In this document: positions 1 through 64,000 of the stretch, one piece after another
Position numbering within the stretch: the stretch's first letter is position 1
How the letters are laid out: each line of letters begins with the position of its first letter
Origin: Cenococcum geophilum
Lineage: Eukaryota
Reading direction: 5' to 3'
DNA: 64,000 nucleotides
Assembly: GCA_050273025.1 (NCBI GenBank)
Contig: CP158635.1
Coordinates: 7,068,001-7,132,000, forward strand
Notes under the pieces: generated by a model
What the model was told of the DNA's origin: nothing
Database searches by the model: none
The model's input: only the letters and a program-made list of their open reading frames with translations
Translations under genes and position numbers: made by a program

Positions 1-255
1 GGTTCCTCCAACGATCTCATCTTACAATAAGCTATGCTTCAGTCGGTCGTCCCACTACCATTTTTGCGAGCTTAAACGAGACTGGGAAGGTGATTGCAGA
101 TCTGTTGATCTTCAAGCTCAAATTTTACCCCTCAAATAAAGCATGGCTGAGCTAAGCAAAGCTGGCAACCTAGGTTTCGCCATACGGAATACATCTCCCT
201 AAAATTCCTCTCTATTCTTATTGATAATATTCTCAGATCTACCCAGAGACTTGCT

Positions 256-357
256 TATCCCTTAACCCGTTAGGGTCCTTAGAGAATTCGCTACTGGATT
301 TAATTGGGGGTTCTTCGATTGGCTAGTCCCTTATCCAAATCAACGGGTTAAGGCATA
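256..357. mobile_element. ~100-bp TA-flanked MITE (family A, copy 1)
   Basis: TA-TCCCTTAACCCGTT...AACGGGTTAAGGCA-TA terminal inverted repeat; near-identical inverted copy at 16174-16289. Confidence 0.8.
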
Positions 358-583
358 CCCTTTGTGCCTTGCATCATAAGATGTTGGTAGGGGGGGCATC
401 CACAGGAGCTTCCTTGGGTCACGTGATCATCGCTTAGCTAGTATATAGAGTCGTCCCGAAGGGACGACTCCACCTTATGGAGTCCACACTTTCATACACC
501 TGCATTCCCGTGCGACATAAGATAATAAAATGTGGCCCGTGCACGGGGCCAAGAGAACAACTTGCTCGTGTCAAGTATATAGT

Positions 584-858
584 TACAGGCAAAACTCCTT
601 AGTACGATATGGGTTTTGGCGCCGAATGTATCGTAATACCAATATCAAGAGTCACGTGTAGGGTGAATAAGCAGTAAAACTTCAATAAAAAGTGGATCTT
701 AAAGCCTAAAGGGCTAGATATACCCCCTTCCCATACAACTAGTTATACCGATATTGGTGGTAGAGCTTAACGATATCGTTAAAAGTCAGATTATCGTTAG
801 TTACACCAAAAAAGGCTTAATTAGGGCGTGTAGATCGTAATAAGGAGTTTTGCCTGTA
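584..858. mobile_element. ~270-bp Tc1/mariner-type MITE (family B)
   Basis: TA-CAGGCAAAACTCCTTA(g)TACGAT at 584 and ATCGTA(a)TAAGGAGTTTTGCCTG-TA ending 858: ~24-bp TIR, TA TSD, no ORF. Confidence 0.85.
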
Positions 859-1644
859 GTATCTATCACATCGTAACCGCGCCAAACGACCCCCCCCCCG
901 CGATACCAGACACGAAGCTATACTTTTTTCTTCCTCCACGTGATATCTTACATGTAGAGTGTAGCTTTGGCCTAGAAGAGAACTCTATATTTTTATAAGG
1001 CTGTTACGTGCTATAGACTCTACTAGATATACTAGGGGTAGAGAAGCGTTATATAGCTTGAAGTAGTAGTATATTATCACGTGCGATATCCCGGGGTAGC
1101 CTTACAACGAGCTCAACGAGCCCTACGACGGGCCGGAGGAGCACCAAACTTTAGCTCTGGATTGGTGGTAGAGCTCACCCACCTGGTGGGTAAACTGAAC
1201 CACTAATCCACCTGCTTGGAGGAAGCAGGGGGGTGGCAGGGGTAGGATCAAGCGCCTTGCCCACTCGGGCAGGTGGTGTAGTGGGTGGTCCTCAAAAAAA
1301 AAGGGTCTAATGTCGGTTAACAGACCAAGAATAATGCTTGGAGAACTCCAGGACAGTCATTTGATGAGACCCACCAAGGAGGATTGTTTCAGATTGTCAG
1401 GAACTGCTCGTTCATGGTAACCTTGATGGAAAAAGGAAGGAAAGAAAGACGTTAGAATAAAATTGCTTGGCATGGCTTCTAGCGAATCACGTCGTGATCG
1501 CGCCGCAACAAGCGCGCTCCTGCATTCACGCCTCAATAGCCGCTCATATACCATAGCTCAGCGTTGCTGCTCCTTCCCACTTATGCCAATATTTCGCTCC
1601 TCCCACAACGTCGATAAACCTTTATTGTTTTTACCTTTCTCATC

Positions 1645-2310
1645 ATGCCTTACACACCGAACAATGACTGCGACAACCAGTGCGCTAATATTCCTTTTCA
1701 AAACTGGGCGACAGACTTAGCAATTCCGCCAACGCCCCCCCCACTTCCAAGAAGCGCAAAGCCAAAGTCTTTAATTCCTCAACCGCCTACGCTTCCGCCA
1801 AACGCTTTCCGGTCCATCAGTAACTCCGCCTTCTTGCAGGTTATAACCGCAGCGAATGCGTCTAACAAGCAAGACTACACTAAATCGCCTTTTCGGCCCT
1901 GTCATCTGTTTTTCTATGGCTCCTTGATGGATCCAGAAGTTCTCCAAGCCGTTCTGGGGCTTCCCGAAATTCCCGCAGTTAAATGTGCGAGTATTACCGG
2001 GTTCTCTATGAAAATGTGGGGGGTATATCCAGCTTTGGTCCGGGATGGGAATGGGAAAGTTTTTAGGACACTATGGGGGGTAACCTCTAAAGCCCAATTC
2101 CTTAGGCTTGCGGAATATGAAACATCCGTCTACACGTGGTGTGAATGCGATGTTGAATTAAACGATGGCGGTACGCTACATAATTGTCGGACTTTCTGCT
2201 GGGCTGGCAATCCAGACAGTAAAGATCTAGAGGATGGAAGCTTTGATCTGGAACGCTACCAGAAATATTTTAAATCATCTGTTACTGGTCGCCGCCCCTC
2301 CGCAGAGTAG
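1645..2310 (+). CDS. Gamma-glutamylcyclotransferase/AIG2-like protein
   Basis: LFFYGSLMDPEVLQAVLG, YPALV and LAEYE motifs; Pro-rich N-terminus; single ORF of 221 aa. Confidence 0.8.
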   Translation: MPYTPNNDCDNQCANIPFQNWATDLAIPPTPPPLPRSAKPKSLIPQPPTLPPNAFRSISNSAFLQVITAANASNKQDYTKSPFRPCHLFFYGSLMDPEVLQAVLGLPEIPAVKCASITGFSMKMWGVYPALVRDGNGKVFRTLWGVTSKAQFLRLAEYETSVYTWCECDVELNDGGTLHNCRTFCWAGNPDSKDLEDGSFDLERYQKYFKSSVTGRRPSAE

Positions 2311-2454
2311 TTATTCTCCTCTCTTGATTGCGTCGGTGATTCTAAGAGCATTGAATGCTCTTCAGCATCTGGTGCTTCCAGTGACTCCTCCATCAAACGC
2401 ATCTATCAGAATTCCAATACTACGGCCACCGATAGGACATTCGCAAGCTCTTTA

Positions 2455-2937
2455 GTGTTAACCGTACTAGTCCTCAAGTCAAAGGCCTTCAAAAGTCTTC
2501 TAGCTGGTGCAGGTATTTGGTTTTTCACCTGTCTCGTATTGCTTGTTCTCCTAAAGCGAAACCTAAAAGATCTAAAAGCCACATCAGCAAACCGCACACG
2601 TTTCTACAAACATGCGACAATAAGCACACTTCGATTCTCCACCGCCTTAGCACTTGCATCTGTTCTTGTTACAACATAAACATTAGGTGCCTTGCAGTAC
2701 CTGACGACCTCGCTAACCGACTCCCCGGTGAAGATCACGGCCGGTACCTCGTTCCAGGTTCTACAATGGCTGGCATTTTCCTTCTTGACCGTCTCTAGTC
2801 TTGGAATCACGACCATTTTTAAATACACGGATGGAACTGTGAAGTCGGCTGGTAGTGATATGGAGAAGGGAGCTTCAGGGTGTCAGGGGGAATGTCAGCC
2901 GGACATACCAGGTCAGGAAAACTCGTGTCTAGATTGA
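2455..2937 (+). pseudogene. Fragment of a multi-TM membrane protein (possibly Fig1/Sur7-like) with an internal stop
   Basis: ORFs 2455-2679 and 2692-2937 are in the same frame, separated by TAA (plausibly CAA>TAA); three hydrophobic segments; GTSFQVLQWLAF; no proper 5' end. Confidence 0.4.
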
Positions 2938-3199
2938 TCTACGAAGAAAAGAGACTATCCCTTGCATTGATAAACGTGTCCTTAGAGCTGTGCTCCGTGC
3001 GCACCAATCAGGAAGCTGTATACGCAGGCGGTCAATCGTTCTGCCAGATAACCAAGGCCTCGTGCTCCGGGGGCTGGCGGTGGCTTTTTCGCGACCCTTT
3101 TGGAAGTAGGATATTGAGTAGGCTATACAAGATCTATATCAATAGGAATGTAGTTACGAACCATTGTGGTGTAATTAATTGATAAAGTTATCTATTCTC

Positions 3200-3959
3200 C
3201 ACTTAACGTGAAGGGGTTGTAATAATTTGGGCTTGCTTTAAGTAGGAATAGGGTAATATTACGGCTTAAGGCTTCTAAGATCATATCTACCCTAGCCTAA
3301 AGAACTTCTACAAATACTATAATAGGGAATATTATATGTATTATAACGCCTACTAGCCGTTTAATCCTATCCCATCTATCGCATAAATAGACGGCGCGCC
3401 CGCCCATAGAGCTTAATCTACTAAAGCTAGATTCGCGGCTAACCAAATCTGACTACTTAATTGGCCCCTAAATAGCCCTAGTCTTAACCTAATTAAAGCT
3501 CTTTAGAAGATAATAAAGGAGCGAATTGCCCAGCGTTGTAATAAGCCTCGTACGGAGGAGCAGATGCAACAGGCAATTTAGGAGGAGTGGGATAAGATTA
3601 CACAAGAAGATCTATACTGACCCGTCGCATCTATAAGGCAACGCGTACGCGACGTAATTGCGCTAAAGGGGGCATAACTAAGTGGTAGATTTAGGTAAGA
3701 ACTTAAAGGAAGGAACTGAATACTCGTTTGGCAATTTGACGATCGCTTGATTGCTCCTCCGTAGAAATCAGTATATAGGCAAAATCCCTCACAATCGTTT
3801 GATTTGAAAAGCTTCATTTGAATTTGATATGGGCGTTTTTTAAAGCACACCGATCTGTCAGAGATTAACCCCATTTTACCTAGTAAAACAGGCGGTGTTC
3901 TCCGAACGATCGGCAGCGCTAAGAAAGGCACTTTCAACCGGATGCGCCAGGGTGGTGTA
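3200..3959 (+). mobile_element. 3' relic of a Tc1/impala-like DDE transposon with right TIR (RIP-mutated)
   Basis: De-RIPed reading gives VMIWACF...DGAPAH...WPPNSPDLNPIEALW; ends with CTTTCAACCGGATGCGCCAGGGTGGTG-TA, matching the TIR of the MITE at 18809-18996. Confidence 0.85.
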
Positions 3960-4057
3960 CATGAGGAAGGTGCAGGCCCCGGGAGGGAGGTGGTAGGCAA
4001 CTGAAACAAGGTGATACGCAACTGGAACAAGGTGAGACAACCCGATTTGGTCGATAC

Positions 4058-4795
4058 TTATTCAACGATCTCTCCCTCTTCCTCATTCATTCCGGTCTGC
4101 ATGAAATCTCGAAATGCCTTGCGCAGGTTATCAAGACTCTGGTTTCTTATCTTCCCCTCGATTTCAATGACATCGCTCATTGAAATACTGGTAGACATCA
4201 GATGGACCGAGGTTTCAGGCCGTAGGGTGAATGAAAGGTCTTCTTCAGCCACCTCAATGGGTTGATATTGAGATAAGTTGTTATAATCGTCATCGGTATC
4301 GTATCTAATACCAAGATACTCTCTCCACCTTTCCGGGTTCTTCGATATGAGGCCCTTACCTCCAAAGGTGAAGAGAGGCAGCGCGTTGAGATGGTACAAG
4401 CTCCTCGATATTACGATGTAATGGCGAGGCTTGTAGAGCCAAGAGCCAAGATCATTATGGAAGACTTGGCCTTTGGTTTTTATAGAACCTAGGTCATTCA
4501 CTTGACTAACAGTCAGGCATTTAAAGATCGTGCCAGGCTGAAAATCTTCGCGACGGTACGTTCTTCGGGTCCTTGGCTCCTCACTTGAGCTAGAGACGCT
4601 TCGGGAGGCGTATGAACGGTCTCGGAAAGATGCCGTAGAAAATATAGAGGAATCGCGCCTTCTGTGAGTTAGCAGTGAGCTAGGTGATGGTGGCGATGAG
4701 CAGTAAGAATGTGGTCGATAAGAACCTATTCGGGGCCGACTGTAGGGCTTCTCAACCCGAAAAGATCTACTTTTGGGGCTATTTTCTGACGCCAT
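4058..4795 (-). CDS. DUF6590-like (predicted PemK/MazF-like fold) protein with Ser/Arg-rich N-terminus
   Basis: FQPGTIF...KPRHYIVIS...HLNALPLFTFGGKGL pattern; intact 245-aa ORF. Confidence 0.6.
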   Translation of the reverse strand: MASENSPKSRSFRVEKPYSRPRIGSYRPHSYCSSPPSPSSLLTHRRRDSSIFSTASFRDRSYASRSVSSSSEEPRTRRTYRREDFQPGTIFKCLTVSQVNDLGSIKTKGQVFHNDLGSWLYKPRHYIVISRSLYHLNALPLFTFGGKGLISKNPERWREYLGIRYDTDDDYNNLSQYQPIEVAEEDLSFTLRPETSVHLMSTSISMSDVIEIEGKIRNQSLDNLRKAFRDFMQTGMNEEEGEIVE

Positions 4796-6245
4796 GTTAG
4801 CTTTATCGTAAACTAATAGAACGGATTGAAATGGATTGTATCTTTGCTACTGCTTATCAGTACGCCAAAAGGTTCAGAGTGAAGAATACTTAGCTGAAAG
4901 CAGACAATGCCTAGCTGAAAAGCAAACAAAAACGGCACTTCCCCACCTTCACCAGGAAGCTGTTAACCCAAGCGTACCAGCAAGAGTAGCTCGAACCATA
5001 CCAATGATCGATCAAGAAGCGCCGATATCAGTCTTTATATACTTCCTGCGCGGACTTTCTCTAGCTAACGAACTATGTTGCAAACTAAACAAAGCTAGGA
5101 CAATTGATGACATTTTAGCAAACAAACAAAGACTATAAATAAAACAATGGCATAGAATGTAAAATAAAGGTACAAAGAAAAAGTCAAGATATAGGGAGAG
5201 CAATAAGGAGACAAGAACAAAGAGAACTGATAGACTGTCAAATGATTTTAACAGAATAGCTCCTTCCCTAATAGGGCTTCTGCGACATGAGACCAAATTC
5301 TTTGTTTACTAAAGCAAGTCTTTCTCATGAAAATAGCCAACTATTTTCAGGTAGTCTTGTACAATCGACCTGAAATAATTCTCTACCGGTCAACATCGCA
5401 CAATCGTTCATACTGCGGGCTGCGGACTACAGGCTAATACTTTAAGACAAATGCGATAGAATACATCTATCGTGATTATATTTCCATACTCCGCCTCTAA
5501 TCGGAATGAACCTCATAGCAAAACTACTGTCAGATGATACGGACTAAAATATCTAAGCCGTAAATCAGAATACGGGGATCTCAGAAAATGATGAGCTCAC
5601 CTAATGCTCACGCTCAGACTTGCTAACAAGCAAGCTCAGCAAGCATTCACCAGGGCTAGGTACTTTTGATAGTAAACGCTTGAAAACCGAAGTCGTATGC
5701 GTCCTGGAAGTAGATTTCCGCTTTGGATATTGCTTCCGGGCCGCGAGAAATATGTCCATCCGTGGAGGCATCAATAGAATGATGTCACCAGATGCCGCTC
5801 TTCTGTCGTCTCGAGAGTATGCCGGAAGAATACGTGGACTGCAAGGCAGCGTCTGGTTGAGGGCCCCACCCACACGGCCAACTTCTCGGGCACGGATCAA
5901 ATTTCCCTTTTCAGGGGCCCCCCGGATAAAAATCGGCCCACCGACAAGTGTCCTTAAACTCCGCGCCGGCTAGTTATTCCCCGTAGTTATCTGTCCAATT
6001 GACAGCCGCCAATTCTCATCTCTACGCTGCCTTTCCGAGTCTGACTGCCCACACCTACCTCTCTTCCCTTTTAAGTCCAACTCCTCCTCCGCCTCGACCT
6101 TTCCTTCTCCACACCACTCGCAAACACTCCGTGCTCCCCTTTGTCCGTCCGACTTGGCAATCCTGCTAGATCGCTATATCGAAAGTGGATTCATTGGGAC
6201 GAATCCGCCTATTTCGAGCCAACATAATCGGTTAATCTGTCAACA

Positions 6246-7006
6246 ATGGCAACCAAGGAATTCAGCTACTCCGACGTCTCGGAACATAGCTCCAAGAAGG
6301 ACCTCTATCTCGTCGTCCACGACAAGGTCTACAATGCGACGAGCTTCGTGGACGAGCATCCGTACGTGGCCTTTTTTCAACCTTACTCCCTTAAGGCTTC
6401 CCACTGCTCCTAAATATATGCTCGGTCCCTCAACAATTGTTGAAGAGGGCACGCATACACACGACGTCCTTAAGCAATTCTGCTTAGCGTTTTCAATGTT
6501 TTTATCTACAGATCATCTGTTAACTCTACAACGCTCGCTACAGAGGTGGTGAGGAAGTCCTCCTAGACGTCGCCGGCCAGGACGCAACGGAAGCATTCGA
6601 GGATGTCGGCCACAGCGACGAGGCCCGTGAGATCCTTGAGGGACTACTCGTCGGCGTGCTGAAGAGGAAGGTACGACATTCTCCCCTCCCTTCTCTCCAT
6701 CTCCACAAAATCAAACTCGGATAATTCCCACGGCTGTCGGCCGTCGGCCGAGCTCAATATCTACCTCGGAACAATTCCGCTACCCTGTTTTGAAATGTGG
6801 TACTTTGGATATTTGCATGTGCTGATGTAGAATCTTGGTCCAACCAGCCCGGCGACCCAGCCCCGAAGACGCACGAGCCGGGAGTCACGCCCTCAGGCAC
6901 TGATAACGCCGGCATGGGCGTTGGTCTCTATGCTGTGATCCTCCTCGGCGGTCTTCTCGCTTTCGGCGCCTACAAGTACATGCAGGCAAGCCAAGAGAGC
7001 CAGTGA
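6246..7006 (+). CDS. CYB5: Cytochrome b5 (tail-anchored), 3 exons: 6246-6361, 6544-6670, 6848-7006
   Basis: Spliced product [14 protein letters not shown]...[39 protein letters not shown] introns; C-terminal TM helix. Confidence 0.95.
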
Positions 7007-8002
7007 GCGAGCGCTGCCCCATCACCACGAAGCCGAGGGATAGAGCGCGGCGCCGCGGGTACGATAGAGGGTAGTTTGCGGCTAGAAGTGTAGGCAAGGA
7101 GGGAAAAAACGCACGCTTGACTATCACAATTCTTTGGGTTTCCTCACGGAGAGGCGCACACACCGGGAATATTCGGGGTCGGGGGAGGTTGTGTCGGCTG
7201 CGGGATAATGTTTTCATCAAACATCTGTCCTGCTTTCTTGTATTTGGGTATTTGGATTTTCCTTTTTCGCGATGGACTTGAATCGTTGTACTCGTGCTGT
7301 TTTGACCCAGCATGGCTTCACAAACTTCCCACATCCCCTCAAACCGGCGTAGAAACGGGCACTTTCAGACCTCATCCTTCAACCCAACTGCTTTTTGTGG
7401 CGCTCTTTTCGCCTGTGGGTTTGGCCCGAGCTCCTTCACATATAGATGGGTAGCCTTTTATTATCAGTTCTTCCCTTGAACCGCTTTAGAACCTACATCT
7501 TGCCCTCTATGCGCTCTGTGGTGATCCGCCGTACCCCGATTTATCATCATTTCAGTCTGGCCTCATCACAAACTTTCTAGACGCTTCCACGCTCTGTAGG
7601 CCCCCTGCCCTATCTGCCACATATGCCGCCAACCGGCTCACCTCAGCCACGAGGAGATAAAAATAAAAACCCAACAAGTCCATTGCGGGAAGATACTCCG
7701 ATCCCTCGGAAACCACTCCCGAAAACAGTCTCATTACCCAGCACTTAGATAATCATATACTGATATTGCATTCCATCCGCACAAACTTAGCATAACTGAC
7801 ATATCTCTGTACACGTGATATTTTCCGCTATCAGTCTTTCCGCCCCACACGGCGCCTCGGCGCTGGCCGCTACGAACCCGGTTATACCAACCACCACGTG
7901 CTGTTTCATGACCAAAGACGAACGACATCGCATGCATGCAGATTCCTACCCCCCCTCCTTCCCCTCTCCCAACCCTCCACCCGACCCACCACATCCTCTC
8001 CC

Positions 8003-8310
8003 CTACCGATAAAACCCCTCATCCCCATCCACCCCACCGTCTTCCACGCTGCGCGCGCCCACCGCGCCCCACCTGCCTTGCTGCTGCTGCTGTTGTTGCT
8101 GTGGGGGATGATACGCCTGATACGCGCCGCCGGGCCTGCCGCCGGCCCCGCCGTCAAGCGGCGGACTGCTCGGCACGCCGGGCGGCGGGTACGCGGGCTG
8201 GTGGCGCTCGTACGGCTCCTGCGGTGAGACGTGCGGCAGCTGCGGCGAGTAGAGCGGCTCGTACGCCTGCTGCTGGGCCTGCTGCGGCGGGTAGTTGGAT
8301 GATGGCGGCG

Positions 8311-8345
<35 letters not shown>

Positions 8346-10637
8346 GAAGGAGGGGCGGAGGGGTGCTGGCTCTGGTGCAGGTTAGATGGCGCGTAGCCCT
8401 CGAAGCCTGGTTCTTGCGATGGGGGCTGCGATGGCTGCTGCTGCTGCTGCTGCTGTTGCTGTGGTTGGAGCGGGAGGCCCTGGGTTGGGTTGAAGCTGGC
8501 GCGGTTGTCGACGGGGGAGTCGTAGTGGCCTGTTGCGAGCTCCTGCGGGCCGAATGCCATCGAGTGCGGCCGGCCTTGTCCGACGCGCATTTGCTGCGGC
8601 GCGTAGGGGTCCGTGGAGCCCGGTTTGGGGCTTGCTCGTTGGGGTTGTTGGGATGGGGGAATCATGAAGAAGGCCGCGTTCGGGCCGTTCGGGTTCGGGC
8701 CACCGGGATACTGGGACGCGGCATCGGAGGGAGCGTTGGGTGGGCCGCCGCCGTAGTAGCGCGCGGGCTCTTGCTGCGGTGGTGGGCTTTGTGGTGGGTA
8801 GCCCGGACCGGCTGGGGGTGCGCCGTACGTGGCCTGTTGAGGGGCGCCGTAGCTGTAGGGTGGACGGCCGTATGTCGGTTGTGGCGGTTGGGACATTGAC
8901 GCTTCCAGCAGGGATTCGTAGTCGCGGCGGGCTTTGATGAATTTCTCGTTGAGTTGAGTGAAGTCGTCTTTGAATCGAATTAGCACCTCGTCAAGGACGA
9001 AAAGAGCCGAGACAAGGATTGTAAAGTACTTACCCTTTTTCTGCGAATATTTGCCAATGAGTTCAATGAGCTTCGGTCGTATTGCTAGGGTAGAGTGGTA
9101 TAGTGTCTATACCAACGTTGTCAGCACCGAGCGTTCGAAGAGCATGTTCCCTCCATAGCATACCGTGATCTCCTCATTGTCCCTAACATCTCCCTCGCCA
9201 GCTCCCGAGCTCGTACTCAGCAGGGCAAGTAATTTCTCTACATTCCTGATTTCAGCAAACACCTCTGTCTCCATCTGTGCCTCCCTTTCTAATTCCTGCT
9301 TCGTGGGGTCTTGCAATTTCTCTACATAGTTCAGCGGAAAGATACCCATCTGCCCTCGCAGCGATCCTTTCCACCAGTCCTTATACGCAGACTCGAGTAC
9401 CGCAATGACGTCGCCTTTCCGGAATTGCAGCTCACCGGGTTCAGAGGGTTGGAAATCAAAGAGTGCTCGAACGCGGGAAACGGTTGCGGCGGTGGTACCA
9501 GATGGGATGGGTTGTGACCGTTGTTCTGTAGGCTGCGAGGCAATCAAAGCAGCAGCAGCCGCGGGTTGGTTTGATTTCGCAGCTGACGGAGCGGCGGAAG
9601 CCTTGTCTTTGATGGAGAGGGCGAGGGCCATCTGGAGTTCATCTTCCTCTTTCTTACGGTCAATGTCAGTGATTTGTGTTTTTTGTGGCTTCGACGGTGC
9701 TCGAAGAGATGGATCTGTATTGCCGTAAGCTTTCGGGGCCACATCTTAGGTAAAAATTACATACTCTGCGTTTTAAGCTTCATGTAGGCTGCATGCATGA
9801 TCCCTAGATCTGGATCACTAGCAAACATCTCCGTCCACTCTGCCATCCGCTCTAAGATCTTCGCTTTGACTTGTGGGTGAGTGTTCTGTACCCCAATATT
9901 AGCGTCGCCCGTCCAAAACCATAAACCCCCAGTATCTCTTCTCCATCTTAGAACTAAGCCAGTATAACATTTCTTCAATCCCTATCCACTACTTTCTCCC
10001 TTCCGTATAGGAACCTAGTACTCACCCTATCCGCGGCGAGCCTCAAAAGCGCATCCGTAAAGCTCCTGCTGGCCAGCTCCTTATGCATCTTGATGCCGCA
10101 GTTCTGGCTCAGCGCATTCGCTAGCTCTAGCGTGTACAGCTGCACATTCGCATTGCGGTGCGCGAGCCGCTTGATCATGGCCGCCACGGCATCTTTGGCT
10201 CCCGTCTCCTCCTGACCAACTTTGTCGCAGACATCCTAAAGCACAGGAAAGTTCGTCAGCCTAGTCGGTCCCAAGCTTCAATCATCCTTCTCTCCTCAAA
10301 ACCATACACTTCAGTTATGTATGCTATCTGAGGGACATAGCAGTGAGGGAGGGAATATGTAGGTGCTGGGCTCGTCGGGGGCACAGCGTACAAGTATGTA
10401 TTCCCAGTTCTCGCTCGTTAGGTTCTCGTCGGTGGCCTTGACTATTCGCAACAACCCAGTAGATTAGCACACGCACAAATCACAAGTTCAGCCTTCTTCT
10501 TCTCCGCTCCGCCGCCCACGACTCGCCCGGCTGCTGCCCCACCAGCTCGCCCGCAGAAAGCGAATCCCGAAGCTCAAACCCCAAAAAGGTTACCTACCCA
10601 CGACATCATCGAAAGCGTTCTGCTGCGCGCGGAACAT
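8003..10637 (-). CDS. HSE1: ESCRT-0 subunit Hse1/STAM (VHS-UIM-SH3-GAT, Gln/Pro-rich tail), multi-exon
   Basis: MFRAQQNAFDDVV start; KRLAHRNANVQLYTL (VHS); EEDELQMALALS (UIM); VRALFDF...WWKG...GIFPLNYV (SH3); polyQ tail. Confidence 0.93.
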
Positions 10638-12073
10638 TGTATTTCTTCTTCAACTACTCCGGAAGCAGCCGCGAGTCGGTAATAGAGGGAAAAGAAGAGT
10701 ATTAAGAAGGTTCTGTGGAGTGAGAGGTGGGTGTTGAAGGAGTACAGGTTGCTACTTGGTGCACTTAGGTGAGATATGCAGTTGGAAGTTCGCCTTACAT
10801 AGCTGCGCCCGCACCACCAGCTTGGCTCTGGGGGGCAGAAACGTCACCATGGCGGCAGAGCTTACGAATGGAGCTTGCACGGGTCTGGCAGAATAGACGA
10901 AAATTCGAGTCTTCTCTGCCACATTTTCGCCTGCTATTGCTATGCGCCGTCGCAATTCACACACGTAGTAACTGCTGTCGAAACCAAAAAAAAGAATACA
11001 AATGCTTAATTCATATCACCCACGCATTCAGCAGCTGGGCGTATTTTGGAGAAGAGACACGATAGACTTCTAACTCGTCGAAGCTATGCCTGACTCCGGA
11101 TTTCATACCCATCCATCCCCTTTTTGATTTGCCAGTCAATCAATTACACATTGAAACAAACGTCGCCATGACTCCATTACCAAGAGCCAACCGCAAGGAC
11201 AAGTAATGCCTCAAAAGGAAGAGGGTGCGTTGCCACCACTTCACCATCCCATCAATCCCAATCCAGACGTTCCATTGGGGAACGCCTTGTTCGTCTAGCC
11301 ATCCGTCCGTTTCACTCGCTGTTGCCTGTTCACCTCCTGCCTCCCAATTCATGCCCATAGCTGCTCCATCCACAAGTTCCTCCCCCATATGTGGCGCACC
11401 ATGCGTTGACCAAGGCCGTACATGTGCTGCACATAGCATCTCTTTAACCGCAACAACAGAACAAAAGAAAAATTCACAGAAACGACGGCAAGCCAGCGTT
11501 ATCGGCCGATATTGCAAAGACCAATGCAGGACGGCGGAAAGCGGCCGATAACAAGTAATAATAAAAAAAGGAATAAGCGCTTAAGCGGGCCGCGTCGCCG
11601 CGTTTATAAGATGGTGCAAAAGCCGGAATATAACCCAAGCTCAGATGTCGTCGAGCACGGCTCCAGAAGTGACTGGTCAAAGTCGCAAAAGAATGGAAGA
11701 ATAGTAAAAAAAAATATACAGGCAGGATTAACACCTGAGAACCGAAAACGTAAAGAAATCTTATGGGAATTGCTAGGCAATTGCAGCCAAATAAGCGTAG
11801 TGGTACCTTCAAATTCTCCTCCAGGATTCAATGATAAAATATGCGAAAAATGCCTTCGGGGCCCTCCACAAGATCAAAGAGAGAGAAAGGGAATTTTCCA
11901 ATGCAGCAAGCTTCCATCTCGAGTAGTTTAGAGATGCATCGAGTGTTCAACATGCGTATAAAACGTGTATATGTTTTTCCAGCAGGCGATGCGGACAAGT
12001 AGTGCAGGATGAGCGGATTCGTATACAAGTTCGTAAAAAGGATTCTGAAGGCAATGTTCAGAGATAAATGTAC

Positions 12074-15081
<3,008 letters not shown>

Positions 15082-15737
15082 TGCCAGCTTCCTCGTTTCC
15101 CTGTCGGCTAGCGGGCCGCAGTAAGATGGGCCTGATTGACTGCTCCTGGGAAGAGGGGGGAAGAGGGCGCACAACCGTTACTCAGAGGATGGGCAGGTAT
15201 GGTTTTGGGAAGAGCAAAATACCCCGTCTAAGCCTAGGCAATGAGGTTTGGATGCTTGCAAGACCGAGGTAGCGTCTTAACTGCTTCACGCTGGAAAGCA
15301 GACGAGACGAGTTAGGGCACGGGATAGTGGCCGGCCCCTTCGCAAGCTGTCAAATTGCCAGAGAGGTCCTTAAAAAACCGCCTCGCTGTGATTCGGCCGG
15401 CGCGCGTCTTTATCATGGGAGCCCTGTAGCGGGCAAAGGCCCTCCAGCCAGCCTGAGTGAGGGAGCACCCGAGGGACCTCTCCACCCGCCTGTTTTCGTG
15501 AAGATCTTCCAGTAATAACAGCGGCAGCAGCAGCAGCAGCCAGAAGCCAAAACCGAAAGACAACAAGAGTCGTCCTGTCGTCAGATCATTTCCGCCCATC
15601 TCCTTTACAGATCCCTACATACTTTGCATACGCAAACACCATGGTATTACCACCGGCCAGGGCACTGGGCGTTTCAGAGTGGCGATCGTCTCTAACGCGT
15701 GGCGAAACAAGCCCCATCTCAAGCCGCATTTGTACCA

Positions 15738-15794
15738 AAGTCGCTCTAAGGTCGCTTTAAGGTCGCTCTAAGGTCGCTTTAAGGTCGCTCTAAG
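15738..15794. repeat. 11-bp tandem repeat (AAGGTCGCTYT) x5
   Basis: Directly visible, with alternating CTC/CTT variants, upstream of STE20. Confidence 0.9.
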
Positions 15795-16173
15795 TGCTAG
15801 GAAGCGCCGCAGAACCTTCTTTCATTTCCTTGGCAGGCTGATGGCTGCGGGTGCATCAACGTTGAGCCCTGCACGCGAGTAATGCAAAGCGGTAAGGGTG
15901 CCCGTTGGACAGGACTGTTCGACAAATAGGGACCTTTAGCCAAATATTGACGCTAGAGATTGACGAGCCACCTCCTGACGCAAAGCTGTGCTTGTGGTCC
16001 GCGCTAGGGTTGCTTAGCAATATCTTCCCCATCAAAATGAGCAATTCTATAGAGTTTGTATGGGCGATGCACATAGTAGAGGTAGATCTATGGCCATAAA
16101 AGGCTAATAGTAGGAAGGGAGAGGCTAGATATAACTTTTAATCGCGAATAGGTAAAATGCGACTGGTGAGACT

Positions 16174-16289
16174 TATCCCTTAACCCGTTAATTTGGGTCC
16201 TACGGTCATCGATAAGGGACTAGCTAATTGGAGAACCCCAATTAAACCTGGTAGCGAATTTTCTAAGGACCCTAATGGGTTAAGGAATA
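16174..16289. mobile_element. MITE family A, copy 2 (inverted relative to 256-357, ~14-bp insertion)
   Basis: Same TIRs and internal sequence as the reverse complement of 256-357; TA flanks. Confidence 0.8.
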
Positions 16290-18808
16290 GTCCTTATATC
16301 TAACTAAATATTATAATTTTTATACTATTAGGTTTTCCTTATTAAGCTCTATAATTTTATAATATATTACTTTTTAGTTAGGGTATATAAATAGGAAGTT
16401 ATAGGTAGTAATACACCTATATATTATATTTACTACAGTAGGGCATAAGGAGATAAAAAGGGGCCTTTTAACATTTAAATATCGTGCTTAGTTATTAGGA
16501 TCTAACTACAAGCGGCCGTCGGACACGCTATTAATCTTGGCAATATCGAGTCCGACGATCCCCGGAGGTGACTCCTTAATTAGGACTAAGTCGTGGCTAT
16601 GTACGCCAAAATGGCGTTAATATTCCGTCGAGTTCGATGGCTAAAGGTCCCTAATAGCTTCGATGGCCGTAAACTACCAACAGCTGCGCCAAATCTGAAG
16701 GCAGCTTCCACCTTCGATTGCCTGCAGTAGTAGAAACCCTATTTTATTGTCACCCGTCGAGGCCGCTTCCGCAACCTTAAAGGTACTTTATGCCCTGTTC
16801 GCGAATGGTGGTGCAATCGTAAACCTCTCCAAAACACCTCCCGCAATCATCCTCCCAGGAGGTACGGTGCAGTCTTTCCAGCTACACCCGACCAGAGATA
16901 GCGCGCAGTAGCTGTATGCATTCCAGAACTGAAAATAATCTCCCTCTAGCGCTTGATCACATGCTCAGAGTCTTCCCTCTCCTCTAACCTCCACCGCCTA
17001 CAATCCAAACACGCCTATGCCTTCAGGCAAGAACCATATCAAACATTGAGCGCGGCAAGCCCAGCATTTCCGAAGAGAAAACCCCCACAATCCACCTGTC
17101 AATCATCTATCCAATGTTCTTCTGTAGCTTTCTATGGAGTGTTCCGCTCAAAACCTCAGCTTCGCCGCGCTCAAAGCGTGCGTCAAGCAACTTCCATCCC
17201 TCTTCTATCATTACTGCAAGCTACAGCTCTGCTCGCCTCCGTCTTTGGTGACCGCTCCGTTTTACATGACCGCCCGCGCCCATCCTGCCCTGCCGTCTCA
17301 TCTCCACCACCTTCAGCCAACGCACCCGTCCCATATACCGCAGTTCCCAAGCCCTCACCCCTTCACAGCAACCCAAGATGCTCAAGCCAACCCCGCCAGT
17401 GATCTCATAATCTGTAAAAAAAACTTCAGAATCACACAGACGGATTTCCTCTCAGTTCCATGCGGGATCCTCCGCCAGTCGTACGACTCCCTGCTCTTCC
17501 ACTCTCATATTAGTCTTGCTGCGCCCAGAAGCGGGGACTTCCTAATCTAGCTCTAGAGGATTCCTCACGCCTGATCGTCTTACGCACAGTAATAATAACC
17601 TCACTCTCACACTGGCAGCCGTTGACCACCTGCAAGCTGCGCCGCATGAGATCGCGCGCTGTCGTCCCGCGGCCCGTACCGAACCAACGCAGCCCTGCAG
17701 CGGCGCCATTTCGTGTAACGGATCACCCAGTTGGTTGGGTTCTGCTTTTTTAATATTTACGCGAATCAGCTGCGCTGCCATGCACTGTTTTTTAATGGCT
17801 GATGCTTGACCAAGCGAGAAGTCAATTCGTCGTATTGTCCGTTCTTCCAACAGCGTCATGCAGATAGCATGCGAATTAACTTCGACTTTTCTTCCTTCTT
17901 TTTTTCCCTCCTTTTTTTTTTGGAAAAACCTCTAATTGAAATATTCACAGCGTCCCTACGCATCAAACGACATTCAAGACGACGAAGTCGGGAGAAGGTT
18001 GACTGCAGTCCCATCCGCCTCAACGGTGCATGGGACAGCCTTGTCCAAGAGCCTGGTGCGCTCACTCTCAACACGCGCCGACACGCGCAGCGCTGACTCG
18101 AGACCCCTGTTCAGCACATGCTCACTGCCAATCCCGCATCTAACCATGTTCCATGTCGCTCAGCCAGCCTCCCGGAATCAGGATGACGACTACGTACTCA
18201 CTATACGTACTGTAGCATTACCAAAAAGAGCCGCTTGCCCGCCGCTAGCCGCAACTCATGAGCGCATATTACAACATCCCATCGTCCGCCGTGACCACCC
18301 CGGCACGTCTCCATTCCTCCCTTTATAGAACCTTACGCATCGAACCCATTCTGAGAAAGAAAAAAGTACGAGAATGGATTTCACCCGACGGCATCACCCA
18401 TGAGCAAGCATCCTAACCTCCCCATAATCGGCTAAAGCGTGTTTACACAGCAAAGCAAAACACACCCTGCAATATCACCATGATTCCTTCCGCGACTTCA
18501 CACAAGCTTGCACTGTCTTAGCGCCCAAAATGCCCCGCATATCGCTTTGCAGGGTCATCTTAACAGGGACCAAAATCAAAGGCATGTCGTAATTAGTCTC
18601 CCCTTTCATCAATTACTTCAAAGCATGTATCTTGCTATAGGGCAAGAATACAAACTTTCCCCACATCTAATGCACCGCTGGAACTGGCTAAAATACAGCT
18701 GAGGAGCTGCATTCGGTTGGGTAAAAAAGGCTGCAAAGCCACAGATAGAGTGTTTGTTGCACGGAAAAGTCTTCTGCAGACTAACCATAGGGTGCGGGAA
18801 GAAGTCTG

Positions 18809-18996
18809 TACACCGCCTTAGCGCATCCGGTTGAAAGCGCATGTTGATTGCGCAGATAAAACTACGCGGATTTATACCCAAAAATACGCTAAAATACGTT
18901 AAAATGGTGGTACTTTTTACTTTAAGATATAAAATTCTGCCGTTTGATCACCAAGATCAAACACGCACTTTCAACCGGATGCGCCAAGGTGGTGTA
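18809..18996. mobile_element. ~185-bp Tc1-type MITE (family C)
   Basis: TA-CACCGCCTTAGCGCATCCGGTTGAAAG...CTTTCAACCGGATGCGCCAAGGTGGTG-TA. Confidence 0.88.
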
Positions 18997-20220
18997 ATCG
19001 TGTTTGTTGGCAGACCGTCAGCACTATCCCAACCCTCTGTCCCGACCTCGCATCGGCTATCAGCCCCAACTCGGCGGGCCAAAGTCCTGCCCCTGAAAAT
19101 CACCTCACGCATCCAGCAATTGGGACCAAGAATACTACTAGCATCAGCCCTGTCCGTCTACATTTCGTCCCAATCCGCCCCTCTCCTATCCGTCCCCATT
19201 ATCCTTTTTACTTTACACCACATCCACATCGCATCACCCTCCTTCCCTATCTCCCCTATCTCCGGCCTACATTTTCGTATCCTTTCCATTTGTCCCCGTT
19301 CCTCCCAGAAGCCCAGGAACGAAGGAAATTCGTCTAGGCTCAATTCCACCCTGATTTTCCCCTCTCTTCCGGCCGAAAAACCTGGCAGAGCATCACAACG
19401 CCTGTCCCAACCCGGGAATCCCAGAACCGGACGCTTGCCACCCGGGTCCAAACAAGACCGAAACCCTCACCATCAAATCCCAGGAATGCATGCAGAAAAA
19501 CCCGCGCCCTGTACCCGGGGCGGGGAAGCGGGAGGGGCGTTGCGTTGCGTTGCTAACATGATATCGCGTGTTTCGTCGAAATCAAAACCAACTTGGAAAA
19601 AGACGGAAACTTTTTTGTTTTGAGTAAGGGGAAGGGAACGAAGATGAAGAAGAAGAAAAAAGCAGTAACAGTAAAACGCCGGGAATAACCGTGGGAATAA
19701 CCATGGGTGATGCCGGCACGACCGCATGGCAATCCAGCATTCCGGTTCGCCAGGGCCCGTAACTCGGGGAAGAAGAGAAGCCAAAAAAAAGGGAGCCAGC
19801 GAGCGAGAATATCTAGCGTCGCGCACAAAAGCAACCCCTGTACATATTTTTTATGCACCGAAAACCGCCCTGTTCGAAGAACCGGAAATGGAGTGCGAAA
19901 GATAAAGAACTGAAAATTTCCTGGTCTGATGGACCAAGAAAGAAAAGAAGAAACAGGACCAACACGCCATCAAACGCCGCGCTGTGTACACACCGGCCTG
20001 AAATGCCGATGGGGAAAAAAAAGAGATTAATCAAAAGCTCGTGAGGCGTAGGAGTGGTAATAGTGATGGTGGTGGTGGTTGTGGTGGTAAGGGGGAAGAG
20101 CCCAACAGCGGCACGAACCGACGCATCTGCATCTGCATCTACATCTATCACTCACCGCATCTACGGTATCGCCTTGGGAAGCACGAGGTGTAGCACAGCT
20201 CGTCTCGCACCATTACCTCA

Positions 20221-20265
20221 CCACGCCACGCCACGCCACGCCACGCCACGCCACGCCACGCCACG
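20221..20265. repeat. (CCACG)9 microsatellite downstream of the phytochrome gene
   Basis: Directly visible. Confidence 0.95.
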
Positions 20266-20550
20266 CCGCGACATTCTCGACGCACACATACCAGAATACT
20301 CGCCCGCGCCGCTCGAGGCGCGAGCTAACGGCGCCTCTACAGCGCCTCGGACATCTGCTGCTGCTGCTGCGGCGTCGCCTCGCTGTCCTCGCCCGCATCC
20401 GCATCCGCGCCCGCATCGTCATAATGAACATACCTCCCAATCTCAGGCACCGAGCGACTCTTCCCCTTAATCTCGCTCTCTCCAACGTCCACACCCGCAT
20501 CCAGGCCCTCCTTCGCCGCCGCCGTAGCCATCCTCCCAGTATCCTCGACA

Positions 20551-23500
20551 CTACCAGCAGGCGCCAACCCCGACGGCGCCGTGCGCGTCCGCCGCGCCGC
20601 CCTTCGCGAACCAGCCGCCGCGCTCCCACTCGCCGCGCTGATAGAGCGCGGCGTGGCGGATGCGGGGGTCAATAATGCCGGCGAGCAGCTCGGCGAGGCG
20701 CAAGAAGGAGATGGGCTTGAGGATCCAGCCGTCGAACCCGGCGTCCATGTAGGTCTGGCGGTCGCGCTCGATCAGCGAGGCGGAGACGGCGATGATGGGG
20801 ATGCGGCCGTTGAGCGCGGCGCGTGCGGAGAGGCACCGCGTTGGGTGCGTCTTTTCGTAGGACCGGATCATTTTGGCGGATGTGAGGCCGTCGACGATGG
20901 GCATCTGTATGGTGGTGGGTGGGTGGAATTATGGGGGGGGAGTTCTTGGTTGAACTGGAAGCCGAACTTACCTGCATGTCCATCAGGACGACGTCGAAGA
21001 TCTCGGGCTGGTCGCCGAAGGCGCTCGCGCACTCTTCGCCGTTGATGGTGAGGTATATCTCGTGCCCAATCTTCTCCAGCCTCTTCTTGAGAATCCTGCT
21101 GTTTACCGGGTCGTCCTCCGCCACGAGTATATGCATGTGGTCTGCAGATGGCGGCTCCGTGTCGGCATCCGCATTGTCGTTTACCTCTCCCAAGATTCCG
21201 GACGAGCTCGGCGGATGCTCGTTGATCGGCGAGCCAACCTCGTCCGGGATTTTGACAACCCTAACCGGCGCTACTGAGTATAGCAGGATTTCCTCGCCAG
21301 GCTCTCCAGGAATCATCGAGCGCTGGTGAGGCGGAACGGTGGGTTTTGCAGCAAGGTCGAGGCTGCGCGACCGCATTCTCTTAGGTGCTGCTGGCAGGCT
21401 TTTACTATAACTATTCCGCTTCTCCAACCGCGGTCTAGACGAGCGCGTGCTGTTGCTCCGCTCCCCAGATTTTGGCCTCTTTTCTACAAGATGGGCCTCT
21501 TGGATCGCCTCAATCGATCTGTCCGCGTCGCTTCTGCCGCTCCTGTTGCTGGAACCGCTCTTGAAACTCCTGATGCTGTATTTGCTGCCGAGACTGTCGG
21601 CGCTCTCTTTTCGAGCCATTTTGCCGCTGCTGGAGTCCGTGCGCGTCATATCTCGCTCAACAAGAGTGACCTTACCATCGCCTTGTTGCGAGCCGTTAGG
21701 TTGGGGCGTGAGCGATCCTTCCGGTGATACAGTGGGAGTATGCTTAATCTCAGAATCCGGTAGATCGAACGGTAGCTGTATTACGAATCGAGACCCTCTG
21801 CTCTCTTCCGATTTCAGCCGCAATTGTCCGTTCATGTTGAGTATTGTTCGAGCGACTACAGCTAGTCCGAGTCCTAATGCTCTTTTTATCTCTTTCCCTT
21901 CTGACAATGCTTTTGATTCCGGAGCAATGGTGTCTTCAAGCATCGACGTACTCTCCGATTGAACTTGTTCTAGGTCACGGAACAATAAGTCAAGCTGCTT
22001 TGTATTCATGCCAATGCCAGTGTCCTGAACGGCAACTTCAACGTCTACGTGGTCATTCTGCCATGCTATGACGTACATCTCCACTTTGACGCTACCCTCC
22101 AACGTATTTTGAATGGCGTTGGCCGTGATGTTCGAGATTGCCTGTCGAACCTTCCTCTGGTCTCCAATAACATTTTTAGGCACACCCGGATGTTCCGTGA
22201 CTTCATAGATTATGCCTTTCCGCTGCGTATCGCCGGTGAACATGTCGGTGGCCTCGCGGAAGGTAGCCTTCAAGTCGAATTCTTCACCATTGATGAGTTC
22301 GCCGCCTTCTTCTGTCTTAGTTAGATCGAGCAAGTCGTTGATGACGTAGATTAAAGATTTGGATGCGGAATGCGACTTCGCCAAATTCTCCCGAGTTTCC
22401 TGGTCCAGAGATCCCTCCAGAGCGATTTCTAGGTAGTTTATGATGGCGTTCAACGGAGTCCGTACTTCATGCGCAGAATTTGCTAGCAGTAACCTTGTGA
22501 GTTGGCTGCTCTGTAATGCGGCCTCTTTCTGCCGCCAAACTTCAATGAATTTTCCGTACACAAGGCAGAGAACGGCTGCGGTCTCGATCTCTTCTTCAGT
22601 CCATTCTCGGCTACTGCCTACTACCGTTTCGCTCCAAGTCTTGAAACTCTTTCTGGGTTCCAGATAGCCTCCAGTGCCTTCTTTGATGAGCTTCTCGTAC
22701 GGATTTCCTGCCCATTTAACTTCCTTGAGCTGTCCTTTCCGGAAGAACACAATGAAGTCACTGCCACCAAATGAGAGAGGAACAACGAGCATGCCTACAA
22801 TAACCTGAAATCCGGGAGGATATCGTAAATCAGGGAAATCTTGCGTAACGTCTTGGGATGTCATGACTGATGTAATCTTGCGCATTCGTAGGTACTCCAG
22901 CATTGCGAGGGCCTCTTGTGACTGCTCCAGATCTCCTAGAATTTTTGTTTCATCTCGAATAGATAGGAGTCCGAAATCTGCGTCGAAGAGCTTGAGAAGG
23001 TCGTCCGAAGAAGCAATGATATATCCAGACGGGTTGTGTTGAGTAGGTACCGTGTTGATGAGTTTTCTTGCTTGTAGTCTTGATGCATAGGACAACCGTT
23101 CAATATTTCTTGATGCTGAGTCTCCAACTAACCGACACATCTTGCGGATGGGAAAAGACACACGCATACCGCGGGGCCCATAAGAATGACAAGAAATGAG
23201 GCCCCAAAGTTCGCCAAAGGCGTTAATTGATATGGACATGGACGATCTGACTGCCATGTTGGCGAGGTATTTGAGATGTATAGGTGACATTGCGCGGAGG
23301 TAGGAGTATGTGAGATCCAACGGAGTTTCCAAGTCCTCCACGGTCCGGCAAACGAGGCGTGCTGTTCCTTGGTCTCGATCATAAAGCATGCGCACTCGAT
23401 TGAGTTTGTATAGTTCCCTGGCTTGCTTGGGTATATCCGATGCGGGAAATTTCAAGCCTTTGTATAGATCTTTGGTTGCTCTTGGATCAACCAGTTCGGT

Positions 23501-24985
23501 CACGACTCGACCGTTCCAGGCCTGATCGAATTGATAGATCATCACACGATGAAATCCTGTCAATTCCTTGACCACCCCAACGAGCACTTGGAGGAACCTC
23601 TCTAGATTTGGTGCAGCTGCAAGTTGCTCCTGAACTTGTGACATTATATTAAACACCTCCATGGCTGCAGCTTCACCTTTACGTTTTCTAGCATTCCGTA
23701 AGATGCGCAATGGCCTACTCTTCGCCTCCGTGCTCTCTGCATATTCTTCAGCCGTAGGTTGGCTGTTCAGGGTATCTTGTGGGAGTTCTGGCGTAAGGTC
23801 GCTGGATGGTACCAATGGGTTCGTAGGATCATCTTCCAGCTCAAACTCGCATATTAGGAGGCCAGGATTCCGGTCATTCATATGCATTGCACACCAAAGT
23901 TTGCGAGACCTTCCGCTGGGGGTCTTGATTGACATTGTAAAGACTTCCGGTCCGTTCGTCGCAACATCCGCGTCTTCATCCCTGATGAAATCTATGTGAT
24001 CTAGTAGATTGTCTGTTTGTTCCTCTGATAGTATATCTGTGAAGCTCTCGAGTGCGAAAAGCTCCTTAGGCGATCGTCCGATGATGCGCCTGGAGTTCTC
24101 GCTCACGATCCTGATGGGAAGAATGCTGCAGTTCTCGGAGTCTTCCTGCAGCGCAATCAGAAGGCCGAAGCCCTGAACTGCGCCTGGGATGTGTATGGGT
24201 TCATCCTCGCACCGCTGTAGAACGTCACCATCTCTTCCGGTGATCACCGCATGCCCACCATCGGATATCACATGTTTGAAACGGGCCGTTAATAGCCCTC
24301 CGACTTCTCCCAAGCTGCTCTTGTTGCTCTTTACCGACGAGCCTGGCCCGGTAGAAGGAGGCCGATCATCAACTAGTAACGAGGCCGTCCGGCTTGTGTT
24401 CTCGCTCCCTCCAGATCTACTAGATATTATGTCACTGAAAAGCTGCGCTGGTAGCCTAGGAGGAAGCTGCTTAGAAGAGTCGCCTCTAGATGGCTTTATG
24501 GATCCTCTGCGGGCGTCCTGAGCAGCCTGGGCAGGCGGGTGTTCCGGTCTCGGCGTCAAATCCGCACCATCTTGACATTTTTGGCGTAATGTGGCCTTTT
24601 TAGGACCTTGCGAGGCATGTGAGGTATCCGAACCGACAGATTGCCGTCGAGCTTCACCGGCACGAGCTGAGTAGTGGTAAAAGTAGTCGCCCTGCCAGTC
24701 AGGACGCTGTGATAGCGTAGGGGTGGGATCGACGGATACGACACTTCTGATGGGGAACACGCGATCTGTAGCTCCGGGACTGAGTTGACTCATTCCTTCA
24801 TCCGACGGCGAGGGGACTGAGTAGTTGACCCGGGGAGGAGATTTTTGTCGAACTTTGGATGCATTGGAAGGCGGAGAAGCCCATGCCTTGGGGCAGTCTT
24901 TCCAGGTTGGTGGTGGTGATTGTTTAACCCCACCATGCTCCAAGGAATGGTCGACGTCCTTCAGCTGAGTAAGTTGTTGAGACAT
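20551..24985 (-). CDS. fphA: Fungal phytochrome (PAS-GAF-PHY-histidine kinase-receiver); intron 20905-20971
   Basis: RCEDEPIHIPG (bilin-binding Cys), GFHRVMIYQF, FPASDIPKQAR, SPIHLKYL, PRKSF, AHEVRTPLNAI (H-box), DTGIGM, VLMDMQ|MPIVDG receiver joined by a GT-AG intron. Confidence 0.96.
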
Positions 24986-26573
24986 CGGGAGCTCTGTCGA
25001 GCCCGCTGGCCGTGGCGGAGGCAGTAAGGAAGTGAAAAGTTGAAAAGGCCACGGACAGACTCACAGACTTTGTTGGAGAAAGTTAACGTTGGAGGCCGGG
25101 CAAGCGGCCAGCAGAGAGATTTTGCAACGTGCTCGTCCACGCCAGGGACTTTTTCATCGGTTTGTCAAATCGCCATGAGCTTTTGTGGGCAATGCAAAAT
25201 GACGTGTTGGAGGATAGGGAATATTTTGGGCGTGTTGCACGAGCAGATGAAAGACTACAGAAGCCCAGTTTGCCACCCGTAGCTTTGGATGGGTTTCCCT
25301 GATCTTCAACGGGTGCTGCAAAACAAGAACGACGCAGGTGGCCCTGGGGAACAGCTCAGCATTCACCGCAGGCCACTCGGGCTGGTGCATGTACGTTATG
25401 CAGGGAATCCGGGTTCCTAGACAAACGAGATATGTGGTGGCGTTTGTATCGGACCCTGAAATCTTGGTGCAGCATGTTGCGCACAGATTCCTTGGGCTGA
25501 GGGCTGTCTCTTTTCAGGCAGTAGTCTGCGTCACAGTAGTTCAAACAAGGCAGAGAAAGAATGAGGCATTTGGGACAAGGGCCTTTGGGCAAGTGGAGGG
25601 GACTCGGCCAAAGACAGCCGTTAGACAGGCGGCGGGTTGCAGTGGCCAGGGCAGTGGTTAGGGTGGGACGACAGCAAACGGGAGTCATGAGAAGAACATG
25701 GCGCGGGTCCAAAGCCACAGACGCGTTGTAGCGACGGGTGGTGTGGCTTTTGGGCGCAGGTGCTGATCTTGATGTCAATCATAGGATTTACAAGGGAATT
25801 GTGCCACGATCAGCGGCGATCTTGGCCATTAAAGAGTAGTGGGCAAGTAGTGGGCGAGAATGCCCTGCAAGCTGTCTGAAACTCGCGTTCTCCGGGCTAA
25901 AGAGGGATTTGTGGGGGGGGACGAATGGATGGAGCGGAAGGCGTAGTACGGTATGATGGGGAACTGCCCAAGGGATATTTTCCCTGTGCGCTGCGGAACC
26001 ATTCAGTAAGAGAACGCCGCTGACGGGAGACGAGCTACGTCAGCCAAGGCTGGGAAGCCCCAAGGAAGAGGGTTGCCCTGGTGTGTCCTCGCAACGCTTT
26101 GAAAAGAACCATGGCTAGGGCTATGCTGTAGCGGGACTGTGGCATGTCCATAATCATCATGATCGTCTTACACCACGTTTGGAACAAGCGCGCCGAGTCA
26201 GTCAATCGATGTCAATCAGTCACCGCATCAAGCAAAAGAAACGCCGAGACTGGTGTTAAATGCCGCCCTACTACGGATTGTACCGTTCTATACTCTGACC
26301 TCCTTCCTCCCACCTCCCTCCTCACGAGAGCACCAAGCCTGCTGCAGACTGGCATCCAGCCAAGATGCACGCTAGCCACGCAGCTTTAGCCTTTCCTGAT
26401 GAGGTTTGCCACATCCCTCTCTCTTCCTGCCCGGCACAACCAAGCCTTTCGCGAGTCATGCGCGCCCCAGAAGCCGAAACCCGCGTTAAGCCACCACAAA
26501 GCGCCACACCCACACTGAGACACCTTTACTTGGTCGACAGACACAGAAATCCCACAACCGCAATCTCTTCGCC

Positions 26574-28346
26574 ATGCCGTCGTTGGATCATGCCCGTCCT
26601 CTGAACGTCTTAATTGCCTCTGCGACCTCCTCCACCCCCGACTTCACTCGGGACGTTATCCTGCGATTGTCCCAAGTCGAAAATGTCCACACTCGGTCGA
26701 TAATAAGAGTCCGCCACAACCCACCCTTCACCTTCACCTTCGCCTCGCACATTCCCAACCTCATATACTACAAGGACCATGAAGACTACAAGTCGTCTCA
26801 AGACATTGAGCGAGAACAAGAGCATGCTGCGGAGCTATGCGGCTGGGCAGACCTGCTCGTGCTGGCCCCTATAGACGCCGACAGTCTAGCGCGGATGCTC
26901 CACGGTATGACCAACAACCTACACCTCGAGATCCTCAGAAGCTGGGACGTCTCCAAGAAGATCCTACTCCTTCCCGGCATGTCGACATTGATGTGGGAAA
27001 ACCCCATGACCAAGAAGCAGCTCAGCAAGATCCGCAGGAAATGGAACTGGGTCCGCGTCCTGCAGCCCGTGCTGTGGGCCTTCGAAGGCAGCAGCGGCCG
27101 CAAACAGCTTCCGTGGGACGGGCTCGAGGGGCTGATGGAGTCTGTGCAGACGCAGGTCGACCTGATAACCATAGGGCGGGACGTGGACGTTGCTGTGCCG
27201 CACATGTCCACCTTCACGCCCGCTCGCAAGCGCGAGCGTGTGCTGCCCCCCGAACTGTGGTCCATCATCCTCGATTACACCGGCGACTGGGAGCTCGCCA
27301 CCGCCCTGAACGTGCACACGACCGTCCCGACCCCAGACGAATGGCGCCAAGCGGGCAGCGAAGCGGGGCCGCAGACCTACACCGGGAAGCTCGAATGGAC
27401 GATCCTGACGGGCACGCTGTCCGAAGTGAAGACCCTGCTGGCTGCCGAGAACCCAACGCGGCTCTCGCGCCTCTGCATCCGGCTCATCATGCGCTTCGGC
27501 ATGGTGCGGCTGCTCTGCCACCTCGAGAGCGCGCACCGCGAGCTCTTCTGGTCGACCTTCGGCCACGCCTTCCTGCCCGTGAAAGCCTCCTCCGTCTTCG
27601 GCCGCATTGAGATCCTCGAGTACTGGCGCACGTCGCCAGCGTTCCTGACCAAGGAGTACTCGGCCGAGGCCATGGACAAGGCCAGCCGCGCCGGCTTCGT
27701 CCACGTCCTCGACTGGTGGGCCCGCTCCGGCCTGCCGCTCAAGTACTCCGAGGCCGCGCTCGAGCAGGCCAGCTCCCAGGGCCACATCGCCGTGCTGGAG
27801 TGGTGGAAGCTGCATGGGCTGCAGGACGCCGATACCAGCAAAGCGCTGCCCGCCGCCGCCGCCGCCGCTGCTGCTGCCGTTGCGTCTGCGGAGATCGATA
27901 CCGCGCCTGCGCCTGCGCCTGTGCGCCTCCGCTTGAAGGTCGGCAAGTCGATTTCCTACGCTACCCAGTCCGGATCCCTGCCCACGCTGCGCTGGTGGAG
28001 CGAGTCGGGCATCGCGTTCCCGCATGAAGATACGGTGGCCAAGCTGGCGTCGACGCATGGCCACGTGCACATCCTTGACTTCTGGCGGAAGCTTAGGGGC
28101 GAGAAGATGTTGTTCGATAACCAGGTGCTGGTCGGCGCGACGAAGATGGGGCATGCGGATGTGCTGGAGTGGTGGAAGAAGAGCGGGCTAAGGGTCGAGT
28201 ATAAGACGTGCGATATCGAGGAGGCATTGGAGGACGGTGTGGAGGGGGAGAAGGGACGTGTGGTTAGGAGGTGGTGGGCACGGAATGGGTTGAATCTTGG
28301 GGTAGGGACGAGCGAGTGGATGAGGACGAAGGTTTTGTGTTCGTGA
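26574..28346 (+). CDS. HFCD/Hal3-like flavoprotein domain + F-box-like motif + ankyrin-like repeats (590 aa)
   Basis: ELCGWADLLVLAP...PGMSTLMWENP (HFCD family); LPPELWSIILDY (F-box-like); repeated AS..G.v.VL.WW ankyrin-type units. Confidence 0.85.
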   Translation: MPSLDHARPLNVLIASATSSTPDFTRDVILRLSQVENVHTRSIIRVRHNPPFTFTFASHIPNLIYYKDHEDYKSSQDIEREQEHAAELCGWADLLVLAPIDADSLARMLHGMTNNLHLEILRSWDVSKKILLLPGMSTLMWENPMTKKQLSKIRRKWNWVRVLQPVLWAFEGSSGRKQLPWDGLEGLMESVQTQVDLITIGRDVDVAVPHMSTFTPARKRERVLPPELWSIILDYTGDWELATALNVHTTVPTPDEWRQAGSEAGPQTYTGKLEWTILTGTLSEVKTLLAAENPTRLSRLCIRLIMRFGMVRLLCHLESAHRELFWSTFGHAFLPVKASSVFGRIEILEYWRTSPAFLTKEYSAEAMDKASRAGFVHVLDWWARSGLPLKYSEAALEQASSQGHIAVLEWWKLHGLQDADTSKALPAAAAAAAAAVASAEIDTAPAPAPVRLRLKVGKSISYATQSGSLPTLRWWSESGIAFPHEDTVAKLASTHGHVHILDFWRKLRGEKMLFDNQVLVGATKMGHADVLEWWKKSGLRVEYKTCDIEEALEDGVEGEKGRVVRRWWARNGLNLGVGTSEWMRTKVLCS

Positions 28347-28839
28347 AGGCGCGGTTTGGTTTATGATGAATATGACGGGGTGGTCGGTCGGGGAGTTAAG
28401 GCAGTCAATACGTTGGAAAAGCATGATGATGATAATGACGCATGGATCGGTTGGAGGAAATCTGTATATACAAGGGGTAATTGCACGGATTTCAACATCC
28501 AACACTCGAGTTCTGTGTAAAAGAAGCATAGACTTCGGTTCCTTCTGGTTGCTTCTTGACGCCTGGAGGTCGGTCTCCCTAAGACAGCACGGAGTCTTCA
28601 TTATCTACTACCACCGGGTCTTGATTCGTTCGTCTGCTCTAGCCTGCTGCAGGCTCCGTTGCTTTTTTACAGAACGCCTCTAGAGCCGCCGCTGATATAA
28701 TCTAGATAGCTCGAAAGAAGATAAAGCTTAGCTCGCGCCACCGTCTGTCTGCTCGGTATTCTCTCCCCTGTTCTCGTTAAAGGACAGCACTAACTTCCTT
28801 TACCGCCAGGCGCCTTAGTTCTCGTTTCCGTCTAATTAA

Positions 28840-29315
28840 TTGGCCTTTGGCCATCTGTCGTCTCTATGTTATTACGCTTACATCTATTATCTTCAACGTT
28901 TGGGCCTCGCTGCAGGGTTTATGCAAATTCTTACCGCCTATGCTATCAGGCGAGCAGGCGAGGAGCAGGCGGGGCGGCAGAAGCTAGATTGCACATGGGG
29001 AATCCAACGGATCCAACACGGCCACGAAGCACCGAAGCCTCCCCCGTTTCCTGGAAGCTGTGTAAAGACGCAGTGTATTTTCTGCTTTTGCAATCCAGGT
29101 CAGCCCTACGAAGTCCGATTTATAACTATTATACCGCTTATAAAACTCGCGATCACGTTGAGCCGCACCTTGATGTCTACAAGCCAGGCGACACAATATG
29201 TTGTCCCGATTCAGACTGCCAAAAACCTGGCACAGGTTTGCATAGTCGTTTGCACTTTATGAATTATGCTGCATATAAGCACAACTATGACATTTTCCGC
29301 AGGCGCGACAGATAG
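28840..29315 (+). pseudogene. Internally deleted, frameshifted DUF3435 tyrosine recombinase (Starship captain-like) relic
   Basis: YLQRLGLAAGFMQILTAYAIRRAG fused to the C-terminal PFP..C.KTQCIFC...RF / DHVEPHL...CPDSDC...LHFMN..AYKH zinc-finger region; frameshift near 29120. Confidence 0.72.
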
Positions 29316-29595
29316 ATCACTCTTTGGTTAATTGGACCAAAGTACGCAGGGGTTTTGGTTTAGAATAGCCTTAGTTTTGACGTTTGTTTGAGTCACTATC
29401 TTGTTCATCCTTAACACTGAGTGTCTGCCCGACTGTAGCATTCCCAGATTATCCTATTACCGTCTTGTTGTTGATTTTATTTACCCTGACCTCTCACTTA
29501 AAACAAAGACGATGGTTAAAATAGACCAAAAAATGGTGAAGCCCAAAATATGAACACGAAATGAGATCAAAAATTGGACATGGTGGGGATCTTTT

Positions 29596-29943
29596 TATCC
29601 CTTGCACCGATGGGGTCCGTAAGAAGGTGGTCCGTGCAAGAGAACACCAAAATCAAGATGCATAAGTATTGAAGCTGTGCTGACGGCTTAGGAGGCTTCT
29701 TCTTCGCCTATATATCGTCCATTTAGGGTATTAAGTCTGTGCGACAAAGTCCTTATTGTTAGATTTGCGATCCGCACCATCTTGGTGCTGTATTTAATAT
29801 CTAAAGTTTGGCCTATCTATAAGAGCCCCTCCGAGATTTATTTTGGTGTTCCTGGCAGAACGCCGACCGCCTACGAAGAAAACTTTCTGGTTGGTTGCGC
29901 ACGAGCCACCACTTTGCGGACAGAGTCATCGGTGCAAGGGATA
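29596..29943. mobile_element. ~345-bp TA-flanked MITE (family D)
   Basis: TA-TCCCTTGCACCGATG...CATCGGTGCAAGGGA-TA perfect 15-bp TIR; inner IR GAACACCAAAAT/ATTTTGGTGTTC. Confidence 0.88.
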
Positions 29944-30354
29944 GGTTAACTTGGAAAATCCTTAATTATGGGGAGAAGCGTACAACCCACGCCCTCTCGC
30001 ATTCACAACAATTGCAAAGCGAGAATCATACCACCAGACCATATGCCCGTAACATAAAAAAAGTTCAGCAATTAATCACTAGTTATCCGATAAACGTAAT
30101 AAAACGGCGCCTACAAGTTGGGCGGGCGACCGCTCAGCTATGGTGGGCCATACTTATCTCAGTTGACTCAGACCCTCGGAGAAGAATTCGGCCCGGGCCT
30201 CCACCTACGAACTTATGTGTACTTATGAGCCAATCAGCGGCTGCCGCCGCCTCCCTTGGGCCCACATTTAGCACCCTTGCAACTTATGGGTATTTATGGG
30301 CCAATTAGTGGCAGGTGGCACGCCGTAGGCTTACGCTAGCTATTGCAGCTAATT

Positions 30355-33300
30355 ATAGAGCCCCAAGCCGGATTCCTCTCCAATGGTCTAAGGGATTATA
30401 GGCGCGATTTATAAAGGCAAGCTAGCTGCCTAGTAGACGACAATTGTATCGCCTTTAACGCGGTATATCGCCCCCTAATATACCACCGCTTAACTCGCCA
30501 ATACCTCTATTTAAAAGCCCTCCTCTTACTTTATAGAATCCATCTATAATAGAGCCCAGCCGTGCCTTAAGTGGGCGTTAAGGCGACTAAGACACCCCTA
30601 GCTGTCCCCCCTCTATTTCTAGCCTCTCTAGCTAGTTAGAAAACATTATTAAACTATCTAAGCCCTCATCTAACAATAGTAATAACGATTTAGGCAGTAA
30701 CTAAATAGGTAGTAATAAGAATAAAGTGCCTAAGCCTTTATTAAGGCGTTATAAGAGGTAGGGGAACCGCGCGTAAATGTTATAAGCCGTAGTTAATACA
30801 TTAAAAGAAAAAGGTTAGAGCTTTACTTAGTTCTTATCTACTTAGGTTAGGGCGGATAATATAGAAGAGAAGGGAATTGTAATTAAGCACCGTCGGTACG
30901 GTCGCGTTAGATAGCGGTGTTAGGCTCTATTAGATGCAGTTACAAGAGACCTATAGTTAAGTAATATCCTATATACCCGAATAAAGTTATATATAGTAGA
31001 GCTAGATTACCTTATTTAGGAATTATATTTTACCACATTTAATAGAACGTTAAAACTTAAGGACTTAAACTTTAATGTCGTCTTTTACTCTATATAGAAT
31101 ACTGCTCTAGAATAGTATACAACTTTAATATAACTATTTAGTAATTAGCAGGCGTATAGGGCTAGCTATAGTAATTAAAAAGCAAAGGGCTAGAAGGTAA
31201 ATAGCTAAGATACGCTAGTAAGGCGGGCATATGCTATTACTAGTATAATTTATTTCTCTTAGGCTAAGAAGCGGTCCAATTTCTTTTCTTTAGTAGTAGA
31301 TATATATCTTATAGGCTCTAGTATAAAAAAAGGGTGTTTAAAACGTTAGCTAGCTTTAGATTATGCTATAGTTATTATTCTGCGAATTATACTATAGGTA
31401 GTATTGCTAAAAAGGTAAAGGTATATTAGTTTTTATATTAGTACTATATATCTATTAGTACCGGCCTCTTAACTAAACTTACGCAAACTCTTATAAACTT
31501 ATAAGCTAATTAGTATAGCCTTTATAAACTACTAGCTGGCTAGGGGCTAATATTTATAGAGGTATTTTATAACGCTAGCGTATAACCCCTAGATGGTTGT
31601 TATATATAATAATATAAACTTTAAAGATATAAAGCGCAATAAGCTACTTGGTTATATATCTATTATGCGCTCTTTAATAACTGCTGCTATTATCTATTAT
31701 CCTAAACTACCTTTATTAGGGCTGCGTTAGTTAATGTATAATCTAACTATTCCGCTAAATATTAAGGACATCTACTAATCTCCTAGCTTTGGCGATGAGT
31801 TATTACTATAAATTAGCCATTACCTTATTACTAACGTAATAAAGGGGATTTACCTTACTAGTATAGAGCGTATCTTTAAAGATAGTGATCTTTTCCCTTA
31901 GATGCTAAGTATACAATATATTAGTAATAAGAAGACTAGATTTTAGTAGTTTAGTACTATTATAGAGGATAAGGGTACTATCTAAGGTACTTATAGCGTC
32001 TATAAAAGTATTTTCCTTAATTAGTTTAGTCTCCAGGCTCTAAATAACCCTTATAATAGCACTACTTCTAATAATTTTACTAAGCGGCTCTGGCTTGCCT
32101 ATAGTGACTAGCTTACTATATATTATATTAGGTTAGTAAAATAGGAGCAGATTTATACCAGCCGCCCTTTTAATTATTAGGACTAGCTACTTAGTATACC
32201 TATATAGTTCTATATTAAGATAAATCTATATAATACTCTTATACGTACACACTTTACGCCTAAGGATAAGTAAGAAAAGGCTTTTTACTGTCTACAGTCT
32301 AATATAACGCTATAAAATCGCTCTATAATTATATAAGAGAATACTAAATACTATAAGTTAGTACCTATTATTAAACGGGGTTTTATAGCGCGGATAACCG
32401 CCCTCTTTTATACTGCTATATAGCGTTAAGGCTTTAGAATTAGTATACCTAATTTATCTAAGCTGTTAGATCTAGACACCCTATCTAACCTATCTTTCTC
32501 TAAGTATATTAAAGATATTACCCAGGCTATTGGCTGCCTTACGCCTAAGTAGTTCCTAGATATTATTAATAAGATTTAACATAATGCCTTTTCTTAGGAC
32601 GCGTGAACGGGCGTAAAGTATAATAATATTAAGTTTCGGATAATATGTCGCATACTTTAAAAGGTTAAGCTTTTATTTACTGTTTAGTATACTATTAAGT
32701 ATACTAATATGGATATACTACGGCGGCTTATTAACCCCCTTATTATATTTTTCTTTAGTGCGTTATAGCATAATTACGGTTAAGAGATGCTATTCTATTA
32801 GTAGAATCTTACGTTAGTTAATTCGCCCGAACTTTAATATACAATCCTATCCTCTAGGCTAGTAAACTAGCTTAAAGCTCCCGATAAGTATAAGGTTATT
32901 AATCTTAGGTTAAAGTACTTAAATGGAAGCTATAAGATCGAGATAAAGTACTATAAAAACTCTACTTACGATATAGATATTATATTTAATTAAGTATACT
33001 TATTAAATACAACAGTTAGAATATTACGTAGTAAGATAAAATATATATTTAGTAAGAAGATATTAGGTACCTATACGCGGGCGAAGGCGGACCTTAATAT
33101 ATTTATACTTACTCGGAATCTCTATTCTAGTAACTTAGCTATATTATAGCAACTAGTATAGCTAGTAGGCTTACGCCTATTTAATTCTTATAATATTTTT
33201 AGCACTAGAGTAGAAGTTCTAGTAAGGAAGGTTAATAAGTTTAACTAGGTCTATATTTAGGGTCTGCGTTTAGTTACTACCTCTTATCCTCCTTTAGATA

Positions 33301-33440
33301 TAGAGGACCTAGCTAGCTTTATAGATATATAAAACTTTACTAATACTATTAAAGATAGGCTAGATAATATAAAGGAACTAAATTTTACTTCTAATATACC
33401 TTCTATTAGCTAGGAGGCTCTAAGTAGCCTATAAACTTAG
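30355..33440 (+). pseudogene. RIP-mutated DUF6589 (Academ-like DDE) transposase gene
   Basis: De-RIPed motifs YDNINF (~31605), EDEGTIQGT (~31965), HGDQLT (~32100), WLLGIPAWFHIEMN (~32185), LVNW...IDLGLEHLN (~32860-32925); ends approximate. Confidence 0.75.
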
Positions 33441-34317
33441 GTATACTTATATAAACTTATCGGCCAATTAAAGCGCGGCTTTCCTCTTTAGTTTGCCCTA
33501 TAAGTCTCCCTCTCCTTTACCCTATAAGGCCCCTCTACCCTAGCCCTATATATAGCCTTAATTATATTAAACGATCGCCCTATACTAGTCTATACTGGAT
33601 AAGCTATATTATCCTGCAGCACTTTAAATTAATAATAAAAGTATTGCCACTTCTTAGATCTTGGAAGGTATAGGTTTAGCTTTAAAATTTAAACCTAAAG
33701 GTAGATAATTTAAAGTATAAGCTAGGCTAATAGACTTAGTCTAGATATCTCCCAAACTTATATAAACTTATTAGCTAATTAGAATAAGGCTAAACCCCCT
33801 AGGTTACTGACCCTATTATAGGCCTTAGACCCTAAGATAATAATAACTTAAGAGGAGGATATCTAGGAAATACTATAAAGAGAAGGAATATAAAATGTCT
33901 TAATTAAGGGCCCTAGCCTTATTCTAATTAGCTAATAAGTTTATATAAGTTAGTATAAGTTTAAAAGATCTCTAGATTAGGGGCTAAAGCCTATATTAAC
34001 GGGCCCTAATAAGGGCTGGAAGCTATTATCTATAAGGGGTAAAGGCTATTAGCTAGATAATATATCTTAACTTAAAAACCCCCGCCTTGCCTTAATTAGC
34101 TAATAAGTTTATATAAGTTTATATAAGTTCGGAAGATATCTAGAGTAGTAGTAGCTTATATTAATAGACCCCCGCTAAGAGTAGAGGCTATTACCTATAT
34201 ATGGCGACTATATACAAGCCTCTATTTATAATTTTATACGTTAGTAATAAACGCAATTATATTACGTTATTAGAGTAGTAGGTTAATAGTAGAATAAGAA
34301 AGTAAATTCGTTTTACC

Positions 34318-34550
34318 TAGAGTAGAGGCCCGCTATACTTACTCTACTTTTACTATAAGCAGAGGCCCACTATACTTACTTACTTATCTACTATCTATCT
34401 AGAGTAGAGGCCTACTATACTTACTTACCTATCCGCCATCTATCTAGAGTAGAGGCCTACTATACTTATTTACCTAATCCTCTACTAAGCAGAGGCCTAC
34501 TATACTTATTATCCTCCTCTTACTCCACTAGAGTAAAGGCCCGCTAAGCC
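34318..34550. repeat. Degenerate ~35-45-bp tandem repeats with core AGAGGCCTACTATACTTA
   Basis: About six copies visible. Confidence 0.8.
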
Positions 34551-34799
34551 TACTCTCTTTTTAGGGATAGAGGCTAAGTCTATATATCCTAACCTATAGG
34601 GCTTATAACGCCTATAGTTAGGCCTATCTAAAATACTAGCTTCTTTACCTATACGGGATCTAAACTAACTAGGTAAGGTTAAAGCTTACCTATAAAAAGC
34701 CTTATAGTTAGACCCTTCTAAAATACTAGCTTTTACTAAAATAAGGTTAAAGCCTTCCCTATAAAGGGAGTCTAAAAATACGCTATACTATACTAGTCC

Positions 34800-35640
34800 C
34801 ACCCCCTTATCCTCTATACTATTAGCCCTGTGCCCCTAGCTCTAGGTAGAGGTAGTTATAGTCCCTTTAGTAATAGGGGCTATAGGGGCGGAGCTAGTAA
34901 TACCTACTAGGGTTTAGGCTTAGCCCGCCTTAAGATAGAGTATCTACTAGGGTAGGCCCTTATATAATAGCGGGCATAAGCGTCCCTAGGCTTATATACT
35001 TACTAGGCGCCTACCTTAAAGTAGACCTAGTACTTTTAACTATCCTTCTAGTAAGCTAGGCACCAATCCTTACTATAAAGCTACTTACCTAGCTCTATTT
35101 TTATAATCCTCCTAATATAAAAGAGGTTTCTCTTATTATTAGCCGTTTAGAGAAATAACTACTACTTACCCTAGCGGACGGCAGTATAGCCGTCCGTAGT
35201 TTTGCCCTAGAGTTACTAATTCTAAGGCAGACGCGGCTAGTTAGTAAGTTAGGCAGTATAGAAGCCTACCTAGGTAAAAGAAAGGGGAGGACCTAGAGCG
35301 GCGCTAATAGTAGGGGCAGGTGGCTAAGTTATAGGTCTACGTATATATAAGCTAATAATTAATATAATAGGTATTATAGTACACATACCCAGCAAGGCCA
35401 ACTATATTATTATTATTATCGTCGCCGCCAAAATCTAGCAGGCGGTTATTGTTATTATTATTACCATTATTATTATCGCTGCTAAGGGGGAAGGTAGGCG
35501 CGATAGGGCTAGTAGGTGTAAGGGGGGTAATAAGCGCAAAGAGGGGGGCGAGAAGTAAAAAAGGTAAAGGAGGAGAAGAAGGAGAAAGGGCGCGCGGGCG
35601 AGGACGCCGGATAGTCCCTAACCTTAGTTACCCGTATAAG
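34800..35640 (-). pseudogene. RIP-mutated small intron-containing gene, low-complexity Ser/Pro- and Asp-rich, product unknown
   Basis: Minus-strand GTATGT donor near 35388 with a TAG acceptor near 35337; codon-like low-complexity runs. Confidence 0.3.
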
Positions 35641-35737
35641 AGGGCAGCAATAAGGAGGAGGATTTACTTTTTCTAAAGTAGGAAGTTTAGTAGGTATATA
35701 AGCACCTAGGCAGCAGAAGGAGATATTAAAGGCTTTT

Positions 35738-36162
35738 TGTAACGGAACCTTGTAGCAAGAACTACGGTGGGCTCGTTATTGGGCTAGGTGTGTAGGAAAT
35801 GCAAGTATAAAAGTCAACAACGTAATAACAATTGGTAGAGTGGTTGCCTAACAGATTAACTCCAATTATATTCTAAGAATTACTATAAAGAAGGAACTAT
35901 CTAGGTAGGGACTAAGGGTCCTTAAATATATAACCGTACTCCTATAAAATCCTTCTTGTATATAATATACGTCTTATATATAAGGTACGTAAGTTCCTCT
36001 TATTCCTCTTATTTAATACGTAGCATATTATATAACCTTAGTTACTATTCCTTATTACATGGTTCTATTGGCTCTATTCCGGACCGTACCTAAATTAACT
36101 AACTAGCTTCTTCCGTCTCTTCTCTAAGTAGTTATAATATTATACTTAAAGCGTCCGTAATA
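35738..36162. repeat. 3' LTR of Gypsy element 1
   Basis: Starts TGTAACGGAACC; direct repeat of 43264-43688, differing mainly by transitions. Confidence 0.95.
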
Positions 36163-36269
36163 CCATCTCCCTCCTCTTTATCTTTGTCCTTAAAGATTTA
36201 AAATATCTCTAAGTTGTTTACTAAAGGTATAATATCCGTTTAATTAATTTAGTTAATATTATTGCTTAT

Positions 36270-36900
36270 TATACCTAAAGCAATTTCTTCTTTACACGCC
36301 TAACGTCGTGCTCGTACTATTGCTGCAATATTATCTCTTAGTGAGATTATGCCGTCTCCGTATTCTTGTTATTTAAAAGAGGGGTTGGTTTATATTATGT
36401 TAGCGAACCCATCTTTATAACAACTGTCCTCTTGCTTAGAGTATACTAAAGCGAATATTTATTCGTTCTATGACGTTCGCTCTACTTTTAATACTAAATA
36501 TACGCGATTTATTACTCTTAATAGTCGTCTAGTTCCCTAATTAATTTATCTTAGGGTTTTATGTTTAATCTGCTACTATATAGCTAGATGGTAAACTGTT
36601 ATAAGCCCTTACTAAGTTGGAATGTTCCTGTAATGCGGAATAGAAGGCTCTAAATACTTAAATTACGGCGTCTACTTATCTGCTTCGTCTTAAGAAGGTT
36701 TATAAGAAGGTTTATTTTAAGGAGTAGAAACTTATAGAATAAGGTCTATAGGAACTAGGTAATAAAAGAATAGATTCTCTTCTAATAGAGAAGGAAACAG
36801 ATCTAAGTAGTTTGGCAACTGCTCTTCTTAGGTCCCCCTTAGGTAACTTATTCTTTAGTAATCCTTCTTTATTAATACTGCCTAACCTAATCTCTTCTAA
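36270..36900 (+). pseudogene. Antisense accessory ORF in the 3' region of Gypsy element 1, with a Cys6 (Zn-cluster-like) motif
   Basis: De-RIPed MPSPCSCCLKEGLVCIVLANPSLRQLSSCSECTKANIRSSCDVR at 36349-36480; several Cys codons are inferred from TAT>TGT reversion. Confidence 0.55.
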
Positions 36901-39900
36901 TACTCCTGTACCTTTCCTATAGCGTTTTTTAAATTCTCTAGTAGCTCCTAGGTAGTTTTAGTATAGCCTATTTACTTAACCTTGTACTATATTTTGTCAT
37001 CAATGTCCTTATAATTAATGATCTTTAATACTTACTATTTGTCTTCTTCTTATCCTTTATATGTGTCTACTTTATAAACCGGTGGCTTAATATTCCTATA
37101 TACTGGCTTTAGTATTGCAATGTGCTATATAGGGTAGATCTTCATTTTAGCTAGTAGGTTTAACTTAAATATAACCGGTGAAATCTTTTATATAATTTCA
37201 AAAGGTCCTAGTCTAACGTGGTCCAATTTCTTACTTAGTTATCGACTCTTAAAATTTTTATATAGTAGCTATACTTTATCTCCCTCCTTAAGATCTAGTC
37301 CCTTAGATCTCTTAGTATTATAGTACTTTTTCATTCTCTCTTATACCTTCTTTACTAATTCCGTAAGGTTTGCATAAAGATTCATTAATATCTTTATTCT
37401 CTCTTTGGCTATACTACTTATTTTCTTTACTTGCCGTAGTAATAATGATATTCTTAACTTGTATCCGTAATTTGCCTTAAATAGTAATATACCTATTCCT
37501 TCTTAAGGTGTTGCATTATATGCAAACTGTGTAACTAGTAATAGTAATACCCAATTATTTTATATATAATTAATATAATGCCTTAAATACTACTCTAGCG
37601 TCTAATTTAATCTTTCCGTTTAACCGTCTATCTATAGATAGTATACGGTGGAAGTTACTACTTAAACTCCTTACTCCGCTAAGAACACTTCCTAGAATGC
37701 TGCTATAAATCTTAGATCTCTATCCGATATAATCTTGCTTAGTGCTCTATATCTTATAAATACTTCTTTAACGTAGATTTTAGCAACATCTTCCGCTGAG
37801 ATTTCTTCTATGTATGCTATAAAGTATCCCCACTTTATAAGCTTGTCTATTATTACTAAAATCGCGTTATAATCTTATCTAGTAATAGGATCTTTTAATT
37901 TTAGCAACTTAATAATAAAGTCCTATAATATAACCTCCTATGGTTTCTCTGGTATTTTAATAGGTTATAGCCCTCTATATAGCTTATGCCTTATTAGTTT
38001 ATTCCTTTAGTAATTTAGACATTCTTTTATAACCTTTCTAGCTATTCTTTAGATTCTATCAATAACGTACTCCTCTTAGAGTCTCAACACTAAGCCCGTA
38101 GCTCTATTGTGTTCTTAGGTTAGTCCCTTATAGAAGTCCTCTATAAACTGCTCTACTATACTTCTTAGAATATACTTTACTTTTTAATTTTCGTATATAT
38201 CCGTCTATAGATCTTCTAGCTATACTTTTAGAATTCTTTACGCCTAAAAGCTTTCTAGTGTCTTATAGACTTTCTCTAGTTCATCGTCTTCTTAAGTTGC
38301 TGCGATTTTTGGATAATTATACCTAATTAATCCGTCTATATCTTTTTGCAATAAAGCCCCTAATAGCTTTTCCTTATTTTGTAGTTTAGCTTTACGGCTT
38401 AAAGTATCTGCCCGTATATTATCTGTACCTTTAGTATACTAAATCTTGAAATGGTATTCTATAAGCATCTCTGCCTATCTAACCTATCTTTAGTTAAGTT
38501 CCTTTATTATTAAGAATCCTATTAGGTTCTTATAATCCGTCTTAACTATAAATAGTTTCTCTATACCTTGTAAGAATGCTCTTTATTTCTTTAATACTGC
38601 AACTATACCTAATAACTCCTTATTATAGATGTTATAGTTTAACTCTGGTGGTGTTATCTTTCAACTATAGTATGCCACTAGGTGCCATCTATTTTAATGC
38701 CTTTATATAAAGTATGCCCCTAGTATATAGTCTAATATATCCGTTTCTATAATTGTCTCTAGTCCTAGTTAATAGATCTTAAGAACTAGCTCCTAGGTAA
38801 ACAACTTTTTAACTTTCTTAAAGAGTTTTCTTTGCTCTTCCCCCTATACCTATAGTTCTTCTTTCTTTATTAACCGCGTAAATGGCTTAATATCCTTTAA
38901 CTATTGCGCTATAAACCTTCTGCAGTAATTGCAAAACCCTAGGAATAATCTTAACTATATAACGTTCTCTAGTTCCTACCAATTTACTATAGCCTCGATC
39001 TTTTTTAGATCTATACTAAGTTAGCTTAGTTTAATAATAAATCCAATAAAATCAGTCTTTCTAGTAAAAAACTCGCATTTCTTAATTGCTACTAGCATCT
39101 GTTCTTCTTATAGTCTCTTTAAAACCTATTTAACGTATTCCCCGTATTCTTCCTTAGTTATTAAGTAGATAATAATATTATTAAGATATACTATAATAAA
39201 TTCATCTAAGTATTCTCCTAATATATTATTAATACACTTCTAGAACGTTGCTAGTGTATTTATAAGCCCGAATTGTATAACTAATAGTTTATATAATTCT
39301 TCTTTTAACCTAAAGGCTGCCTTTTATTCGTCGCCTTCCTTAATCTTAATTTAATAGTACGCCCATCTTAGATCTATTTTTGTAAAGATTTGCGCATTGC
39401 CTATCCTATTTTAGATTTCGCTAATTAAGGGTAAAGGATACCTATCCTTCCTGGTAATGCTGTTTAACTGTTTATAGTTAATATACAGCCTTAGTTTACC
39501 ATTCTTCTTTAGTATAAATAGTACTGGATAACCCGCTAATAACTATAATGGTCTAATATATCCCTTTCGTAGATTTTCCTAGATAAACTCTTTTAACGCT
39601 CTACCCTCTTCTTTAGTAAGCTTGTAGATTAGAAAGAACTTTAGACTTATTCCTAGTTCTAACTCTATTTTATAGTCCTATGCTACATATTCTAATAGCT
39701 TTTTATTTTTTGGTAACTATAGTTTTTTACTATACTTATAGTATCTTTTTGGTATATGGCTTAGTCCTTTTTCTGTTTCTTTATAGGTTGCTCCTACTTA
39801 GTACTATACCAACTTGGCTTATTATTGTATTTTGTGGCGTTAAGTATCTCTAATATTGACCTGACCTGTATTCCAATTAATTCTTAGATTATATTCCTAT

Positions 39901-42900
39901 AACTAAGGCATACCTAATACTGCCTCGTCCCGTCCCAATAGTAGGATATTAAAAGACATCTCGATTTATTTTCCTTTAATAGTTATCTAAATAGGTCCTG
40001 TTTTAAGATTAATAATCCTTCCTCTATAGGTTATTGGATCTCCTAAAATTATAACTAATAGGTAAGGTTGCTCCTTTTGTCTGTGAGGTAGCCCCATTCT
40101 TTTAACTACTGCTAGTGAGATATAGTTTCGCGTTACTCTACTATCTATTAGTGCTTTAAACTACTAATCTTACTAATTAATCCGTAAATTTAGGTGTTGT
40201 CTTTAAATTCCTTTAAGGGTCTAAGGCTCTACTACTGGCTCCCTCTAGTTCTATAGGCCTCTACTTTTTCTAACTATTAGCTGCTTAATCCTAGTGCACT
40301 TAGCTTGCTCTTTAGCTAATACCTAGTTTGCTTTTTATCTTCTATATACTATAGACATATATTTTTTAGGTATTTCTACCACTATTATCTATCTAAGCAT
40401 TCTTCTATAAGGAATCTTCCTAGTTAAAGTACTAAACTTCCTTCCTCTTGGATTTCTATTAGATGCCATTTATATATATATTTAGCATTCCTATACTATT
40501 GCTTATCCGTTATCTAATATATCCTTATAGGGTATTTCTAATTCTTCTCTTTTGGATTCTTATGTATTTCGTATATATCGTCCACGCACGCAATCTATAA
40601 TATTATGTGGTGTACTAGGTGCTTTAGGTTAACTCTTAGCTTGTCTTTATCCCTAAGTTTAAACCTTTATTATATTAATCTAAACGTTATAACTTTATTT
40701 ATAGGTACTAAGATGCGTCTCTTGCTTCTCTAGTCCTCTAAACGTTTCTCTAAATCCTTTAACGTTATAATTAAGGCTCCTTTAATATACGTTATGGCCT
40801 TCTCTATAATTGGGTGGTCCTAAATAACTTTTTTATCCAACTATATATAGAAATCTTCCCACTTATTATTGTGCCTTTGCCTATACTACTTTTAGTATAG
40901 CTACTAGAGTGTATATAGTCTGTCTGTAAGGAAGTATCTTCTTATTACTGCATTGTGACAGCCCTTTATATATCGTTCCTCGAACCTAGTTAGAATCCCT
41001 AGATCCTCTTTATCTTCTAGTTTAGTAAGCCACTTAGCTCTTAATATACCTACTCTCGGCCTATTAGTAATTCTTTATACTAGTGCTCTGTCCTTTATAC
41101 GTCCTAATATGCTAGATCTCTTATTTAGTTTCTGTTCTTGCTATGTAATAATTCTTTACCTAAACTCTTTTATAGTTTCTTTTAGTTTACGCCTTGCGCT
41201 CTAATCCTTAAAGTTATCTTACTTTTTAATCCTAATATTGGTTTTTTAATCTTTAGTCTAAACACTTTATTTAACTAGTAAATCCTCTAGGTTTATATAT
41301 TTATCTCCTAATCTAATTACTGTTTATGCTACAGATTCTCTAATCTGTAAAGAAGCCCCTTGCCTCTTATCTGTGGGTATCCTAATTCGCACTTTAAATT
41401 CTTAACCCCTTAGGTTCTTTAATCCTAAGCTTGCTTCTAACTTAAGCTTAGCTCTAGCCTTAGTCTAACTAGGCTTACTTAGTATTCTTATCTTATCTTA
41501 AGAGTCTTAAATCTCACTTATCTCGTCTTAAGAATCTTATGCCGTTAGGAATTCTTATCCCGAGCTTATTTGTATATCTTTAAACTAAGCTGCTGCTCTA
41601 CTCTATCGGTTTCTATCTGTTATAGGTCCTTAAGCTTGCCTTATCTTATCTTAAGAATCTTAGTCGTCTCTTATCTCGCTATAAGAATCTTAAGCCTTTG
41701 GCCTTTTGCCTTTATTAAGTGCTGAAGTAGTTTACTGTCTTACTTCTCTTATATCTCGTAAAGCGATAGATATTATATCTAGTAGGGTTTTAATCCCTAC
41801 TAATGTTCCTTGTTCTATAATAGAATCATCCTCTACCTCTAGTATAATATCTTTAAGGTCTACTTACTCCTAGTAAGCAGCCCTTATTACCTTATTGTTA
41901 TAAAATATTTCGCCTAGGTCGAATTTATTGTCCTTAATATCCAATCTGCGAACTAGTTCGTTAGTTCCTCTATATCCTATAGGTACTAGCTCTTATAGCT
42001 AATAGCTTGCGCTGTACTTAGCGTCCTTATAAATTTGGCATGCGTTATTGTAATAAAACGCAAAACTTTTAATTAAACACTCTTTTATTCCTTATAGTAC
42101 ATTGTTATCCCTTTATACGTATATATCGTCTACTAGTCTTATACCTTTTACTATATAGTGACTTTACCTACTTCTATAGTCTCTAATATAATAACCCTGT
42201 TTTCCGCAATTTATGTAAGCTCCTTCTTTAAACTATTTCTCTTACTATAAAATCCGCCTAAATATCTTCTGCTATTAAGATCCCTAATTTGGCCTCTGCT
42301 CCTTAGACCTTTAATTATTTAATCCTTATCCTCTAGGTTTCTATAGTTTGCTCTATTTCTTATAGGCTTCTTTAGTACTACTTAGGTTTATTAGCTCTGC
42401 GCCGTACTATAGTTTCTAACTTAGCTTTTATTGTTGTATACTCTACGCCTTATATAACTATAGAACTCTATTTTAGCCTCTCTTAGCCTGTTCCCTTTAG
42501 TAGATTTAATTATTAATCTTAATTGCCTAATCTATTAGTTCCCTTAGGGTATCCGCATCTTCTATTAGGATAATTGCGTCCTAGACTTTAGCCTTAAGTC
42601 CCTGTTTATACTATGCTATAAGCGCCTTATTATTCTACTTTACTTATATTACTAGTATCTAGAACTATATTATATACTTAATTGCTAAAGTTCGTTATAT
42701 AAGGTTCTGGAGTTTTCTTTTTGCTATAGTTATTTCTTCTAGGTCTCTAAATATCTATATTAGTTATTCTGCGAATTCTTCCTAACTTAAGAATATAAAT
42801 CGCACGTCTTAGTTAGTGGTTGTTATTCCGTTTGCCTATATCTCTATAAGGTAAGATTTAAACTACTTAAGTGCTTTTCCTAATAAGAATAGTCCTGTAT

Positions 42901-43263
42901 AGGCTATCCAATCTATAGATATAGGTAACTTTGCTCCCTCCTATAAGACCTTAAAATGTATCTATATAAGGAATCCTTTAAGCTTTAACCTCTCTCCTAT
43001 AAATCTCTTAATTAATAGTAGCTTAATCTTTGCTGCTCCTATCCCGTTAAGTCTTTCTTCTAATACTATATTGTTAGCTATTAGCTAGTTAACTATTTCC
43101 TATAGCTGTCTGACCGTCATAGGTTGCTATAAGTCAGTATCCGCTATACTGGTGTTACCTCCTGTCCCTAAAGTAGTTGCTACCGTCGATGGTGTTGTGG
43201 TGGCTGCTTTTGGTGGCATGTTATTTGACTTCTTATATTAATACCGTAACTAGGTAGTAATTA

Positions 43264-43688
43264 TGTAACGGAACCTTGTAGTAAGAACTACGGTGGGCTT
43301 ATTATTGGGCTAGGTGTATAGGAAATATAAGTATAAAAGTTAACAACGTAATAATAACTAGTGGAGTGGTTGCCTAATAGATTAACTCTAATTGTATTCT
43401 AAGAATTACTATAAAGAAGGAACTATCTAGGTAGGGACTAAGGGTCCTTAAATACATAACTGTACTCCTATGAAATCCTTCTTATACGTGATGTACGTCT
43501 TATACGTAAGGTACGTGAGTTCCTCTCGTTCCTCTTGTTTAATACGTAGCATATTATATGACCTTGGTTACCATTCCTCGTTATATAGTTCTATCGGCTC
43601 CATTCCGGACCGTGCCTAAATTAACTAACTAGCTTCTTCTGTCTCTTCTCTAAGTAGTTATAATATCGTACTTAAAGCGTCCGTAATA
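43264..43688. repeat. 5' LTR of Gypsy element 1
   Basis: Starts TGTAACGGAACC, ends CCGTAATA (RIP of ...CA), followed by the CTTTT TSD. Confidence 0.95.
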
Positions 43689-43749
43689 CTTTTAAAAAAA
43701 ATATAGTATTATAAATATCTAAAGAGGAAGAAAAAGAGAAGTAAAGGTT

Positions 43750-46700
43750 TATTATAAGACTTACTTTACTATTAATAAGCTAAGGCGCTAGACCTAACCT
43801 AATATATATAATCTTATAGGCTAATTATATTACGCTAGAATAGACCTTTACCTCTTTATATAAGCCTTATAATATTTTTAGCACCCCCTTTAGCAACTTA
43901 TATAAACTTATTAGCTAATTAAAACGCCCTATAGGTTAATTAGTATACTATAACAGGAACTAATAGCTTATCTATATTTCCTATTTAGAATATATAATCC
44001 CTACGCTAACTTAGGATATAACCGCTTACTCCCTAGTTTTTACGTCTACTATGCCTTAGCTATACCCTAGGATCCCTACACCAACTTATATAAACTTATT
44101 AGCTAATTAGGTCGCATTAAATGGCCTACCTATTTATAGCTCTATATAAGAAATTTTCTTATTCCTTTAGTATTACCTTTCTAACACGCTCGGCCTTTAT
44201 TCTTAGGGTAAATATAAGCGCTATATCTAGCTATATTTTTATAACTCTAGTTATACTACAGATATCCGGCTATAGGCCTATTTTAATACCTAGCTAAATA
44301 TAACTATTCTATAGTGCCTTACTACTATACTATCTAAGAAACGGAACCCTTTTATTGCCCTCTATTAAACCGTAAGGAAATAGCTTTAGGCTTAGCCCAT
44401 AACGGCCCTATCGCGGATTATCTTAAACCTATAAATGCGGCTTATCTTAAAGGCTAGTGCTAATTAGCGCTATAAGAACCTCCTAATAAGCAATAAGGTG
44501 GCCGTTATTATACCAGATAAGTACGATAATACTAGCTTCTGCGATATTATGCTTATAGAGCGTTATACACCTAATAAGCGGCCGCGGTACTATTATATTA
44601 ACCTAATGTATACCGCATATATACCGCTCCACTATATACTACTCTTCCCTCGCGGTAATACTAGCTAGCACTAGGGTCTCTAGCTACGCAACTCTAATTA
44701 AGTCTGCTAGTAAGACTGTTTAACCTAGCGGGTATACTTTTGGTTCTACTTATACATCTATAATAACTCTAGGTTAGTTCCTTTTACCTACTACTAGCTA
44801 TTTTAGCAGTATATTATAGATATATAGGCGCTATATAATTAAAATAAGCTTACCTAGATCCGCTCTAACTAAACAACCCTCCGCGTAAAGCTGTATAATA
44901 GCGTTATAGACACTTTTACCCGCTATAATCTAGACCCTAGATTATTAGGCCGCCGCGTAATCCTTCTATTAAGTTTCCTTAATAGAAATTGCTTTATTAG
45001 GCAATACTATTAGGATTTAATAGCTATTATCCGTAAATACGGCCGTCTAAGTATATTTCTTATATTTATTACTAACCCTAAATGGGACGAGATTACCCGT
45101 AAGCTACTACCTAGCTAGACCGCTACAGATAGGCCTAATCTGGTTATGCGCGTCTTCCGTATAAAACTTATCTACCTCTTTTATAACCTAAAACGGAAAT
45201 AGATCTTCGGCCAGTACTATAGCTCTATTTAGACTATTAAGTACCAGAAATAGGGCCTGCCCTATCTATACCTACTACTCTTTCTATATCTATATAACCG
45301 CAATAGGCTGCTAAACCTAGCTATTATTAACCGTTTTATATCTACCGAGCTTCCATAGCTAAAGGATAATCCTACTAGCCGTCTTACTAAAATTGTAAAG
45401 TTAATAATAGTTTACGGCCTTTACGGCCTCTAGAATCCGTGGGCTCCCTATATAGTTACGCTAAGGCTAAACCTTCCGCTAACCTACTTAAAACGGTACC
45501 CTAGGCCTTTTAACCCTACTACTATTATATATAAGGACAGCTATCTAAAATACCGCCGTCGTAATAATTTATAGTCGTAGTCTATCTGTTTACTAGGGGG
45601 AGCTATATTTAAAATAGATAACTACTAGATTATTCTATACTCTCTATATCTAACCATAAAGTATTATACGCATATAAATATTAAGGTTTGCGCCTCTATA
45701 AAGTCTATTAAGTATATCCACAAGTATATATATAAGGGGAGCGACTATACTACTTTACGGCTTACGAACGGCGATAAGGTAAGCCAGTATTTACAGGGCT
45801 GTTATATTGGCCCGTCTAAGGCTATCTAGCGGCTATTTAAGTTTCCTATTTATAAGGAGTACCCCCCTATAATCTAGCTTGCGGTGCACCTTCTAGGTAA
45901 GCAGCCCGTATACTTTTAGCCCAATTAGTCTACTAAGGAGATTTAACAGCGCCTTAAGCTCTCCTACTCTACCTTAACGGCCTTCTTTAAGTATAACGCC
46001 GAGTATAAAAATAACCATAACTAGCTATATTAAGACTTCCCTAAGTAGCATATCTTTAATGCAAAGCGCTAGGAGTAGCGTTCTCGCTAGCAAGGTACTG
46101 TAATAGGCCGTATATATTATTGCAGCCCTATTATAAGGGAGAGGTTCTACTTACAACTGCTACTAATATCTGTTTTTAGCCCTACCTCCTTTAAAGACCT
46201 CTGTACTATTACTAGTATGGTTTATCTAACCTTTTAAGCCGCCTATATAGCCCTAGGGCTGCTAAAGGATAACTATAAGTAAATTAATTACTTAACGGAG
46301 GTCGCCGTTTTTGCCGTTAGTGCCTAGCTACGCTCCTTATTTATAACCGCTTTAATTTACAGCCCTATTATAGAGCTAGTTACTTTATAGGACCGCTTTA
46401 AACAGTTTATCTATAATAATCTGCCTTACTTTTTAACCTGCTAACCTAATACTCCTCTTATAGTTGCTAAGGACAATAACGCCTATCTTAATTACGGCTT
46501 ATACCTTATCTATTAGATACTTACAGATTACTAAAAAACGCTTACGGACTATAGCCTGCCCTAGTTTTAGCACTAGTAGAGTATTCTTATAAAGGGAAGT
46601 AACCCGCTTCTTATAGCAAAGCTATAGTAATATAACCGTATAGAGGAAGAACGCTAGTTTACTAAGCTACGCTAGCAGCTAAATACAGATTAGGTAGCGT

Positions 46701-48055
46701 GCTTTAATACTATTATTGCCGCTATAGATACGGATCCGTAAACCGCCTGCTTTTTTCTCTAAGGCCCTATAAGCACTAATAAAACATTTCTCTATTACTA
46801 CCTTTACTACTACTACCGCTTGCATAATAAGATTATTCTTTATATAGCTTCTTCTAGTATTGCGGCCCTCCTACTACTTAACAGCCGTACTACCCACTCC
46901 CGTTTTTAGATACCTTTCAATCTATATAAAGAGTCTACTTACAATATCTCCAAAAAGTTAAATCTCGTTAAGCTTCTACGCCGTACCTCTTTGCTTATTT
47001 AGAATAAGATACTAATACAGCACCGTTACTACTTTAAAGCCGTATACTATATACTTACTAACGTCCGTTCTAACAACTCTATCTTTAGCGGACTCCCTAC
47101 TATCCTAAGCGGTGACTTTACTTAAATACTACCTATTATCCTATAGGGGAACCACGCAGCTATTATAGGTGCCTACCTACAGCGGTTATTCCTCTAGCCT
47201 ACCTTCCGTATACTATCCCTACGGTTAAATATACGTATCCGCTAGGGTAAGATAAATTAGCGGTTCGCAGCTTAGGTATAAGCCTTATCCTATAATCTAG
47301 CCCTAGCTAGTAGTATTAATATCCCGCCTAGTATAGCCCTATTACAGTCCTAGGAACCCTTTTACGGCTATATATACCCTTTATAACTACTTACTCACGT
47401 ATATACTACTCCCAATACCTTCCGCAATCGCGCTATTTTAACTATTTATAATAATACTATAGCTAAGATTAACGAGGCTATCCTTACGCGGCTCTGCGGC
47501 TCCCTAAGCACCTTTTATTCTACGGACTCTATAGAGTAAAATAGAGAAGAAGATTATATAGAACTACCGCTGGCAGAGCTCCTACAGACATTTAACCCTA
47601 ATAGCCTGCCTCTATTAAAGCTTTCCCTAAAGATAGGCGCGCCTATAATCCTTTTACGGAACCTCTACCCCAAAAAAGGGCTCTATAATAACACCTATAT
47701 AATTATTACACGCCTAGGCCGCCACTGTATTAAAGCTTAGATGCTTAGCGGCAGCTTTTATAGGCAGCTATGGCTAATCCCTTATATTAAGCTTACCTCT
47801 ATAGAGGGAGAACTGCCGTTTATTATTAGTAGAAGGCAGTTTCTAATCTGGCTATGCTTTGCTATAACCGTAAATAAGTTATAGGGCTAGTCCTTTAACT
47901 TTATAGGCGTTAATTTACGGATACTAGTTTTTACCTACGGTTAGCTCTATATTACCCTATCTTAGGTTACTACTATAAATAATATTTTAGTACTGCTTCC
48001 CCTAAATTAAATAAAGATAGACAATATTATCTATCTAGAAGTCTTACTTTCGTAA
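43750..48055 (+). pseudogene. Helitron Rep (HUH endonuclease)-Pif1 helicase gene, RIP-mutated
   Basis: De-RIPed YMPLHYVLLFPRG, FTANPKWDEI, IEYQKRGLPHLH (HUH), KYIHKYIYKG, FFLQGPAGTGKT (Walker A), GGDF, RQFP..CFAMTVNKSQGQ, HGQLYVALSR, NIVYPEVL*. Confidence 0.93.
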
Positions 48056-48199
48056 TAAGGTATATAATTTTATTATACAACTACTTCTATAACTGCCCTA
48101 TAGGGCCAGCAAAACCTTTATAACTGCCCCGTAGGGCCCAATAAACCCCCCCTTTTTCCTCCCTTCCTACTCCCCCCCCTTTAACCCCCCTCCCCTACT

Positions 48200-49340
48200 C
48201 TAACTCCTCCTCTAACTCCTCCTTAAGCACAGCCGCCAAACAGCAGAGCAGCCCCGTAATCCGCCCGCGCCACCCAAGACGGGGGCGGACGCGGGTAGGC
48301 GGGGCCTCCTCTTCCTCCTCATCGTCGTTATCGGCGGCAGCAGCGGGAGGCGCTAAGGCGCGGAAGGAAGCGCGGCCGCGGCTAACCGGCAGGGTAGTGG
48401 CCGTAGCGGCGGTGGCTGCGCCAGGGGCAGACGCTATTATCTCTATCAGTTATGCTTTTTACCGTTTACGTTACTAACTTATAGGCCTGGAAGGAGCAGC
48501 GCGCCCCTTCGCTGCTATAGTGGCAGTTAGCACAGCTGCCGCGCAGCTAGCCCGCGACTAGCACACACTCCGTAAATAGGCCTCCGCCCCACACGCACGA
48601 CGCACAAGCCTGCGGGGCTATTATACCCCGGCTTTACGCCAGGGCTGCCTCCGTATTTAGGGCCCTGGCCTTAAGGCGGACCCCCTAGTAGACCCCGGAA
48701 GCTCCACCTAAGCCAGGTACCTACTGCAGAGACACACCCTAAACGCGCGGCAGGGGACGTAGCGCCCGCATTATAGCCGTGTTAGCGGTGGCGGCTTCGG
48801 CGGCGGCGGCGAGCGCGGTAGGCAAGGGATTCTGGGGCGGGAGGGCGGCGGGCTAATTAATGGCCGTAAAGCTGGGCGGGAGGGGAGCAGCGGCAGCGGG
48901 AGCAGCAGCGGCGGTGGGAGTGGGAGTGGGAGTAGCGGCGGCGGTAGGAGCGGGAGCAGCGGCAGCGGAGGCAGCGGGGAGGGGCCTGGCGGCAGCAGCA
49001 GCTGCAGCAGCTATTCACATGTCAGTATCTTCTCAAATTCTCAAATTCTTTTATAGTACTAATACTTACCAGCACGCTCATCTGCTGGGACCGAAGTCCC
49101 ACGCGTAGGTACCCCAGCCTAAGACGGCGGCGGTAGGGACGAGAAGCGGCGGCCGGGCGCGGACATGGCGGCGGCAGCAGCGGTAGTAACGGTGGTAGTA
49201 GTAGTAGTAGTAGCGGCAGCGGTGGCAGCAGTAGCAGGAGCAGGAGCAGAAGACGCAGCAGCAGCAGCAGCGGCAGTGGTGATGGTGGTGGTAATAGTGC
49301 TGTTGCTTAAGGAAGAAGAAGACGACAACAACGACGACGT
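48200..49340 (-). pseudogene. DUF3716-like Cys-rich gene with Ala/Pro low-complexity N-terminus, convergent with RepHel
   Basis: 48485-48660 reads NTEAALA*SRG..APQACASC..GGGLFTECV...*LRGSCANCHYSSEGARCSF, with stops at RIP-type CAA/CAG positions. Confidence 0.7.
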
Positions 49341-49433
49341 AAATAGCTATTGTTAATATACATCACGTAATCAATTATGTAAATCTATATCACGCGATTA
49401 TTACGTAAAGGCAGCCTTATATCACCACCACGA

Positions 49434-49500
49434 CAGTAGTAGGGCAGTAGTAGGGCAGTAGTAGGGCAGTAGCAGGGCAGTAATAGGGCAGCAGTAGGGC
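49434..49500. repeat. 11-bp tandem repeat (AGGGCAGTAGT) x6
   Basis: Directly visible. Confidence 0.9.
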
Positions 49501-49536
49501 AGACTAAGTTTAAAGGCCAAAAGCCCGCCGCAGGCG

Positions 49537-49629
49537 CGAGAAATCCGTTAAATTTCTCTAAGGAACCAAATTACTGGCTATAAGTCAGTAATTTGGAAAA
49601 TTTCCTTGGAAAATTTAACGGATTTCTTG
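49537..49629. repeat. ~93-bp foldback palindrome
   Basis: GAAATCCGTTAAATTT pairs with AAATTTAACGGATTTC; inner CCAAATTACTG pairs with CAGTAATTTGG. Confidence 0.88.
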
Positions 49630-49631
49630 TA

Positions 49632-49875
49632 CAACTACACTGCAATAACCAAGACGTCTTAATGCAGAACTATACTAGTAACCGAGACGTCTTAATATAG
49701 GACTGCACTGTAGTAACCAAAACGCCTTAATATACGACTGCACTATAGTAACTAAAACGCCTTAATATAGGACTGTACTGCATTAACTAAGACGCCTTAA
49801 CGTAGGACTATACTACAGCGACCAAGACGTCTTAATATAGGACCGTACTACAGTAATTAAGACGCCTTAATATAG
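49632..49875. repeat. 35-bp tandem array x7 (consensus GACTGCACTGYAGTAACCAAGACGYCTTAATATAG)
   Basis: Seven head-to-tail units varying mostly by transitions. Confidence 0.9.
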
Positions 49876-50210
49876 GAATAGAGCCCGTTTAGGTGTTGTA
49901 AATTCAGAGCAACATTACGCGACCGCCCAGAAGTACCAATCGAACTCAAATTATGTACCTTTTCGCCCAAAATCGCGTGCGAAAGTACTCGGGGGCGGTC
50001 GCTGCGCGACCTCGTGCGGGGTTCGGGGGCGTTATCAGCAGGGGTGGCCCTAACCTCGTATTAACCCGGGTCGTAACCGCGCCAAATCAGCCCCCCCGAT
50101 ATGTGATAGTTCATAGAGTTCCCAAAGGTTATTCCCGAGAGAGTTATTAACTCCAGCGTTACTACCTCCTTTCGCATAAAATATCGATGACATAAAAGCG
50201 GTCAACTGAC

Positions 50211-52463
50211 CTACAAAATTTTTATGAAAGGAGCATTAGCGAAAAGTCTGCAGTCTACCATTGCCGCCATGATACTCCCATTGGTAGTTGCCATTTCTTT
50301 CTGCACACATTGCGGACACGTGAAAACCATCATACCCCCTAAATATTCAATTTGTCCAGCAGCAAAGAGAGTCCATGCTCTATCTCCATACGTATGAAGG
50401 AAGATGTTCCACTTCTCGTGCATTTTGAACTGGCGCTGTCTCCACTGAGAAGTCGTCGTGTTGAGCACAATTAGCTTCGGCTCAGTGTTGTGCCCCTGAC
50501 ATTCATCATTTCCTAACACGAGACTGCGTACAAGTGCACGTAATACGTCTCGCAGACTGACTTGGGCAATAACATTGCCATTCACCCGCCCAGTGAGGAG
50601 CACATGCTGGCTAGCATAGTGGCGGGGGCGTTCTAGGCCGATATAGAGTGGTTCATTTGGTCTTCCAGAGGTTGGAACGCCGAGGTAAGGAGTCTCTGGA
50701 GGTGCAGCATTTCTCTCAAGGTCGAATGAAGCATCGGTAGGCGTAGAGGGCTCTGGGTATTTCTCATTCGTTAGAGAGAAGCTTTTATGTATGGTTGAGC
50801 CATCAAGAATCCACCCATCTGCATCTATTGGGACATTGCCAATAAAGATATTGAGACATTCGAATCCCAGAGCGGCAGTTGAAGGTTCCATATTCAACAA
50901 GAGCTTCGGAACGACGCAGAAAGTTCCGGCACGACGACCAAGAGTTGCAATTCGATGCCCAGGGCTTTTTCTTTTCCGGAGTGCTTCAATTGGTTCGGTG
51001 TCTGTACCAGCATGCATAGCAGAAACAATTACCGCGGCTTCCCATAGCGGAAGACCAGACGTTAGGCCATTTGCCAAAGCTTCGGTAAGAATCTTTAAGC
51101 TATCGTCCATGTCAAGTTCGAGTGTTGCTACATGCTTTGTTCTCTCGAAATCACTGCCCACCAATAGCTCAGTAATGGCAAGCACTATGCAAGCTGTAAT
51201 CACCCGGAAGCGTTGGAGTTCGACCGGAAGTGGGTCGTAATCGCCAATCGCTCCGGATGTCTCACGGACACAATCCAGGGTCTTCTGGTCACCAATAGAC
51301 TCATAGCAATGGGCCAGCATGCCGCTACAAGTCGGAAAGTATATGGCTGCAAGCTCAAGTGCGTACGCCGAAGGTTGTTGGTGACTCAAATGGTGAAAGC
51401 GCGCAATAATGTCGGGTGTCTTCCCCGACCGATTGTTAGCTGGGACTTTTGTGACAATCCATTTACAGCTAAATGTGTCGTGGATATATTTATAGACCAT
51501 CATCCAGTAAGTTTGGCATTCCTGTTGTGTGACCTCAGCCAAGTGATAAAAAGAGTTCACGCAGAAAGCTCCGACGGTGGAAAGTGTATAGTATATTGCA
51601 CCGGACTCCGGCGTGATGGTACCTGGTGGGAACAGGTGTTTGTCCGTGGGGACATCAACGTATGTTCCGCCCGATACAAGTATGGGTGCTCGCAATACCT
51701 TAGGAGGCTCTCCCCGGCCATCCCAGAGTCTACCAGGTTCGAGGTTGTAGCCAACTGCTCGTAAGCAAGCAGTAACTCTCATGACAAGGCCGGATCGGGT
51801 AAGGTAGGGAGTTGTAGATATGGGTTTGGTGGAATACCACCTCAAGAATCCAGCAACGAAGTCTGTCTCTGTAGGCGGCTGTGAGTCGTCATCGCTACGC
51901 CTAAATTTCCTTTGCAAAAACTCTCTATCTCCTGGCCCTAAATCGAAGGCTTGGTCTTCAAACAATTTGGGAAGGCTCCGAGCGGCTCCCTCGTTCAAAA
52001 TTTTGTCAATGTTATCTTGGATCTGTTGCTTGAGCGAGTCTTTCAAGGATTCGTTACTCGCAATCTCAGGGAAGTAGCCAGGCACCATGCCTTCTACCAG
52101 TAAGTCCACTGCCGCGCGCTTGCCGCAGTGGAATGCAAGGGCGCAAAGCGTAACGCCTAGCCACTGAGTGAAAACATCCCCACCGAAAGCTTCAGCGCTA
52201 TCTTTGTCCTCCAGTATTTTGAGGCCCTCGCTCGTTAGCAATCCGATTTTAGTTGGTGGGAGATCGACCTTAATTATCTCCGTCGAACCTGAGGTGAACT
52301 GGAAGAGCCAGCGCGAGCAATACTGGCGGGTTCTCTGGACGGAATCGAGACCACCAATCCACCCAGCCACACTGATCCCAGCATTGATTGCAGTAACAAT
52401 GTCGGAAACCCCTGTCTGGACCGTCCATTCCTCAGTTCCCGTATTGCGAGAGATAGTAGTCAT
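50211..52463 (-). CDS. Intact, intronless 750-aa hypothetical protein, no recognised domain
   Basis: Long uninterrupted ORF with balanced composition and no RIP signature, between two RIP-degraded elements. Confidence 0.85.
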   Translation of the reverse strand: MTTISRNTGTEEWTVQTGVSDIVTAINAGISVAGWIGGLDSVQRTRQYCSRWLFQFTSGSTEIIKVDLPPTKIGLLTSEGLKILEDKDSAEAFGGDVFTQWLGVTLCALAFHCGKRAAVDLLVEGMVPGYFPEIASNESLKDSLKQQIQDNIDKILNEGAARSLPKLFEDQAFDLGPGDREFLQRKFRRSDDDSQPPTETDFVAGFLRWYSTKPISTTPYLTRSGLVMRVTACLRAVGYNLEPGRLWDGRGEPPKVLRAPILVSGGTYVDVPTDKHLFPPGTITPESGAIYYTLSTVGAFCVNSFYHLAEVTQQECQTYWMMVYKYIHDTFSCKWIVTKVPANNRSGKTPDIIARFHHLSHQQPSAYALELAAIYFPTCSGMLAHCYESIGDQKTLDCVRETSGAIGDYDPLPVELQRFRVITACIVLAITELLVGSDFERTKHVATLELDMDDSLKILTEALANGLTSGLPLWEAAVIVSAMHAGTDTEPIEALRKRKSPGHRIATLGRRAGTFCVVPKLLLNMEPSTAALGFECLNIFIGNVPIDADGWILDGSTIHKSFSLTNEKYPEPSTPTDASFDLERNAAPPETPYLGVPTSGRPNEPLYIGLERPRHYASQHVLLTGRVNGNVIAQVSLRDVLRALVRSLVLGNDECQGHNTEPKLIVLNTTTSQWRQRQFKMHEKWNIFLHTYGDRAWTLFAAGQIEYLGGMMVFTCPQCVQKEMATTNGSIMAAMVDCRLFANAPFIKIL

Positions 52464-52732
52464 AGTGCGATCCTAGGCAAGTAGTCAGCAACGTACTTAA
52501 CCCACAACCGCACACGGACTCAGAAGGATGCCCGGACCTTGTCGCTAATCCCTACCACGCTCTAGCCTTGACTGTATGGGACGCTTCGTATGCCGAACGG
52601 ATAGTCGCCTCATTTACGCCTTATTGACTGCCTCTTTGCATGCCAGGAGCAGATATCGTCGTCTGCAACGACAGTAAGAAGGGGGGTTATCACGGTGTCA
52701 GGGTTTGGGCTTGGTTGTCTGATCGATAGCAA

Positions 52733-55700
52733 TGATATATGTTCTGCCCCATACTGGCTCGAGCCTCGTTCCGGAAAATTCCTGCGTCATACCGGAACAA
52801 ATCGTCTTTAAAAAGGAACGATTCGTGTATCGGTTTTATTGTCTTAATTCCGGAACAATTGCTTTATTCCGGAAAAGATCTTCAAAAGATCAGGCCAATT
52901 ATAAGGTGGTACAACAGCGCAAGGCTTACTAACGCCTATGCACGAATCATAAAGCTCTTTAAAATATATTATACTAATAACTTCGGTTTTCTTCCCCTCT
53001 TAATCTAATTGGTAAATTGTTATCGGATAACGTCCAGACCAGCCTCAAATTACCCCAACCATGCGTACACGACATCGCGAAAACGGCTAGTTGATAAGCC
53101 TAAGCTTGGTGGTTGGTTTATATTTTATACCTAAGTGCAAGGTATTTTTGTAGAGCTCTCGTAAAGCCTCCTAAGGTGTTGATTTTCTTGTTGCGATTAC
53201 CTAATTGGGACTAGCGTAGGGGCTCCAAAAGTCGAACTTCGTAAGCTTCAACGTCTGTTAAATTTTCTTATTAGTCCTTATTTACCGCCTCTGTGTATAA
53301 CTTAATTAGATCCTTAACAAGATGTACGTCTTATCTATAAGTTCTAAATATATATTGACTTAATTGCTAGCTTAAATCTAACACTGGTAATAGCAATATT
53401 AACCTCCGTAACCTCCGTAACTACCTCCGTACCTAATACAATTGCCTCTCCTTCTACCGCAGACGACTCCTATAACGTCTCTTATGCTATTTCTGCCTTC
53501 TTAGTTATAGTAAAGCCTGCCTTTACTAAGTATCTAAAAGAAACCAGAGTTAACTTAACAAAGCGCGTTACCTAGCCTAAATACAATAATCTTATTTCCT
53601 AGCTCGCAGATCTAAATTATATAGCCCGCTTACAGGTAGAACGTAACGCTAAATTAAAGGCTAAGCAACGGTGGTATATAAGAGAGGATGTTCCCCTAGA
53701 GCTGCGAGGTCTTTAAAGGCGTTTAACAGGGCCTAATAAGCGGGCCTTAAAGGTGGTTCCTAAGCCAAATATTTACGATATAATTATAAGGAAGTATAGC
53801 AATATTAAACACTTAGGGTAAAAGAAGACTTACCATATAATTGCGACCGAGTATTACGGTATAAGATCTATTAAAGTTAAATAGCTACTTAAGCACTGTT
53901 GAATCTATAAGGAGTAAGTATTACTTTTAGAAAAAATCTTAGTTGTATGCGTATGCTAATATTCTTATAGAAAGGCTTCCTCTACTATAAGGCCTCCACT
54001 TAATATAATCGTCTTTTTAGCTCCCTTTAATTACATCTAAGGCGATCTAATTAATATGCGCTTTAAGCCCAACGGCGAATATAAATAGATCCTATAGATA
54101 CGCGATCACTTTAGTAAATACTACGCCCTCTGTCACGGCTTGAACAAATGCCTCTAAACCAAAGCTTGAACGAATGCTGTATTACGAAGATACTAAGCTA
54201 AAGAGAAGGAAAAGGGGTCACTAGGACCGATGTAAACAAATATATAGGGTAAGCCGCTAAGGCGCTAGCTTTAGGCGGGCCAATCGCGGGTCGGCAGAAT
54301 ATGGCAGAATTTGGCAGGTAACGTGCGATAGCGCCGTTACATCACCCCCCTCTTTAAAGAAAGCCTGCCCTTAGGCTTAGTTAGAAATAGGGTAGCACTA
54401 GGCTTATAAACGTAGGATTATAAAGTATAAGATAAGGAGATAAAGGGGACACGAATACGTCCAGACTAAGTATAAAGGGCAATTGTAAGCTAAGTGGAAG
54501 CACTAGGCCAGAAAGAGTAGCCGTTAAAAGTCTTAGCACGGATCTAACTAATTAGATAACTTTAACCAGCAGTTAAAGTTCCTGGACATCTGATATTTTA
54601 CGGTACTAGTAGAAAACAGCAGAATATGGCAGAATTTGGCAGATAGCTATATTAGGGCTTTAGGGCGTTTTTGTCCCTATATTCTTCCGGTAATTTATTA
54701 TCTTTATTATACTAGCATTCCATCTATTTATCTAGGTACTTTAGGGGTCTAGGCGCATTAGGGTATTAGTTATAGAATTCTTTAAGCTTCTAGGGGTAGC
54801 CTATAAAGTTCTATATAGAGTACTAGGTTAGGTTAGGATTATAGCCCTTCTATTAGATATAGTATTTTAGCGTTCCCCGTACTATCTTATAGGCTAGTAT
54901 TTCGTTAACCTCCTATTTGCTATTACCGTTTACTTAAACTAGTAGGGGAGGCTCGTTCTTTTATCTAGGCAATAGGTCATTTATAGCTTTCCGTAACTTA
55001 TCCGGTAAGAAGATAGGGTGAACCCTAATTAAATCTGGGAGCTTTATCTTATATAAGTTACCTATCTTTTTAAGAACCTTATATGGTCCTGCTATCTAGT
55101 AGTCTAGCTTATAGCTAGGTCGTTTAGTCTTCTAATTTCTTATTATAACCTAGACTATATCGCCAGGGGTAAAATCGGGCTCTTAACGGTGTTTGTTCGC
55201 CTACTATTCTATTAACCTCTAAGCTTTTTCTAGGTTCTTACGGGCTACCGTTTAGGCCTCCTCTAATTATTTGGCGTACTATTAGGCCTTAGTATAGGAT
55301 AGCTTCTCTTATATAGTCTAGGGTTCTTCTAGCCTTTTCTAGTTAAAGCTTATATAGGGTAAGTATCCCATTTCTAGCTAAATCGGGGCAAACCCTATAA
55401 AGTTATGGGGTAAGGTTGCTTGCGGGTAGTCTATTAAGGGTAGTAGTTTAGACTAGTTATCCTAGAAATAGTTAACGAAGGGCCTAAGCCTCTAGTCTAG
55501 GTACTGATTTATAATCTCTATCTAACCGTCTATCTAGGGGTAATAAGCCGTAGAAAGCTTTAGCTTAATACCTAGGATCCGGGTAAACTTATTCCAAAAG
55601 GCCGATATAAACTATGGCCTATAATTAGATATAATAGTATCTAATAGTCCGTAAATTTAGTAGACGTAATAGATATATAGCTGGGCTGCCTCTTTAGTAT

Positions 55701-58700
55701 CGATGTTCTTATAACAGGGAATTAAGAATAGGCGTTTACCAAAGCGGTCGACTATAACCATAACCATATCGTATTCGTTACGGTCCCTAGGTAGTTTATA
55801 GAAGTTTATAAAGATATACTGCTAAGGGCGCTCTGGTATTAGGAGTGGCTTAAGTAGTCCTAGGGTCTTATCCTATGGGATTATAGCTCTCTAGTAGTCT
55901 TCGCAGTTCCGTATATATCGATTAATATCTATAACTATTCTCGGCTAGTAGTAGCGGCAGTTAATAATTTTACGGGTCTTATTCTTGCTAGGGTATGCTA
56001 TAGAGACTTAGCAATAAGCTTCGCGGATTAGTTTAGTCCGTAAATTATTAACGTTAGGGATTATAAGCCGCTCCTAGTATAAGAGCAATCCTTCCTCCGT
56101 CTTAAAATCGGGGTCTCCTTTTACGGCTTATTCGCGGAGGGCCCTTAGGGTATTAGCCGTGCGGTTTACAGTTAAGAGGCGGTTAATTAGCCCTATTAGC
56201 TTATCTAAGGACTCCTCTATTAGTGCTAGCTCGTTTTACTAAGAGTCTAGCTCCTTAAGAATCCGCGGGTCGAGCTATTCTAGATAGAGGAGGGCGCGCG
56301 TCCGATATTGGGTCTTTAGCTTATCCTAAGGTCCTACATCTTATTCTCTTTAGGTAAGAGCATTAGCCTTAAAGTTTTACTTACTAGAACGATATATAAT
56401 TATAAAGAAGAATTAGGAGAGTATTTTAGCCTACTAGGCCTATTATTTAGTAAGCTGCTTTATAGTTATAAAGTACTCTAGGGCTTTATAATCTATATAT
56501 ATCTTAATCCGGGAGTTCGTACCTTCGAGCTCTACACACTATTAAAAGAGTAATTAAATAATAGCTAGTATTTCTTTATCGTGTACTTCGTAGTTATACT
56601 TAGCTAGGTCTATTATCTTTAAGAAAAAAGCTATAGGGTACTATTTACCGTCTAGATATAACTGTAATAGGATTCCCGCTATAACCCTATTAGAGGCATC
56701 TATTTCTAGCATTAATTTAAGGTCTGGGTTATAGTAATAAAGGATTAAGGAAGAGATAAACCGATCCTTTATCTCTTTAAAGGCTTCTATATAGCTATTA
56801 TTAAAGATAAAAGGCGTATCCTTCCTGGTTAGTTATATAAGAGGTTTTGCCGTAATTCTATAGTTATAGATAAACTAGCGGTAGAAGTTATAGAAGCTAA
56901 GGAAAGACTAGATTTCTTTTACCGTATAAGGGGGCTTCTAGTTACAGATTGCCTCTACCTTTTTAGGGTTAACCTTAATTCCTTTTATAGTTACGATAAA
57001 CCTAAGGTATTTTATACGTTTTACCCTAAACTTATATTTCTTAATATTAACTTATAAGCCTACGTTCCATAGTCTCTCTAGGACCTTCTTAACATAAACT
57101 TAATGCTTAAGTTTATTGTCCAAGTATATAAGAATGTCGTCTAGGTATACCGTGCAGAATTTATTAAGGTAATTAAAAAGAACGTTATTTATATACCTTT
57201 AGTACATAGCCGGTCCGTTTATTAGTCTAAAAGAAAAAACTTTATATTTATAGGAACCATAATAGGTACGGAATGTTGTTAAATCTTTAGATATAGGGTT
57301 TATCCTAATTTGGTAAAAAGCTTAGCGGATATTAAGTTTGGTAAAGATCTTCGCCTAGCCTAGACGTGTAAGGGTTTCGTTAATTAAAGGAATAAGATAC
57401 TGGTCCTTTTAAGTAATAGCGTTTAGCTTTTAATAGTTAATATAAAAATGAAGGCCTCTATTAGGCTTTTTTACGAACAGGATAGGGAAAGTAAAAGGGG
57501 CTTAACTTGGCTTAATAAACCCTTTATCTAGGTTGTTAATTAAGTACTACTTTATTACTTTTAGCTTATCTATTAATTAATAATAAAGGGGGCTATAGCC
57601 TAGCGAGTTATTGGCTTCTAATTAAATCTTATAATTATATATCTGGTAGGGGGGTAACTTATTTAAGGCCGCCTTTAAGAATATATTCTTATAGTTTATA
57701 TAAATAGTAAAAAGGAGGCGTTTAACTAGTTCCTTATCGGTTTCCTTAGCTAGCCTTTCCTCTCTATTATTAATAATTTAGTTAATCTTATATAGGCTTA
57801 TTATAAAAACCTTATTGTCCTTCTAGTATATATTAAAGTAAAACGCTATAGCGCTAATTATGGCAATGTCTATAGTAGGGGGGTTGCCTAATAATAAGGG
57901 CGTATATAACTTTAGGGACTTCTAGGGTACTAGCGTTATTATTACCCCTTTTAGCTCCTATTATATCTTTTAGAGGTTATCCCTTATATCCTATTAATAT
58001 ATTCTTTTCCATACTGGTTAAATCCGTATAATTTAGACGTTATCTATATTACTATCTATCCCGCTTCCGTATATAGAGTCCTCTTTAAATATAGCGCTTC
58101 GGGAGAGTATCTTTATTAGTATAGAGTTCTTTCTAGCTTCGCGGCGGGCGTTTTCTTAGGTAAAGGCTAGGTTATAGGCCTAGACATCCTACTAGTAGGT
58201 AGGGTTAGCCCTTGCGGCTAGTGTCTTGCGGTTAGTTTAGATCTCCCTAATAAAGGAGGGCAACCTTGGTCTATCCTCCGGCCAGATAAACTATCTTTAT
58301 TATACGTTTAACTAGATATTAAAATAGGATATCTATTTTTGTTTAAGGATTATATCATAAGACCCTAGGTCTAGGATGTAAAAGGGGATACTATATTAGC
58401 GTCGTCCGTTAAGAGCGATATATAACTTTAAGATATAGGTAATAGGCTAACTAGCTTAGCCGTTATAGCCTTTTACCTAAATAGGCTTCTCTAGTTAGAT
58501 AGCTTCTGCATTTAAAAACTTGGCAACATTATTTACATAGGCAGTATTTATAAAGGTAAAGCCATTTGCTCTAGTATTAATAAGGGCGGTTATATTAACT
58601 CTATATCTATTTTGAGATACTATACATAGAAACGTAAAGTGCTTTCCACCCATTAACTAACTAAGATTAATCTCTTTAAGATCAATAGGGTACCCTAGGG

Positions 58701-61700
58701 GGGAGTCTTTCCCTAAGGTTCCTCTTTTCCTAACTTATCTAACGTTTTTTCTTCCTCTATCTCCTTAATATCGCCTATATCCTTTAGCTCCGGGTAGGAC
58801 GAGGTAAAGTAACCCTACTTATTACAGTTAAAGTATATAGCCGAGGCAGAGTTAATTAGAGTATTGCGGTGAATACTAGTTAATAGCGTGGTACGTAACT
58901 AGTCGGGCAAGGCTTACCAGTACGTAGTTATAACCGCCTTTAGTAAAAGAGCAGTTATAACCCGTCCTTCTACTCTAGCTCCTATAAGTATAGCTAGTAA
59001 GTTCTAATTGTTACGGAGTCGCTTCTGCCGATTAGGGCGGGCGTTAATCTGCTTTAGTTTTAAGTCTAATAATAGGTAATAAGCTGCAAGTCTTTTATAG
59101 GTTGGTAGGTTATTTAAGGTTATAGTAATCTTTTCTTATAGCCGGATTATTAGCTTATTATATAGGTCTAATTAATAGTTCTTAAGGGGGACCTGGCCTT
59201 CTCCTGTAAGGTATAGGAATTAAGTCTAAAATTTAGTAAAGGGTTAGTTCAGTTTTATTATTAGGCGATTATAGTTATAATAGGCATCCCGTACTTTATT
59301 TAGGTTAACGTAAATAGCCGCTAGGTACTATATTATCTCGTTAACGAATATAAATTAGACAGGGGAGTTGTCCTTAAACTTGGCTTAAAGGTGCCGTTAG
59401 GCGTCCCTAGTGGTTTAACCAAAGAGGTAGAGCATTTTAGCTTCTTTAGAAAGAAAATGGTTATAGTTAACGCGAAGCTTTCCTTATACTTAAATCCTCT
59501 AATTCTTAAAGGTAGGGTCTATCTTATTAGATAGTAGTAGGGGGTTAGGGAGCTTAACGGACTTTAATTGCTTTATTATTATATCCGTACTCCCTAGTAT
59601 ATCGTATTTAGTAGAGTAAATAGGTCGGCTAGGGCTTTAAGAAGGGGAAGCTGGGCTATTTTATAGGGCCGTAAGGCTTTTTAGGATCTCTTATAGGGTC
59701 TCTTATATATTTCTCGCTTTAAGACGATTAGCTTCCTAGCTGGCTGCAAGGGTATAAATCTACTCGCGTACGTCTACAACGTTATTATTATCTTCGATTT
59801 CTGATCCTAATTAGATCTTAGGTTCCTCTTAGGTAGAGGCAGCTTTCTTAGATAAGCTTACTTTAAGTACCATCGTTGGCTTCCTAAGGTTTGTCGGTAT
59901 TATACGCTTTAGTTTTAATTCCGGGGGTATAGGTCCAGTCCTATCTAGCTCGTAAGGTGGGATATTATCTAGGCCTTCCCAGGCAATATAGAGTTGTTTT
60001 AGTGTCTAAGTATAGCGTATTAATGCGTCGTTGCAGACAAAGTTTCTTTAGGGTAGGATATTATTAAGGCCTTCCCAGGCAAGGTAGGGAGAGCTTAGTA
60101 TAATATCACGGCTTAAATAAATGCCTCTAAACCGAAGCTTAAACGAATGCTGTATTACAAAGATACTAAGCTAAAGAGAAGAAAAAGGGGTCGCCAGGAC
60201 CGATATAAATAAATATATAGGGTGAGCCGCTAAGGCGCTAGCTTTGGGCGGGCTAATCGCGGGTTAGTAGAATATAGCAGAATTTGGCAGGTAACGTACA
60301 ATAGCGCTGTTACACCCTCTACCCTCTTAAGCAGAAGACTACTAAGGAAGTTAGTGCCGCTATATTACAATAGATATATCACTACAGTGTTCACCCGCGT
60401 ATTTGGTAGAGTAATAACGGTATAGAGTTTAAAGGCGCCCTCCTTATATTACTTCGTCGCTATAGAGTAAAAGTTATTAATAGCCGCCCGCGCCACCCTT
60501 AATTATAAGGCCTTATAGAGTAGGCCAATGGCTTTATAAAGAAGAAGCTTTATACAGTAAAGCGACTCTTAGGAACTTCGCGATGAGTAACAGCTTACCT
60601 AATCGTCGCGGCCTTAATTAATCGCATGTACCACGAATCAATTAGCTGTATACCTTTTCGCTATCTATATAGGAGAGATCCTTAGGCTTCTGCTTTAGTG
60701 GCGCCTGCCCTAAGGGCTATGGTAGAGCCTCCGCCTAATATTAAAGTCTCTAAAGCTAAGGATAAGGATCTAAATAGCAATAAGGAAGTTTTAGGCCCTT
60801 TACTAGAAGAGAATAGTAATGGGCGAGAGGCTGCCGAACAGGAGCGCGATAAGGAGGATAATCGCTCTATTGCTTTAAGCGCCCTTACTGCTTCCGATAA
60901 GGATCGCGATGATATTTCTAATATAGGAGACAATAGTAATTGGCTCTCGACCTTAGGTAAATCTTTTAATAAGGAAGATAAGGATTCTAATAATAGGAGC
61001 CTTCTAAATTTAGGAACTGCCTCTATAGGCGACCGCAATCTATCTAAAAAGGACCATGATTTAGCTAATAGATTATAAAGGTAGGAGACTTCTGCGAACT
61101 ATACTCTATCTAAAGACAATAGCCTCTCTCCTAATTACTTACTAATCTTAATTCAAACTCGTTAAATTCAATTATTAGGATTAAGTAGATTTAGGCAGCC
61201 TCCACCTTTACTAGAAGGCTTTCTTACACTAAGCTAAGAGGCTAGTATACGGGAGGTAATTAAGACAATGGATAGAAAGGCCGAAGCCTTAATAGTAGTA
61301 CGATCTAAACCTACCGTAGATCTACAGCGTATAGCTAAGAGAGCTCTACAATCTATCTAGTAGCAAGAGCAATTATATCTAAATAACTAGATTAAAGATC
61401 TGGATAATCCTTACTATACCCCCGGAGGCTACTTTATAGGTAATCTTACTATTTAAATTAAAGCTCTACGATTACAGCTTTATTGCGAAGCTAGTGGAGC
61501 TAGCGTTCTACTAGCAGATCTTTAAGAGTATTACAATGTAGTCACACCTACTTTTAGGCGTAAGTTAATTTAGGCGATTAAGAACTCTAATAACCCTATT
61601 TATACTATTTTACTATAGCTAGAGCTTAAGCGGCAGGTGTTAAAGAAGCTTAAAGAGCGCTAAAAGGAACTACGGCTATAGAGGCGTTTAGCAGAGTCGG

Positions 61701-63104
61701 GCTCTATTTACGATATATTAGATATTTATAAGAGAGTTTAATAGCGATTGGCTCACTCTTATAACCAGATAAAGAAAAAGTACGGTATGCAGTACTCTAT
61801 TACTATATTTAGTATAGGCGACTTAGTCCTTTTTCCAATTCCTAAAAAGCTTCAAAAGGCTACTAAAATCTCTTATATACCTGGCTGCATTTACAAGATT
61901 CGAAATTAAGGCTACTATGAGATTCGTACTTAATATGGAATTATAAAAGAGCCCTTCCTTAGTAGCGAGCTTATTAAACCAGGAGAGACTTATAACGCTT
62001 AAATTCCTATAAGCGTTAGTAAGATTATACCACTTTTAAAAGTAGTGAAAGCTTACCTAACTACTACACGGCCTACTAGCTGTGCGTATAAACAAGGATG
62101 CAGTAATTATAGATATGGTTATTGAAAAGGAAATATAGAGTGTTCTATATACTGCTATAGAGGGAAGCCCTATATAAATTAACCAACAGAGGGTTCTGTA
62201 AAGCCTCCTATAAGAGGCCATAGAAGGCTTACTAGTACTTAGCTCAGCCCTTAATTAAAGCGAGCCTAATAGGAAACCTTATTGCAAAGCCCTATACTAC
62301 CTTAATTAATAATAGTAAATTAAAAAGGTAATTAATTAAGCCTACCACAAAGGCTGCGTAAGGCGAAGGAAAGGAAGATTATAAAGCGAGTAAGGTTGGC
62401 GTAATTAGGAGAAATCTAAATCGTAATTACGCTAAACCTAAATAGGCAATTAGTCTACGGCCGGTAGAACCTCAGAGGGCCTATTTTTTTAATAGATCTT
62501 AGTGAGATTAGAGCTTTATAAGATTTTTAATTTTTAGTATTAGGGAACGTAATTAATCACCCCCTACCTAATTAGCTTCTACTACTTATAGGCTATATCT
62601 ATAACGCGGAAAAGCCTTTAAATGTACTTATTAATCGCAGCGTAATCTAGTTTAGATGGAATTTGATAATATTATAGTGGTTAGGGGGGGTAGTAAAATT
62701 TAATCTCTAGAGCCTTACAAAATCTCATTAGAAAATTAAGATCTTGTATTTTTATTCTAAATATGCTCCATTAGATAATCAATTGTAATATTAAGGATAT
62801 ATTACTACTTATTTTACACCTAAAATCAATTAAATTATATATTTACTATTATTTGCAACCATCTACTACACTATATTTTCTAAATATGCTCGTAGAAACG
62901 GCCAAAAAGCTCCACCAAAAGGCTTTGTATAGCTTTAAAAGTTCAATATAATATTAAATCTTTTCCGGAATGAAGCAATTGTTCCGGAATCAAGACGATA
63001 AAACCGATACACGATTTGTTCCTCTTTGAAGACGATCTGTTCTGGTATAAAGCAGAAATAATCCGGAACGAGCCGTGTGCCGGTATAGGGCAGAACAGGT
63101 ATCA
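52733..63104 (+). mobile_element. Ginger2/TDD-like DNA transposon (Gypsy-type integrase, ~145-bp TIRs), interrupted by Gypsy element 2
   Basis: TIR TGATA..TGTTCTGCCC...CCGGAAAAGAT at 52733-52880 and inverse at ~62958-63104; TSD AGCAA/AGTAA; de-RIPed HHCC finger, intron 53914-53970, DHFSKY|YPLK, QSDNGTEF, RPRHPQSQGLVE, C-terminal CxC...CH..C.N cluster (~62080-62180). Confidence 0.88.
54131..60314 (-). mobile_element. Full-length Ty3/Gypsy chromovirus LTR retrotransposon 2 (RIP-mutated)
   Basis: 211-bp LTRs at 54131-54341 and 60104-60314 (TGTCAC...GTTACA); CCCTC TSD; PPT after 54341; YLDDILIY (~57125-57148); chromodomain at ~54800-54920. Confidence 0.95.
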
Positions 63105-63409
63105 AGTAATTGCTAATCTATGCGCGCTTACTAATCAGTATTTGTACCAACTTAATGGTATAAGTAAGTTATATCCCGGGGCACGAAATACGTATAGTAT
63201 TGTATGCTCTTTAAGATGATGGTAACTGTCTCTTATATTAAAGCAGACTACGTGGTCTATATACTGATGCGACCTCCCCCCTAATTAGTCAGTGCTCCAT
63301 AAGTGCGCCAGACGCGTAAGCGGGTGGTTGGTGCACTGAACGCGTAAACGCGTACCTGGCGTACCGAACGCGTAGGCACGCGGTTAGTACGACAGGTGCT
63401 GTAATTATA

Positions 63410-63906
63410 CATTAAGCTTAAAGTAGAAAATAGAAGTATAGATTAAATCCTTTACTAATGTTGCTTATATATTAAACGTAATAGAATTATATACCAATTA
63501 TTTAAGATCCTTAAGTAAAGATAAATTATTAATATTCGGCTCCCCACCGTTAAAAAATATATTAAGACGATGGTATCGACTACGCGCCTTTATTGGCACA
63601 CTATTATAGAACTTTTTCCATTTTCTTTCTCTATCTAAATTAGCTATAAATGCCTATACTAGGCGGGAAATGCGTTAATTTATAACTGGGGATTGTACTC
63701 CTACCTTATACTCATAAGTAGAAGAAGTGCTAGTCCCTAAAGAGAGTATAAAATCTAGTTAACCCTTATCTAGCTAGAGAAATTAGTATTTTTAAAAAGC
63801 GATAAAATAAGGATTATTAAACTTAAGGCCACCATCTTAGTAAGTGCTTAGGTTATTAAATACTTTAGGCTTAAAATATTATAGAGCTGTAGATATATAG
63901 AAAGCA
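63410..63906 (-). pseudogene. RIP-mutated patatin-like phospholipase (3' part; gene continues beyond the window)
   Basis: De-RIPed TSAAP.YFKP...YQDGGLKFNNP...LWP....DFILSLGTG...RYHRLN...AS.FYFELD. Confidence 0.82.
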
Positions 63907-64000
63907 CTTCCCCAAGGCAGTTAATAGGAAACTTAAGTTAGGAAGGTAGGCTCTAGAGACTTACGCTTTACTAATTAATACGTTATACTTTAGTTGCTAA

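Follow-up and report, generated by a model that had tools for sequence, protein, structure and literature searches.

In plants, ZTL and FKF1 consist of a LOV domain, then an F-box and then a Kelch domain, and in Legionella AnkB and the Ank/PRANC proteins of poxviruses an F-box or F-box-like part is combined with ankyrin repeats. Among the substrate receptors of SCF (Skp1-Cul1-F-box) ubiquitin ligases, the known oligomeric ones use a D domain to dimerise. Mammalian FBXL5, with a hemerythrin domain, an F-box and an LRR domain, is described as an iron-responsive E3 ligase (PMC3537052), and ankyrin repeats are mentioned in the legend of S1 Fig of a study of the F-box proteins of Aspergillus nidulans (PMC9744329). 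A second group of described proteins has the HFCD fold, i.e., that of PPC (4′-phosphopantothenoylcysteine) decarboxylase, Hal3 and EpiD. For AtHal3a, a PPC decarboxylase (PPCDC), the catalytic residues given are His90, Asn142 and Met145 (both within the PXMNXXMW motif), and Cys175 (PMC9604783). Yeast Hal3 and Vhs3 are likewise HFCD domains, in which the catalytic set is partly lost and a regulatory protein-binding role has been gained; the conserved His is described as present in each of Hal3, Vhs3 and Ykl088w, and FMN as retained by recombinant Hal3 (PMC9604783, PMC6168597).

The window, i.e., the complete stretch of 64,000 nucleotides of Cenococcum geophilum DNA under analysis, encodes on its + strand a protein in which an HFCD fold, an F-box-like motif and ankyrin repeats stand in one chain. 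The gene (26574..28346) is a single ATG-to-stop open reading frame of 590 codons plus the stop, giving a protein of 590 amino acids, and a single-exon model fits because homologues of 575-590 amino acids cover 100% of it in alignments; across the full-length homologues, identity is 55-95% and coverage 98-100%. The gene and the three-part layout set out in the original prediction were borne out: an HFCD/PPC-decarboxylase fold at residues ~9-200, LPPELWSIILDY at residues 224-235 (27243..27278) and an ankyrin solenoid at residues ~265-590. The first two parts are separated by a poorly conserved linker (residues 201-223; 27174..27242, + strand), with a pLDDT of 34-50 and a mean top-residue frequency of 0.56. 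The family ranges over the Pezizomycotina, including Aspergillus fumigatus, Histoplasma, Coccidioides, dermatophytes and many plant pathogens, and its members are named in databases only as hypothetical, "flavoprotein" or "PPC decarboxylase"; 'phosphopantothenoylcysteine decarboxylase' is the name borne by members from Aspergillus, Lasiodiplodia and Golovinomyces. Literature searches for the domain architecture returned no description of the family, and a search of main texts for 'AN1767', the A. nidulans orthologue, gave unrelated neuroscience papers only. A phytochrome gene adjoins divergently (20669..25060), which may be a coincidence.

The F-box-like motif covers residues 224-260 (27243..27353, + strand), which read LPPELWSIILDYTGDWELATALNVHTTVPTPDEWRQA. 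Each of the residues L224, P225, E227, D238, W239, E240, P254 and W257 is shared by 90% or more of 67 relatives, paralogues included, and the conservation of the motif (0.70) is at the level of the best parts of the protein, as against 0.30 for the N-terminal half of the HFCD domain. The consensus spacing of F-boxes over helices 1 and 2 is L-P-x-E ... I ... L ... V, and the motif fits this spacing when the two are compared by eye. Two helices (residues 226-236 and 239-244) are clear in the model, and a third is only 3-4 residues long. The confidence of the motif was low in the full-length model (pLDDT 34-52) and high in a model of the module built from a more diverse alignment (pLDDT 96-97), in which it is packed with the solenoid. 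On our reading, residues 224-260 would be a divergent F-box in which helices 1 and 2 are recognisable and helix 3 has given way to a Pro-rich stretch that ends in a conserved Trp; this motif would dock on Skp1 while being held rigidly against the first ankyrin repeats.

Profile and fold searches made no F-box call at this motif. Pfam F-box gave zero matches in the window protein at E≤10, and the gathering score of PF00646 or PF12937 was reached neither by this protein nor by any of the 67 relatives scanned. The Pfam F-box-like model was matched below threshold in 6 of these relatives (best E=6.8e-4, 19.8 bits against a cut-off of 24.3), and the paralogue P0191 had weak PRANC and F-box-like matches. 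When the motif regions of 18 sequences were made into a profile and compared with the PDB, no F-box protein appeared at E≤10 and the sole match was a hexokinase (E=1.7). Foldseek of both models against the PDB returned HFCD and ankyrin matches only and no F-box proteins, because the solenoid dominates. In the Atlas, the two best named look-alike clusters of residues 216-270 were F-box clusters, with scores of 0.80 and 0.75, values that count as leads only, since this holds for any score below 0.9 and 0.8 is reached by shuffled proteins a third of the time. The F-box-like matches and the Atlas clusters are thus weak leads towards an F-box, but concordant ones.

Association with the SCF core is documented for the A. 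nidulans orthologue AN1767 (P0482, placed in the 90% cluster of P0396), which in BLASTP is 42% identical to the window protein over residues 19-580 (E=8e-141). In the supplement of PMC9744329, six of the seven condition tables (S1, S2, S3, S5, S6 and S7) name AN1767 as an interactor of SkpA-GFP. In S1 it has 15 unique peptides and 27 PSMs and is found at roughly row 23 of 298, next to bona fide F-box proteins, e.g., AN4488 and AN2505 (PMC9744329). Table S9A, with SkpA-GFP in three replicates, gives it three rows (18, 23 and 25 unique peptides), as does the CulA-GFP table (3, 4 and 16 peptides), whereas the two free-GFP control files did not contain it in a term search that covered all 21 supplementary files (PMC9744329). 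The tables that hold AN1767 also contain abundant contaminants, e.g., gpdA and hsp70 (PMC9744329), and the pull-downs report association and not direct binding, as would also be seen if AN1767 were a substrate or an indirect partner. Hence, of the proposal that the protein is an SCF substrate-receptor adaptor, the association with SkpA and CulA stands on published data, but the F-box itself was not called by any profile.

The same data bear on a different reading, in which the LPPELW...DWEL segment is not an F-box but simply caps the ankyrin solenoid at its N-terminal end, and AN1767 was pulled down as a substrate or through another receptor. The confident packing of the motif on the solenoid was obtained in a model that contained no Skp1, every profile and fold search for an F-box failed, and AN1767 does not figure among the 74 F-box proteins listed in PMC9744329, a list supplemented there with four SCF-associated ones. 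Against this, the peptide counts of AN1767 are those of bona fide F-box proteins, it recurs across the six conditions and the three-replicate table (PMC9744329), and substrates are usually transient; the fit to the F-box spacing and the recurrence of sub-threshold matches among relatives point the same way. We therefore consider the cap reading rather unlikely, and favour direct binding of the motif to Skp1, which we infer from the association and the motif together.

The HFCD domain lies at residues ~9-200 (26598..27173, + strand). Pfam Flavoprotein (PF02441) was matched with 33.9 bits (cut-off 22.7, E=3e-8) over residues 84-162 only, and a profile of the family matched human PPCDC (1qzu; E=1.1e-23, profile positions 7-153) and AtHAL3a (3.5e-20) in the PDB. 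With Foldseek, the model matched AtHAL3a (1mvn, E=3e-8, target TM 0.73). The HFCD N-domain that had been claimed for this protein is thus present, and eukaryotic PPCDCs (human 1qzu, AtHAL3a 1mvl/1e20, Cryptococcus Hal3 6eoa), with which it shares the fold, are its best matches in both sequence and structure. The catalytic set had been read as degenerate from the single sequence, and the family agrees. The position of AtHAL3a His90 falls on residue 85 in the profile alignment, where V (61), A (37) or T (1) is found in the 99 sequences, and the Asn of PXMNXXMW (AtHAL3a Asn142) is replaced by Ser in 97 of 99, whereas the equivalent of Met145 is retained in 93 of 99. As for the redox-active clamp Cys (AtHAL3a Cys175), at most 3 of the 99 sequences show a Cys in any one column of residues 160-199; the PDB alignments stop near residues 153-158, so that the exact column is unaligned. 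His84, which a single-sequence HMMER pairing offered as the catalytic His, was rejected because residue 84 varies across the family (K36, R18, E15 and others), the His of the window protein being unconserved, and because the profile alignment places His90 on residue 85. With His, Asn and Cys lost family-wide, the domain is predicted to be catalytically dead, which supports the non-catalytic HFCD domain of the original prediction.

Compared with eukaryotic PPCDCs, the family has lost the equivalents of His90, Asn142 and Cys175, does not conserve the G-S-V-A-A loop, and carries 390 additional fused residues. Compared with Hal3 and Vhs3, the His, Asn and Cys are gone alike, and an F-box-like motif and ankyrin repeats are found in place of the acidic tails.

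What is conserved in the domain is unevenly distributed. Its N-terminal half (residues 9-84) shows the lowest conservation of all folded parts of the protein (0.30, versus 0.71 for residues 85-170). When residues 1-205 were modelled as a homotrimer, a score of 0.87 was obtained, the best of three controls reaching 0.02; among solved structures, 21 of 30 homodimers and none of 23 single chains attained the mark against which this score is read, a calibration based on two copies and not three, and the family alignment was not used as input. Contacts agreed to at least 80% between runs, with a partner pLDDT of at least 81, and the predicted interface corresponds in kind to that of HFCD trimers, whose sites lie between protomers. 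Conservation is higher at the predicted interface residues than elsewhere in the domain (0.60 versus 0.48; 71 of 10,000 random subsets attain the former value), and the conserved half of the domain coincides with this predicted interface. The trimer score may, however, reflect the memory that the model has of solved HFCD trimers. In structural terms, the conservation of residues 85-170 would be accounted for equally well by a trimer interface as by a flavin pocket, and the N-domain looks more like an oligomerisation module than a cofactor binder. We propose that it is a pseudo-enzyme that has kept the HFCD fold and the protomer-protomer interface and lost catalysis, its remaining role being to trimerise the protein.

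An extension of this proposal retains a ligand. The predicted dead pocket, which would lie at the trimer interface and forms the best-conserved part of the N-domain, might still bind PPC, phosphopantetheine, another metabolite of the CoA pathway or FMN, in which case the family would be a metabolite-gated trimeric SCF receptor; we regard this as speculative and rather improbable. A Hal3-like moonlighting role is also unlikely. Here the dead domain would bind partners, either in mixed trimers with genuine PPCDC or as a ligand of a Ppz-type phosphatase, and so link CoA synthesis or phosphatase control to SCF. It has a precedent in yeast, where Hal3 and Vhs3, with part of their catalytic set lost, join Cab3 in mixed trimers and act as inhibitors of Ppz1 (as described in passages of PMC9604783 and PMC6168597), and it agrees with the conserved interface half of the domain and with eukaryotic PPCDCs being the closest sequence relatives in the PDB, but the homotrimer by itself already reaches the score of 0.87.

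The original prediction had gone furthest in making the protein a redox or light sensor, in which FMN bound by the HFCD domain would gate an SCF receptor as a convergent analogue of ZTL and FKF1. Several observations are compatible with it, namely the HFCD fold retained at high confidence, the conserved A-P-x-D-A-x-x-L segment, Met140 and Trp141, the strong conservation of the pocket-forming half (residues 85-170), the association of AN1767 with the SCF core in the published tables, and, if it is not a coincidence, the divergent phytochrome gene (20669..25060). However, the G-S-V-A-A loop (G-S-V/I-A-A) of human, plant and Cryptococcus PPCDC, which in HFCD enzymes binds FMN phosphate, is replaced by L/S-T-D-P-S in the family, where 18 of 99 sequences have Gly at this place. 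The strand-loop region that follows the position of this loop has indels and belongs to the least conserved part (0.30), and the conservation of the second half is, as noted, explained equally by the trimer interface. Fused gene models and cluster lists show that in Aspergillus the gene is flanked, on one side at least, by an MFS transporter. No link between HFCD folds and photochemistry was found, and we know of no HFCD flavoprotein that acts as a photoreceptor. Sensing of flavin, redox state or light was thus left unsupported, cofactor binding by the N-domain is doubtful, and the sensor reading as a whole is quite improbable. The parallel with the plant proteins holds for the layout, an accessory N-domain followed by an F-box-like part and repeats, an order shared with ZTL, FKF1 and LKP2 (LOV, F-box, Kelch) and with FBXL5 (hemerythrin, F-box, LRR), but not for the sensor, since the Pfam scan gave zero matches in the window protein for a hemerythrin domain or for a LOV/PAS domain, which in ZTL/FKF1-type photoreceptors carries flavin and an adduct-forming Cys. 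Least of all do we credit an active PPC decarboxylase, which the decarboxylase names and the Pfam Flavoprotein match would suggest, given V, A or T at the His90 position in 99 of 99 sequences, Ser for Asn142 in 97 of 99, no conserved clamp Cys and NCBIfam coaBC/coaC matches that are far sub-threshold only (coaBC, 40.6 bits against a cut-off of 219.7); judged by its residues, the family appears to be wrongly labelled as PPC decarboxylase.

The C-terminal part is an ankyrin-repeat solenoid (residues ~265-590; 27366..28343, + strand) of ~9 helix pairs, modelled with pLDDT >90. Ank_4 scored 20.3 bits on the whole protein, below the cut-off of 22.7, and 23.2 bits on residues 218-590 alone, and it was matched in 62 of 67 relatives. 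The ankyrin solenoids retrieved by Foldseek included Espin1-AR (E=9e-4), DARPins, ankyrin and FEM1B/C. Ankyrin-like repeats had been expected here, and Ank_4 and Foldseek agree, but the number given, about six, is too low when set against the ~9 helix pairs and the seven repeats, counted by eye, that carry a G-x-x-x-V-L-x-W-W motif. Within the domain there is a low-complexity Ala/Pro-rich insertion (residues 419-452; 27828..27929, + strand; top-residue frequency 0.21, 40% gaps, pLDDT 51-63), and the C-terminal motif KTCDIEEALEDG is conserved. The solenoid would bind the substrate. An F-box-type motif joined to substrate-binding ankyrin repeats is shared with Legionella AnkB, the poxvirus Ank/PRANC proteins and the ankyrin F-box proteins of A. 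nidulans; in contrast to these, only the window family has an HFCD domain, and the F-box-like part of PRANC is C-terminal. Basidiomycete paralogues share the LPxEI..DWEL motif, the W-W ankyrin repeats and the C-terminal CDIEEALED with the family, but their N-terminus is of SAP or GST type and the HFCD domain is absent; in the Atlas, a Basidiomycota cluster of 125 members bears the name 'SAP domain-containing protein'. Since the N-terminal domain is swapped in these paralogues, the motif and the ankyrin repeats appear to be the constant core, and HFCD one of several add-ons.

Taken as a whole, the protein is most likely an overlooked SCF adaptor rather than a light or flavin sensor. The family would act in filamentous ascomycetes (Pezizomycotina) as a substrate receptor of SCF ubiquitin ligases, and to the full reading, a trimeric pseudo-enzyme joined to a cryptic F-box and an ankyrin substrate receptor, we give a probability of about 0.6. 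The part of the evidence that concerns AN1767 is already contained, unremarked, in the supplements of the A. nidulans proteomics.

If the family is an SCF receptor, the F-box catalogues of these fungi lack a conserved protein, one whose F-box is not picked up by profile searches. A trimerising pseudo-enzyme placed before the F-box would be a new route to oligomeric SCF receptors, distinct from dimerisation through a D domain. The fold of an essential enzyme has clearly been put to new use in this family after the loss of catalysis. Metabolite gating, if it occurs, would tie the degradation of proteins in filamentous ascomycetes to the state of CoA or flavin, and the family would then be a third independently evolved design of sensor domain, F-box and repeats, beside the LOV-type ZTL/FKF1 and the hemerythrin-type FBXL5.

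The gene is a 590-codon ORF that runs from ATG to stop at positions 26574..28346 (+), within the gene-rich, GC-rich left part of the window. Of 5.8 billion proteins searched by word index, 786 matched, and the best 120 of these 786 were 55-95% identical to the 590-aa protein. Among these best 120, most were near-full-length (about 560-650 aa), with a few shorter models (466-511 aa, 82-86% query coverage) and a longer one (721 aa), and the named matches came from Dothideomycetes, including Lepidopterella palustris (77%) and Lophium mytilinum (71%). Since the homologues are near-full-length and this similar, the single-exon model is sound, and the gene is genuine and evolves under purifying selection. 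Its divergent neighbour, at 20669..25060 (-), with the starts of both genes ~1.5 kb apart, encodes a 1463-aa fungal phytochrome (domain matches: PAS_2, GAF, PHY, HisKA, HATPase_c and a weak receiver domain), so that a light sensor adjoins a gene once proposed as one; in Aspergillus a MFS transporter occupies that place on at least one side of the family gene. The gene-rich part also holds a GGACT (gamma-glutamyl cyclotransferase-like) ORF (1618..2310, +), a DUF6590 ORF (4058..4846, -), an SH3-domain ORF (8003..9745, -) adjoined by a 367-aa ORF with no Pfam match, and two adjoining ORFs (12809..15177, -) with PBD (P21-Rho-binding) and protein kinase domains, which are probably one PAK/Ste20-type kinase gene with an intron between them. 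The right part of the window contains long AT-rich blocks (30001..48000 and 54001..64000; GC 0.30-0.39 vs 0.45-0.61 in the gene-rich left part) that look like degraded repeats, with a strongly negative GC skew at 36-48 kb. The GC-richer island between them (48-54 kb) carries a 753-aa ORF at 50211..52472 (-) with no Pfam match.

In the model, about nine helix pairs build an ankyrin solenoid in the C-terminal part of the protein (residues ~265-590); the ankyrin-like repeats of the original prediction are thus present, but its count of about six was too low. The closest structural matches were Espin1-AR, DARPins, ankyrin-1/B and FEM1B/C. The Ank_4 profile scored slightly under its cut-off on the whole protein and slightly over it on residues 218-590, and it matched 62 of the 67 relatives. 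An unusual G-x-x-x-V-L-x-W-W signature recurs in the repeats, and the conserved C-terminal sequence is KTCDIEEALEDG. The solenoid is preceded by the motif LPPELWSIILDYTGDWELATALNVHTTVPTPDEWRQA (residues 224-260), in which L224, P225, E227, D238, W239, E240, P254 and W257 were each retained in >=90% of 67 sequences, distant paralogues included. Compared by eye, it keeps the spacing L-P-x-E...I...L...V, which is the consensus spacing of F-box helices 1 and 2, and the place of helix 3 is taken by a Pro-rich stretch with an invariant Trp at its end. The motif had a pLDDT of 34-52 in the full-length model and of 96-97 in a model of residues 218-590 built from a more diverse alignment, which suggests that it is packed in a fixed way against the first ankyrin repeats.

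By sequence statistics the motif does not qualify as an F-box, and the protein fails the profile test for membership of that family. A Pfam scan of the 590-aa protein gave no F-box match at E<=10. Among the relatives, F-box-like was matched only below threshold, in 5/48 and 6/67 sequences of two alignments (best E=6.8e-4, 19.8 bits vs a 24.3 cut-off, profile positions 3-22 of 47), and F-box in 2/67 (best E=0.19). A profile of the motif region (18 family members plus paralogues) retrieved no F-box protein from PDB sequences at E<=10, nor did Foldseek with the models, because the solenoid dominates the latter comparison. In the ESM Atlas, where scores <0.9 count as leads only, the two best named look-alike clusters of residues 216-270 were F-box (0.80 and 0.75), and 3/10 structure rows were F-box or F-box-like clusters (TM 0.44-0.49); the look-alikes include F-box clusters from Nucleocytoviricota. 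The spacing, the conserved residues and the Atlas leads point weakly towards an F-box. These negative searches favour an alternative in which the motif is a mere solenoid cap and the protein a substrate or indirect partner of the SCF ubiquitin ligase.

The evidence against that alternative comes from Aspergillus nidulans, in which a cluster look-up identified AN1767, 42% identical over residues 19-580 (E=8e-141), which has all three parts, its motif reading LPLELW...DWEIAKA. Its association with SkpA (Skp1) and CulA (Cul1) was shown by others, and was retrieved here through term searches across all 21 supplementary files of Sarikaya Bayram et al. 2022 (PMC9744329). In the SkpA-GFP interactors from vegetative growth (S1), AN1767 was represented by 15 unique peptides and 27 PSMs, at about the 23rd row of 298, where its neighbours include the F-box proteins AN4488, AN0557, AN5209 and AN2505. 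Further SkpA-GFP tables list it for asexual development, for sexual development at 24 h and for exposure to NaCl, H2O2 or menadione; the term search did not find it for sexual development at 48 h. The SkpA-GFP table with three replicates contained it in three rows (18, 23 and 25 unique peptides) and the CulA-GFP table likewise in three (3, 4 and 16 peptides), and the same search found it in neither free-GFP control file. According to section 6 of the paper, the free-GFP control served to filter the lists of interactors; the SkpA tables also hold abundant contaminants. Since AN1767 recurs with both SkpA and CulA and is not found in the control files, it behaves in these tables like a stable SCF component, which makes a substrate or indirect partner unlikely. 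AN1767 has not been called an F-box protein: the S10 list of 74 F-box proteins does not include it, and no fungal paper was returned when main texts were searched for "AN1767". The pull-down tables support the SCF adaptor half of the original prediction, though co-purification does not prove that the motif contacts Skp1 directly. The uncharacterized AN6003, AN6187, AN10872, AN4085 and AN0286 are likewise high in the SkpA list and outside the 74 F-box proteins (PMC9744329), and might be further unrecognized receptors.

The N-terminal domain has the HFCD fold (PPC decarboxylase/Hal3/EpiD), as had been predicted. Pfam Flavoprotein (PF02441) exceeded its cut-off at residues 84-162 only; a profile of 99 family members matched human PPCDC (1qzu) over almost the entire domain (E=1.1e-23) and AtHAL3a (E=3.5e-20). 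The AlphaFold model built from the 99-member alignment (mean pLDDT 84.3) showed a confident HFCD fold at residues 9-200, which can be overlaid on AtHAL3a (1mvn; E=3e-8, TM by target 0.73) and also on Cryptococcus Hal3, human PPCDC, CoaBC, EpiD and MrsD. The catalytic residues of AtHal3a are His90, Asn142 and Met145 (in PXMNXXMW) and Cys175, and the active sites lie at the interfaces between protomers of a homotrimer (PMC9604783). In the profile alignment, the His90 equivalent (residue 85) was V in 61/99, A in 37/99 and T in 1/99 sequences, the Asn142 equivalent (residue 137) was Ser in 97/99, and the Met145 equivalent was retained in 93/99; Cys occurred in <=3/99 in every column of residues 160-199, where a clamp-type Cys was sought. 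A single-sequence HMMER alignment matched His84 to the catalytic His by opening a gap of one residue, a pairing that was discounted because this position is variable in the family (K36, R18, E15 and others). The protein is thus a structural member of the fold family yet fails its catalytic tests, in agreement with the degenerate catalytic set originally noticed. In this loss it resembles yeast Hal3/Vhs3, which are degenerate in part; the likeness would accord with a Hal3-like bridge to a genuine PPCDC or to Ppz, which we consider quite unlikely.

A flavin, redox or light sensor, as originally proposed by analogy with ZTL/FKF1, is very unlikely. The G-S-V-A-A loop after strand 1, which holds the FMN phosphate in HFCD enzymes, is present in human, plant and Cryptococcus PPCDC (aligned PDB sequences); the family has L/S-T-D-P-S in its place, with Gly in only 18/99. 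In 19 sequences with <65% mutual identity after filtering, the mean top-residue frequency was 0.30 for the N-terminal half of the HFCD domain (residues 9-84), 0.71 for its C-terminal half (85-170), 0.70 for the motif (224-260), and 0.63 and 0.67 for the ankyrin repeats (261-418 and 453-590), so that, of the folded parts, the half expected to hold the cofactor is under the least constraint. It is doubtful from these alignments that the family is still a flavoprotein, and the protein presumably lacks flavin; nor does it belong to the LOV class of ZTL/FKF1. An active PPCDC is extremely improbable, given the family-wide loss of the His90, Asn142 and Cys175 equivalents and an NCBIfam coaBC score far below its cut-off (40.6 vs 219.7 bits), and therefore the name "phosphopantothenoylcysteine decarboxylase", which several family members carry in databases, is very probably wrong.

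The retained function of the domain may be oligomerization. Homotrimer prediction for residues 1-205 scored 0.87 vs 0.02 for the best of three controls, above a mark that was reached by 21/30 proteins solved as one-chain pairs and 0/23 solved as single chains, although this pass may be memory of HFCD trimers already solved, the calibration was on two copies and the family alignment was unused. Contacts agreed to at least 80% between runs, and partner pLDDT was at least 81. The predicted interface (residues 86-89, 101-114, 122-126, 137-145, 169-176 and a few others) had a conservation of 0.60 vs 0.48 for the remainder of the domain, equalled by 71 of 10000 random subsets, and in the profile alignment it includes the positions of G115 and L117, the central interface residues of AtHal3 (PMC6168597). 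The simplest account of the HFCD conservation pattern is a retained trimer interface with catalysis lost; the protein would trimerize through this domain, and a ligand pocket may still be retained at the interface.

A search from an Onygenales member placed the family throughout Eurotiomycetes (Aspergillus, Penicillium, Histoplasma, Coccidioides, Trichophyton), and members from Leotiomycetes (Golovinomyces) and Lecanoromycetes (Pycnora, Caeruleum, Polycauliona) came from cluster look-ups. Three Aspergillus members (P0424, P0504, P0520) are named "uncharacterized protein L696", a mimivirus-style name, and six models of 1061-1146 aa from Aspergillus, Penicillium and Ophidiomyces (P0315, P0357, P0405, P0417, P0464, P0466), fused to a neighbouring MFS transporter or alpha/beta hydrolase, are probably annotation merges. 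Among 1.84 billion representatives searched exhaustively, 3498 matched at E<=0.001, with full-length members down to 31-47% identity, and some matches combined another N-terminus with the same motif, W-W ankyrin repeats and CDIEEALED terminus. Such basidiomycete proteins have a GST-domain head (Cronartium P0191, with the best Pfam F-box-like match and a weak PRANC match), a region with a weak SAP match (P0145, P0158, P0231, P0255) or almost nothing before the core (Rhodotorula P0170); the Atlas holds a 125-member "SAP domain-containing protein" cluster from Basidiomycota. Since other heads occur on the same motif and repeats, sequence comparison indicates that these form the constant unit, and that HFCD is one of several interchangeable heads.

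Literature searches on the HFCD, F-box-like and ankyrin architecture found no description of it. Its layout of accessory N-domain, F-box and repeats parallels that of ZTL/FKF1 (LOV, F-box, Kelch), and also that of FBXL5 (hemerythrin, F-box, LRR; PMC3537052), and the protein would work like such F-box receptors. Our best reading, with a probability of about 0.6, is an ankyrin-repeat SCF receptor with a trimeric pseudo-enzyme domain and a divergent F-box: three copies would be joined through the HFCD domain, each offering its divergent F-box to Skp1-Cul1, by direct contact of the motif with Skp1, and its ankyrin groove to the substrate, which the repeats would bind. The interchangeable heads of the family are consistent with a receptor core to which a regulatory or oligomerizing domain is added.
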